Source of the DNA: Candidatus Scalindua sp. | GTDB taxonomy: Bacteria; Planctomycetota; Brocadiia; Brocadiales; Scalinduaceae | DNA length: 32,000 bases | Assembly: GCA_031316235.1 (NCBI GenBank) | Contig: JALDRA010000002.1 | Span: 60,001-92,000 of the forward strand | Direction of reading: 5' to 3' | In this document: positions 1 to 32,000 of the stretch, piece by piece | Position numbering within the stretch: the stretch's first letter is position 1 | Layout: the number at the start of each line of letters is the position of its first letter | Program-made: the position numbers and the translations under genes | Notes under the pieces: generated by a model | Seen by the model: only the letters and a program-made list of their open reading frames with translations | Told to the model about the DNA's origin: nothing | Database searches by the model: none

Positions 1-1090
1 CAATTGCTTTGTTCAATTCAGCAGTCGATATCCGGGTATTTGCCTGTTCAAAGAGTTCCTGGGCCAGGGCAATGGTCTCGATTACGTTAGATCCATTTAT
101 CGCACTCATAAAAGACAAAGGGGAAAAAGACAATCCAGGCAGACGCGCCTGAACATACTTGGTAAACGTACTCGTCTCAACCTGCCCTGCAAGGTCCCAT
201 TTGTTAATAACCAGAATACAGGGTTTGAATTGTGTTTTAATATAATCACCAATTTTCTTATCCACCTGGGAAATCTTCCGTGGCGCATCTATCAGCAATA
301 TTACAACATCAGCACGGCGAATAGACCTCTCTACCCTCGCCATGCTGTAAAATTCAATGGAACCCTGGATCTGTTTCTTCTTTCTGACTCCGGCGGTATC
401 GATTGCAATAAAAGGCTTTCCCTTAATCTCAAATTTTACATCAATCGAATCACGGGTGGTTCCGAGCGTCTCGCTGACAATCACCCTCTCTTCATGAGCA
501 AGAGTGTTTATCAAGGTAGACTTTCCGGCATTTCTTTTCCCTACTATCGCAATCTTCATTAAGGGTTTTACGGCACTCACATTCGATGCTGCATCAGGGA
601 AGGTTGCAACTATTTTATCCAGGAGATCTGTTTTACCGTGTCCCTCAACTGCAGAAATTGTTAATGATTCTCCCATCCCGAGCTTATAAAAAACACCCGC
701 CTGAAGATCAAATTTTGGTGTATCGCACTTATTAACAACAAGAAGCAGTGGTTTTTTTATCCTTCTAAGTCTTCCTGCAATCTCAACATCCAGTGGTGTG
801 ACTCCTTCACGAACATCAACAACAAAAAGAATAAGATCCGCTTTCTGAAGCGCCAGCTCAATCTGCGTTTCGATCTCGTATGTCAGATCATCTACGTCAT
901 TAACACCGATACCGCCAGTATCAACGAGCTCAAACATTTTTCCATCATGCTCGATTTCTACAGAAACTCTATCTCTCGTAACACCGCTCACAGAATCAAC
1001 TATTGAAATCCGTTTTTTTGCCAGGCAGTTCAGGAGTGAAGATTTCCCTACATTCGGTCTACCAATAATAGTTACGGTTGGGAAAAGCAT
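1..1090 (-). CDS. der: Ribosome-associated GTPase Der/EngA, first ~363 codons (3' end of the gene lies beyond the left edge)
   Basis: The frame is open at the window edge, so it is absent from the ORF track. Reverse-strand translation from ATG (1090-1088) reads MLFPTVTIIGRPNVGKSSLLN...DTGG...VVNKCD. A second GTPase domain follows: KIAIVGKRNAGKSTLIN...DTAG...VINKWD. Tandem G1/G3/G4 motif sets are diagnostic of Der. Confidence 0.9.
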   Translation of the reverse strand, partial: MLFPTVTIIGRPNVGKSSLLNCLAKKRISIVDSVSGVTRDRVSVEIEHDGKMFELVDTGGIGVNDVDDLTYEIETQIELALQKADLILFVVDVREGVTPLDVEIAGRLRRIKKPLLLVVNKCDTPKFDLQAGVFYKLGMGESLTISAVEGHGKTDLLDKIVATFPDAASNVSAVKPLMKIAIVGKRNAGKSTLINTLAHEERVIVSETLGTTRDSIDVKFEIKGKPFIAIDTAGVRKKKQIQGSIEFYSMARVERSIRRADVVILLIDAPRKISQVDKKIGDYIKTQFKPCILVINKWDLAGQVETSTFTKYVQARLPGLSFSPLSFMSAINGSNVIETIALAQELFEQANTRISTAELNKAI

Positions 1091-1281
1091 TGTTTACCAT
1101 TCTCATGAAGTTAAGGCTCATAAATCAGGAACTACAGCTTACCGTCACTGAAGTTGACCAATTTATCGGGGTTGATAAAATTGCAAGGTTTCGTTCAGCT
1201 ATATGGTGCTTGCACGAAAACCCTGTGTTTGAACGAAAACTATATACATAATACAGAAATCCAGGAAAACAAGAGAATATC

Positions 1282-2499
1282 TCAAAAGTTTTTTTGCTCA
1301 TTCCGGGATGGTTCAACAGGCGATGGTGTATCAGACTCTCCGGAAAATCCATTCTGAGAATGCCCTTGTTCGCTTGCCGTTTCTTCTCCTGTTTTCTTAT
1401 CGATTAATGCCCTGTGATTTATTCCCCCTGCTGACTCCTCATAATATACATCACCTGTTTCTGTACCATCGACATCCTTCCTTAAAATGAAGTAAGCAAT
1501 GGTACTGGCCGTTCCGGCAAAGACAACCACAAAACTTCCAACAACTGCCTTAACCAGCGTTAAATAGATAATCAGCATAAACGTGAAGAATTTCAATGAC
1601 CACGTAACGGATCCTGCCATTCCGCCTCTCACCTGAATGGCAGGATCCGCGTTCCCTGAAACCAGAGCCCGTATAGAATCAAATTTCTGCCCCATCCCGA
1701 ATCCTACCGTAGTGAATGAAGTCTGCATGATGAGACATGAAATGCCATTTAAAAAAAATGTAAAGAATACTCCGCAAAAAATAATACAGAGAAACAGAGA
1801 AACAAAATGTTTTGGCCTTGCAAGCACATAACTATACGACCTGCTCATTGCATCAAAACAATCAGAACCTTCAGCGCTTATTGTCGGAAACATAAGAAAA
1901 AAACCAATCAACCCGACAATCCCGATAAAGACAATGAGAACACCTGAAATAATTGCCAGGGGAAACCCCAGAGCAGCAGCAATTTCACCGACATATTTTG
2001 TTTGACCAATAACTCCTCCCATGATATTGCAGACAGAGAAGAACAGCATACCTAAAACAGGGATAATTGGTGACCAGAAGTATGACCAGAACTTTTCCAC
2101 TGCAAATGCAATGGTATTTTTAAACGTTAACTTCTCGCCCATCGCAAACTCCAGAGCTGCTGAACGAGTTATTGAACCGCCTGCCAGAGACCATATTGCC
2201 AGCAATCCCAGGGCTAAAACAGACAGGGCTGCATATTCACCCAATCCTGCATCCATTACTAGATCAGAAAAGCCGGTAATCAGGCTGGAAAAGTCAGGAT
2301 GAAGGGAAAAAAGAAAATTATTCATCAAGCCGGATGCCTTCACGGTAAATAATCCGAGACTATCACAGCTGGTCAGGATTAATACCATCCATACAATACT
2401 CGCAATAATTCCCAAAAAGGCAAAAACTAATCTATTGAAATCAAATGACATTTTTGCACCACGACAAATGTCACGCCAGTCCTGTACAATTCTCTGCAT
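1282..2499 (-). CDS. Polytopic integral membrane protein, function unknown
   Basis: 405-aa ORF with many long hydrophobic segments and a hydrophilic acidic C-terminal tail. It lies on the same strand as der and directly upstream of it. I recognise no family motif. Confidence 0.65.
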   Translation of the reverse strand: MQRIVQDWRDICRGAKMSFDFNRLVFAFLGIIASIVWMVLILTSCDSLGLFTVKASGLMNNFLFSLHPDFSSLITGFSDLVMDAGLGEYAALSVLALGLLAIWSLAGGSITRSAALEFAMGEKLTFKNTIAFAVEKFWSYFWSPIIPVLGMLFFSVCNIMGGVIGQTKYVGEIAAALGFPLAIISGVLIVFIGIVGLIGFFLMFPTISAEGSDCFDAMSRSYSYVLARPKHFVSLFLCIIFCGVFFTFFLNGISCLIMQTSFTTVGFGMGQKFDSIRALVSGNADPAIQVRGGMAGSVTWSLKFFTFMLIIYLTLVKAVVGSFVVVFAGTASTIAYFILRKDVDGTETGDVYYEESAGGINHRALIDKKTGEETASEQGHSQNGFSGESDTPSPVEPSRNEQKNF

Positions 2500-2696
2500 G
2501 TTTTTTACACCCTGCTTTTATTCATCAATTAATTTCGTAACGTATCGTGTTGCATCAGTTTCTTCAATTATTCAAGTAACAGCTGCTCTCGTTTTTGAAC
2601 CATGCACCAGGTAATATATTTCAGGAATGAATTGTTGAAGGTTTGTTACAAGGGAAAGTGTGTTAATAGGCCTTACGTTCTACAAACAATTTCAGG

Positions 2697-2891
2697 TTAT
2701 TGATGTGAAGTTTCCTGTTCACCATCTATTGTATCGCTCCTGAGAGGCTCCTCAATGCCATGTTCCTCGCTCAGCCACAAACCGAAATCCATCAACTGAC
2801 ACCGCTCACTGCAGAAGGGAAATGTGGGAACATCACTGATCGTGTTGTAGATAAGCTCTTTTTCGCAATACCTGCACTTAATCTTTGGCAT
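2697..2891 (-). CDS. yacG: YacG-like zinc-ribbon protein (DNA gyrase inhibitor family)
   Basis: 64 aa. The sequence CRYC...FPFCSERCQLMDFGLWLSEE matches the YacG signature CxxC...PFCSxRCxxxDLGxW followed by an acidic tail. It overlaps the upstream gene by 14 nt. Confidence 0.75.
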   Translation of the reverse strand: MPKIKCRYCEKELIYNTISDVPTFPFCSERCQLMDFGLWLSEEHGIEEPLRSDTIDGEQETSHQ

Positions 2892-3174
2892 CTGCTTTCT
2901 TCTCTTTCGTACTTTCCTTCTCTTTCGTGCCTTTCTTATCTTTATTGTCAGAAGATGGAGTTTCTTCTTTTACCCTTGATTTATATTCCTCGCTCCTGTA
3001 ATCGGTCTGATAAAAGCCGGAGCCCTTGAAGATAATCGTACTCCCAGCCCCAATGAGACGTTCTACTTTCAGCTTCTTGCATACCGGACATTTTCTAATC
3101 GGGTTGTCTTTTATCGATTGAAATAACTCAAATTCATGATCACATGCATTACATCTATAATCATATGTTGGCAT
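2878..3174 (-). CDS. FmdB-family (CxxC_CxxC_SSSS) zinc-ribbon putative regulatory protein
   Basis: The N-terminus MPTYDYRCNACDHEFELFQSIKDNPIRKCPVCK...GSGFY is the canonical FmdB zinc-ribbon motif. The C-terminal tail is Lys/Glu-rich. Confidence 0.8.
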   Translation of the reverse strand: MPTYDYRCNACDHEFELFQSIKDNPIRKCPVCKKLKVERLIGAGSTIIFKGSGFYQTDYRSEEYKSRVKEETPSSDNKDKKGTKEKESTKEKKADAKD

Positions 3175-3197
3175 CTTACTTATCCTTTAAACAAAAT

Positions 3198-3935
3198 TTA
3201 CCAAGAAACTTCATCATCACTTACTTCATCGGTTTCACTTTCAGTTTCATCAACAGTTCTTTTAGACACTTTTACTTTTGAAGGTCTGATTACACGCTCT
3301 TTCAACAAAAAACCCTTCTGAAATTCACCCGTAACGGTGTGATGAGGATGGTCATTATTCTCCTCTTCGACTATCGCTTCATGCAGATTTGGATCAAAAG
3401 GTTTTCCTATGGGTTCTATGGGCGTCACTCCATATTTATCTAATATTTTCAATATTTGAGTCTCTGTCAATCTTACCCCTTCGACAAACTTATCTAAATC
3501 GTCTGAATTCTCCGCGTGCTTCAGGGCTCTTTCGAAATTATCTAATTCCGGAAGGAGATCACAAACAAGTTCTTGAATAGCAAAATCACGGGCAGACTTA
3601 AGATCCTTCTGCATTCTCTTCTGATAGTTTGAAAAATCGGCCCGTGTTCTCAGTAATTGATTCAGAAGAGAATCATGTTCTTCAGCCTTTTGCCGCAACT
3701 CTTCAATTTCATCTTTTGTCAAAACAGGTATCTCTTCATTATCAGGTTCCTCATCATCAGATTGAGGCGCTCTCTCCTCTTCTGATACAGCTTCACCCTG
3801 CTGCGCAGTCATTTCTCCCGATTCCTGCTCTTCCACTTCAGGTACAGGTTGATTGTCTGCTGTCATGCGAGGTTTGGCATTATCATGATCATCCCTCATC
3901 TCTTCTCTATTCTTTTCATTGCTTTTCTTTGACAT
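3198..3935 (-). CDS. grpE: Nucleotide exchange factor GrpE, with long acidic N- and C-terminal extensions
   Basis: 245 aa. The core LLRTRADFSNYQKRMQKD...LLPELDNFERAL...G..F.P..HEA is typical of GrpE. Confidence 0.9.
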   Translation of the reverse strand: MSKKSNEKNREEMRDDHDNAKPRMTADNQPVPEVEEQESGEMTAQQGEAVSEEERAPQSDDEEPDNEEIPVLTKDEIEELRQKAEEHDSLLNQLLRTRADFSNYQKRMQKDLKSARDFAIQELVCDLLPELDNFERALKHAENSDDLDKFVEGVRLTETQILKILDKYGVTPIEPIGKPFDPNLHEAIVEEENNDHPHHTVTGEFQKGFLLKERVIRPSKVKVSKRTVDETESETDEVSDDEVSW

Positions 3936-3963
3936 TACGAAAAATCACCTCCATCACCGTGGT

Positions 3964-4105
3964 TATGCTAAAGGACCGATTTGGTTTTAGATTTTTCTAG
4001 AGAACCAAACTGGATGCAGTTATCCCCCGGGCAAAAAGCGCCGAGGACTTTACTCGCTCAGCTTTTTTCTCTGATTTATCCGAAAATTATTATAAGATGA
4101 GTATA
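3964..4105 (+). repeat. TATAC-element copy A (long form, 5' terminus degenerate), in the dnaJ-grpE intergenic region
   Basis: Aligns over its whole length to copies at 14268, 15601(rc), 22501(rc), 25923 and 30066. Shared blocks are GGTTTTAGATTTTTCTA, TATCCCCCGGGCAAAAAGCGCCGAGGACTTTACTC and ATTATAAGATGAGTATA. Confidence 0.85.
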
Positions 4106-4116
4106 GCTCAGGTTAT

Positions 4117-5244
4117 TTATAGAAAATCCTTTAATTTTTTTAAAAAACCTTTCCGTTTAGGAGTTACATTCTTATGCTCCAGCTCCGAAAATTCTCTCAG
4201 CAACTGTTCCTGCTGAGGGGTCAGCCTTGTTGGTGTTTCAACAATTACGTGTATCAGCAGATTACCTTTCCCGAATCCCCTCACATTGGGAAACCCTTCA
4301 CCTTTGACAGAAATGATATCTCCGCTCTGGGTACCAGCCGGCACTTTCACTTCCATACATTTGCCTGCAACAGTGGGTGCGTCGATATTACAGCCCAATG
4401 CTGCCTGGGTAAACGTAATTGGAAATTCGCAGATTATGTCATTATCCTGTCTTTTAAAAATAGGGTGGGGTCTTACATGTATGTCACAATACAAATCTCC
4501 GGGATGTGCTCCATTCTCACCCGATTCTCCCTGCCCGCTAATCCGCAGCCTGGTTCCATCTTCAATACCAGCCGGCACAGAAACTTTAATTTTAGATTTT
4601 TTGGGATAGAGCCCGTTTCCATGGCATCTGTTGCAGGGTGTTTCAATTATCTTACCGCCACCTTTACACTTGGGGCATGTAGTTCTCAAGGTAAAAAAAC
4701 CCTGCCTCTGATGTATCTCTCCTTTTCCGTTACAATAAGGACAGGTAACCGGAGATGTACCTTTCCGCGCGCCTGTCCCCCTGCACTCCTCGCAGAAACT
4801 TCTCTTGGTAAGCTCTAATGTTTTTTCTGCGCCACTGGCAACCTCAACAAAATCTAACACAATATCACATCGCAGGCTTGCACCGCGTTTAGTAGCTCTT
4901 GTCCTTGATCCGCCACCGAAAAATTCTTCAAAAATACCTCCCCCGCCTCCCCCGCCAAAAATATCTCCAAACGCATCAAATATGTCTTCAAAGTTACCAA
5001 AGCCTCTCGACTCCACACCCCTTAAACCTTCGTGTCCAAACCGATCATACCTTTGCCTCTTTTGCGGGTCACTGAGGACCTCATAAGCCTCAGCAGCTGC
5101 TTTAAACTTATCCTCAGCTGCTTTATCTCCGGGATTCTTATCTGGATGGTATTTTACCGCAAGCCTCCGATAAGAACGCTTGAGCTCTTCCGGAGTCGCT
5201 TCTCTTTTGACTTCAAGGATCACATAATAATCTTCTTTTTTCAT
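4117..5244 (-). CDS. dnaJ: Type I Hsp40 co-chaperone DnaJ
   Basis: J domain with YHPDKNPGD, a Gly/Phe-rich linker, and four CxxCxGxG zinc-finger repeats ([32 protein letters not shown]). Confidence 0.95.
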
Positions 5245-5375
5245 GGGAAGGTGAAGGTATGAATTTACAAAAACATGTCAGGTGTTTTCATCCTGTACCG
5301 GCCTGGAAAGAACTTACTAAGTAGGTATAGGAAAACAAGTTAAAACTCACGGTTAACCGCGTATTGTTACTGTCC

Positions 5376-5403
5376 ATAATACCTTTGATATAAAAAATGT
5401 CAA
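5376..5403 (-). promoter_or_regulatory. Candidate sigma70-type promoter for dnaJ
   Basis: The reverse strand reads TTGACA (5403-5398), a 16-nt spacer, then TATTAT (5381-5376). It sits about 130 nt upstream of the dnaJ ATG and downstream of the groEL terminator. Confidence 0.3.
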
Positions 5404-5440
5404 GAAAGTTTTGATCGATTACAAACACTCACTTCACAGA

Positions 5441-5480
5441 AAAACAAAAAGGCCACAGTGAAACGTGGCCTTTTTATAAC
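5441..5480 (-). terminator. Rho-independent terminator after groEL (bidirectional shape)
   Basis: GGCCAC (5451-5456) and GTGGCC (5465-5470) form a stem with an 8-nt loop. The hairpin is flanked by AAAACAAAAA and TTTTTA, so a U-run follows it on either strand. It lies about 100 nt downstream of the groEL stop. Confidence 0.6.
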
Positions 5481-5572
5481 ATGAGAAATCCTCAACATTG
5501 ATGGGTTTTAACAAAAAAAGAGCACAGATCCACCTGGATTCAACCTCCGAATATCGAAAGACAGCCTGAGAA

Positions 5573-7195
5573 CTAACAAACGCTTCCCTCGACATAGTTG
5601 TCTTCATCTTCGCCTTCCTTTAAATCCGTAATCATTACCTCTGTTGTCAACATCAGACCTGCTATGCTTGCCGCATTCTGTAAAGCGGTACGGGTAACCT
5701 TTGCAGGATCTATTATTCCTTTAGCAAACATATCTACATATTCACACGTATTGGCATCAAACCCGATGTTGGCATCTTTTTCCTTCACCTCTTCCACAAC
5801 CACCGGACCATCTTCTCCTGCATTTGACACAATCTGTCGTAATGGTGCCTCAATGGCTTTGGCTATGATGTCTGCACCAATTTTCTCGTCTCCTCTGAGT
5901 TTTTTCCGCAGCTCTTCCAACTTTGGGATTGCCCGTATATATGCAGTTCCTCCACCGACAACAATTCCCTCTTCAACTGCCGCCCTGGTAGCGTGAAGTG
6001 CATCTTCGACCAAGGCCTTTCTCTCATTTACTTCTGCCTCAGTGGCACCTCCGACATTTATTACAGCAACACCACCGGTCAGTTTCGCAAGTCTTTCCTG
6101 AAATTTTTCTTTATCATAGTCAGATGAACTCTGTTCTATTTGATTCTTTATCTGCGAAATTCTCCCCTGCACATCAGCCTTCTTTCCGGCACCCTCAATT
6201 ATCGTAGTGTTGTCCTTGCTGATTACGACTCGCTTTGCAGTTCCGAGGTCACTCAGCTCAAGGCTTTCTAATTTTACCCCGAGGTCTTCTGAAATAAGAC
6301 GTCCTTTGGTAAGTATGGCAATATCCTCGAGCATGGCTTTTCTTCGATCACCGAAACCGGGAGCCTTTACGGCAGCACAGTTTATGACACCACGCAATTT
6401 ATTAACTACTAAAGTAGCCAATGCCTCACCTTCAACCTCCTCTGAAATGATCAGAAGAGATTTGCCCGCTCCCGCTATTTTCTCTAAAAGAGGAAGGAGT
6501 TCCTTCATGCTGGCAATCTTTTTTTCATGAATTAAAATATACGGGTCATCAAAAATAACTTCCATAGTCTGTGCATTGGTCACAAAATACGGAGAAATAA
6601 AGCCCTTGTCAAACTGCATTCCCTCAACAACATCTAATGTCGTTTCTATGCCTTTGGCTTCTTCAACCGTAATAACCCCGTCTTTCCCTACCTTATCCAT
6701 TGCATCAGCCAGGAGATTACCCACCGAGGCATTATTATTGGCAGAAATAGTTCCAACCTGTGCAATATGTGATCTGTCTTTGACCTTCTTGCTGGCATTT
6801 TTTATTGCCTCAACCACTTCAATTACGGCCTTGTCGATACCCCTCTTTAAAGCCATAGGATTTGCGCCGGCAGCAACTGCTTTTGCCCCTACATTAAAAA
6901 TTGCTTCGGCTAAAATAGTTGCCGTTGTTGTGCCATCTCCTGCCACATCACTGGTCTTCGAAGCAACTTCGCACACCATCTTTGCACCCATATTCTCAAA
7001 CGGGTCTATAAGAGTTACCTCTTTTGCAACCGACACACCGTCTTTTGTTACTGTTGGTGATCCAAAACTCTTCTCTAAAATCACATTTCTACCGGTAGGA
7101 CCCATTGTCACCCTAACAGCATCAGCCATTTTCTTAATCCCGTTTCGTATGTTTCTCCGTGCATCTTCACTGAATAAGAGCTGTTTTGCAGCCAT
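5573..7195 (-). CDS. groEL: Chaperonin GroEL paralogue lacking the GGM tail (ends ...[17 protein letters not shown])
   Basis: 540 aa, with canonical Cpn60 sequence along its length ([15 protein letters not shown]...AA.EEGIV.GGG). Confidence 0.95.
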
Positions 7196-7215
7196 AGTAA
7201 AACCTCCTGAATGTA

Positions 7216-7503
7216 TTAGTCAATTTTCGCCAAGATATCGCTTTCCTTAATAATGAGATATTCTTTCCCGTTAACGGTTATTTCTGTTCCTGCGTACTTC
7301 CCATAAAGAACCTGATCTCCCTTTTTAACCAGGAGCGCAGCTCTCTGACCATTATCCAAGAGTTTCCCATCTCCGATGGCTATCACCTTACCTTTTGTAG
7401 GTTTTTCCTTTGCTGAATCAGGCAAAACTATACCACCCTTTGTCTTCTCTTCTGCTTCCAAGGGTTCAACAACCACCCTGTCATCTAAAGGCCTAATCGC
7501 CAT
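7216..7503 (-). CDS. groES: Co-chaperonin GroES
   Basis: 95 aa. The sequence [41 protein letters not shown] is typical Cpn10. It ends 20 nt upstream of the groEL paralogue. Confidence 0.95.
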
Positions 7504-7564
7504 AATAATTTTCTCCTTCTATAAAATAAACATAATAAATAACATGATAAACAGCACTCGTTTT

Positions 7565-9247
7565 TTACATTCCCATGCCCGGCATGCCACCCATGCCGCC
7601 CATGCCGCCCATGCCACCCATGCCGCCTGGAGGCATTCCACCACCCGGAGGCATCATCGGCTCATCCTTACCTGGAACTTCTGTGATCAGGCAATCACAT
7701 GTCAGCAGTATCCCTGCAATACTTAAGGCATTCTGCAGAGCACACCTGGTAACTTTTGCAGGATCTATAACACCAGATTCGTAAAGATTACCATACTCTT
7801 CCTTTTCCGCATCATAACCAAATGCGTCATCTTTAGAGTTCAGAATCTTTCGCATGACCACGGTACCTTCAAGTCCGGCATTTTTAACAATTTGTTTCAA
7901 TGGAGCGCTGAGCGACTTCTTTATTATGTCAACGCCAATCTTTTCATCACCCTTCAGCTTAAGGGTATTCAACACCTCTGATGCCCTTAATAATGCTACA
8001 CCGCCACCAGGCAAAACACCTTCTTCGATTGCAGCACGGGTAGCGTGTAACGCATCCTCTACGCGTGCCTTCTTCTCCTTCATTTCAGTCTCGGTTGTTG
8101 CACCGATATTTATTTGTGCAACCCCGCCTGCCAGCTTTGCCAGCCTTTCCTGCAGCTTTTCTCTGTCATAATCAGAAGTAGTTTCACCTATCTCCATCCT
8201 GATCTGACTGATACGGCTTTTAACAGCATCAGATTTCCCGCCGCCCTGAACTATTATGGTGTTCTCAGAATCTATATTAATCTTCTTCGCTGTCCCAAGA
8301 TCGCTTAACTGTATATTTTCCAGCTGGATACCTAAATCTTTAAATACGGCCTTTGCACCAGTAAGAATTGCTATATCCTCCATCATAGCTTTCCTGCGAT
8401 CGCCATAACCCGGCGCCTTAACAGCAGCACAAGATACCGTTCCCCGAAGGTTGTTGACAACCAGGGTAGCCAATGCTTCCCCCTCAACATCCTCAGACAT
8501 AATCAGAAGCGGCCGCTTGGACTTCGCAATTTTTTCAAGTAAAGGAACAATCCCTTTAATAGTTGAAATCTTTTCCTCATGGATAAGAACATAGGCATCC
8601 TTCAGCTCTACCTTCATATTTTCTTTATCCGTGACAAAGCCTGAAGACAAATATCCACGATCAAACTGCATACCTTCAACTATCTCAACCTCGGTATTGA
8701 GACTCTTGCCCTCTTCAACGGTAATAACACCATCTTTCCCTACCTTGTCCATAGCGTTGGCAATCATCTTACCCGCTTCACTATCATTATTAGCAGCGAT
8801 AGTACCGATGTTGGTAATATCCTTCTGATCTTTAACCGGCTTGCTCATCTGCTTCAACTTTTCCACTACTTTATCCACCGCCACCTTCATCCCTCGGTTA
8901 AGTGCCACAGGGTTGGCACCCGCAGTGATACACTTTAACCCGTTATTAAGAATAGCCTCGGCTAAAATTGTAGCGGTAGTAGTTCCATCTCCGGCAACAT
9001 CACTGGTCTTGGAAGAAACTTCCCTTACCAGCTTTGCTCCCAGATTTTCGTAAGGATCTTTCAACTCTACCTCTTCTGCAACGGTCACCCCATCTTTTGT
9101 TATCGTTGGACTGCCCCATCCTTTATCAAGAACCGCATTCCTCCCCCTCGGACCCAATGTGGTCTTTACTGCACGCGCCAATTTAGAGACACCTCTCTTT
9201 ATTGCCAGCCGTGCGTCTTCGTTAAATGCCAACTGCTTTGCTGCCAT
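7565..9247 (-). CDS. groEL: Chaperonin GroEL with a canonical Gly-Gly-Met C-terminal tail
   Basis: 560 aa of Cpn60 sequence ending in [28 protein letters not shown]. It lies upstream of groES, separated by 61 nt with no terminator seen. Confidence 0.95.
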
Positions 9248-9297
9248 TGATTTCCTCCTATTAAAATGTTAAGTCTTTTTACTATACTTCGCTATAC

Positions 9298-9314
9298 AAG
9301 CAAATATCTTGCCA
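9298..9314 (-). promoter_or_regulatory. Sigma54-like -24/-12 element upstream of the groEL-groES-groEL cluster
   Basis: The reverse strand reads TGGCAAGATATTTGCTT against the consensus TGGCACG-N4-TTGCW. There is one mismatch, and the GG-N10-GC spacing is correct. The -12 element lies about 50 nt upstream of the groEL ATG at 9247. Confidence 0.3.
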
Positions 9315-9474
9315 CACTGCGCATGCTAATCACTATATACCTGAATATCAATGGCTTACGATACAAAAAGAATAATTATTCTGAAATAATGAGGACTCGC
9401 CTATTTGTAAAATGTCAATGTGGCAGTCACGATTTTGGCAACTTTGGGGAGAGTGTCAATATGACATAGAGCGC

Positions 9475-9498
9475 TTGGTTGATAAATTGGTTGATAAA
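9475..9498. repeat. Perfect tandem 12-mer (TTGGTTGATAAA x2)
   Basis: Read directly from the sequence. It lies between the DtxR-like gene stop and the candidate groEL promoter, about 175 nt upstream of the sigma54-like motif. Confidence 0.6.
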
Positions 9499-9524
9499 AA
9501 AGATACTCTCCCTGGTATCGGTGC

Positions 9525-10208
9525 TTATCTTTTTTTACCGCCGGCAGGATTACCGGTTAATCTTCGAACGTATACGTTGTTTGCAATATCCTTATCCAGT
9601 GCCAGCTGTGTTTCTCCAAACTGGATGACGATGCTGGGGTATTTTTGATGAACCGTCAGTTCCAATCCCGGAATAACTCCGATAGAGGAAAGTCTATCCA
9701 GACTTGCATGTTGTCGCGTTGTAATATAAGCGACCTTGGCCCGTTCACCAGCTTTCAATTTCGACAACGGGCTTACCACGGATTCCAGGGCTTTCTTCGC
9801 ACCCAGACAGCAATCTCCCGGAGGAATCTTTTTCCCATGCGGACACACAACAGGGTGACCAAGTAACGTGCAGATGCTCGCAATAATTTCTTCATTTACA
9901 AAGTGTTCAAATTGACAAGCCCCGCTTTCAAGCACATCATCACCAATCTCAAGTACGTCATTCATTAAGCGTTCAGCTATACGGTGACGCCTGATAATTC
10001 GCTGTGCACGGTCTCTCCCTGTTTCAGTCAGAACAATCTGAGTACCATCAAGATAAATTAATTTTTTCTTATCCATGATATCGAGGAATTTTCCAGCAAT
10101 TGTGCATCCGAACTTTTCATCCATGTATGTCCGCTTCACGTTACCGTGATCCTCTTCCGCCATCCAGATAGACTCTAAAAGCTCTTCAATTTGTATTTCA
10201 TCAGACAT
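9525..10208 (-). CDS. DtxR/MntR-family metal-dependent transcriptional regulator with a C-terminal FeoA (SH3-like) domain
   Basis: HRIAERLMNDVLEIG and CPHGKKIP are DtxR-family motifs. The C-terminal LKAGERAKV...GVIPGLELTV is FeoA-like. I place the start at ATG 10208 because AAGAGGAG lies 8 nt upstream. The longest ORF starts at GTG 10238. Confidence 0.8.
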   Translation of the reverse strand: MSDEIQIEELLESIWMAEEDHGNVKRTYMDEKFGCTIAGKFLDIMDKKKLIYLDGTQIVLTETGRDRAQRIIRRHRIAERLMNDVLEIGDDVLESGACQFEHFVNEEIIASICTLLGHPVVCPHGKKIPPGDCCLGAKKALESVVSPLSKLKAGERAKVAYITTRQHASLDRLSSIGVIPGLELTVHQKYPSIVIQFGETQLALDKDIANNVYVRRLTGNPAGGKKR

Positions 10209-10262
10209 ACAGAAAATTCTCCTCTTAAAAAAATTCACAAATTACACAAAAATGCCCCATGG

Positions 10263-10276
10263 TATACTCATCTCAG
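10263..10276 (-). repeat. Partial TATAC-element terminus (3'-end fragment only)
   Basis: TATACTCATCTCAG matches the reverse-complemented 3' terminus of the element (compare TATACTCATCTCAT at 22501). The adjacent sequence no longer aligns. Confidence 0.4.
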
Positions 10277-10333
10277 ACTTCACGAGAACAAAACGCGGTG
10301 TTTATCCCTGGAACCTGAGCTGCGAAGACATAA

Positions 10334-12877
10334 TCACTCCGGAAAAACACTATTGATACATCTTGTAAATTCCACAAAATCAATTGGCTTATTAACAACA
10401 AAGTCCACCTTTAACTCCTCTCTTTCTGCATCCCGGATCTTGAAGCTCCAACCAGTAATAATACCCACCTTTGGTCTTGTACTCAAGGTATCAAGAAATT
10501 CAATAACGTCTCTTCCAGTCACATCCGGCATAACCAGACCACACAGAACAAGGTCAAAACTTTCATTTTCCAACGACTTAATCGCCTCTCGACCACAGCA
10601 GACACTTTTAGCATAATGCCCCCTGGAGGTCAAAAACTCAGATAAAAATTCGCAGATGTATTGCTCATCATCTACCACCAGGACACGCAGATGATCTGCT
10701 TTTATCTCCTGCATCGGTTTTTGTACGTTTTCACGATCTGAGGGCCTGGATATGGGTATGCAGATGGTAAAGGTACTGCCACTCCCCAGCTCACTCTCCA
10801 CCTCTATCCGGCCTCCATGCCTTTTTATTATGGCAAAAGCGGAACTCAGCCCCAGACCGCTTCCCTCAGGCTGCCTGGTGGAAAAAAAGGGATCAAACAC
10901 CTTCTTCTGTATGTTTCCACACATTCCCTGCCCGGTATCAGCAATGCTTATAAACAAATTGCCATACTCCTTCCACGTGCGCAACGAAAGAGTACCGCCA
11001 TCAGGCATTGCATCTAATGCGTTATTTATTATATTTGTAAATACCTCCCTTAACTCAGAAGGGTTACCCATTGTACGTGGTACTGCCCTGACGCCTTTCA
11101 GATCTATGCAGTAGATTATCCCGCTGGCCAGGGCCATATTCTTCCATCTCGGCATGGTAAAATCAATTACCTTCTTTACCAGTGCCCTTATGTCTACCGG
11201 CGTCAACTTTGAAGGATCTTTCTTTAAATTGGTAAAATCCTGCATCCTCTGCACTATACCGGCACCATCATTCGCAGCATCAATAATGATTTGAATCCCC
11301 TTCTCCAGCTTTTTATAGTCACCCCTGGGTCTTTTTTTTAATAATTGCGCAAACCCCAGGATTATGGCAAGAATATTATTAAATTCATGGGCAATGCCGG
11401 CAGTCATTACCCCCATGGCTGCTAACTTCTCTGATTGCATCAGTGCGGCTTCCACCTGTTTACGTTCAGTAATGTCTTCCGCAATTCCTTCTACGGCAAT
11501 AACGTTATTATCCTTGTCAAAAACCGGAACCTCCTGAACATTCAAAATCCGTATCGATCCGTCCTTGTGGTAGATCTCCACAGGGTAAGCAGGTTGTTTT
11601 ATCCCTTGAATGCTGAGCCCGGTATAACGTATCACTTTCTCATTGATTGAATTGTCTGTAAGATATTCAGTATAATGGGTAAGAAATTCACTCTGTGTGT
11701 AACCGAGAATATTAGTGATTGAAGAGCTGAGAAAGGTAAAGACACCCTCTTTATTGTGAGAGTAGAAAAAGTAGCTGTCCTGAAGATTTTCTATCAGCCT
11801 TCGATATTTCTGTTCTGACTCGCGTAAAGCATATTCCATCTGCTTCCGCCCGGTTATGTCCGTTGAAATACCACATATCCTGTCAGGAATCCCATATGAG
11901 TCAAAAAGTGGGAATTTTATAGTAATATAGGTGTGTAATTCCTCATCATGAGGAAAAATTTCTTCGAATTCCTGTGGTGTACCTGCATCGAAAACTTTAC
12001 GGTCATTTGCCTGAAGTGTTTCAGCCAGATCTTCCGGGAACAGATCCTTGTCAGTCCTGCCCACAATAGCCTTCCTGCTCACGTGAAACAGTTTTTCGTA
12101 TTGACGGTTTATTACGAGGTATCTCCCCTCTTTGTTTTTGAGATAAATAACAGCAGTGGTGTTATCCAAAATTGATTGCAGTTCATCCTGCGCATCCTTC
12201 AGCAATCTCTCAGCCTTCTTCCGGTTCAGAACCTCAAGACTGAGATTTTTGTTTGTTACCGACAATTCCTCGGTACGCTTTCTTACCCGTTGTTCAAGAG
12301 ATTCGTTGAGTGCAGCAAGTTCATCCTGCATCCGTTTACGCCGGGAGATATCTCGAGCGATACCAACAACACCTGTTATTTCATCTTTTTTATCCCGTAA
12401 TGGAATATTTATATATTCACATAGCAAGCCGGTATCTTTGAAATAGAGTTCATATTGAGGGCTCTCTCCTCTGAGTGTTCTGGTGTAAGCGTCCATCCCT
12501 TTTTCCAGATTCTCCTCATCAAAAAGAGAGGAAAAAGGTTTACCGTAAAATTTTTCGGGTTTGTGCCCGGTAAATTTCTCGAAGACCTTGTTAACATACA
12601 CAATGTTCCCTTTTGTATCACATGCATACGCCAGGTCTGAAATATTATCTATAATTGATTTATACTTTTTTAATTCCTCTTCCATGTAAACAGCACCTGC
12701 ATGGGGTGTCCGCCGCTGGAAACACCTGATTACCCTATTTCTAAAAGTAGTATAATACCGCAATCTTTCTGCGTTAACACTAATAAAATCCTGTGGCATA
12801 TTTTGAGAGAGTAACGGAGGTAAATCCTGATGTGACTTCATTACTGACAGCATAACTATCGCCATCCAGGAAATCAA
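10334..12877 (-). CDS. Hybrid sensor histidine kinase: three PAS domains, HisKA, HATPase_c and a C-terminal receiver-like domain
   Basis: PAS-like repeats separated by a coiled coil; H-box GIAHEFNNILAII; ATPase boxes NIINNALDAM, DTGQGM and GSGLGLS; receiver RVLVVDDE...KP. An alternative start at ATG 12685 (MEEELKKYKS, AGGTG upstream) seems more likely than the longest ORF. Confidence 0.85.
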   Translation of the reverse strand: MISWMAIVMLSVMKSHQDLPPLLSQNMPQDFISVNAERLRYYTTFRNRVIRCFQRRTPHAGAVYMEEELKKYKSIIDNISDLAYACDTKGNIVYVNKVFEKFTGHKPEKFYGKPFSSLFDEENLEKGMDAYTRTLRGESPQYELYFKDTGLLCEYINIPLRDKKDEITGVVGIARDISRRKRMQDELAALNESLEQRVRKRTEELSVTNKNLSLEVLNRKKAERLLKDAQDELQSILDNTTAVIYLKNKEGRYLVINRQYEKLFHVSRKAIVGRTDKDLFPEDLAETLQANDRKVFDAGTPQEFEEIFPHDEELHTYITIKFPLFDSYGIPDRICGISTDITGRKQMEYALRESEQKYRRLIENLQDSYFFYSHNKEGVFTFLSSSITNILGYTQSEFLTHYTEYLTDNSINEKVIRYTGLSIQGIKQPAYPVEIYHKDGSIRILNVQEVPVFDKDNNVIAVEGIAEDITERKQVEAALMQSEKLAAMGVMTAGIAHEFNNILAIILGFAQLLKKRPRGDYKKLEKGIQIIIDAANDGAGIVQRMQDFTNLKKDPSKLTPVDIRALVKKVIDFTMPRWKNMALASGIIYCIDLKGVRAVPRTMGNPSELREVFTNIINNALDAMPDGGTLSLRTWKEYGNLFISIADTGQGMCGNIQKKVFDPFFSTRQPEGSGLGLSSAFAIIKRHGGRIEVESELGSGSTFTICIPISRPSDRENVQKPMQEIKADHLRVLVVDDEQYICEFLSEFLTSRGHYAKSVCCGREAIKSLENESFDLVLCGLVMPDVTGRDVIEFLDTLSTRPKVGIITGWSFKIRDAEREELKVDFVVNKPIDFVEFTRCINSVFPE

Positions 12878-12938
12878 TCCGTCCTGTGACTGCTTTTGTG
12901 GATCGGGATAAAAAGTTGAAATCTTTTACTGGTTTCAG

Positions 12939-13350
12939 CTAATCCTGCTCCAGCATCAAAACCCTTTTTTCCTGTTCTAGTAACTTTTCCCGGCTTCTCT
13001 TCCCCTGAATACTTCTGAATTGTTCCAGTTTTGTCAGGTTAGTCCTAATCATTTCCTCTTCTCGTAATTTCTCTTGAAACTCACCTGATCGAGATCCTCC
13101 TTTTTCGTCAACCCTTCATACAACTCCTGTTCCTGTTGCGTAAGAATACGAATTTGAGCGGAATCTTCATTCCGCAAATTCTCACTTCCTGTTCGATCAT
13201 GTTCTACTCCATTACTCGTCTGTTCAGCCGCTTCCCGCCCTCATCCCCTGATTTCTCATGCTGAAGATACATGGAGAAAGTAATGAGGAGCCACATTACC
13301 GCAATTCCCGTAAGTCCCAGAACCAATCTACTCACTCTTTTCATTGCCAT
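12939..13350 (-). pseudogene. Possible frameshifted gene for a small signal-anchored coiled-coil (LTxxQ-like, Spy/CpxP-type) protein
   Basis: Three consecutive reverse-strand frames read coherently. (1) MAMKRVSRLVLGLTGIAVMWLLITFSMYLQHEKSGDE. (2) EAAEQTS...SAQIRILTQQEQELYEGLTKK. (3) GGSRSGEFQEKLREEEMIRTNLTKLEQFRSIQGKRSREKLLEQEKRVLMLEQD, followed by a stop. The frame changes lie near G/A homopolymer runs. Confidence 0.25.
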
Positions 13351-13805
13351 GCCTCTTTTAAAAAAGTTCCGGATCTAAAAAGCTTCTCAACTGATTTACT
13401 GTTGAATAAATGAACAATTTGAAGAAAATCACCTCCATAACGCTTCCCTACCAGGCCTTCTTACCTCTCCATATATACCATGATAGCCTTCACGTCAACA
13501 GGCTGTTAACTCAACTTTCAGCACAAGGCTGCTGCAATTCATTTGAATCAATATAAATTGGCACGGAAGTTGTTTATAATTGTACCGTAACGAAAATTGT
13601 TATTCAGTTAAAATCTCTCCGGATGAGACGCTGAATAATCTCGGGTTATGCTCCGCATAAAAAAACCTGTTACAAATATTTCGAGGTATAAGATAGTGAG
13701 TTGAGTGTGAGCCATAAGGTACTGTTTATTATACTGAACTATATTCCACCTGTTGTGTAAGATTACCCCTCCAATTTTACTCACCGGGTAGAATAGTCCC
13801 TCCTG

Positions 13806-13860
13806 CTCATGAGTTTTTGTTTCCGTATGATCGCAGCATTCTCCAACAAAAACTCATGAG
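13806..13860. other. Perfect 15-bp inverted repeat (CTCATGAGTTTTTGT / ACAAAAACTCATGAG) with a 25-nt loop
   Basis: Read directly from the sequence. The arms are 13806-13820 and 13846-13860. It ends 7 nt before TATAC-element copy K. Confidence 0.7.
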
Positions 13861-13867
13861 AGAGGGA

Positions 13868-13951
13868 TATACTAAAACCAGAGCCTGGTTAATGGTAGAC
13901 TCGCTCAATTTTTTCCCGATTTTGTCCGAAATCCAGTATGAGATGAGTATA
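13868..13951 (+). repeat. TATAC-element copy K (84 bp, central module deleted)
   Basis: TATACTAAAACCAGAGCCTGGTTAATGGTA is joined directly to GACTCGCTCAATTTTTTCCCGATTTTGTCCGAAATCCAGTATGAGATGAGTATA. Both termini and the flanking modules are retained. Confidence 0.8.
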
Positions 13952-14043
13952 GTATCATTTCATAGTAATTTTTTACCTGAGATTACTGGAAGGCAGCCAT
14001 TCTGAAATTTATTCCCATTCTTACAATCGGGGAGTGATTAAAA

Positions 14044-14163
14044 ATGGAAAAATTAATAGAATATTTGAAGGCAAGAGAAGATATTAGCGTGCTTGAATAT
14101 TTTTTTCTCATGTTTCTTGTAATAGTAGGGATTACGGTTATAATTCTCCGGTATTTAACATAA
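14044..14163 (+). CDS. Candidate small ORF (39 aa), a single-pass membrane peptide with weak resemblance to Flp/Fap pilins
   Basis: MEKLIEYLKAREDISVLEYFFLMFLVIVGITVIILRYLT. GGGGAG lies about 10 nt upstream of the ATG. A charged N-terminus is followed by an EY motif and a hydrophobic helix. There is no Gly at the expected prepilin cleavage position and no tad genes nearby. Confidence 0.25.
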   Translation: MEKLIEYLKAREDISVLEYFFLMFLVIVGITVIILRYLT

Positions 14164-14267
14164 GCAGTGTTTGAACGATAACTACCCATTCTGCGGCGTT
14201 GCTGCAATAATGGCGTAATCCTCACGTACCTGAGTACGCTCCGGTTACGTAATTATTTCGGACCTTG

Positions 14268-14437
14268 TATACTAAAACCGATCTGGTTTTCGGTTTTACC
14301 CGTCCCCGCCAGAATGAGTATCACCTGCCGGAAATCAAATCCTGGTGAAGGTATCCCCGAACAAAAAGCGTGCCGGGGACTTTACCCACTCAGTTTTTTT
14401 CCGGATTTTATCCGAAAACCATCATACGATGAGTATG
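14268..14437 (+). repeat. TATAC-element copy B (170 bp, carries a 44-bp internal replacement)
   Basis: Termini are TATACTAAAACCGATCTGGTTTTCGGTTTT and GGTATCCCCGAACAAAAAGCGTGCCGGGGACTTTACCC...CCGAAAACCATCATACGATGAGTAT. The segment 14298-14341 is not found in other copies. Confidence 0.85.
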
Positions 14438-14632
14438 TATGAAAGAGGAACATCCCGATTCTTTCCTGAATTTATCTGTTGGTTCTCCTGCTCGAATTTT
14501 CGCTTGACTTTTACACTAATTTATGTACATTTACTCCACATCGCCAAAAAAACACAGGATTAACGAGTTTTATCGATTGTTACTTTATCGCCTGTGTGTA
14601 CATACCACATGTGTTTTTCATAATTTTCAAAT

Positions 14633-15538
14633 TTGCTTATAAAGGGCTCGAATTCTTTGGATAAAACTTTAGCCATAAAGACAAAAAATTTGACCAAGGT
14701 ATACAGGAGTTTTTTCGGCAGAAAAAAGGTACTGGCATTAGATAACTTGAACATAGAGGTCGAAGTTGGTGAAATCTTTGGACTGCTCGGACCGAATGGC
14801 TCAGGGAAAACAACTACGATGAAACTCCTTCTGGGATTAATTTTCCCGACTAAGGGGAGCGCCTTTCTCCTGGGAAAAGCAACAAATGATATAAAAACGA
14901 AAAGCAGAATCGGATTTCTCCCGGAAGAATCCTGCTTTTACCGGTTTTTGAATGCAGACGAAACTCTTGATTTTTATGGACAACTGTTCAATATCCCTAA
15001 AAAAGAGCGAAAGATGAGGGCAAATAGACTCATCGAACTCGTTGGGCTGGAATTCGCCAGGAAAAGACCTTTGAGACAATATTCAAAGGGAATGTTGCGA
15101 AGAATAGGTATTGCACAGGCATTGATAAATGATCCCGACCTGGTTATTCTTGATGAACCAACGAGTGGACTCGATCCTATAGGTACAAAAGAGACCAAAG
15201 ATATTATTTCGGAATTAAAAAAGCAGGGAAAAACAGTTCTCCTCTGCTCCCATCTTCTCTCAGACGTTCAAGACGTATGTGATCGGATTGCGATCCTTGA
15301 AAAGGGCACATTGCAGATTTCAGGGACCATCGAAAATCTCCTTTGCCATAAAGACCTGGTAGAGATACTGCTTCGTAATATATCCGATGAAACAATTGAA
15401 GAGATTAAATCGCTTATTACTGAAAAACGTGGTGAAATTGTATCAATAAAGCACCCTTCAAACACCCTTGAAAATCTGTTTTTAAAAATAGTGCAGGAGC
15501 GAAGATCATCTTCCGGCACTATCGTCAACAGGCAGTAA
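14633..15538 (+). CDS. ABC transporter ATP-binding protein (ABC-2 type)
   Basis: Walker [10 protein letters not shown], a signature-like YSKGMLRR, Walker [13 protein letters not shown] and an H-loop CSHLL. The start is uncertain (TTG 14633 or TTG 14657). Confidence 0.9.
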
Positions 15539-15600
15539 AACAGAACGAACTGCCAATTTTTCATAGTACCACTATACGGCAAAAGCTGAAATAAGAATAA

Positions 15601-15738
15601 ATACTCATCTCATGCTGGATTTCGGAAAAAATCCGAAAAAAAACGGAGCGGGGAAAGTCCTCGACGTCTTGTCCGGGGATACCACTAACAAGACTTTGGT
15701 TTTTAGAAAAATCTAAAAAACAGATCGGTTTTCGTATA
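15601..15738 (-). repeat. TATAC-element copy C (long form), between the ABC ATPase and permease genes
   Basis: The reverse complement reads TATACGAAAACCGATCTGTTTTTTAGATTTTTCTAAAAACCAAAGTCTTGTTAGTGGTATCCCCGGACAAGACGTCGAGGACTTTCCCC...CCGAAATCCAGCATGAGATGAGTAT. Confidence 0.85.
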
Positions 15739-15786
15739 TAACGTATATAATCTGAATATGTGCACCACTATAAATAACTGAACTCC

Positions 15787-17076
15787 ATGCAACAAACGCT
15801 CGTTATAGCAAAGCAAACGTTTAAAGAAGCAGTTCGAAGCAAGATTCTGTACATTTTTATAGCGTTTGGACTGATTACCATTTTCTGCTCCGCATTTATG
15901 CCGGTTGTGAGCGGTGAAAAAATGAAAATTGTGGAATCGGTATGCCTGCGTTCAATCACCTTTTTTGGAATGCTGGCTGCGATGCTGCTCGCCTCATCTT
16001 CTATTCCATCGGACATAGAAGATAAAGTGCTCTGGACGATAACCACGAAACCTGTCAGTCAATACAGCTTTATCCTTGGTAAAGTTACCGGCTTTGTGTA
16101 TGTGATAGGGCTGTTAGTTTTGATATTGGGGTGTGCCAGTTATGTATTGATAAAGGTTATGGCATCATTACAGACGGGTAGCGAGTACCAGGGTTTGACA
16201 GCACGGCAGATGTTTGAGCCGTCGCACCTGAAAATAACCGGAAAATCTGCAAAAAAGAGCGGAGATGTTCATTGGATCGAAGGTGAGAAGGATGGTGCCT
16301 CATCCTGGTTCTTTACAGGATTAACGAATCATACCGCTTCTGATACCATTGAGATTGAGATAAACATGCTTGTAGAAAGCAGAAACAACCGCAGCAAAAA
16401 GATCCCCGCAAAGGTAAAGGTTGTTAACCACTATACGGGGGAATCGCACAAAGAAACGATAACGGTTTCAAATAATAAAGCTTCTGCCTTTCGCCTGGGC
16501 AGTTACACCCCGGGAAGAAGTGGAAATTTAACCATCGTGATCACACCGGAAAATTCCGGTGATTTTCTTGGAATGAGGTCTGAAAGTCTCAGACTCTTTC
16601 TCGGAAAAAAGAGTTTTGAATACAATTTCATCAAGGGGCTTACCGTTATTTCTGCCCAATTTATATTAATGGTAGTAATTGCAACATTAGGGTCCACTTT
16701 TTTTTCCCTGCCCGTCAACATTCTTTTCTGTCTATTTATTTTCTTTTGTGGTAATATCACCGATTTCATGCATGACCTCTCAACGGTTATCAATATTACC
16801 GCTTCAGACGAACACAACCACGATCACGGAATATCGGCTGTTGTAAAAAAACCAGGCATCTTTGTAGTTTTCGTGAATAGTATTATCACAACACCATTGA
16901 AAACTTTAAGTTACATACTACCGAACTTCAAAAATTTCACTATTGAAAATTATTTTGTTGAAAGCATCAACATTCCTGTTAAAAAAGTATTCTTCAGTTT
17001 GAGTTATATGTTCCTGTATATCATATTCTGTTTACCCATATCATTCATAGTCTTTAAAAAAAGGGAATTCGCTTGA
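15787..17076 (+). CDS. ABC-2 family permease-like membrane protein with a large extracytoplasmic loop
   Basis: 429 aa. The N-terminus (LVIAKQTFKEAVRSKILYIFIAF) is typical of ABC-2/NosY-like permeases. Hydrophobic segments flank a hydrophilic insert of about 160 aa. It follows the ABC ATPase on the same strand. Confidence 0.6.
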   Translation: MQQTLVIAKQTFKEAVRSKILYIFIAFGLITIFCSAFMPVVSGEKMKIVESVCLRSITFFGMLAAMLLASSSIPSDIEDKVLWTITTKPVSQYSFILGKVTGFVYVIGLLVLILGCASYVLIKVMASLQTGSEYQGLTARQMFEPSHLKITGKSAKKSGDVHWIEGEKDGASSWFFTGLTNHTASDTIEIEINMLVESRNNRSKKIPAKVKVVNHYTGESHKETITVSNNKASAFRLGSYTPGRSGNLTIVITPENSGDFLGMRSESLRLFLGKKSFEYNFIKGLTVISAQFILMVVIATLGSTFFSLPVNILFCLFIFFCGNITDFMHDLSTVINITASDEHNHDHGISAVVKKPGIFVVFVNSIITTPLKTLSYILPNFKNFTIENYFVESINIPVKKVFFSLSYMFLYIIFCLPISFIVFKKREFA

Positions 17077-17085
17077 GATTTTTAC

Positions 17086-17919
17086 ATGAAAAAATACTCT
17101 TTGCCAAGGGTGGTGATTTCCATCACCATTATGATATCTTTGCTTTTTGGTCTCTCTTTCCTGCAAACTGAGATTCACTCTCTGAGAAGAGGAACACAGG
17201 GAGATTATTTAGATTTTGATCCGACAGAAACAATACCCATAACCCTTTTAGGCAGCTTCAGAGGAGTTCTTGTTGATTTCTTATGGATCAGGGGTATTGC
17301 AAGGCATCAGGAGAAAAAGTATTATGAACTGCTTGCCATAAACAACCTTATTGCAAAACTGCAACCACATTTTCCATCTATCTGGATATTTCAAGCCTGG
17401 AACATGTGCTATAACATTGCCCACGAGTGGGAATCTCCAGAGGATAAGTGGAAATGGATCAGGGCAGGATTAGCATTCGCAGAGAAAGGCGCCGAGAAAA
17501 ATCCTACAAAAGGTGAGTTGTTTTTCGAGATTGGATATATCTATTTTCACAAATTTGATGCAAAAACAATCGAGTTTGCCGACTATTATCGAAAAAGACT
17601 CAAGGAAGATGAAAACAGGGACAATTATGAGCAGGCCTTGTACTGGGTAAGAAAATCGTTACAATACGGCCTGACAACTCATAATAGACTTGCGGTTGAA
17701 AGGACGTTGTGTTATATATTGTGGAGAGCGGCACTTCGAAACGAGAAAGAGGGCGATTTACCTGCAGCTCTGGACTACGCAGAAAGGGCACTGAAGGAAT
17801 GGAAAGAGTATACCGTGAGAAATCCGGACGATCCTGACGAAAGAACGAACGAGATCATAGCAACTATTACAAACAAAAATTTACAACTTAAACAACAGAT
17901 TGAAAGGTACGAAAGATGA
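17086..17919 (+). CDS. Membrane-anchored, Trp-rich helical-repeat protein, function unknown
   Basis: 277 aa with a single N-terminal hydrophobic anchor followed by predicted helical content. It starts 10 nt after the permease stop, and its stop overlaps the next start (ATGA). Confidence 0.6.
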   Translation: MKKYSLPRVVISITIMISLLFGLSFLQTEIHSLRRGTQGDYLDFDPTETIPITLLGSFRGVLVDFLWIRGIARHQEKKYYELLAINNLIAKLQPHFPSIWIFQAWNMCYNIAHEWESPEDKWKWIRAGLAFAEKGAEKNPTKGELFFEIGYIYFHKFDAKTIEFADYYRKRLKEDENRDNYEQALYWVRKSLQYGLTTHNRLAVERTLCYILWRAALRNEKEGDLPAALDYAERALKEWKEYTVRNPDDPDERTNEIIATITNKNLQLKQQIERYER

Positions 17920-20291
17920 TAAACATGCTTCAAAAACGGAAGCTCTTTTACGCGGTTTTGATTTTCTTTGTTATGGCATTCACAGCGCAGGGACTCTTAC
18001 ATGCTGCCTCTGCAAAGGAGTATTCAAAGAGGTTGGACCAAATGCAGCAGAACGTAACAAAAGAGGCCTCCAAAACCGACAGTGCCGGGTCAAAGTCAGC
18101 GGAGGGTGAATCCGGTTCAATCCCCCTGTTATGGTGGTTCGCACCGTTTGGAGCTCTTTGCGCATTATTTTTTGTACGTAAATTTTACAAAGAAGTGATG
18201 GCTTTCCCTGAAGGCGACAAGAAAATGGTTGAAATAGCCGGGCATGTTCGCGATGGTGCCTATGCCTATCTCAAGCAGCAATACAAGGTTGTCTTCATAT
18301 TTTTTGTATTTGTGTTCATTTTGCTGTTATTTATATCCTACGGATTAAAAGTTCAGTCTACGTTTGTACCATTTGCCTTTCTTACAAGTGGCTTTTTCTC
18401 AGGTCTTGCAGGTTTCCTGGGAATGAAAATCGCCACAAACGCAAGTTCGAGGACTACTGAAGGAGCAAAACAGTCATTGGATTTAGGCCTTCGAATAGCT
18501 TTCCGGAGTGGAGCCGTAATGGGTCTCATCGTTGTGGGTCTGGCCCTTTTAGACGTGTCCGTATGGTTCTACATACTTCGTCAATTTACCGACATTACCC
18601 TTACCGAAATGGCAGTAATACTCCCCTGCTTTGGAATGGGTGCCAGTTTACAGGCTCTTTTTGCCAGGGTAGGTGGCGGTATCTTTACAAAGGCTGCCGA
18701 TGTTGGAGCTGACCTTGTGGGTAAGGTCGAAGCCAACATCCCGGAAGATGATCCAAGGAATCCGGCAACCATTGCTGACAATGTGGGAGACAATGTAGGA
18801 GACGTAGCCGGAATGGGTGCGGATCTGTATGAATCATATTATGCCTCAATTTTAGCCAGTGCAGCACTGGGCGTCGCCTGTGGCCTCGGTATTGCGGGCC
18901 TTGTGTTGCCAATGTGTCTTGCGGGAATAGGCATTATCTTATCTATTTTGGGCATCCGGGTCATAAAAACAAAAGAGGGTGCATCACAAAAGGAGCTCTT
19001 GAAATCATTAGGAAAAGGGGTAAACTTGAGCTCGATCCTGATCCTGGTCACTTCTGCAATTATCATAAAGTTTTTGCTTCCCGGCCACTTCGGCATTTGG
19101 GGTTCGATTGCCACGGGTTTGGTTGCCGGAATCATAATAGGAAAGGGTACAGAATATTTTACTTCAGCGGACCATGGCCCTACAAAAACTATTGCAAGTC
19201 ATGCGAAAACCGGTGCTGCAACCCTCATCATTGATGGGGTAGCTACCGGAATGTTATCTACTGTTATTCCTGTAAGTGCAATCGCAATTGCTATTATTTT
19301 GAGTTTTGCATTTGCAGGTGGCTTTTCAGATACGGCAATGGGGCTTTATGGAATCGGTGTTGCTGCAGTTGGAATGTTGTCAACACTTGGAATAACCTTG
19401 GCAACTGACGCCTACGGCCCTATTGCTGACAATGCCGGTGGTAATGCCGAGATGAGCGAACAGGAACCGATTGTAAGAAAAAGAACTGACGCACTCGATT
19501 CACTGGGAAACACTACTGCTGCTACCGGAAAAGGGTTCGCGATTGGATCTGCTGCTCTTACTGCGATGGCACTCCTGGCAATATATGTTGAAGAGGTAAA
19601 AATAGGGCTTGAACGAACAGGTTTACACGTAGTTGAGATTGCGGGACGTACCATAGACACCGCTTCTCTTCAGATAGGTGACCTGATGAATTACTATAAT
19701 GTCACCCTCATGAATCCCAAGGTACTCGTCGGTCTCTTTCTCGGGGCAATGATATCATTTACCTTTTGTGCCCTGACAATGAAAGCTGTCGGCAGGGCTG
19801 CAGGAAAGATGGTAGAAGAGGTAAGAAGGCAGTTCAGAGAAATACCGGGAATTATGGACGGCTCGGGAAAGCCCGATTATGCTGCATGCGTTGCCATAAG
19901 CACAAAGGGTGCACAAAGAGAAATGATGATTCCCGCTCTCCTGGCCATGGTTTTCCCGATCGTTGTTGGCTTGATCCTGGGGGTAGCCGGGGTCATGGGT
20001 TTGTTAGCAGGCGGTTTAACAACAGGATTCCTCCTGGCTGTGTTCATGTCAAACGCTGGCGGTGCCTGGGACAATGCAAAGAAATATATTGAAACCGGGC
20101 AATTCGGCGGAAAAGGGTCAGAGGCACACAAAGCTTCTGTAGTTGGTGATACGGTTGGAGACCCTTTTAAGGATACATCAGGCCCCTCTTTAAACATCCT
20201 TATCAAGTTGATGGCTATGGTATCCGTAGTATTTGCAGGTTTAATAGTCAAGTTTTCACCAAAGATTGGTGCTTTACTCCATATTAATTAA
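17916..20291 (+). CDS. hppA: Membrane-bound ion-translocating pyrophosphatase (K+-dependent type) with an N-terminal extension of about 75 aa
   Basis: 791 aa with many TM helices. Signature motifs are GGGIFTKAADVGADLVGKVE, DNVGDNVGD, GNTTAATGKGFAIGSAAL and GDTVGDPFKDTSGPSLN. The Ala in GNTTA (codon 19518-19520) marks the K+-dependent subfamily. Confidence 0.95.
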   Translation: MINMLQKRKLFYAVLIFFVMAFTAQGLLHAASAKEYSKRLDQMQQNVTKEASKTDSAGSKSAEGESGSIPLLWWFAPFGALCALFFVRKFYKEVMAFPEGDKKMVEIAGHVRDGAYAYLKQQYKVVFIFFVFVFILLLFISYGLKVQSTFVPFAFLTSGFFSGLAGFLGMKIATNASSRTTEGAKQSLDLGLRIAFRSGAVMGLIVVGLALLDVSVWFYILRQFTDITLTEMAVILPCFGMGASLQALFARVGGGIFTKAADVGADLVGKVEANIPEDDPRNPATIADNVGDNVGDVAGMGADLYESYYASILASAALGVACGLGIAGLVLPMCLAGIGIILSILGIRVIKTKEGASQKELLKSLGKGVNLSSILILVTSAIIIKFLLPGHFGIWGSIATGLVAGIIIGKGTEYFTSADHGPTKTIASHAKTGAATLIIDGVATGMLSTVIPVSAIAIAIILSFAFAGGFSDTAMGLYGIGVAAVGMLSTLGITLATDAYGPIADNAGGNAEMSEQEPIVRKRTDALDSLGNTTAATGKGFAIGSAALTAMALLAIYVEEVKIGLERTGLHVVEIAGRTIDTASLQIGDLMNYYNVTLMNPKVLVGLFLGAMISFTFCALTMKAVGRAAGKMVEEVRRQFREIPGIMDGSGKPDYAACVAISTKGAQREMMIPALLAMVFPIVVGLILGVAGVMGLLAGGLTTGFLLAVFMSNAGGAWDNAKKYIETGQFGGKGSEAHKASVVGDTVGDPFKDTSGPSLNILIKLMAMVSVVFAGLIVKFSPKIGALLHIN

Positions 20292-20358
20292 GTAATGTAC
20301 AGAAACAGAAGTTCTTGTTTTTTTATTTATTATCAGGTGCTGTCTGCACACTATTACC

Positions 20359-20610
20359 ATGGACGATGAATCAATTAAATTAACCAATGATGTACCATGT
20401 CCCAATTCAGACTGTCGATATGATCATCATTCAGAAGGTGCTAACTTCTGCATGCTTTGCGGCACCTTGCTCTATCAGAGGTGCGGAGACTGTCTGTCGG
20501 CAAACCCTCAATATGCGAAGTTCTGCTACTATTGCGGTACAAGTTTGTTAGAACTCAGGGAAATGCAGGAGCATGATGAAGAAAGAGACGATGAGGATGA
20601 TGACGTGTAG
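20359..20610 (+). CDS. Double zinc-ribbon domain protein with an acidic tail
   Basis: 83 aa. Cys pairs run CPNSDC...CMLC...CGDC...CYYC, and the tail is a DEERDDEDDDV type. Confidence 0.65.
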   Translation: MDDESIKLTNDVPCPNSDCRYDHHSEGANFCMLCGTLLYQRCGDCLSANPQYAKFCYYCGTSLLELREMQEHDEERDDEDDDV

Positions 20611-20640
20611 TCCTCTCGTCAGAAATAACTGTTTTATTAA

Positions 20641-20684
20641 CGCTGTCTGGTTCGACTAATTTTCATAGTGCGGACCAGACAGCG
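20641..20684. other. Perfect 11-bp inverted repeat (CGCTGTCTGGT / ACCAGACAGCG) with a 22-nt loop
   Basis: Read directly from the sequence. It lies 31 nt after the zinc-ribbon gene stop, and no U-run follows. The only canonical in-frame start of rsfS (GTG 20668) sits in its loop. Confidence 0.6.
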
Positions 20685-21120
20685 CAACAATCGCACTATT
20701 TCCAGCAATTTACCCTGTTTATTCGTCATTGGCCAATGTGCTGGGGATACGATATTTTTAACAATCAGGAGACTCCATACGTTAGATTCGAAAGATATAG
20801 CAATCACGTGTGCCAAAATTGCTGATCAAAAAAAGGCACAGAACATCATTGTACTCGATGTAAGCAAATTAACCTTTTTCACAAGATATTTTGTCATCTG
20901 TACGGGCATTAACCAGAGACAGCTTCATGCCATATCTGATGAAATGGCAAAAGAACTGAAGAAACTCTCGGTTGAAAAGCTGAGTAGTGAAGGTTATCGG
21001 GAAGCAAAATGGATACTGCTGGACTTTGGTGATGTTGTGGTACATCTATTTGGAAAAGAAGAGCGGAACTACTACGAGTTAGAACTGCTCTGGGGAGACG
21101 CACCCAGGATTGAGTGGTAA
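20668..21120 (+). CDS. rsfS: Ribosomal silencing factor RsfS (iojap family)
   Basis: KKAQNIIVLDVSKLTFFTRYFVICTGINQRQLHAISDEM...WILLDFGDVVVHLF..E.R.YY.LE.LW is the RsfS core. The first ~35 aa of the longest ORF look non-homologous, so the true start is uncertain. Confidence 0.8.
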   Translation: MRTRQRNNRTISSNLPCLFVIGQCAGDTIFLTIRRLHTLDSKDIAITCAKIADQKKAQNIIVLDVSKLTFFTRYFVICTGINQRQLHAISDEMAKELKKLSVEKLSSEGYREAKWILLDFGDVVVHLFGKEERNYYELELLWGDAPRIEW

Positions 21121-21320
21121 AACAATACCCTCTCCACCAACACTCCATTCACATTCTTTCGCAGATTAAACAGATTTCACAGATAATGAATGCAGATTGA
21201 AGAGTGCAGAGTGAAACAGCGAATAAAAATAGTCCTAAACAATGTTTACTACAAACTTAAACATTTTTAAACTTAATCCATGTGTTTGCATGTTTGACCT
21301 TTGACCTTTCAGTTTTTAGC

Positions 21321-21474
21321 TTATCAGCTATGAGCCCTGAACCTCTGAACCTTGAACCCAGAACCTCTAAACGCTTAACCCTGAACCCAGTACCCAGAAC
21401 CTCTGAACCCGGAACCCTGAACCTCTGAACCTCTGAACCCTGAACCCTGAACCCTGAACCTCTAAACGCTTACC
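21321..21474 (+). repeat. Degenerate heptanucleotide tandem array (CCCTGAA / CCTCTGAA / CCCAGAA units, about 20 units)
   Basis: Read directly from the sequence, for example CCCTGAA CCTCTGAA CCTTGAA CCCAGAA CCTCTAAA CGCTTAA CCCTGAA. It contains the motif CCTCTAAACGCTTA twice, and the same motif occurs in the 25.8-kb array. Confidence 0.9.
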
Positions 21475-21501
21475 TATTAAGGTGCCAAGAGAGAAGGGCT
21501 T

Positions 21502-22158
21502 TCAGCTACCCAGATTCTGCTTATTCTTCAGCAGTTTTTCACATATTTTACAAAAGTCAGAACCTTTTTTATCCGTATCATCCAGAGTACTTGAAAAAAA
21601 CATTACGCAATAGTCATTCCCACAGTGACGCAACCCATACGTGTGCCCAAGTTCGTGGACTGATTCTGTAATCACCCTTTGATTAAACAGAGTGATATCT
21701 GCAGGTAAATTATAGAACTCCTGTCGCAACCTGGTTAAGGAAATTATCGAAACCCGATTTTTTAAATCTGCTTCCCCAAAGACAAAGGTAAGTTCAGGTA
21801 CATACAGATCAACATCGACAACCCCTAAAACTCTCCCATAGTCAACCAGTTCCAATTCTTCCAATTTTTTGAGAATTTTAGTTGAGCAGTACTGTTTTCG
21901 TCTCTTATGGTAGGCATAATCGAGATCATGAGACAAGATAAAGATATCGACTTTTTCATTGAGCACGTCTTCAAGTATCACCTTCGCATAAAGCATGATT
22001 CGTTTATCTATAGTACCTATCTGCACCATGCATATTTTTTTTCTCATCTCTTTTTTCCTGGCATAACTTGTTTCTATAAATATAACCCCTGCCAAAAGTA
22101 AACATATAAACACAACGAAAATCCTGCTTGAATATCTCATGGTAAAATTCATTAACAT
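21502..22158 (-). CDS. Archaemetzincin-like zinc metalloprotease (peptidase M54 type)
   Basis: HELGHTYGLRHCGNDYCVMFFSSTLDDTDKKGSDFCKIC fits the archaemetzincin signature HExxHxxGx3Cx4CxM...CxxC. The longest ORF adds an N-terminal hydrophobic segment, and an alternative start is at Met38 (ATG 22047). Confidence 0.8.
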   Translation of the reverse strand: MLMNFTMRYSSRIFVVFICLLLAGVIFIETSYARKKEMRKKICMVQIGTIDKRIMLYAKVILEDVLNEKVDIFILSHDLDYAYHKRRKQYCSTKILKKLEELELVDYGRVLGVVDVDLYVPELTFVFGEADLKNRVSIISLTRLRQEFYNLPADITLFNQRVITESVHELGHTYGLRHCGNDYCVMFFSSTLDDTDKKGSDFCKICEKLLKNKQNLGS

Positions 22159-22234
22159 ACCTGGGGTATGAATCTAAAAACAGAAGCAGAAAAACCTGCC
22201 GATTTACGGATCAAGATCTGGATAAGATAAGTCC

Positions 22235-22258
22235 GGGGCCAGGGGCTGGGGCTGGGTT
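22235..22258 (-). repeat. Short heptamer-type array (reverse strand CCCAGCC CCAGCCC CTGGCCC)
   Basis: GGGGCCAGGGGCTGGGGCTGGG, read directly from the sequence. It abuts the minimal TATAC-element at 22261. Confidence 0.5.
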
Positions 22259-22260
22259 TG

Positions 22261-22289
22261 TATACTCATATTGTAATGGTTTTTGTATA
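22261..22289 (-). repeat. Minimal 29-bp TATAC-element (copy J)
   Basis: The reverse complement is TATACAAAAACCATTACAATATGAGTATA, which is the 5' terminus of the long element fused to its 3' terminus. Confidence 0.8.
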
Positions 22290-22440
22290 TCACGCCACGG
22301 CGCTAAGAACGCAAAGAATAAAAACATTTAAAATCTTTTATACTCAACTTTTTCTCCAAAATAGTAGACGCATCAACCACAACCATGCCTATTTCATTTT
22401 CTGGCGATCTCTGCGGCTTTGCGAGAAGCTATTTTTTTGA
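22290..22440 (-). pseudogene. Decayed remnant of a four-helix-bundle (23S rRNA IVS protein / Avd family) gene
   Basis: The reverse complement aligns with 25533-25650 (ATCAAAAAA..TCTCGCAAAGCCGCAGAGATCGC....GGTTGTGGTTGATG.GTCTA.T.TTT). It then jumps to the TTTGCGTTCTT.GCG...GGCGTGATATAC block that lies at 25896-25927 in the longer copy. Confidence 0.55.
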
Positions 22441-22500
22441 TATAAAACAATTCAAGCAAACCCCTGCACTGAAATTCCAAAAACCATTTTGCAATGGGTA

Positions 22501-22640
22501 TATACTCATCTCATAATGGTTTTCGGATAAAATCCGAGATAAAATTGAGCGGGTACAAGTCCTCGACACTTTTTGTCCGGGGATACCTTCACCAAGATCT
22601 GGTTTCCAGCAAAACCGAAAACCAGATCGGTTTTAGTATA
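22501..22640 (-). repeat. TATAC-element copy D (long form, subfamily 2)
   Basis: The reverse complement is TATACTAAAACCGATCTGGTTTTCGGTTTTGCTGGAAACCAGATCTTGGTGAAGGTATCCCCGGACAAAAAGTGTCGAGGACTTGTACCC...TCGGATTTTATCCGAAAACCATTATGAGATGAGTATA. Confidence 0.9.
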
Positions 22641-22689
22641 CCTGAGGATAAGGGAATTATTACCGGAAAGCCCAGGCACGTATTTCCGT

Positions 22690-22914
22690 TCAAGTACTCT
22701 TAATACCGGTGCCATGTGACTTGATTATTTCAATTGCCTGCGATTTAGTAAATCCCTCATTGCGCAATGATGAATAAAAATTATACATAAGTTTTGCAAG
22801 GATATCCTGTAAGTCACTGCACTGGGGGAGTATCTTTTTCAAAAAAGCGAGACCTTGTTCTACCTCAATTTGTTCCATTAAATGATCCAGATTGTCCTCT
22901 CTTTTGTATTCCAT
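22690..22914 (-). CDS. Small hypothetical protein (74 aa)
   Basis: ORF only, predicted helical. No family recognised and no clear ribosome-binding site examined. Confidence 0.35.
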   Translation of the reverse strand: MEYKREDNLDHLMEQIEVEQGLAFLKKILPQCSDLQDILAKLMYNFYSSLRNEGFTKSQAIEIIKSHGTGIKST

Positions 22915-23240
22915 GGATTATACTACCTCATAAATAAATGACCTTAATTACTATCCTTCACAGAGTTCTTCACCAAAGGCAGATGCTGCAGAGCCATCAA
23001 GCCTGATGGCTACATCTTGTATGTCAAATGATAGAACTATACTATATTTACCCAATAAGTCAAGGTTTTTTTATCTCTCCTTAAGACACCGGGGAATATA
23101 TGTTTCAGGAAATTTTGGGGAATTATTACAAACAAAACCAGTAGTGTCCACTCTGCAAGAGACCGGCATAAAAATTTATCCAAATATATTTTCTAAAAGA
23201 GACGAGATAGCGTATAATACTGATCTTAAAAAATTATTCT

Positions 23241-24470
23241 ATGACTATCGGTTGCAGCACAATGAAATACGATTTCGATCGTCTGATCTCACGGAAAAAC
23301 ACGGGCTGTATGAAGTGGGACGGTGCAAAGGCTCTCTTTGGTAATACGGATGTCATTCCAATGTGGGTAGCCGATATGGATATTCCTATTGCTCATCCCA
23401 TCACCGAAGCAATGAAAGAGAGAGTGGAACACAACATCTTTGGTTATCCGGTGCATCATCCTGAATCTGTCATGGAATCCATTATATATAGAATGCAGAA
23501 ATTGTACAGTTGGCAGATTCTGCCGGAATGGATTGTTTTTACACCCGGTATTATCCCGGCACTCTACACCTCGGTTCGGGCTTTTTCTCGCCCGGGAGAT
23601 GACGTTATTCTTCAGGGGCCAGTTTATCACCCCTTCTGGTCAGCCATCAGGGATAATGGGTGCCATGTATCTGAGAACCGTCTCTTACTCAATGATTCAC
23701 ACTATGAAATTGATTTTGATGATCTGAAAACCAAGTTTGGTACAAGAAGCGGCAGGCCCTCCGCACCTTCACGTGCACGTTTACTGATTTTATGTAGTCC
23801 ACACAACCCGGTAGGTCGGGTATGGACCGAAGAGGAGCTGACAAAGATCGGAGAAATTATCACAGGAAACGGAGCAATCATAGTTTCAGATGAAGTACAC
23901 AGTGAACTTCTCTTTCGTGATGCCAGACATACGCCGATTGCTTCATTATCTGAGGAATTTGAGCAAAATTCCATTACGTGCATTTCTCCAAGCAAGACCT
24001 TCAACCTTGCCGGATTATATGCATCAGCCATAATTATTCCTAACGCCAGATATCGCAGGAAATTCCAAGAGGCCCGCAAAGGGATTGTACCGGGACCGAA
24101 TGTATTCGGATTAACAGCAATGGAGGCCGCGTATAAACATGGAGACGAATGGCTGGAACAATTATTGGTATATCTGAACAGTAATCTGGAATATTTACTC
24201 GACTATTTTGAGAGGAGAATCCCTGCAATAAGGGTTATCAAACCAGAGGGGACCTACCTGGTATGGTTAGATTGCCGTAAACTGGGATTCGTCCCCGAAG
24301 ACCTGAAAAAATTCCTGACAAATGATGCAGAAGTTGGCCTTGATGAAGGCTCCCTTTTCGGACCAGGTGGTGCCGGTTTTGCGAGGATGAATATTGCCTG
24401 CCCCCGTTCAATTTTGACAGAAGCATTGAAGAGGTTAGAGTCTGCGGTTACTAGACTGAAACCATTATAA
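23241..24470 (+). CDS. PatB/MalY-type PLP-dependent C-S lyase (class I/II aminotransferase fold)
   Basis: MKYDFDRLISRKNTGCMKWDG is the typical N-terminus. Other matches are SPHNPVGRVW and the PLP-lysine region SPSKTFNLAG. The start may be ATG 23262 rather than 23241. Confidence 0.85.
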   Translation: MTIGCSTMKYDFDRLISRKNTGCMKWDGAKALFGNTDVIPMWVADMDIPIAHPITEAMKERVEHNIFGYPVHHPESVMESIIYRMQKLYSWQILPEWIVFTPGIIPALYTSVRAFSRPGDDVILQGPVYHPFWSAIRDNGCHVSENRLLLNDSHYEIDFDDLKTKFGTRSGRPSAPSRARLLILCSPHNPVGRVWTEEELTKIGEIITGNGAIIVSDEVHSELLFRDARHTPIASLSEEFEQNSITCISPSKTFNLAGLYASAIIIPNARYRRKFQEARKGIVPGPNVFGLTAMEAAYKHGDEWLEQLLVYLNSNLEYLLDYFERRIPAIRVIKPEGTYLVWLDCRKLGFVPEDLKKFLTNDAEVGLDEGSLFGPGGAGFARMNIACPRSILTEALKRLESAVTRLKPL

Positions 24471-24480
24471 GATGAGTATA
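24459..24480 (+). repeat. Solo 3' terminus of a TATAC-element, overlapping the C-S lyase stop codon
   Basis: AAACCATTATAAGATGAGTATA is identical to the 3' end of the copies at 4084-4105 and 26012-26033. The TAA at 24468-24470 is the gene's stop codon. Confidence 0.7.
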
Positions 24481-24530
24481 ACCACAGCCTGAGCTGCAGG
24501 GTATGATAAAATAGGGCCGGATACAAAAAA

Positions 24531-24556
24531 AAGCCGGCATACTCTCATGCCGGCTT
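24531..24556 (-). terminator. Rho-independent terminator between convergent genes
   Basis: A perfect 10-bp stem AAGCCGGCAT / ATGCCGGCTT with a 6-nt loop. An A8 run lies upstream on the plus strand, giving a U-run after the hairpin for the minus-strand FKBP gene. Confidence 0.8.
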
Positions 24557-24611
24557 TAATTTGAAATTAAAATAATGCTCCTTTTTTTCTCTTACAGACC
24601 CCCCCTGCTCA

Positions 24612-25346
24612 TCAGGGAGTTTCTGTTTCTTCAGGTGTTATAATGTCAAGCAGTTCAACCGTAAAAATCAACGTCTGACTGGGACCAATGCTTGGCGGGG
24701 CATTGACTCCATAAGCCAGTTCAGAGGGAATATAAAGCTCACTTTTACCCCCGACCTTCATAAGCTGTAACCCTTCTATCCACCCTTTGATAACCTGGTT
24801 TAATCCAAATTCTGCAGGTTGATTACGCTTGTATGAGCTGTCAAACTCCTTTCCATTAATCAACGTACCCCGATAATGAACCTTGACGACATCTGTCTCT
24901 TTCGGACTGGCACCTTTTCCCTCCGTTATGACTTTGTACTGCAGACCAGAATCGGTGACCTTGACTCCTGATTTCTTCTTGTTGGTTTCAAGAAAAGCTT
25001 GTCCCAGTCTGGTGTTTTCATCACTTGCCGCCTTTTGTGCTGCCTGGGCTTTCTCTGTTGCCTCCTCTTGAAAAGCTGTCATGACAGACTCTATCTCTTC
25101 CTGCGACATTGCCAACTCGTTTCCCTTTACGATATCATTCAACCCTTTTAGAAACAGATCTTCACTTACTTCCAGCTCATTCTGTTTACAGAAACCACCG
25201 ATCTGAGTACCGATGATATAGCTCATTTTTTGAGACTCCGACCACTTGGCCGAGGCACTTGCAGGTGCAGCCTCATCTTCTGCAACAACAAAACCCGATA
25301 AAATAAACACCATTGAGGCTGAAAGTAACATAATTTTTCGTATCAC
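24612..25346 (-). CDS. FKBP-type peptidyl-prolyl cis-trans isomerase (FkpA/Mip-like, secreted)
   Basis: Signal peptide, an FKBP_N-like helical domain, then the FKBP core VHYRGTLINGKEFDSS...F.L..VI.GW.EGLQLMKVGGK..L.IP..LAYG. GTG start with AAGGAG upstream. Confidence 0.9.
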   Translation of the reverse strand: MIRKIMLLSASMVFILSGFVVAEDEAAPASASAKWSESQKMSYIIGTQIGGFCKQNELEVSEDLFLKGLNDIVKGNELAMSQEEIESVMTAFQEEATEKAQAAQKAASDENTRLGQAFLETNKKKSGVKVTDSGLQYKVITEGKGASPKETDVVKVHYRGTLINGKEFDSSYKRNQPAEFGLNQVIKGWIEGLQLMKVGGKSELYIPSELAYGVNAPPSIGPSQTLIFTVELLDIITPEETETP

Positions 25347-25500
25347 AGTACACTCCTTATGCAGATAATTTTTTAAAATGTAATCGGAATCTCTCTTGCT
25401 CCGAATATACGATTAGAACACATTATTACAATATTTCAATAATTATTTCAGATGTTCATAAATCTCGCGACTTAATATGCCAGGAACAATTAAATCCTTG

Positions 25501-25529
25501 TATACGAAAACCATTATCTGATGAGTATA
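25501..25529 (+). repeat. Minimal 29-bp TATAC-element (copy H)
   Basis: TATACGAAAACCATTATCTGATGAGTATA, flanked by G and C to give GTATAC palindromes at both ends. Confidence 0.8.
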
Positions 25530-25532
25530 CAT

Positions 25533-25753
25533 CAAAAAAGAGTCTCTCGCAAAGCCGCAGAGATCGCAAGGAAGAATGAATGAAAATGAAACAGGCAGGG
25601 TTGTGGTTGATGAGTCTATTGTTTCATATAATATTTTACAAAAAGAATTGGATCTCCAATTCAAAGCTTAATGATTTACGAATAGTAGGAGATACAATAG
25701 GTAAACAACTTTCAAGTCTCATAAATTCAATAAAGAAAACAATTACGAAATAA
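25533..25753 (+). pseudogene. 5'-truncated, frameshifted remnant of a four-helix-bundle (23S rRNA IVS protein / Avd family) gene
   Basis: The frames read IKKESLAKPQRSQGRMNENETGRVVVDESIVSYNILQKELDLQFKA, then (shifted) LNDLRIVGDTIGKQLSSLINSIKKTITK followed by a stop. The last 9 codons match the end of the ORF at 30991-31215 (AATTCAATAAAGAAAACAAT[T/C]ACGAAATAA, one synonymous difference). Confidence 0.55.
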
Positions 25754-25884
25754 CCCTGAACCATCAGCCATGAGCTATGAGCTATGAGCCATCAGCCATA
25801 AGCCATGAACCATCAGCCATCAACCCTGAACCTCTGAACTCAGAACCTTTGAACCTCTAAACGCTTAACCATGAACCATCAGCC
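25754..25884 (+). repeat. Degenerate heptanucleotide tandem array (CCATCAG / CCATGAG / CTATGAG / CCCTGAA units)
   Basis: Read directly from the sequence. It starts immediately after the pseudogene stop codon and contains CCTCTAAACGCTTAA, as the 21.4-kb array does. Confidence 0.9.
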
Positions 25885-25922
25885 GCATTTATTTGCTTTG
25901 CGTTCTTCGCGTCTTGGCGTGA

Positions 25923-26033
25923 TATACTAAAAACCAAAGCCCGGCTGCTGGTATCCCCGGACCAGGCACCGAGGACTTTACTCTCTCCGTTTCTCCTCGG
26001 ATTTGGTCCGAAAACCATTATAAGATGAGTATA
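25923..26033 (+). repeat. TATAC-element copy E (111 bp, first hairpin module absent)
   Basis: TATACTAAAAACCAAAGCCCGGCTGCTGGTATCCCCGGACCAGGCACCGAGGACTTTACTC...TCGGATTTGGTCCGAAAACCATTATAAGATGAGTATA. Confidence 0.9.
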
Positions 26034-26144
26034 CTACCCGGATACAAGGCAAGTAACAATTTCATATCTGAAATACACCCATGTACCTGAAGACTGCTGG
26101 GTAATTACAGGAACGCAGTAAATGGATAGTTTTCGTTACACTTA

Positions 26145-29100
26145 CTAATTAGCGTCATATAGCACTTCATTAGAATAACCACTTTCATTACCGGAACTGT
26201 TATAAGCAGTTACTGCAAGGTAATACGTTACGCCGCTTACAAGATCAGACAAGTCATATGTCGTTTGATTACCCACATCAATAATATCGTCATAATTGCT
26301 GCTTGAAATCCCATAGTATACTTTATAACCAGCAATGTCTTCCTCCGTGTTTTCATCCCAGGCAAGTATATCTGAATTCGTATCTAATACCGTTATCGTT
26401 ACATCCTGATAATCGGTTAATTCACCATCACTGACAGTGACTGTGACGGTATGGCCACCGGCGTCTTGAGCAGTTGTTGTGTAAGCACTTGAAGTCATCC
26501 AGCCGGAATAGGTATATGTCAGCGGATCATCATCCGGATCTGAGGCTGTGGGATTAAGGGTTATGGTCACTCCTTCGTTTACTACAATAGAGGGTATTGC
26601 GTCAAGTACCGGAGCACGATTTATGTTAGTAACCGTTACTGTAACAGACTGAGAATCCGATGCTGAACCGTCACTGACCGTTACCGTTACGGTATGATCA
26701 CCCGCATCATTATAAGAGGTCGTGTAACTTGCAGAAGTCATCCACCCGGAATAGCTGAATGCCAGCGCATCGCCATCAGGATCTGTTGCCGTAGGATTAA
26801 AGGTCACCGTATCACCCTCATTCACCGTGATATTGGTTAATGGATCCAGCACAGGCGCATTGTTCAATCCAGCCTCTTCCTGCTCTACTATTACAACGGT
26901 ATACATGCTCTTCCCGGCACCTTCATTACCACCCAGTGTAATCGTCCCTGAAATCACATTACTCGCATATAAGCTTAAGGTTGTATCCGTTGTTACAAGG
27001 TCTTCACCTATGTCAGTATAGGAGGATTCCAACCAGGATGGTTTCGGAGTTATGCGGTCATCATGAGCAACATACACGATAACGTCCTTATTGACATCAA
27101 AACTCAAAAATGATGAAGAGCTGGAGGCCTTGTCGTTGTTTGCCGTCTTGATGTAGGTGACACCTTCCATCCATACGGGTATTGCACTATAGGTATATCC
27201 ACGGTCAATGTATACCAATCCACCCTTCTGTAATCCATTTTCAACGATCTCATAGGCCTGGTTACTTGAGACAGTAAGGTTGGTAACAGATAGATCTGGT
27301 TCTGGTGTTATGTCCACATTGTTGACCGTTACCGTAACAGACTGAGAATCTGATGCTGCTCCGTCGCTGACGGTTACTGTTACGATATGATCCCCCGCAT
27401 CATCATAAGAGGTGCCATAACTTGCAGAGGTCATCCACCCGGAATAACTGAAGGTCAATGGGTCTCCGTCTGGATCGCTGGCTGTCGGGGCAAGAGTTAC
27501 CGTATCACCCTCATTTACCGTAACAGCCGTAAGATGGGCAAGTACCGGTGCCTGGTTAACATTGTTGACCGTTACCGTAACAGACTGGGTATCTGATGCT
27601 GTCCCGTCACTGACCGTTACCGTCACCGCATGATCACCCGCATCATTATAAGAGGTCGTGTAACTTGCAGAAGTCATCCACCCGGAATAGCTGAAGGTCA
27701 ATGGGTCTCCGTCTGGATCGCTGGCTGTCGGGGTAAGGGTTACCGTATCACCTTCATTAACCGTGATACCAGCTATATGATCCAATAGAGGAGCGGCATT
27801 CACATGAGCCATAACGTCAACTACCGTTATTGTTACGTCCTGAGAATCGATTGAAGCACCATCACTTACGGTTACTGTTACTGTGTGAGTTCCTGCATCG
27901 TTATAATTAGTTGTATAGCTCCTTGAAGTCATCCAGCCGGAATAACTGAAGGTCAAAGCGTCTCCATCTGGATCAGCAGCTGTAGGGGTAAGGGTTACCG
28001 TATCACCTTCTTCAACAATTACAACATTTTCCAGATCCTGTGCAACAAAAGATACTTCACCAGAGTAAATACTTTCATTACCTGATGAATCGTATGCGGT
28101 CACTGCCGCATAATAGGTTTCACCACTTATGAGACCAGAAAAGAGACAGTATGTCTGAATTCCAACATCAGTATGAGAACCATAATTTCCGCTTGCAGTC
28201 CCATAGTAAACTTTATAACCGGCAAGATCCTCTTCATTGTTAGGATCCCAAAACAATGTACCTTGAATATCTCCGCCAGTTCCAGAAATCGGATTGAGAA
28301 CAGGTGCACGATTAACATTATTCACCGTTATCGTAACAACCTGGGAATCTGATGCTGTCCCGTCACTGACCGTTACTGTCACAGTATGATCACCCGCATC
28401 ATCATAAGAGGTCGTGTAACTTGCAGAGGTCATCCACCCGGAATAGCTGAAGGTCAGGGTGTCTCCGTCTGCATCCGTTGCTGTCGGGGCAAGGGTCACC
28501 GTATCTCCCTCATTTACCATAACAGGCGAGAGAGTGGAAAGTACCGGTGCCTGGTTAACATTATTCACCGTTATCGTAACAACCTGGGTATCTGATGCTG
28601 TACCGTCACTGACTGTTACGGTCACAGCGTGATCACCCGCATCATCATGAGTTGTTGTGTAACTTGCAGAGGTCATCCACCCGGAATAGCTGAAGGTCAG
28701 GGTGTCTCCGTCTGCATCCGTTGCTGTCGGGGCAAGGGTCACCGTATCTCCCTCATTTACCGTAATCCCACTTAATGGATCCAGCACGGGTGCATTGTTC
28801 ACTTCCGCCACTTCCTGCCCTACTATTACGAAGGTATACATGCTCTTCCCGGAACCTTCATTACCACCAAGAGTAATGGTTCCTGAAATCACATTACTCG
28901 CATATAAGCTTAAGGTTGTATCCGTTGTTACAAGGTTTTCACCTATGTCGGTAAAGGAGGATTTCAACCAGGATGGTTTCGGAGTTATGCGGTCATCATG
29001 AGCAACATACACGATAACATCCTTATTGACATCAAAACTCAAAAATGATGAAGAGTTTGAAGATTTGTCGTTGTTTGCCGTATTGATGTAGGTGGCACCT

Positions 29101-29891
29101 TCCAGCCATACCGGTATTGCACTATAGGTATATCCACGGTCAATGTATACCAATCCACCATTCTGTAATCCATTTTCAACGATTTTATAGGCCTTGTTAC
29201 TTGAGACAGTAAGGTTGGTAACAGAAACATTTGGCACTGGCGTGATGTCCGCATCATTAACCGTTATCGTTATACTTTCCGAATCTGTCTCTTTACTGTC
29301 ACTTACGTGAAAGGTTACATTAGAATATGTTCCTGCCTGACTATAGGTTGGCGTCCATGAAAATGTTCTGCTGTTTTCATCAAAGCTCGCACCACTGGGG
29401 AGATTGCTTGCCGTATAAGCAAGTGTATCTCCTTCTGGATCTGTAGCGGAAATAATCAAGTTTAATGCCTGGTTTTCATTAACAGTTTTATTGCCGATCG
29501 CTGTTAATACCGGGGGAGAGTTAACTGATGTCAGATCGTTATAAACCACCTCATTAGAGTAAGTGCTTTCATTACCGGAGAAATCGTATGCCGTTACTGC
29601 CAGATAATAATCATTCCCGTCTCCAAGACCCGTAAGTGTGTAACTGGTCTGATTACCAACATCTTCATGAGAATTATAATTCCCACTTGACGTTCCGTAG
29701 TGTACTTTATAACCGGCAAGGTCATCTTCACTGTTTGGGTCCCATAATAACATATCAGCTTGCGCCGAACACAAATTGGATGTATTGATCAAAATCGCAA
29801 GGGTTAGTACGACAAAGGATATGATAGTGGAAATGGAGCAACGAAAATGGAGTGTTCTTGCAAGTTGCGATAAGACATTTTTTTGTGACAT
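26145..29891 (-). CDS. Large secreted repeat protein: 3 FN3-like modules, 8 cadherin-like/He_PIG-type Ig modules, and 2 copies of a ~150-aa uncharacterised beta-sandwich-like module
   Basis: 1248 aa with an N-terminal signal-like segment. FN3 pattern: WDPN.E.DLAGYKV.YG...YY.AVTAYD.SGNES.YS.EV. Cadherin-like pattern: VNEGDTVTL.PTA.D.DGD.LTFSYSGWMTS.SYTT...DAGDH.VTVTVSDG. No recognisable C-terminal anchor. Confidence 0.9.
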   Translation of the reverse strand: MSQKNVLSQLARTLHFRCSISTIISFVVLTLAILINTSNLCSAQADMLLWDPNSEDDLAGYKVHYGTSSGNYNSHEDVGNQTSYTLTGLGDGNDYYLAVTAYDFSGNESTYSNEVVYNDLTSVNSPPVLTAIGNKTVNENQALNLIISATDPEGDTLAYTASNLPSGASFDENSRTFSWTPTYSQAGTYSNVTFHVSDSKETDSESITITVNDADITPVPNVSVTNLTVSSNKAYKIVENGLQNGGLVYIDRGYTYSAIPVWLEGATYINTANNDKSSNSSSFLSFDVNKDVIVYVAHDDRITPKPSWLKSSFTDIGENLVTTDTTLSLYASNVISGTITLGGNEGSGKSMYTFVIVGQEVAEVNNAPVLDPLSGITVNEGDTVTLAPTATDADGDTLTFSYSGWMTSASYTTTHDDAGDHAVTVTVSDGTASDTQVVTITVNNVNQAPVLSTLSPVMVNEGDTVTLAPTATDADGDTLTFSYSGWMTSASYTTSYDDAGDHTVTVTVSDGTASDSQVVTITVNNVNRAPVLNPISGTGGDIQGTLFWDPNNEEDLAGYKVYYGTASGNYGSHTDVGIQTYCLFSGLISGETYYAAVTAYDSSGNESIYSGEVSFVAQDLENVVIVEEGDTVTLTPTAADPDGDALTFSYSGWMTSRSYTTNYNDAGTHTVTVTVSDGASIDSQDVTITVVDVMAHVNAAPLLDHIAGITVNEGDTVTLTPTASDPDGDPLTFSYSGWMTSASYTTSYNDAGDHAVTVTVSDGTASDTQSVTVTVNNVNQAPVLAHLTAVTVNEGDTVTLAPTASDPDGDPLTFSYSGWMTSASYGTSYDDAGDHIVTVTVSDGAASDSQSVTVTVNNVDITPEPDLSVTNLTVSSNQAYEIVENGLQKGGLVYIDRGYTYSAIPVWMEGVTYIKTANNDKASSSSSFLSFDVNKDVIVYVAHDDRITPKPSWLESSYTDIGEDLVTTDTTLSLYASNVISGTITLGGNEGAGKSMYTVVIVEQEEAGLNNAPVLDPLTNITVNEGDTVTFNPTATDPDGDALAFSYSGWMTSASYTTSYNDAGDHTVTVTVSDGSASDSQSVTVTVTNINRAPVLDAIPSIVVNEGVTITLNPTASDPDDDPLTYTYSGWMTSSAYTTTAQDAGGHTVTVTVSDGELTDYQDVTITVLDTNSDILAWDENTEEDIAGYKVYYGISSSNYDDIIDVGNQTTYDLSDLVSGVTYYLAVTAYNSSGNESGYSNEVLYDAN

Positions 29892-29892
29892 G

Positions 29893-29942
29893 ACAGTATC
29901 TCCTATTTGTAGCCCAGCAACGACAGGTTAAAGAGATACTGT
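29893..29942 (-). promoter_or_regulatory. Hairpin that sequesters the Shine-Dalgarno sequence in the 5' leader of the large surface-protein gene
   Basis: A perfect 10-bp inverted repeat, 29893-29902 with 29933-29942. In the mRNA it reads ACAGUAUCUC, a 30-nt loop, then (G)GAGAUACUGU-C-AUG. The GGAGA ribosome-binding site forms the 3' arm. Confidence 0.45.
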
Positions 29943-30065
29943 ATTGCCTGGCAGCTTTGCAACCGTATCCTAAAATAGAGGACGTAGGCCTAAGTTTTGC
30001 GTCCTGCCCTTTCGAACAGTTTGCCTTTTTCAGGTTTTTATTAGATTTTTGTTATTTCTCAGTTA

Positions 30066-30206
30066 TATACTAACACCAATCTGGTTTTAGATTTTTCTAA
30101 AAACCAAAGCCTGGTTAATGGTATCCCCGGACAACCAGGTGCCGAGGACTTTACTCATTCCGTTTTTTCTCGGATTTTATTTGAAATCCATTATATGACG
30201 AGTATA
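30066..30206 (+). repeat. TATAC-element copy F (141 bp, best-preserved subfamily-1 copy)
   Basis: TATACTAACACCAATCTGGTTTTAGATTTTTCTAAAAACCAAAGCCTGGTTAATGGTATCCCCGGACAACCAGGTGCCGAGGACTTTACTCATTCCGTTTTTTCTCGGATTTTATTTGAAATCCATTATATGACGAGTATA. Confidence 0.9.
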
Positions 30207-30726
30207 AATTCGTTTTCATGTCTCGTAGCATAAGTTGTTAACGTTACGCAAATGTAATGCCTCAACAAAACTTACCGTGACAAGTATATAATTGTTCTTG
30301 AAGAGATACCGTGTGGTGGAACAAAGACTTTCCAGATACAAGGCGCGTAATAATTTGATAACCTGAAGTTAATCATGTGCTTGAGGATACTGGAATTAAT
30401 AACGCAGCGCAGTAAATGGATCCTTTTCGTTCAAGCACTATAGAAAACAGCTGATCAAATAAACATTTTAACAGCACATTTATTTGTTACTAAATATAGA
30501 GGGTAAGTTGATTTTATAAACACCATGATGCTTTATTAGTTATTGCCGCTTGGTTTTTGTCTTATAGCGGTAAGAAAATATTTAATGCTTAAAAACTTTG
30601 GTTACCTGGTATTATCGTGACAATCCCAAAAATCATTAGCAAGAAAATAACAAACTTCAAGATCAAAGAGTTCAGCAGTTAACGGATGTTGAAGGATTCA
30701 GGATAGAGTTGAATGCTCACAGGATG

Positions 30727-30755
30727 TGTACGAAAACCATTATCCGATGAGTATA
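30727..30755 (+). repeat. Minimal 29-bp TATAC-element (copy I)
   Basis: TGTACGAAAACCATTATCCGATGAGTATA, differing from copy H at only 2 positions. Confidence 0.75.
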
Positions 30756-30950
30756 AAACTCACAATGACATGATTTGTTTCGATATACCCATTGTGAATT
30801 ACACCGGTAAAAAATAAGTTTTGGGAAAAACTCAATTGCTGGTGCGGGCAGAGTGGTAAACCAGAGACGTCCCTTCAAACTCTATAGCAGCCGGTAACAC
30901 AGTCCGTTTTATCAGAAAAATTTAAAAACATTCATTCGCAGATTACACAG

Positions 30951-30990
30951 AGCTCATGGTTGATAGCTCATAGTTCATAGCTGATGGTTA
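30951..30990 (-). repeat. Heptamer array in inverted orientation, abutting the start of the four-helix-bundle ORF
   Basis: The reverse complement reads CCATCAT TAACCAT CAGCTAT GAACTAT GAGCTAT CAACCAT GAGCT, the same unit family as 25754-25884 and 31216-31350. Confidence 0.75.
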
Positions 30991-31215
30991 ATGATGGAGA
31001 AAATGTGTGAAACAAAGTTTAGTTTTGAAGATTTAGATGTCTGGCAAAAATCTATAGATTTTGCAGTGAGTGTTATTGGCATTGCAGATACAATGAATTC
31101 TGATCGCAATCATTATAGATTGATAGAACAATTAGAATCATCCCCAACATCAATTTCAGCAAATATTGCTGAAGGTAAATGGCGTAATTCAATAAAGAAA
31201 ACAATCACGAAATAA
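30991..31215 (+). CDS. Truncated four-helix-bundle protein (23S rRNA intervening-sequence protein / DGR Avd family), an in-frame internal deletion derivative
   Basis: FSFEDLDVWQKSIDF...HYRLIEQLESSPTSISANIAEGKWRNS matches the family pattern F.DL.VWQK......Y.L..Q..R...SI..NIAEG..R.S. A typical family member runs about 115-125 aa, whereas this ORF has 74 aa and jumps directly to the C-terminal IKKTITK. Confidence 0.7.
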   Translation: MMEKMCETKFSFEDLDVWQKSIDFAVSVIGIADTMNSDRNHYRLIEQLESSPTSISANIAEGKWRNSIKKTITK

Positions 31216-31350
31216 TTATCAACCATCAGCCATCAACCATAAACTTCTGAAGGCTGAACGCTTAAACATAAACCATAAACCATGAGCCCTGAGCCATCAG
31301 CCATCAGCCATCAGCCATGAACCATGAGCTTTAATCTTTGAGCCTTTGGC
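31216..31350 (+). repeat. Degenerate heptanucleotide tandem array immediately after the four-helix-bundle ORF
   Basis: TTATCAA CCATCAG CCATCAA CCATAAA ... CCATGAG CCCTGAG CCATCAG CCATCAG CCATCAG CCATGAA CCATGAG, read directly from the sequence. Confidence 0.9.
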
Positions 31351-31404
31351 TTTGTTTGTTTTTATACTTTTTAGATTTGACCCATTGCCCTTTCAGCCTT
31401 TAAC

Positions 31405-31467
31405 TATGCCATGAGCTATGATCCATCAGCCATCAGCCATGAACCATCAGCCATGAACCATGAACCA
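31405..31467 (+). repeat. Second downstream heptamer array
   Basis: CCATGAG CTATGAT CCATCAG CCATCAG CCATGAA CCATCAG CCATGAA CCATGAA. It is preceded by TTTGACC...CCTTTCAG, the same leader seen before the 21.3-kb array. Confidence 0.85.
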
Positions 31468-31648
31468 GGTGCAAAATAACAGGTGGCTGCCTGCTGTCAT
31501 GACAGTACAACTGGGGCAGAAAACGAGGTTATAAACGATGTAGTTGATACGACAAGTCGCAGTTTACAAAACCAGATAGTTGCTGATTTTTCGAAATTGT
31601 GCATGATGTTATTTATCCAACTGTTGAGCCTTAAACCTGGCAGCTTGT

Positions 31649-32000
31649 TCACGGTGTTACCATCACTGATACCGTGGCCTCATTTGAAGTAGAACCAAAA
31701 TTGTCACGGACCGTATACCTGAAAGTATCGACACCTGAGTACCCTGATTGAGGAGTGTACGTTATCGTACCGTCCCAATTATTTACTAACATACCGTTGG
31801 CCGCAAAGCTCAGGATAACTACCGTAAAAGGATCAACATTGCCGTCGTGATCTATGTCATTGGCAATAACATTAATGCTGACGGGAGTATCCCCATTTAT
31901 TGCTATAGAATCGTCAACTGCAATCGGTGGTTGATTCCCAATGATATCGTTTGTATATTGCACCTCATTAGAGTAAGCACTTTCCCTACTGTAAAAATCA
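31649..32000 (-). CDS. C-terminal end of a second FN3/cadherin-like (VCBS-type) repeat surface protein; the 5' part is beyond the right edge
   Basis: The frame is open to the window edge. It reads ...DFYSRESAYSNEVQYTND (end of an FN3 module) then PPIAVDDSIAINGDTPVSINVIANDIDHDGNVDPFTV...GTITYTPQSGYSGVDTFRYTV.D..G..S..A.V.V.V, a cadherin-like/VCBS pattern. Confidence 0.8.
   Translation of the reverse strand, partial: DFYSRESAYSNEVQYTNDIIGNQPPIAVDDSIAINGDTPVSINVIANDIDHDGNVDPFTVVILSFAANGMLVNNWDGTITYTPQSGYSGVDTFRYTVRDNFGSTSNEATVSVMVTP

Follow-up and report, generated by a model that had tools for sequence, protein, structure and literature searches.

A probable MITE-like foldback repeat of Candidatus Scalindua with nested modules and complementary arms

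The hairpin-rich element analysed here is assigned, with a probability of roughly 70%, to the MITE-like foldback DNA repeats, as a non-autonomous family that is confined to marine anammox Planctomycetota of the type Candidatus Scalindua, and the repeat is probably mobile or once-mobile selfish DNA. Its MITE traits are short non-coding copies, terminal inverted repeats, a dispersed and mostly intergenic distribution, and orthologous sites that are filled in some genomes and empty in others. The window, i.e., the whole 32-kb stretch of DNA that was analysed, contains 11 copies, of which 7 are long and 4 are minimal (approximately 30 nt) (Table 1), and the end motif GATGAGTATA (at most one mismatch) is found 15 times in the window against 2.2 expected, a number matched by 0 of 100 shuffles. 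In 974 kb of fetched DNA, 176 copies were detected with nhmmer, including 135 of full length. The element is present at 55 of 67 metagenome loci, and the family is plentiful in Candidatus Scalindua genomes and marine metagenomes, while none of the viral contigs searched carries a copy. The exact 24-nt end pattern is matched by at least 120 genome stretches, 118 of which are Scalindua, Scalinduaceae, or Planctomycetota MAGs; the Saprospiraceae and Spirochaetales matches lie in coding DNA and were dismissed as chance matches. Copies range from 30 to 236 nt and contain no ORF, they are seen in both orientations, and 128 of the 135 full-length copies are located outside ORFs of at least 120 aa. 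No description of this family, or of any Scalindua MITE, was found in the searchable literature.

The core of the repeat is A+T-rich (33% G+C) and takes the form of two hairpin domains in 114 nt, with the bounds TATAC...GTATA and with each domain bounded by TA. In domain 1 (nt 1 to 57), the terminal repeat TATACTCATC..TGGTTTTCGG is folded on an inverted copy of itself, and domain 2 (nt 58 to 113) terminates in a second inverted copy of the terminal blocks. The terminal repeats are imperfect, with TATACT and TGGTTTTCGG inverted at both ends and matching at 16 of 26 nt. The element termini are more than 95% conserved among 131 copies, a value that for nt 2 to 25 is partly an ascertainment effect because the fetched loci were picked by a pattern within the left end. 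The original prediction had described the element as a set of hairpin modules whose arms differ between copies and remain complementary. All of the sequences and coordinates quoted in it were verified, the shortened copies lack the modules it named, and its small TCGGA/TCCGA hairpin (module 3) is present, with a 5' arm that belongs to the terminal repeat. The four minimal copies of the window (H, I, J, and K) are additional to its list.

Table 1. Copies of the repeat in the window and features of copy E, the subject of the original prediction (positions counted from the first nucleotide of the window)
Feature	Position	Strand	Description
Copy E	22501..22640	+	140 nt; core with module-2 cassette and module-1 allele a; covariance model score 72.3 bits
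Left terminal inverted repeat of E	22501..22526	+	TATACT-N10-TGGTTTTCGG; both blocks recur reverse-complemented at the right end
Module 3 hairpin of E	22520..22539	+	TTTTCGGA-TAAAA-TCCGAGA; 5' arm within the terminal repeat; helix 2 is 96% paired
Module-2 cassette of E	22556..22585	+	Arms GTCCTCG (22559-22565) and CCGGGGA (22577-22583); loop ACACTTTTTGT (22566-22576)
Module-1 hairpin of E	22596..22628	+	GATCTGGTTT/AAACCAGATC, 10 bp; 22596-22605 with 22619-22628
Right terminal inverted repeat of E	22615..22640	-	Minus-strand reading TATACTAAAACCGATCTGGTTTTCGG
Copy A	3964..4105	-	Between dnaJ and grpE; degenerate, right end GCATA
Copy B	13868..13951	-	84 nt; without module-2 cassette and module-1 tip
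Copy C	14268..14437	-	170 nt; G+C-rich cassette fragment in module-1 loop
Copy D	15600..15738	+	Private stem GTCTTGT/ACAAGAC; same site in relatives without insertion
Copy F	25923..26033	-	111 nt; module-1 tip deleted between GGTTTT repeats
Copy G	30066..30206	-	Private stem CCTGGTT/AACCAGG; directly upstream of c-di-GMP-I riboswitch
Minimal copy H	22261..22289	+	TATACTCATATTGTAATGGTTTTTGTATA; in Scalindua sp. AMX11 this site has a long copy
Minimal copy I	25501..25529	-	TATACTCATCAGATAATGGTTTTCGTATA
Minimal copy J	30727..30755	-	Right end degenerate
Minimal/remnant copy K	24452..24480	-	Left terminal repeat alone intact

The module-1 stems that had been reported as different sequences, GATCTGGTTT/AAACCAGATC and GGTTTTTAGA/TCTAAAACC, are both present; they are not unrelated, however, and represent two alleles at the tip of a single hairpin, with TGGTTT/AAACCA in common. 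Module 2 is an optional cassette of 20 to 29 nt that has its own hairpin (TCCTCGG/CCGGGGA) and is located where domains 1 and 2 meet, at TA|TA; all 97 of its 97 occurrences are within the element, and it never stands on its own. The stems CCTGGTT/AACCAGG and GTCTTGT/ACAAGAC assigned to this module do exist, but the module had been mis-parsed: the sequence TGGTATCCCCGG, regarded as a conserved loop, is actually the 3' arm (CCGGGGA) of the cassette hairpin AAGTCCTCGG-loop-CCGGGGA, and the supposed closing stem is formed by the cassette loop with downstream core sequence in three window copies. This stem is 7 bp long only in copies D and G and, with G-U pairs included, in copy F (GCCTGGT/GCCGGGC). 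One other copy has 6 bp, and the stem is missing from the other 75 genomic copies and from 54 of 55 metagenomic copies; the lone metagenomic 7-nt match comes from a truncated copy, in a T/A run of low complexity. When further sequence of the window's genome was sought to examine the private stem, a first metagenome pattern gave 0 matches, matching by exact protein yielded short Logan contigs at most, and the relative L126, which is 96 to 97% identical to the window, has two further copies, both without the module-2 cassette.

The proposed division of the copies into two subfamilies is too simple, as module states are found in nearly all combinations and almost every pair of states occurs in all four. 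Variation arises mainly from the presence or absence of cassettes, from deletions between the short direct repeats GGTTT(T), and from the shuffling of segments between copies. The deletions give forms of 85, 57, and 30 nt; 57-nt left domains standing alone and deletion forms joined at GGTTT repeats were both observed, and one copy has an exactly inverted module-1 hairpin. The position of minimal copy H at the site of a long AMX11 copy indicates that minimal forms arise via deletion in place. G+C-rich hairpin cassettes of 26 to 55 nt are nested in loops at fixed insertion points (core positions 27 and 81 for types II and IV), and of 35 such cassettes 9 are found outside the element, in another host repeat. 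In cassette-free copies the junction is always TA-TA and never a single TA, which a simple TA-duplication model of cassette gain does not predict. When the flanks of the fetched loci were compared with BLAST to find empty sites, the only outcome was L045 and L119, which have the same flanks and different cassettes and form a single pair that could be an assembly chimera.

Selection on secondary structure, which had been proposed to explain why pairing survives changes in sequence, agrees with the data in one part of the element: the left foldback covaries in a divergent marine subfamily, whereas the core is without covariation and its paired bases are not spared. In 36 cassette-free core copies from three genomes, aligned with MAFFT, 92.8% pairing is observed compared with 92.8 ± 0.1% in shuffles (407 of 500 shuffles reach the observed value), and 1 pair is changed on both sides compared with 1.9 in shuffles. 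Covariation is therefore absent from this sample, a result that the original prediction had itself named as speaking against it. Rare variants amount to 2.36% at paired and 2.34% at unpaired core positions (p = 0.76), which shows that individual copies decay irrespective of pairing. Copy A and its L126 orthologue differ at 7 of 141 positions, with no compensation. An alignment of 134 covariance-model matches, in which 30 pairs (188 cells) appeared to be changed on both sides, was rejected, as truncated matches had been forced end to end; the signal was false because the module-2 cassette hairpin overlaid helix 4, and it is absent from the clean MAFFT alignment.

The left-domain hairpin of the divergent marine subfamily contains 8 pairs changed on both sides, compared with 3.1 ± 0.9 in shuffles (0 of 500), and one of its pairs occurs in four standard types (U-A in 9 copies, A-U in 8, G-U in 4, and G-C in 3). 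The covarying helix is independently recovered by RNAalifold. Two copies are perfect 24-bp palindromes that are three fully compensated pairs apart, two substitutions are compensated in the private stem of copies D and G, and core pair 72-98 in the module-1 hairpin is C-G in copy E alone and T-A in the family. Across 140 distinct copies, the 5' and 3' arms of the same copy pair with -13.96 kcal/mol, compared with -12.95 ± 0.14 kcal/mol for swapped arms (0 of 200 shuffles). Overall, propagating lineages keep the complementarity of the arms, and in most cases arms that differ are alternative cassettes or alleles rather than products of base-by-base compensation. The 5' arm that covaries, however, is itself the terminal inverted repeat, and explanations other than selection on a folded RNA fit at least as well, namely a protein-binding sequence present in two orientations or a templated correction of one arm against the other.

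Selection on RNA structure was one option in the original prediction. A structured RNA, either cis-regulatory or small, whose hairpins are kept by RNA-level selection, is in our view very unlikely. All 7 of the 7 long window copies are co-oriented with at least one neighbouring gene, and several are located within operons, e.g., in the dnaJ-grpE gap and in an ABC ATPase-permease gap; across genomes, however, the orientation relative to co-directional flanking genes is the same in 36 cases and opposite in 26. The family consensus folds more stably than its shuffles on both strands, as RNA (z = -6.5 and -7.2) and as DNA (z = -6.3 and -6.0), and so does copy E (RNA, z = -4.1 and -4.4; DNA, z = -3.2 and -2.6). 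Neither strand is favoured in these comparisons, where a consistently better-folding strand would have indicated the functional one, and the fold is lost in older copies; the two degenerate copies fold like shuffles, with z = -1.3 at 3964 (20 of 200 shuffles do as well) and z = -1.2 at 13868 (31 of 200). The stems often contain wobbles of the G-U type, which fits an RNA, but the favoured strand differs between the two hairpins, being the top strand in one and the bottom strand in the second; as a strand test, the wobble counts are mixed, since a few consensus positions dominate and point in opposite directions in the two domains. The covariation of the left hairpin in the marine subfamily fits RNA-level selection, and the equal accumulation of rare variants at paired and unpaired positions does not, while the copy number and insertion polymorphism suit selfish DNA. 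No Rfam 15 family matches the element (best score, 18 bits against a threshold of 163), and the lone Rfam match in the window is the unrelated c-di-GMP-I riboswitch. Scans for promoter-like and terminator-like sites within the element revealed no excess over chance.

Arms that differ and yet remain complementary could also be a mutational by-product, in which one arm serves as the template for the other when replication switches templates, with no structural selection. Quasi-palindromes would then be repeatedly perfected, and cassette loops would come to match nearby sequence. Template switching is documented as a process that creates and maintains hairpins (PMC8794818). We regard this explanation, which competes with the claim of selection and is compatible with a MITE, as possible although somewhat unlikely. 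It would account for the perfect 24-bp palindromes, in which several compensated pairs differ at once, for the private stems of D, F, and G, in which the cassette loop is paired with the downstream variant of the same copy, for the exact inversion of the module-1 hairpin, and for the lack of purifying selection on pairing in dispersed copies; on the other hand, many copies retain uncorrected mismatches. A REPIN-like element moved as single-stranded DNA by a REP-associated tyrosine transposase (RAYT), with the hairpins as the recognition signal and pairing directly selected, is quite unlikely, even though a bona fide RAYT (NF047646, 190.9 bits, cut-off 80) is encoded at L126:16252-16803, a few kilobases from element copies. 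In a REPIN, two REPs in inverted orientation give a hairpin (PMC3116915), and the present element is nearly all hairpin; its nested G+C-rich cassettes, which are also found in other host repeats, are REP-like, and in the hairpins next to the ends the wobbles fall on whichever strand reads inward from that end. However, with its A+T-rich sequence and a length of 114 nt or more, the element is no G+C-rich palindrome of 20 to 40 nt, the nested cassettes alone being G+C-rich palindromes, and its hairpins have no adjacent GTAG or CGTC tag of the kind described for REPs (PMC3733652). The RAYT was seen at one locus only, nothing in its flanks recurs elsewhere in the fetched DNA, the repeat family included, and paired bases are not spared by rare variants.

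The MITE-like reading is consistent with the distribution of filled and empty sites. Where the window has copy D, the corresponding site is empty in L127, L128, and L125, and a decayed right end occupies it in AMX11. AMX11 has an element at the site of copy E, and none was detected there in the CBDCUS genome (L125), where the alignment is poor. TA is fixed at both ends, which is compatible with a TA duplication; the lone clean empty site (L127) is strongly diverged and blurred by a 9-nt duplication, so that it does not suffice to prove one. A comparison of the flanks revealed no variable direct repeat outside TATAC..GTATA, and k-mer matches were at chance level. Approximately 1.3 Mb of fetched Scalindua DNA was scanned for an autonomous partner as a solo left end with an ORF and an inverted end, and as TATACT...AGTATA pairs 0.8 to 3 kb apart; neither search revealed an autonomous element that shares these ends, and the scan yielded only neighbouring MITE copies around ordinary genes. 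An insert of 1.7 kb in L084, an IS110-family pseudogene in a cassette loop, was rejected as the mobiliser.

In the mechanism that we propose, a transposase supplied in trans would recognise the terminal blocks, and the element would integrate at A/T-rich, probably TA, sites. A DDE enzyme that targets TA is our tentative choice of driver, at slightly less than even odds. The internal right-end-like sequence in domain 1 may allow either domain 1 alone or the whole element to move. In multiplying lineages, complementarity would be kept either because the arms constitute one binding sequence in opposite orientations or because template switching corrects arm against arm, and single insertions would afterwards decay neutrally.

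The same cassette occurs at two element positions and in other host repeats, which indirectly suggests that the cassettes may be independently mobile. A two-level system can be envisaged on this basis, although we regard it as unlikely. At the first level, cassettes of 26 to 55 nt, themselves mobile and perhaps RAYT-driven, would insert at precise loop points immediately 5' of TAAAAYC, without target duplication, into the loops of the A+T-rich foldback scaffold and of other Scalindua repeats. At the second level, the cassette loop of the window lineage would have evolved a 7-bp helix with the downstream core; this helix and the cassette stem would form an H-type pseudoknot kept via compensated changes in D, F, and G.

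The repeat is a clean example of how arms can differ between copies and keep their complementarity, probably without RNA-level selection; covariation is located where one arm is the presumed transposon end, and dispersed copies decay neutrally. With 11 copies in the 32-kb window, it takes up a noticeable share of the intergenic space, and it breaks short-read assemblies, as in the Logan contigs L121 and L122, which stop within a copy. Because copies are located within operons and beside a riboswitch, the repeat matters for anammox bacteria whenever their genomes are annotated or binned or their strains are typed.

The Scalindua repeat looks like a new family of an already familiar type rather than a new kind of element. 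It resembles the TA-bounded bacterial MITEs Correia of Neisseria, ERIC/IRU of enterobacteria, and RUP of pneumococcus (PMC3184786) in being approximately 100 to 160 bp, non-coding, intergenic, and high-copy. Further shared features are the terminal inverted repeats, the TA at either end, predicted folds of high stability, size variants produced by internal insertions and deletions at fixed points, and a cognate transposase that often has yet to be identified. It has no sequence similarity to these families. Its terminal repeats consist of two short blocks instead of a continuous repeat of 20 to 26 bp, its left half is a complete foldback of the terminal repeat, its fixed TA ends are a candidate duplication only, and its host is an anammox planctomycete. 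With BOX of Streptococcus pneumoniae (boxA-boxB(n)-boxC) and the BIMEs of Escherichia coli, it shares a small set of modules in varied numbers and combinations, with G+C-rich palindromes among other motifs, and IS110-family elements target repeats of this type, as the pseudogene in one Scalindua cassette loop recalls (PMC3184786, PMC2817692); in the Scalindua repeat, by contrast, the modules are nested in hairpin loops and junctions rather than arranged in tandem, and the scaffold has transposon-like ends. Like REPINs (PMC3116915, PMC2817692), the repeat is scattered through intergenic DNA as doublets of short inverted repeats that form hairpins, and a near relative has a RAYT gene; in contrast to REPINs, the main element is A+T-rich and longer, is without a tag tetranucleotide, and showed no RAYT-repeat linkage.

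Precise-point insertion in several host sequences is a trait of another type of repeat, the Nostoc small dispersed repeats (SDR), and was found for the G+C-rich cassettes and not for the module-2 cassette. The SDRs of Elhai et al. (2008), 21 to 27 nt in length, are reportedly nested in MITEs of Nostoc punctiforme and are said to be tiny hairpin units that lie at precise points in larger repeats with no obvious target duplication; for the SDRs as for the Scalindua cassettes, heptamer tandem repeats reportedly share the intergenic regions. The organism and the sequences differ. If the two-level system is true, its cassettes would correspond, in a planctomycete, to the Nostoc SDRs, which still lack an explanation. 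The nested cassettes add a second example, and a tractable one, of the "very small mobile repeats", which are poorly understood.

The commonest form of the repeat is a 114-nt core (TATACTCATCTCATAATGGTTTTCGGATAAAATCCGAGATAAAATTGAGCGAGTATAACTGCAACCAAGATTTGGTTTCCAGTAAAACCGAAAACCAAATCGGTTTTAGTATAT) that is predicted to fold into two hairpin domains, nt 1 to 57 and nt 58 to 110, with fold z-scores on the two strands of -6.5 and -7.2 as RNA and -6.3 and -6.0 as DNA. TATACT and TGGTTTTCGG occur at both core ends in inverted orientation. The TATAC and GTATA termini are conserved in more than 95% of 131 copies, and no variable direct repeat was found in the flanks beyond them. All stems and coordinates quoted in the original prediction are present in the window. 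Its module 3 is indeed a hairpin, the left one, with the correction that the 5' arm belongs to the terminal repeat; its module 1 is the right hairpin, and the stems described as different share TGGTTT/AAACCA and are two alleles of that hairpin's tip.

Longer forms carry inserts (cassettes) at fixed points in the core. Module 2 is such an optional cassette, 20 to 29 nt long (AAGTCCTCGG-loop-CCGGGGA) and found in approximately 60% of copies exactly between the two TAs of GAGTATA. Since the cassette-free junction is always GAGTA-TA-ACTG (19 exact matches, e.g., L040:7341-7360, versus 0 for GAGTA-ACTG), the cassette lies between two TAs without an extra duplication. The supposed conserved loop TGGTATCCCCGG belongs, as 3' arm, to the stem within the cassette, TCCTCGG/CCGGGGA, which is conserved in 81 copies and has a T-G wobble at its center, and the mark of subfamily 2, ACAAAAAG[C/T]G, is merely the commonest loop of this cassette. 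G+C-rich hairpin cassettes of 26 to 55 nt are inserted after nt 27 (left-hairpin loop), nt 60, and nt 81 (right-hairpin loop). Cassettes CCTGCCTGTGCG...CGCAGACAGG and CCCGCCCGGCC...GGACGGG are also located within other, unrelated Scalindua repeats; within the main element, the former is on the element's top strand in 26/26 cases. Shorter forms, joined at direct repeats GGTTT(T), include 85-nt forms, stand-alone left domains of 57 nt, and minimal copies of 30 nt; a long copy occupies the site of minimal copy H in Scalindua sp. AMX11, and thus the minimal forms arise by in-place deletion. Nearly all pairwise combinations of module states (cassette presence, ACTGCA or CCTTCA spacer, tip allele a or b, and G+C-rich cassettes) are seen, so the family is a mosaic, not a pair of subfamilies. 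In the copy at L014:5707-5879, the common module-1 hairpin allele is present in exact reverse complement (a hairpin flip). Two contigs of the same MAG carry the element (L045:3494-3659 and L119:761-872) with flanks that are 97% identical, and the module-2 and type V cassettes are in just one of the two copies; either an assembly chimera or inter-copy gene conversion would account for this difference.

Copies of the repeat in the window, and G+C-rich cassettes outside the element (L numbers, fetched genomic or metagenomic loci)
Feature	Position	Strand	Remark
Long copy A	3964-4105	-	Oriented with TATACTC at 5' end
Long copy B	13868-13951	-	Oriented with TATACTC at 5' end
Long copy C	14268-14437	-	Oriented with TATACTC at 5' end
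Long copy D	15600-15738	+	Oriented with TATACTC at 5' end
Copy E (140 nt), under study	22501-22640	+	Reads TATACTCATC...GGTTTTAGTATA
Long copy F	25923-26033	-	Oriented with TATACTC at 5' end
Long copy G	30066-30206	-	Oriented with TATACTC at 5' end
Minimal copy H (~30 nt)	22261-22289	+	Missing from original list
Minimal copy K (~30 nt)	24452-24480	-	Missing from original list
Minimal copy I (~30 nt)	25501-25529	-	Missing from original list
Minimal copy J (~30 nt)	30727-30755	-	Missing from original list
G+C-rich cassettes outside element	L114:5471-5507, L014:1783-1819, L070:466-505, L098:7125-7161, L008:5185-5214		And others

The end motif GATGAGTATA (at most 1 mismatch) occurs 15 times in the window against 2.2 expected, a number reached in 0 of 100 shuffles. 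The genes around the copies are housekeeping genes (grpE, dnaJ, two groEL genes and groES, H+-pyrophosphatase, rsfS, and others). The two groEL genes, paralogues of 540 and 560 aa with ~65% DNA identity, lie on either side of groES (5573-9247, minus strand); positions 7572-7625 encode a GGM-repeat tail of the second. This gene arrangement is kept in AMX11 and the CBDCUS genome. Copy G is just 30 nt upstream of a c-di-GMP-I riboswitch (29947-30035, minus strand; 62.3 bits, E = 4e-10), which directly precedes a gene for a 1248-aa Big_9/PKD/cadherin/fn3 surface protein (26145-29891). Intergenic tandem arrays of 7-nt units (GAACCCT, GAACCTC, and CAGCCAT type; 21315-21482, 25724-25877, and 31186-31491) frequently adjoin copies and are reminiscent of heptamer repeats in cyanobacteria and large sulfur bacteria.

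An exact 24-nt left-end pattern matched at least 120 stretches in a one-genome-per-species collection, a set that does not include the window's own genome; 118 are from Candidatus Scalindua, Scalinduaceae, or Planctomycetota MAGs, and the remaining 2, in coding DNA, were rejected as chance matches. The nearest available relative is the ENA contig L126, with 96 to 97% identity across 11 kb. Searching 974 kb with a profile of the window copies yielded 176 copies (135 full-length), and a second pattern retrieved 67 metagenome loci, 55 of which carry the element. None of the viral contigs searched has it, and the literature search returned no description of this repeat.

The closing stem proposed for module 2, between the cassette loop and the downstream core, is narrowly distributed. 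Seven Watson-Crick pairs form only in D and G, seven including G-U in F, and six in one RBC_AMX3 copy, whereas the other 75 genomic copies have 2 to 5 pairs, not above permuted partners (76/500). It is absent from the 55 metagenomic copies, except for a 7-nt low-complexity T/A run in one truncated copy. The stem in D and G is still remarkable because two 3'-arm substitutions are matched in the loop; added to the stem within the cassette, this helix would create a putative H-type pseudoknot (n = 3 copies).

Three tests spoke against selection on secondary structure, as originally suggested, for most copies, and one test, on a divergent subfamily, spoke for it. Among 36 cassette-free cores aligned with MAFFT, one pair is double-changed versus 1.9 in shuffles, and pairing is 92.8% versus 92.8 ± 0.1%; sliding partners by 1 to 3 columns reduces it to 29 to 48%, and the core structure is therefore real, though without covariation. 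Rare variants (<5% frequency; 129 copies from well-sampled genomes) occur as often at paired (2.36%) as at unpaired (2.34%) positions (p = 0.76). The copy A orthologue in a 96 to 97% identical relative differs at 7/141 positions, none compensated, and the older window copies A and B are no more stably folded than shuffled sequences. Seemingly strong covariation in a covariance-model alignment was rejected as artefactual, the truncated matches having been forced to fit the model. The metagenomic copies belong to a divergent subfamily whose left domain is a long, near-perfect foldback, CTCAAAATNGTTTTCGGA / TCCAAAAACN'ATTTTGAG. Here, 33 left domains (MAFFT) contain 8 double-changed pairs versus 3.1 ± 0.9 in shuffles (0/500), one pair takes four standard pair types, and RNAalifold recovers the same helix; L144 and L148 are perfect 24-bp palindromes three compensated pairs apart. 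Across 140 distinct copies, own arms give -13.96 kcal/mol versus -12.95 ± 0.14 kcal/mol for swapped arms (0/200). The nulls for the bulk of copies, taken with this covariation, indicate that complementarity is kept in propagating lineages and not in each resident copy.

We regard the element as selfish mobile DNA, with a probability of roughly 0.7, and as a MITE-like foldback DNA repeat that would be mobilised in trans and probably integrates at TA sites. The window has copy D between the genes for an ABC ATPase and its permease. The corresponding site has no more than a decayed right end in AMX11 and is empty in three further relatives, one of which has 14 nt between the two genes; at the empty site of another (87% protein identity), the alignment places AAAAATA and TCTGAATATG on either side of the junction. 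This comparison establishes insertion. A target duplication is not readable at D, since the left TA is mutated and the right end (15733-15750) contains a 9-nt tandem duplication, CGTATATAA CGTATATAA, which blurs the insertion junction. No autonomous element with the same ends was found in ~1.3 Mb searched. A REPIN-like mechanism driven by a RAYT (REP-associated tyrosine transposase) could draw on the genuine RAYT gene of a close relative (L126:16252-16803, NF047646, 190.9 bits), ~5 kb past the window's left edge; however, its flanks show no link to any repeat and recur in none of the fetched loci, and we consider this mechanism doubtful. A second MITE family, a ~105-nt inverted-repeat element with ends TTTGAACGAAAACT...AGTTTTCGTTCAAG, is present at L126:9764-9870 and absent at window positions 1221-1236, an insertion polymorphism. 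An IS110-family transposase pseudogene, split into ORFs of 283 and 121 aa (L084:4508-6220), sits in a module-2 cassette loop and splits one element copy; palindromic repeats are known IS110 targets.

A structured-RNA role of the element is quite unlikely. Relative to co-directional flanking genes, 36 copies have the same orientation and 26 the opposite one, and neither strand folds consistently better. In the consensus, wobbles of the left hairpin favor the top strand and those of the right hairpin the bottom strand; both times this is the strand that reads inward from whichever end is closer. Rfam contains no family matching the element, and sequences resembling promoters or terminators are no more frequent in it than chance predicts. 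The 5' arm that covaries is none other than the terminal inverted repeat, and the simplest reading of the covarying foldback is a transposon end with an inverted copy thereof. Template switching between arms (PMC8794818) could credibly give rise to the compensated changes without selection and is compatible with the MITE-like reading.

The element has the size, terminal repeats, dispersal, and filled and empty sites of a MITE and does not have the defining features of a REP. It is similar in modularity to BOX elements and BIMEs, and its nested tiny hairpins are similar to those of the small dispersed repeats that Elhai reportedly described in Nostoc in 2008. The repeat is a new family, ordinary in type but well-formed, and only the nesting of cassettes and the lineage-specific extra helix could exceed an ordinary MITE-like family. 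TA-bounded MITEs such as Correia, ERIC, and RUP behave similarly, including in their insertion/deletion size variants (PMC3184786).

Follow-up and report, generated by a model that had tools for sequence, protein, structure and literature searches.

An apparent repeat-bracketed cassette in Candidatus Scalindua is probably the deletion remnant of an IVS-type four-helix-bundle element

The DNA analyzed here, a stretch of 32 kb referred to below as the window, comes from Candidatus Scalindua; an open reading frame (ORF) for a four-helix-bundle (4HB) protein at 31 kb matches exactly P0001, annotated in a Candidatus Scalindua MAG. The region of interest, 25500-26034, is contained in a spacer of 799 bp between an FKBP isomerase gene and an Ig/cadherin adhesin gene. 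A locus of a sister strain, L004, is syntenic and 93 to 97% identical to the window, and it was used throughout for comparison. The features of the spacer and its two flanking genes are as follows.

24612-25346, minus strand: FKBP isomerase gene
25500-25530, plus strand: minimal 31-bp TATAC element, GTATAC-GAAAACCATTATCTGATGA-GTATAC; the same form stands at the orthologous place of L004 (7017-7048)
25531-25624, plus strand: left part of a block unit, with block CTCGCAAAGCCGCAGAGATCGC (25546-25567) and a short ORF-like fragment, MNENETGRVVVDESI; colinear with L004 7050-7143 and with the inverted copy at 22359-22437
25631-25753, plus strand: 3' remnant of a 4HB (PF05635) gene, its last 40 codons (25631-25750) and the stop TAA (25751-25753); identical to residues 90-129 of P0002 and supported by DNA alignment
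25752-25884, plus strand: array of about 18 heptamers (CCATSAG / CTGAACC type; TRF) that forms the 3' arm of the 4HB unit
25892-25922, plus strand: right block of the block unit, TTTGCTTTGCGTTCTTCGCGTCTTGGCGTGA, directly adjoining the TATAC element that follows; repeated in inverted orientation at 22292-22320 (I13)
25923-26033, plus strand: TATAC element, short form without the first hairpin (nhmmer E 4e-31; alignments)
26145-29891, minus strand: Ig/cadherin adhesin gene

The original prediction had read six of these pieces as a composite cassette, bracketed by TATAC elements and carrying a 4HB pseudogene and a heptamer array. All six are present where they had been placed, the identity of the 4HB piece aside. 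Rfam detected no rRNA in the window, and the 4HB element sits between the FKBP and adhesin genes. Counts bearing on a promoter or terminator function of the 25.5-kb spacer were at the level of shuffled sequence. One large adhesin gene of the window lies under a c-di-GMP riboswitch.

The 4HB piece was evaluated against P0002, the intact 129-aa relative encoded by L004. From 25631 through the stop, its DNA is 100% identical to the L004 gene, and the BLAST breakpoints between the window and L004 fall at 25624 and 25631. The piece had been described as the C-terminal two-thirds of a frameshifted gene; what is present is the last 40 codons and the stop in a single frame, the N-terminal 89 codons (69% of the ORF) having been lost together with the 5' arm and the upstream region. 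The remnant is too short for the PF05635 and TIGR02436 HMMs and was placed in the family via its identity to P0002; the label "IVS/Avd family" given to it was correct at the Pfam level. The pseudogene had also been said to begin exactly at the border of the TATAC element. However, 25531-25624 is not 4HB sequence and has no Pfam or NCBIfam match, and its colinear counterpart in L004 is separated from the downstream 4HB start codon by 2.9 kb (about 0.4 kb without the resident insertion sequence [IS]), an interval that holds a further TATAC element. Likewise, the reading IKKE does not continue the point ...GKWRNS at which the 31-kb ORF is truncated: the true continuation is KKEFIQYLYIARGSLFETITFLT, and L004 reads I-E-K-stop at the same position. 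The heptamer array was rightly said to start at the stop codon, a period-7 array running over 25752-25884 from the TAA. This arm is 87% complementary to the 5' arm at 30952-30989 (inverted repeat I15).

In L004, an intact 4HB element occupies the equivalent FKBP-adhesin spacer, as a comparison of synteny with a related genome, suggested along with the prediction, made clear. The intact element opens with a 5' heptamer array, followed by the 129-codon 4HB (PF05635) gene; a second heptamer array, reverse-complementary to the 5' one, closes it on the 3' side. On L004 coordinates, the deletion in the window amounts to 3.1 kb, ~2.45 kb of it accounted for by an IS in L004; judged against L004, it also took one further TATAC element. 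Because L004 keeps a longer, nested spacer with a third TATAC element, the alignment indicates that the 25.5-kb arrangement arose from that nested spacer by deletion and is not a defined cassette.

The second 4HB copy of the window, at 31 kb, retains both arms and is accompanied by the following features.

30066-30206, plus strand: full TATAC element in the adhesin/4HB spacer (nhmmer E 2e-39)
30727-30757, plus strand: minimal TATAC form preceding the second 4HB copy; the equivalent junction of L004 is occupied by a 112-bp element
30951-30989, plus strand: 5' heptamer arm of the second 4HB copy, GCTCATG / GCTGATG type (TRF; inverted repeats I15 and I17)
30991-31215, plus strand: second 4HB copy, a 74-codon ORF (PF05635 E 1e-13; TIGR02436 E 2e-12; exact match to P0001; DNA alignment)
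31216-31467, plus strand: heptamer arrays (31218-31330 and 31408-31467) that make up the 3' arm or arms of the second copy (TRF)

The 5' arm stops one base short of the start codon. The 74-codon ORF corresponds to residues 1-66 and 123-129 of the intact gene, with an in-frame deletion of 56 codons at an AATTC microhomology, and it is enclosed by stem-capable arms (inverted repeat I17, 37 nt, 81% complementary). The 3' arm(s) share 93% identity with L004 10391-10544. In the same spacer, a TATAC element and the adhesin 3' flank are duplicated at 30097-30431, which fits a segmental duplication of adhesin modules and not the transposition of a cassette.

TATAC elements are hairpin-rich, lineage-specific repeats of 110 to 175 bp with three hairpins; they are short, noncoding, intergenic, and multicopy. 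In the minimal form, an internal deletion has spared the 5' TATAC and the terminal 25 nt of a full element. The window holds 11 copies, 7 full and 4 minimal, distributed over 7 of its 12 spacers of at least 100 bp, and L004 has 3 full and 3 minimal copies, numbers that cover the 32-kb window and sampled loci. More copies were found in five JGI contigs and in L112, and, among the loci and contigs searched, the element occurs only in this Scalindua lineage. Besides those listed above and the pair at 22.3 kb given below, the window copies are these.

3963-4106, plus strand: TATAC element between grpE and dnaJ, one of the 11 copies
13866-13951: TATAC element
14267-14438: TATAC element
15601-15738, minus strand: TATAC element
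24457-24480: TATAC element

The cassette reading supposes that 4HB genes and TATAC elements lie closer together than chance would allow. Both 4HB spacers of the window carry TATAC elements, as expected since 7 of the 12 spacers do so (hypergeometric p 0.32). TATAC elements were absent from about 90 other loci with related 4HB genes (80 GTDB loci and L085-L096), and genes of the same subfamily in Kuenenia and in other Scalindua populations have none nearby. Neither 4HB genes nor heptamer arrays were found in 75 kb of other TATAC-bearing or IS DNA. The supposed closeness is therefore not above chance in the window and has no counterpart in the other 4HB loci, and TATAC elements are an independent repeat that neither brackets nor mobilizes the 4HB unit.

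The termini of the element, TATAC...GTATA, are inverted over only 5 to 6 bp, and a TA or TATA duplication is indistinguishable from them. No RAYT gene or other mobilizing enzyme for the TATAC element was identified. A structured RNA was also considered; although the hairpins of the element are conserved, compensatory change affects only 1 of 25 pairs, with no covariation and no Rfam match. A hammerhead ribozyme in the minimal form (GAAA...CUGAUGAG) was likewise rejected, as the CU positions differ among copies and Rfam returned nothing at E up to 1.

The two blocks belong to a unit that spans CTCGCAAAG... to ...CTTGGCGTGA and occurs as two inverted copies in the window, the right block at 25892-25922 reading TTTGCTTTGCG...CTTGGCGTGA. 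The other copy lies at 22.3 kb.

22259-22641, minus strand: inverted paralogue of the bracket, with a full TATAC element (22499-22641), the block unit (22292-22437), and a minimal TATAC element (22259-22290) (inverted repeats I12-I14, I16, and I22; nhmmer)

This locus had been taken as an internally deleted second copy of the whole arrangement. As far as the two blocks, the ORF-like fragment, and the two TATAC elements are concerned, the description holds; 4HB sequence is absent from 22259-22641, and there is no heptamer array between its blocks. Since the bracket of TATAC element, block unit, and TATAC element is found twice (22.3 and 25.5 kb) with a conserved junction, GGCGTGA followed directly by TATAC, some linkage between block unit and TATAC element exists. 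Allowing up to 2 mismatches, the 12-mer GAAAACCATTAT has 20 occurrences versus 5.8 expected, which is not due to chance, and related CTTTGCGYCTTRGCGTGA motifs are present in other Scalindua DNA (L085). We also considered that 25550-25620 (MNENETGRVVVD) might be a PDDEXK_3 / GxxExxY remnant. This stays an unsupported guess: the protein search gave no candidates, Pfam and NCBIfam gave none at E up to 10, and no full-length relative occurs in 97 loci.

The association between the 4HB gene and the heptamer array proved stronger than had been supposed. Of 80 related 4HB loci from many phyla, 68 have period-7 arrays beside the gene (42 on both sides, 26 on a single side), and inverted-complementary flanks surround 64 of 91 4HB genes versus 18 of 602 other ORFs (odds ratio 77, Fisher p 1e-51; many phyla). 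The same heptamer arms, without TATAC elements, accompany Kuenenia-type copies (L005 and L015, 87 to 89% identical), and in the cyanobacterial loci L051, L055, L078, and L081 heptamer arrays form two arms around the 4HB genes. When L004 9950-10565 was folded as RNA, the MFE and centroid structures agreed in pairing the two arrays, upstream with downstream (positions 10-45 with about 535-607). The link between 4HB gene and heptamer array is real and general, and the two are probably a small selfish unit. Of the recurring unit of three linked repeat types first proposed, the 4HB gene and the heptamers do belong together, and the TATAC elements are not part of it. Heptamer copy number varies between the strains (window versus L004), and one array of the window stands apart from any 4HB gene.

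21331-21467, plus strand: heptamer array, CTGAACC type, without an adjacent 4HB gene, between rsfS and an M54 peptidase gene (TRF; sequence read directly)

A dependence of 4HB genes on read-through from their neighbors was considered and rejected, co-orientation being 86% upstream and 74% downstream versus a background of 78%, with no signal. Genes of the 4HB type have been described as inserted within cas operons (PMC3936711). In our literature searches, a connection of 4HB genes with heptamer arrays came up only once, in a remark about the Coxiella intervening sequence (IVS) (PMC4990558).

How the pieces at 25.5 kb came together can be read in several ways. A composite cassette delimited by TATAC elements, with the 4HB gene and heptamers as cargo and the 25.5- and 22.3-kb loci as two decayed insertions, would account for the order TATAC, block, block, TATAC being found twice in inverted orientation and kept both times in L004, and for the right block abutting the 5' end of a TATAC element in both copies. 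This reading is largely refuted, and we consider it very improbable. The bracketed unit as a whole does not recur, given that the 22.3-kb copy is devoid of 4HB sequence and, between its blocks, of heptamers, the 31-kb 4HB copy differs in its left context and lacks a right block and a right TATAC element, and the blocks occur nowhere else among 113 loci or in any other TATAC-bearing locus. Against it also stand the separate occurrence of TATAC elements and 4HB genes in the 80 GTDB loci, L085-L096, and the further 75 kb of TATAC-bearing or IS DNA, and the L004 spacer, in which a third TATAC element was nested and which points to the 25.5-kb copy as a deletion product. Moreover, no target-site duplication borders 25500-26034, the flanks being ...AATCCTT before GTATAC and, after the second GTATAC, TACCCGG... 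Alternatively, the inverted brackets (22259-22641 and 25500-26034) may be the ends of a segmental inverted duplication that could invert the 2.9-kb segment between them, which carries aminotransferase and FKBP genes, the 4HB element having landed in one of the two. The repeats I12-I14 and I22, 84 to 88% complementary, do flank 22641-25500, and the region bears other scars of duplication and deletion. Yet the arms are short (segments of 30 to 45 nt) and diverged, and no inversion polymorphism is seen, as L004 has the same orientation; we regard this reading as unlikely.

A further possibility is that the heptamer arrays are independent contingency or regulatory repeats acting on adhesin genes, for instance by phase variation, and that their adjacency to 4HB genes is incidental. 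Their position in spacers beside large adhesin genes (one of them under the c-di-GMP riboswitch), the array at 21331-21467 without an adjoining 4HB gene, and the copy number differences from strain to strain are what such repeats would show. The precise placement of the arrays is hard to reconcile with this: downstream arrays set in right at the 4HB stop, upstream arrays leave a single base before the start codon, the two are reverse-complementary to each other, and the same arrangement is found at 4HB genes in unrelated neighborhoods and phyla. We therefore hold it to be extremely improbable.

The reading that we prefer, with a probability of roughly 0.8, is that 25500-26034 represents an overlap of independent repeat families in one spacer, in which the tail of a dead IVS-type 4HB element is accompanied by TATAC elements as bystanders. 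Under this preferred reading, an IVS-type 4HB element would have been nested inside the block unit at 25.5 kb. The intact unit, as kept in L004, has a ribosome-binding site and the 129-codon ORF between its two reverse-complementary heptamer arrays. A deletion stripped the 25.5-kb copy of the 5' arm, the region upstream, and 89 codons and took one TATAC element along, and an in-frame deletion crippled the 31-kb copy. In the transcript, the two arms are predicted to pair into a stem of ~35 bp around the ORF, which RNase III might cut, by analogy with ORF-bearing 23S rRNA IVSs. By the same analogy, the 4HB unit may be a selfish or hitchhiking insert that settles between genes and may have a mobility mechanism. 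TATAC elements, in turn, would spread independently and serve an IS110-family IS as a landing site.

The closest known system is the ORF-bearing 23S rRNA IVS of Leptospira and Coxiella burnetii (S23p / 23S_rRNA_IVP). In the Coxiella IVS, tandem GACAGAT heptamers precede the S23p start, and a terminal inverted-repeat stem is cleaved by RNase III; ORFs of such IVSs are often decaying, their heptamer copy number varies between strains, and they have long been suspected of being mobile or selfish (PMC4990558). The Scalindua element resembles them in the family of its ORF (PF05635 / TIGR02436), in ORF decay, in tandem heptamers of strain-dependent number immediately upstream of the start codon, and in terminal inverted repeats that enclose the ORF in a long stem, as in L004 and the 31-kb copy, whereas the 25.6-kb remnant keeps just the 3' arm. 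It differs in lying between protein-coding genes and not in helix 25 or 45, and its arms are longer tandem arrays of 5 to 18 heptamers. Avd of diversity-generating retroelements (DGRs) shares the 4HB fold family, but neither 4HB copy has a reverse transcriptase or a template/variable repeat pair beside it; the neighbors are FKBP, adhesins, and a riboswitch, and the ORFs on either side, in the window as in L004, showed no RVT domain. To our knowledge, heptamer arms are not a described feature of DGRs. Cyanobacterial short tandemly repeated repetitive (STRR) arrays and Beggiatoaceae TAACTGA-type arrays (PMC4679880) are also genome-specific tandem heptamers in intergenic DNA; in the papers located, they are described as dispersed repeats or possible regulator sites and not as inverted arms of 4HB genes, and the Scalindua heptamers are CCATSAG / CTGAACC.

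At this locus, the result is a correction, since an apparently new composite cassette turns out to be, by all indications, a deletion remnant that repeats surround because of their sheer density. Across a wide range of bacterial phyla, ~70% of the sampled 4HB/IVS-protein genes lie between reverse-complementary heptamer arrays. This rule joins two old puzzles, the origin of ORF-bearing rRNA IVSs and the meaning of heptamer (STRR-type) arrays, and it predicts RNase III cleavage within the stem. A bolder proposal, which we put forward tentatively and hold to be doubtful, is that 4HB (23S_rRNA_IVP) genes with inverted heptamer arms might form a pan-prokaryotic class of IVS-like selfish elements. 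The rRNA IVSs would then be a special case and STRR-type arrays largely arms or solo remnants, with the Avd-like protein and an RNase III-type stem possibly acting in propagation or maintenance.

The TATAC elements have a further association of their own. In at least 8 independent loci, an IS110-family gene lies within the middle hairpin (TCCCCGGAC...GCCGAGGACTT) at one fixed position. Two IS copies, L109 and L113, lack the left half of the TATAC element. The TATAC halves differ from locus to locus around an identical IS core, which favors insertion into preexisting TATAC elements over their descent from the IS and, with it, TATAC elements as a preferred landing site of this IS. In L110, the 3' noncoding end of the IS takes up 390 nt (1609-1999). 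Intergenic repeats of the REP/BIME or MITE type serve as targets of IS110-family elements, as in the case of IS621 and REP. TATAC elements are similar to them in being short, noncoding, hairpin-rich, and dispersed in many copies with length variants, and in receiving an IS110-family IS at a fixed position of the middle hairpin; compared with REP, they are longer (110 to 175 bp) and have three hairpins and the termini TATAC...GTATA. In anammox bacteria, TATAC elements may provide an IS110-family recombinase with a natural landing pad in many copies, which bears on how safe targets are chosen by RNA-guided IS110 elements.

The finding at 25500-26034 occupies a 799-bp spacer with the FKBP isomerase gene on one side and an adhesin gene on the other, in a window whose housekeeping genes also include grpE, dnaJ and two groEL genes together with those for a PAS histidine kinase, an ABC transporter, an H+-pyrophosphatase, rsfS, an M54 peptidase and an aminotransferase. 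The six pieces listed by the original prediction were all found in the window. Nevertheless, their reading as a composite cassette, bracketed by TATAC elements (lineage-specific, hairpin-rich intergenic repeats) and carrying a four-helix-bundle (4HB) gene, does not describe a real unit. The real unit is the 4HB gene with inverted heptamer arrays as its flanking arms.

Features of the 22.3- to 30-kb region (window coordinates)
22259-22641: full TATAC element, left block plus fragment, about 50 bp, right block, minimal TATAC form
24612-25346, minus strand: FKBP isomerase gene
25500-25530: minimal TATAC form, GTATAC...GTATAC, 31 bp
25546-25567: left block, CTCGCAAAGCCGCAGAGATCGC
25751-25753 (stop codon TAA) to about 25884: period-7 array
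25892-25922: right block, TTTGCTTTGCG...CTTGGCGTGA
25923-26033: TATAC element, 111 bp
26145-29891, minus strand: Ig/cadherin/PKD adhesin gene, 1248 aa
29947-30035, minus strand: c-di-GMP-I riboswitch directly upstream of the adhesin gene (62 bits, E 4e-10)

The 4HB sequence of the finding (PF05635/TIGR02436, the family of 23S rRNA intervening-sequence [IVS] proteins) is limited to 25631-25750. These 40 codons lie in a single frame, amount to 31% of the gene and are identical to residues 90 to 129 of P0002, an intact 129-aa relative encoded by a sister strain on ENA contig L004. The pseudogene had been described as the frameshifted C-terminal two-thirds of the gene, beginning at the TATAC border; neither its extent, its frame nor its start is borne out. 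Although IKKE... was taken to continue the truncated ORF at 31 kb, the resemblance is coincidental: ...GKGRNS is in truth followed by KKEFIQYLYIARGSLFETITFLT, and L004 shows I-E-K-stop at the same site.

L004 is syntenic with window 18293-27767 at 93 to 97% identity. Its FKBP-adhesin spacer contains, in order, the minimal TATAC form, the left block with a short fragment (...MTENEIGRVVVDESI), 60 bp of other sequence, a 112-bp TATAC element, a 2.45-kb IS with a DDE_5 ORF, about 200 bp of upstream region, an inverted heptamer array, the intact 129-codon 4HB gene, heptamer arrays, the right block and a TATAC element. The match with the window ends at 25624 and resumes at 25631. Since L004 7144-10267 is missing between these two positions, the finding arose by deletion from a longer, nested spacer, and what is left is the dead relic of a small element of known type amid lineage-specific repeats. 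The IS itself (L004 7340-9791; 687-aa ORF with DDE_5/DruA matches) separates the TATAC element from the upstream region of the 4HB gene and is absent at the window's paralogous site (30770-30790).

A second 4HB copy lies near 31 kb, where window 30783-31199 corresponds to L004 9790-10207 (94%) and window 31315-31467 to L004 10391-10544 (93%). It comprises the 5' arm (30951-30989), codons 1 to 66, a 56-codon gap, the final seven codons and, after them, the 3' arrays; the deletion is in-frame, at an AATTC microhomology, and PF05635 and TIGR02436 match the N-terminal half. The resulting 74-codon ORF (30991-31215) exactly matches P0001, a protein annotated as "four helix bundle protein" in a public Candidatus Scalindua MAG, and this deletion derivative is probably non-functional. 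Both window copies are decaying. A TATAC element and the adhesin 3' flank are duplicated at 30097-30431, so segmental duplication of adhesin modules is the probable origin of the two copies. The adhesin gene has internal 243-bp tandem repeats (27316-27764; 28312-28765), and a remnant of an adhesin 3' flank recurs with a TATAC element in the next spacer (26038-26137 versus 30332-30431). These repeats and the duplicated flank show past tandem duplication and deletion of the modules.

The association of gene and heptamers, as originally proposed, is real and extends far beyond the Scalindua genome. The upstream array (GCTCATG/GCTGATG type) of both L004 and the 31-kb copy stops one base short of the start codon, and the downstream array (CCATGAG/CCATCAG type) begins at the stop codon. 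Complementarity between the arms is 81 to 87% (inverted repeats I15 and I17), and the two pair in both the MFE and centroid RNA folds of the intact L004 unit. The same arms flank Kuenenia-type 4HB copies, whose gene neighborhoods are unrelated. Among 80 GTDB 4HB loci, period-7 arrays occur on both sides in 42, on one side in 26 and on neither in 12, the background density in the flanks being 0.28 arrays per kb. These loci span Bacteroidota, Omnitrophota, Nitrospirota, Planctomycetota, Cyanobacteria, Chloroflexota, Atribacterota, Campylobacterota and other phyla; the heptamer is genome specific, and the arms remain reverse complements. When the 120-bp upstream flank was aligned with the reverse complement of the downstream flank (Smith-Waterman score of at least 16), 64 of 91 4HB genes were positive versus 18 of 602 other ORFs (odds ratio 77, p 1e-51); 4 of 220 small ORFs were positive. 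Because loci were picked by protein patterns only, the sample carries no bias from the flanks. Both the complementarity of the arms and their generality are established. Examples with reverse-complementary arms are L064 3995-4381, L066 6016-6369 and L078 5977-6360, and cyanobacterial STRR-like arrays occur as arms within loci L005-L084.

The TATAC elements proved independent of this unit. A profile built from the window copies found seven full elements, which with four minimal forms makes 11 in the 32-kb window. Because they occupy 7 of the 12 window spacers of 100 bp or more, their presence in both 4HB spacers is unremarkable (chance 21/66 = 0.32). The profile had no match in the 80 GTDB loci, all of which carry related 4HB genes and among which L005 and L015 are Kuenenia-type copies (87 to 89% identity), nor in the other Scalindua-like loci L085-L096. 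Conversely, five TATAC-bearing JGI contigs and L102-L113 (75 kb in total) are free of 4HB genes and of any real heptamer array. The 22.3-kb bracket, originally read as a second copy of the same arrangement, holds only the block unit and TATAC elements, with no 4HB sequence or heptamer array between its blocks. The blocks are a separate small unit, confined to the 22.3-kb and 25.5-kb sites among the 113 loci examined. The two brackets are mutually inverted, with the aminotransferase and FKBP genes between them; no evidence of inversion was found, the orientation in L004 being that of the window. A guess that the block-unit fragment is a GxxExxY/PDDEXK_3 N-terminus found no support in searches.

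The TATAC element has three conserved hairpins, with no covariation and no Rfam match, and varies in length through loss of the first hairpin, loss of a 29-bp middle hairpin module or reduction to the 31-bp minimal form. In L100/L110 (105-1999), a 419-aa transposase gene of the IS110 family (PF01548 and PF02371) splits the element into its two halves. Transposases that are identical or nearly so have contexts that place the IS in one and the same hairpin, the middle one (TCCCCGGAC...GCCGAGGACTT), in eight or more independent copies among loci L100/L110 and L102-L112; across these copies the IS core does not vary, and the outer halves and flanks do. REP sequences are landing sites of other IS110 members, and on the simplest reading this IS lands preferentially in TATAC elements. 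Alternatively, part of the element may derive from IS ends; two IS copies lack the TATAC left half. A right-end fragment (24457-24480; L004 5977-6000) overlaps the 3' end of the aminotransferase ORF (23241-24470), providing its last codons and stop.

The closest described architecture is the Coxiella burnetii 23S rRNA IVS, in which a decaying S23p ORF is bordered by a 28-bp inverted-repeat stem cleaved by RNase III, two or three tandem GACAGAT heptamers stand just ahead of the start codon, and mobility has long been suspected (PMC4990558). S23p and the Scalindua 4HB protein share a family and the architecture is the same, but the Scalindua unit lies outside rRNA. Family members are also wedged into cas operons (PMC3936711) and recorded in CPR rRNA insertions, and our literature search found no paper generalizing the heptamer-arm rule of 4HB genes. 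With neither an RT nor a template/variable repeat pair beside it, the Scalindua gene does not qualify as an Avd of the DGR kind. By analogy with these relatives, the arms could form an RNase III substrate from which the ORF-containing loop would be released or inactivated, and the unit is a putative selfish or hitchhiking insert. It may move by recombination between dispersed arrays or by RNA-mediated routes.

Between rsfS and the M54 peptidase gene (21160-21470), TGCAGAG, TTTGACC and 18-copy CTGAACC arrays occur with no 4HB gene. Given that some of this sequence is similar to the distal 3' flank of the 31-kb 4HB copy, it could represent a solo arm or a site since vacated. A motif related to the right block, CTTTGCGYCTTRGCGTGA, recurs in L085 at 519, 1129 and 7537, in spacers of another Scalindua population beside PDDEXK_3 genes, and may represent a further repeat family. 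A Scalindua-type 4HB copy was also seen on dozens of contigs from Saanich Inlet and other marine metagenomes (L085-L094, 4001-4400). There, a single in-frame stop codon splits the gene, leaving a 97-aa ORF (P0018) beyond which the frame continues. The surroundings of this copy are a polysaccharide gene cluster in which PDDEXK_3 genes and MNT/HEPN pairs are interspersed.

Follow-up and report, generated by a model that had tools for sequence, protein, structure and literature searches.

MITEs were characterized by Delihas (2008) as non-coding elements of about 100–300 bp that possess terminal inverted repeats and produce a target-site duplication. They are also A+T-rich, have 5'-TA-3' termini and occur in many dispersed copies; a matching autonomous IS is desirable and not obligatory (PMC2229807). 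Targeting of the dinucleotide TA together with its duplication is the defining behaviour of the IS630/Tc1-mariner group (PMC2170065). In ISY100 the inverted repeats are imperfect and 24 bp long, and about 30 bp of each end is enough (PMC2170065). IS630-family transposases were reported in the anammox genomes of Kuenenia and Brocadia (PMC7814187), which makes a putative partner of this kind plausible in Scalindua as well.

Here we describe a ~140-nt element of Candidatus Scalindua sp. that agrees with the characterization of MITEs in its size and lack of coding capacity, its inverted repeats, its target duplication, its copy number, and its A+T-rich composition with TA termini. We consider it to be a TA-duplicating MITE, that is, a non-autonomous cut-and-paste DNA transposon, with a probability of roughly 0.8.

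Seven long copies of the element are present in the window, by which we mean the whole stretch of 32,000 nucleotides that was analyzed. All seven had been listed in the first-pass annotation and were re-found in the same places by nhmmer with a profile built from these very copies (E 5e-42 to 2e-15), and de novo repeat finding in the window recovered the element as five repeat families (D6, D7, D9, D17 and D19). A degenerate 23-nt pattern of the 3'-end core, GAAAWCCANYATNNGATGAGTAT, gave seven matches in the window versus 0.00 in 100 dinucleotide-preserving shuffles. The seven-copy profile additionally picked up short forms at 25499–25529 and 30720–30754 and a fragment at 24458–24479. The copies, their remnants and one related element are as follows:

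3964..4105 (+): full-length copy of 142 nt in the dnaJ-grpE spacer, with the degenerate left terminus TATGC (nhmmer E=4.4e-36)
10263..10278 (-): terminal fragment of the right inverted repeat, 13–16 nt (TATACTCATCTCA...), in the spacer between the DtxR and histidine kinase genes (sequence inspection)
13868..13951 (+): internally deleted copy of 84 nt, both termini present, without hairpin 1 and module B (nhmmer E=1.6e-15, aligned to profile positions 32–140)
14268..14437 (+): long copy of 170 nt with a nested GC-rich hairpin in the loop of hairpin 1 (nhmmer E=1.7e-39)
15600..15738 (-): full-length copy of 139 nt between the ABC ATPase gene and the next gene (nhmmer E=2.2e-39)
22261..22502 (no strand assigned): sister-family (fam3-type) MITE of 242 nt with ends TATACTCATATTGTAATGGTTTTTG ... 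CAAAAACCATTTTGCAATGGGTATA (right end 87% match to fam3)
22501..22640 (-): full-length copy of 140 nt (nhmmer E=4.1e-41)
24458..24480 (+): fragment of the right terminal inverted repeat (nhmmer E=0.015)
25501..25529 (+): solo right terminal inverted repeat CGAAAACCATTATCTGATGAGTA with TA on its flanks (profile and termini searches)
25923..26033 (+): copy of 111 nt without the 5' arm of hairpin 1 (nhmmer E=4.8e-32)
30066..30206 (+): focal full-length copy of 141 nt, module B class (nhmmer E=5.4e-42)
30727..30755 (+): solo right terminal inverted repeat (profile and termini searches)

The copy at 14268–14437 adjoins a copy of another MITE, fam2 (14166–14269), and the copy at 22501–22640 adjoins the sister-family element at 22261–22502, one TA being common to both (GGGTA-TA-TACTC). 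In the 25923–26033 copy the 5' arm of hairpin 1 was removed by a deletion between AAAACC repeats. The fragment at 10263–10278 was missed by the profile; by our estimate, the expected number of exact 13-nt end matches in 64 kb is about 0.001. Copies of the ~140-nt element were also found within fam2 and fam4 MITEs.

The consensus proposed in the first-pass annotation proved essentially right, the copy density that it gave, about one in 3 kb, is confirmed, and the terminal fragments that it placed at 10263 and 24459 are both pieces of the right inverted repeat. Its list of 29-bp minimal forms has to be revised. There are indeed short forms at 25501 and 30727, but they are solo right inverted repeats, and what was listed at 22261 belongs to the separate 242-nt sister-family element, as its left inverted repeat. 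The claim that every copy is intergenic is valid for the copies, but not for the fragment at 24458–24480, the only one not fully intergenic, which overlaps the final ~13 nt of an ORF. The family occupies 1,024 nt of the window, and all MITE families together account for 1,646 of its 7,849 intergenic nt (21%).

As had been observed before, no transposase is encoded in the window among the ORFs scanned. GrpE of the window has 100% identity to a protein from a Candidatus Scalindua sp. MAG. The genes named by Pfam include grpE, dnaJ, two groEL, a DtxR/FeoA regulator, a PAS histidine kinase, an ABC ATPase, an H+-pyrophosphatase, rsfS, an FKBP isomerase and a 1,248-aa adhesin with Big_9, PKD and cadherin domains. 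The single Rfam family in the window is a c-di-GMP-I riboswitch at 29947–30035 on the minus strand, ahead of the adhesin gene, and the focal copy at 30066–30206 sits 30 nt upstream of it. Copies so close to a regulatory RNA could change the expression of neighbouring genes. In the syntenic ENA assembly L134, conservation covers the orthologous riboswitch together with about 25 nt on its upstream side, and the focal copy is missing. Since the region further upstream is rearranged in L134, only the absence of the focal copy can be stated, and an exact empty site for it in this assembly was rejected.

The ends of the ~140-nt element form a bipartite terminal inverted repeat of 26 nt, TATACT-N11-GGTTTTCGG. 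The left end, TATACTAAAACCGATTTGGTTTTCGG, and the reverse complement of the right end, TATACTCATCTCATAATGGTTTTCGG, are identical at 18 of the 26 positions; the imperfect 9-nt inverted repeat described initially is thus really this longer, bipartite structure. The 113-nt core begins with TATACTAAAACC GATTTGGTTTTCGG TTTTA and continues after TTTTA with CCGGAAACCAAATC TTGGTTGCAGTTATACTCGCTCAATTTTATCT CGGATTTTATCCG AAAACCATTATGAGATGAGTATA. The length of the copies ranges from 57 to 235 nt with modes at 113 and 139, and size classes of about 57, 113, 132–139, 143, 162–170, 194 and 223–235 nt can be distinguished. The larger classes consist of the core with one or more of three additions, which are module B and, in the loops of hairpin 1 and of the 3' hairpin, GC-rich hairpins. 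Module B is 27 nt long (CCCCGGAC...GAGGACTTT) and is restricted to the ~140-nt element. The smaller forms display deletions between three AAAACC repeats, and the 57-nt forms comprise nothing but the two inverted repeats.

Comparison of 124 copies revealed that the left and right repeats are highly conserved (0.961 and 0.968, respectively, with gaps below 1%), while the interior is more variable (0.909, gaps 15%). The left repeat was absent from the pattern used for fetching the copies, and its conservation is therefore free of selection bias. At least 112 of 122 copies have TA at each of their two ends, and the consensus contains no stop-free stretch of more than 42 codons. The G+C content is 34% in the core and 40% in the 139-nt form, as compared with 42% in the window. 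The sister family fam3, with a length of about 185 nt, has its own near-perfect repeats, TATACCCATCACAAATTGGTTTTCGG, which are identical to the right end of the ~140-nt element at 22 of 26 positions. In total, the shared inverted repeat is borne by at least four element types, including the element at 22261–22502 in the window.

The distribution of the element was studied by scanning one genome per species with the 3' pattern, which yielded at least 120 stretches with a total length of about 0.94 Mb. Among these, 115 belonged to four MAGs of the family Scalinduaceae (SCAELEC01, RBC_AMX3, CBDCUS01 and MFD09964). The five other stretches came from unrelated phyla and had no match to the profile; because of this, and because about four chance matches were estimated from the degeneracy of the pattern, we regard them as chance matches. 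The profile gave at least 163 matches in the collected stretches, at least 123 of them full-length. In the sampled parts of three MAGs there were at least 81, at least 60 and at least 20 matches, and nine in the window set. More copies were revealed in Scalindua AMX11, in L134 and in metagenome contigs, so that, besides these contigs, no fewer than six genomes or assemblies of Scalinduaceae carry the element. No genuine copy outside Scalinduaceae was seen among the matches listed, and viral contigs contained no matches to the element. The many copies beyond the window demonstrate a dispersed family rather than a local duplication artefact. The element had not been recognized initially as a named REP, MITE or Rfam family, and indeed no named family was found in Rfam or in the searchable literature; full-text literature searches likewise returned no descriptions of Scalindua MITEs.

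Filled and empty sites were compared, as recommended in the first-pass annotation. A BLAST comparison of the joined 60-nt flanks, made for 124 copies against all DNA in the analysis, revealed seven insertion sites with an uninterrupted homologue. Six of the seven empty sites had exactly TA at the point where removal of the TATAC..GTATA block leaves a 2-nt gap, and one had TT or TTG instead. Several of these sites lie inside other repeat families that have dozens of empty paralogues, and two are orthologous gene spacers, which were compared base by base with the grpE neighbourhoods of three other Scalindua genomes (L123, L125 and L126). The dnaJ-grpE spacer is filled in the window (181 nt) and empty in all three. 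Without the element it is about 41 nt long in L123 and L126, the difference is bounded exactly by TATAC...GTATA, and L123 has a single TA at the insertion point. Conversely, the spacer between grpE and the Zn-ribbon gene holds the element in L126, but not in the window, L123 or L125. The element is polymorphic in its presence between these genomes, with both orthologous and paralogous pairs of sites demonstrating the TA duplication. From the single TA at the six empty sites it follows that TA is the target and is duplicated, and that the element proper is TAC...GTA. The immediate flanks show only a mild preference for A at -1 and T at +1 and no other conserved upstream motif.

Of the natures suggested in the first-pass annotation, that of a non-autonomous mobile element is favoured by the TA duplication at filled versus empty sites, by 26-nt repeats common to the sister family and by the genus-wide dispersal of the copies. 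A point against it is the identity of only 18/26 between the left and right repeats. The MITE inserts into TA in AT-rich intergenic DNA, and duplication of this TA creates the TATAC...GTATA ends noted initially. Since the element encodes nothing, its mobilization would have to occur in trans, by a DDE transposase that recognizes the inverted repeats, each made up of a terminal TA-TACT box and an inner TGGTTTTCGG box. The size classes are subfamilies which originated in deletions between the internal AAAACC repeats and in the nesting of GC-rich mini-hairpins in two hairpin loops, amplification by transposition following.

As to the mobilizing enzyme, we infer from the target that an IS630-type transposase is somewhat favoured, the IS630/Tc1-mariner type being the most probable one because this family targets and duplicates TA. 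The 57-nt forms with their two repeats fit the ~30-bp end requirement of ISY100. About 1 Mb of Scalindua DNA contained no autonomous element with these inverted repeats: there was no transposase between or inward of repeat pairs with termini 0.3–5 kb apart, and none inward of unpaired ends. An IS630-type ORF was likewise absent from this DNA. A metagenome scan with the shared inverted repeat (seven loci) yielded another MITE subfamily and one chance match and no autonomous partner. Two candidate partners were rejected. A ~1-kb intragenomic repeat turned out to be an HNH/nucleotidyltransferase cassette, and a 2.45-kb IS that lies in L134 by the window's solo repeat is unrelated, since its repeats are different, TAGCACTACAGCGACA, and its ORF is of the DDE_5 plus DruA-like type.

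A duplication of 2 bp is also produced by some IS30 and IS5 (IS427-group) elements, so that it is the TA specificity alone that points to IS630. IS30 and some IS5-group elements make 2–3-bp duplications in AT-rich targets, and a transposase of the IS30 family or of the IS5/IS427-ISL2 group might move the MITE instead. This agrees with the length of the duplication and with the fact that a regular expression for the IS630 catalytic motif found no match in the ~1 Mb of Scalindua DNA. We nevertheless regard such an enzyme as unlikely, given that TA itself was duplicated at six of the seven sites, that the flanks have a mild A..T preference and not a YTAR motif or a long palindromic hotspot, and that strict TA targeting and duplication define IS630/Tc1-mariner (PMC2170065).

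The hairpins of the element raise the question of whether the copies are genes or cis-acting modules of small structured RNAs (sRNA, riboswitch-like RNA or ribozyme), the hairpins being functional RNA helices. A single sequence does fold better than its shuffles (z -3.75 and -3.35 on the two strands), a four-hairpin model pairs 90% of cells versus 20–48% with slid partners, the hairpin 1 alleles CGG..CCG and AGA..TCT look compensatory, and the focal copy lies beside a riboswitch. Yet folding is about equal on both strands, the RNAalifold consensus of 37 copies reaches only -7 kcal/mol with a covariation term of 0.02, and the covariation measures of the four-hairpin model were equalled by 48–49 of 500 shuffles. 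The strand favoured by G.U pairs is plus in hairpin 1 and minus in the hairpin of module B, which suggests palindromes of DNA. Rfam gave no match to the element, whether the whole window was searched at the gathering score or the part 29900–30900 at E<=10, promoter- and terminator-like matches did not exceed those in shuffles, no terminator lies inside any copy, and the orthologous riboswitch in L134 lacks the element. The copies had no preferred position relative to genes, and their orientation was unbiased over 100 copies (34 antisense, 29 sense, 23 divergent and 14 convergent; eight overlapped ORF calls), and the impression from the window copies that the functional strand is antisense to genes was a matter of chance that vanished over this number. 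The palindromes are real and there is no sign of selection on RNA structure, so the RNA reading offered initially is very improbable. A hammerhead-like core noticed in a solo repeat (GTATAC-GAAA-...-CUGAUGA-GTATAC) was rejected, too: CUGAUGA is missing from most full copies, stems I and III are precluded by the spacing, and no match exists in Rfam.

Two further readings concern other classes of palindromic DNA. The copies might be a REP/BIME-like family, spread by RAYT (HUH Y1) or kept for gyrase or IHF binding or for mRNA stabilization, as had also been suggested. The element is intergenic, hairpin-rich, high-copy and modular, as such a family would be; IS110 elements target REPs, and an IS110-family IS is inserted in one copy. 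At the same time its unit of 113–235 nt is not one of 20–40 nt, it has no conserved GTAG-type 5' tetranucleotide, and what distinguishes a filled from an empty site is precisely the element and one TA. Together with the 26-nt terminal inverted repeats, this target-site duplication is foreign to REP/REPIN and RAYT and makes the REP/BIME reading even less probable than the RNA one. The least probable of all is a PATE derived from IS200/IS605, possibly a leftover scaffold of a TnpB/IscB guide RNA, which would move as ssDNA and insert 3' of a fixed tetra- or pentanucleotide. Subterminal hairpins, a size close to that of omega-RNA scaffolds and GC-rich modules always placed after TTTTA(C), which recalls the TTAC target of IS608, agree with it. 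However, the element ends in inverted repeats, copies lie in either orientation within 32 kb without strand bias, no TnpA(Y1), TnpB or IscB ORF was found near any end in the sampled loci, and a duplication is present, of which IS200/IS605 elements make none. Empty sites hold TA only, and not TATAC or a fixed 4–5-nt target by the left end; for the same reason IS608-like TTAC targeting of the whole element was rejected.

Copies of SCAELEC01, RBC_AMX3 and CBDCUS are about 0.87–0.90 identical, within and between genomes alike, and the nearest neighbour of a copy is often in another genome. The window copies are more diverged, with an identity of 0.78 among themselves. Comparison of the window with L134, in which the FKBP region has 96.6% DNA identity, revealed that the 25923–26033 copy (9276–9405 in L134), the solo repeat 25501–25529 (12937–12967, also solo) and the fragment 24458–24480 (13985–14008) are common to both and thus are old insertions. 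The site of the solo repeat 30727–30755 is occupied in L134 by a complete 112-nt copy (12668–12779), and this solo repeat is therefore a deletion remnant. Given the divergence of the window copies and the three copies or remnants common to L134, current activity of the MITE in the source genome is no more than a possibility.

The GC-rich mini-hairpins deserve separate mention. They are 27–33 nt long, have the structure CCYGYCYG-loop-CRGRCRGG and, in the loops of the ~140-nt element, always directly follow TTTTA. About 38 of them are nested in the element and about 23 were found elsewhere, including the unrelated fam4 MITE; they also occur in other intergenic DNA and nested in one another. It is conceivable, though rather doubtful, that they represent an independent second tier of ultra-small mobile elements that target hairpin tips and build hairpin-in-hairpin composites, spreading possibly via a HUH/RAYT-like or template-switching mechanism. 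Alternatively, they may be passive markers of subfamilies.

Scalindua genomes contain at least four MITE families, which make up about one fifth of the intergenic DNA of the window. Short-read contigs of the window's own strain break off inside the 3964–4105 copy, and such breaks of short-read assemblies inside copies help to explain the fragmented MAGs of uncultured anammox bacteria. The copies are usable as presence/absence markers for the typing of strains and species. They also are landing sites for other mobile DNA: an IS110-family IS is inserted in a copy in L086 (DEDD_Tnp_IS110 1e-23, Transposase_20 6e-15), and a group II intron lies within a copy in L078 (RVT_1 6e-41, GIIM 1e-18).

The ~140-nt element appears to be an undescribed MITE family with sister families in Scalinduaceae and an element of an ordinary kind. 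No new mechanism is involved, TA-duplicating MITEs being familiar since Correia and RUP. With REP, BIME and REPIN it shares an intergenic position, palindromes and high copy number, and its nested 27–33-nt mini-hairpins resemble REP units in size and form, but it differs from them in having terminal inverted repeats and a TA duplication, and no RAYT gene was seen. Like ISY100-type IS630/Tc1-mariner elements, it has TA as a duplicated target and imperfect repeats of ~24–26 bp; in those elements only the terminal ~30 bp are needed in cis (PMC2170065). Those elements are autonomous, ~0.95–1.2 kb long and encode a transposase, whereas the link of the ~140-nt element to them is deduced from its target behaviour. 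RUP of pneumococcus, a ~107-bp MITE, likewise inserts into TA, has subfamilies and is often found in or beside other mobile elements (PMC2229807). Its parent is IS630-Spn1 with matching repeats, whereas no parent was found for the ~140-nt element. The Correia/NEMIS elements of Neisseria are similar in that they are ~100–155 bp long, non-coding and intergenic, have inverted repeats of ~24–26 bp starting with TATA, duplicate TA, form size classes by an internal block and are abundant (PMC2229807). The differences are in the host, which is a member of Planctomycetota here, and in the repeats, which are bipartite and only 18/26 identical. As its sequence is unrelated to those of both Correia/NEMIS and RUP, the ~140-nt element is a member of neither family. 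Finally, an IHF site, outward promoters and processing by RNase III are known from Correia, to whose features nested GC-rich mini-hairpins like those of the ~140-nt element do not belong.

Besides the studied MITE, the repeat of about 140 nt, two further MITE families were distinguished by their own inverted repeats. The second family (fam2) is about 155 nt long, with the inverted repeat TAGTGTTTGAACGAAAAC, and gave 51 BLAST matches longer than 100 nt in the comparison loci, most of which come from Scalinduaceae MAGs. In the window its copies often immediately adjoin copies of the studied MITE. A fourth, fam4, has a length of about 185 nt and the inverted repeat CAGGAAAGAATAACTTGTTGTT; it was confined to the loci, as against the window. 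Copies of fam2 include:

window 1198-1242, 14166-14269, 26037-26137 and 30308-30441
L099 (comparison locus) 1047-1205

GC-rich mini-hairpins of the form CCYGYCYG-loop-CRGRCRGG, 27-33 nt long, make up a further family. About 38 of them are located in loops of the studied MITE, every one preceded by TTTTA, and about 23 elsewhere, including the interior of fam4; some are nested inside each other. They look REP-like and may be able to move independently. Their locations include:

L007 5185-5214, L015 347-374, L094 6921-6948, L013 1783-1819 and others, outside the studied MITE
L035 6573-6741, an example of a studied-MITE copy with nested mini-hairpins
window 14296-14330, a degenerate mini-hairpin

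Larger mobile elements were found in or near MITE copies:

L086 4510-6203, an IS110-family insertion sequence within a studied-MITE copy, at about position 70
L078 390-2605, a split studied-MITE copy with about 2 kb between the halves
L134 (contig of a syntenic relative) 10195-12644, a 2.45-kb insertion sequence without counterpart in the window

The IS110-family transposase (Pfam DEDD_Tnp_IS110 and Transposase_20) is interrupted by a stop codon. The 2 kb within the split copy hold the RT/maturase ORF of a group II intron (with the Pfam domains RVT_1 and GIIM) together with a MITE of the type of fam3, the sister family that shares the inverted repeats of the studied MITE. The L134 element has perfect inverted repeats of about 23 bp (TAGCACTACAGCGACA...), and its ORF of 687 aa joins a DruA-like N-terminal region (9e-35) to a DDE_5 transposase domain (3e-47), which is an unusual fusion. 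Two Logan short-read contigs of the window's own strain (L121 1-91 and L122 1-91) terminate within MITE copy 3964-4105; thus, the studied repeats fragment Scalindua assemblies.

Several other features of the window were noted:

5573-9247 (-), two tandem groEL paralogues
26145-29891 (-), adhesin gene (1,248 aa; Big_9/PKD/cadherin/fn3 domains)
29947-30035 (-), c-di-GMP-I riboswitch (62.3 bits)
21331-21467, 25752-25879, 30951-30989, 31273-31329 and 31408-31467, intergenic tandem arrays of 7-nt units (TGAACCC, CCATCAG, CCATGAG) near MITEs

The riboswitch lies directly 5' of the adhesin gene, and the orthologous adhesin of L134 is also preceded by a c-di-GMP-I riboswitch (71.9 bits), which suggests that a surface adhesin of an anammox planctomycete is under c-di-GMP control. 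Between the groEL paralogues, the upstream of which closes with a GGM-repeat tail (7572-7627), lies a 95-aa ORF (7216-7503); its counterpart at this position in the grpE neighbourhoods of three other Scalindua genomes (L123, L125 and L126) was called as Cpn10 (groES), and all three keep the groEL-ORF-groEL layout.

The array portion 31315-31467 is kept in L134 at 93%. Filamentous cyanobacteria carry similar short heptamers in tandem repetition.

In the 113-nt core of the studied MITE, one reading frame is stop-free (YSSHNGFRIKSEIKLSEY...). From some copies, stop-to-stop open frames extend into downstream genes:

L015 3918
L023 3244 (-)
L110 243 (-)

These candidate coding frames recall the MITE-ORF fusions known for other bacterial MITEs.
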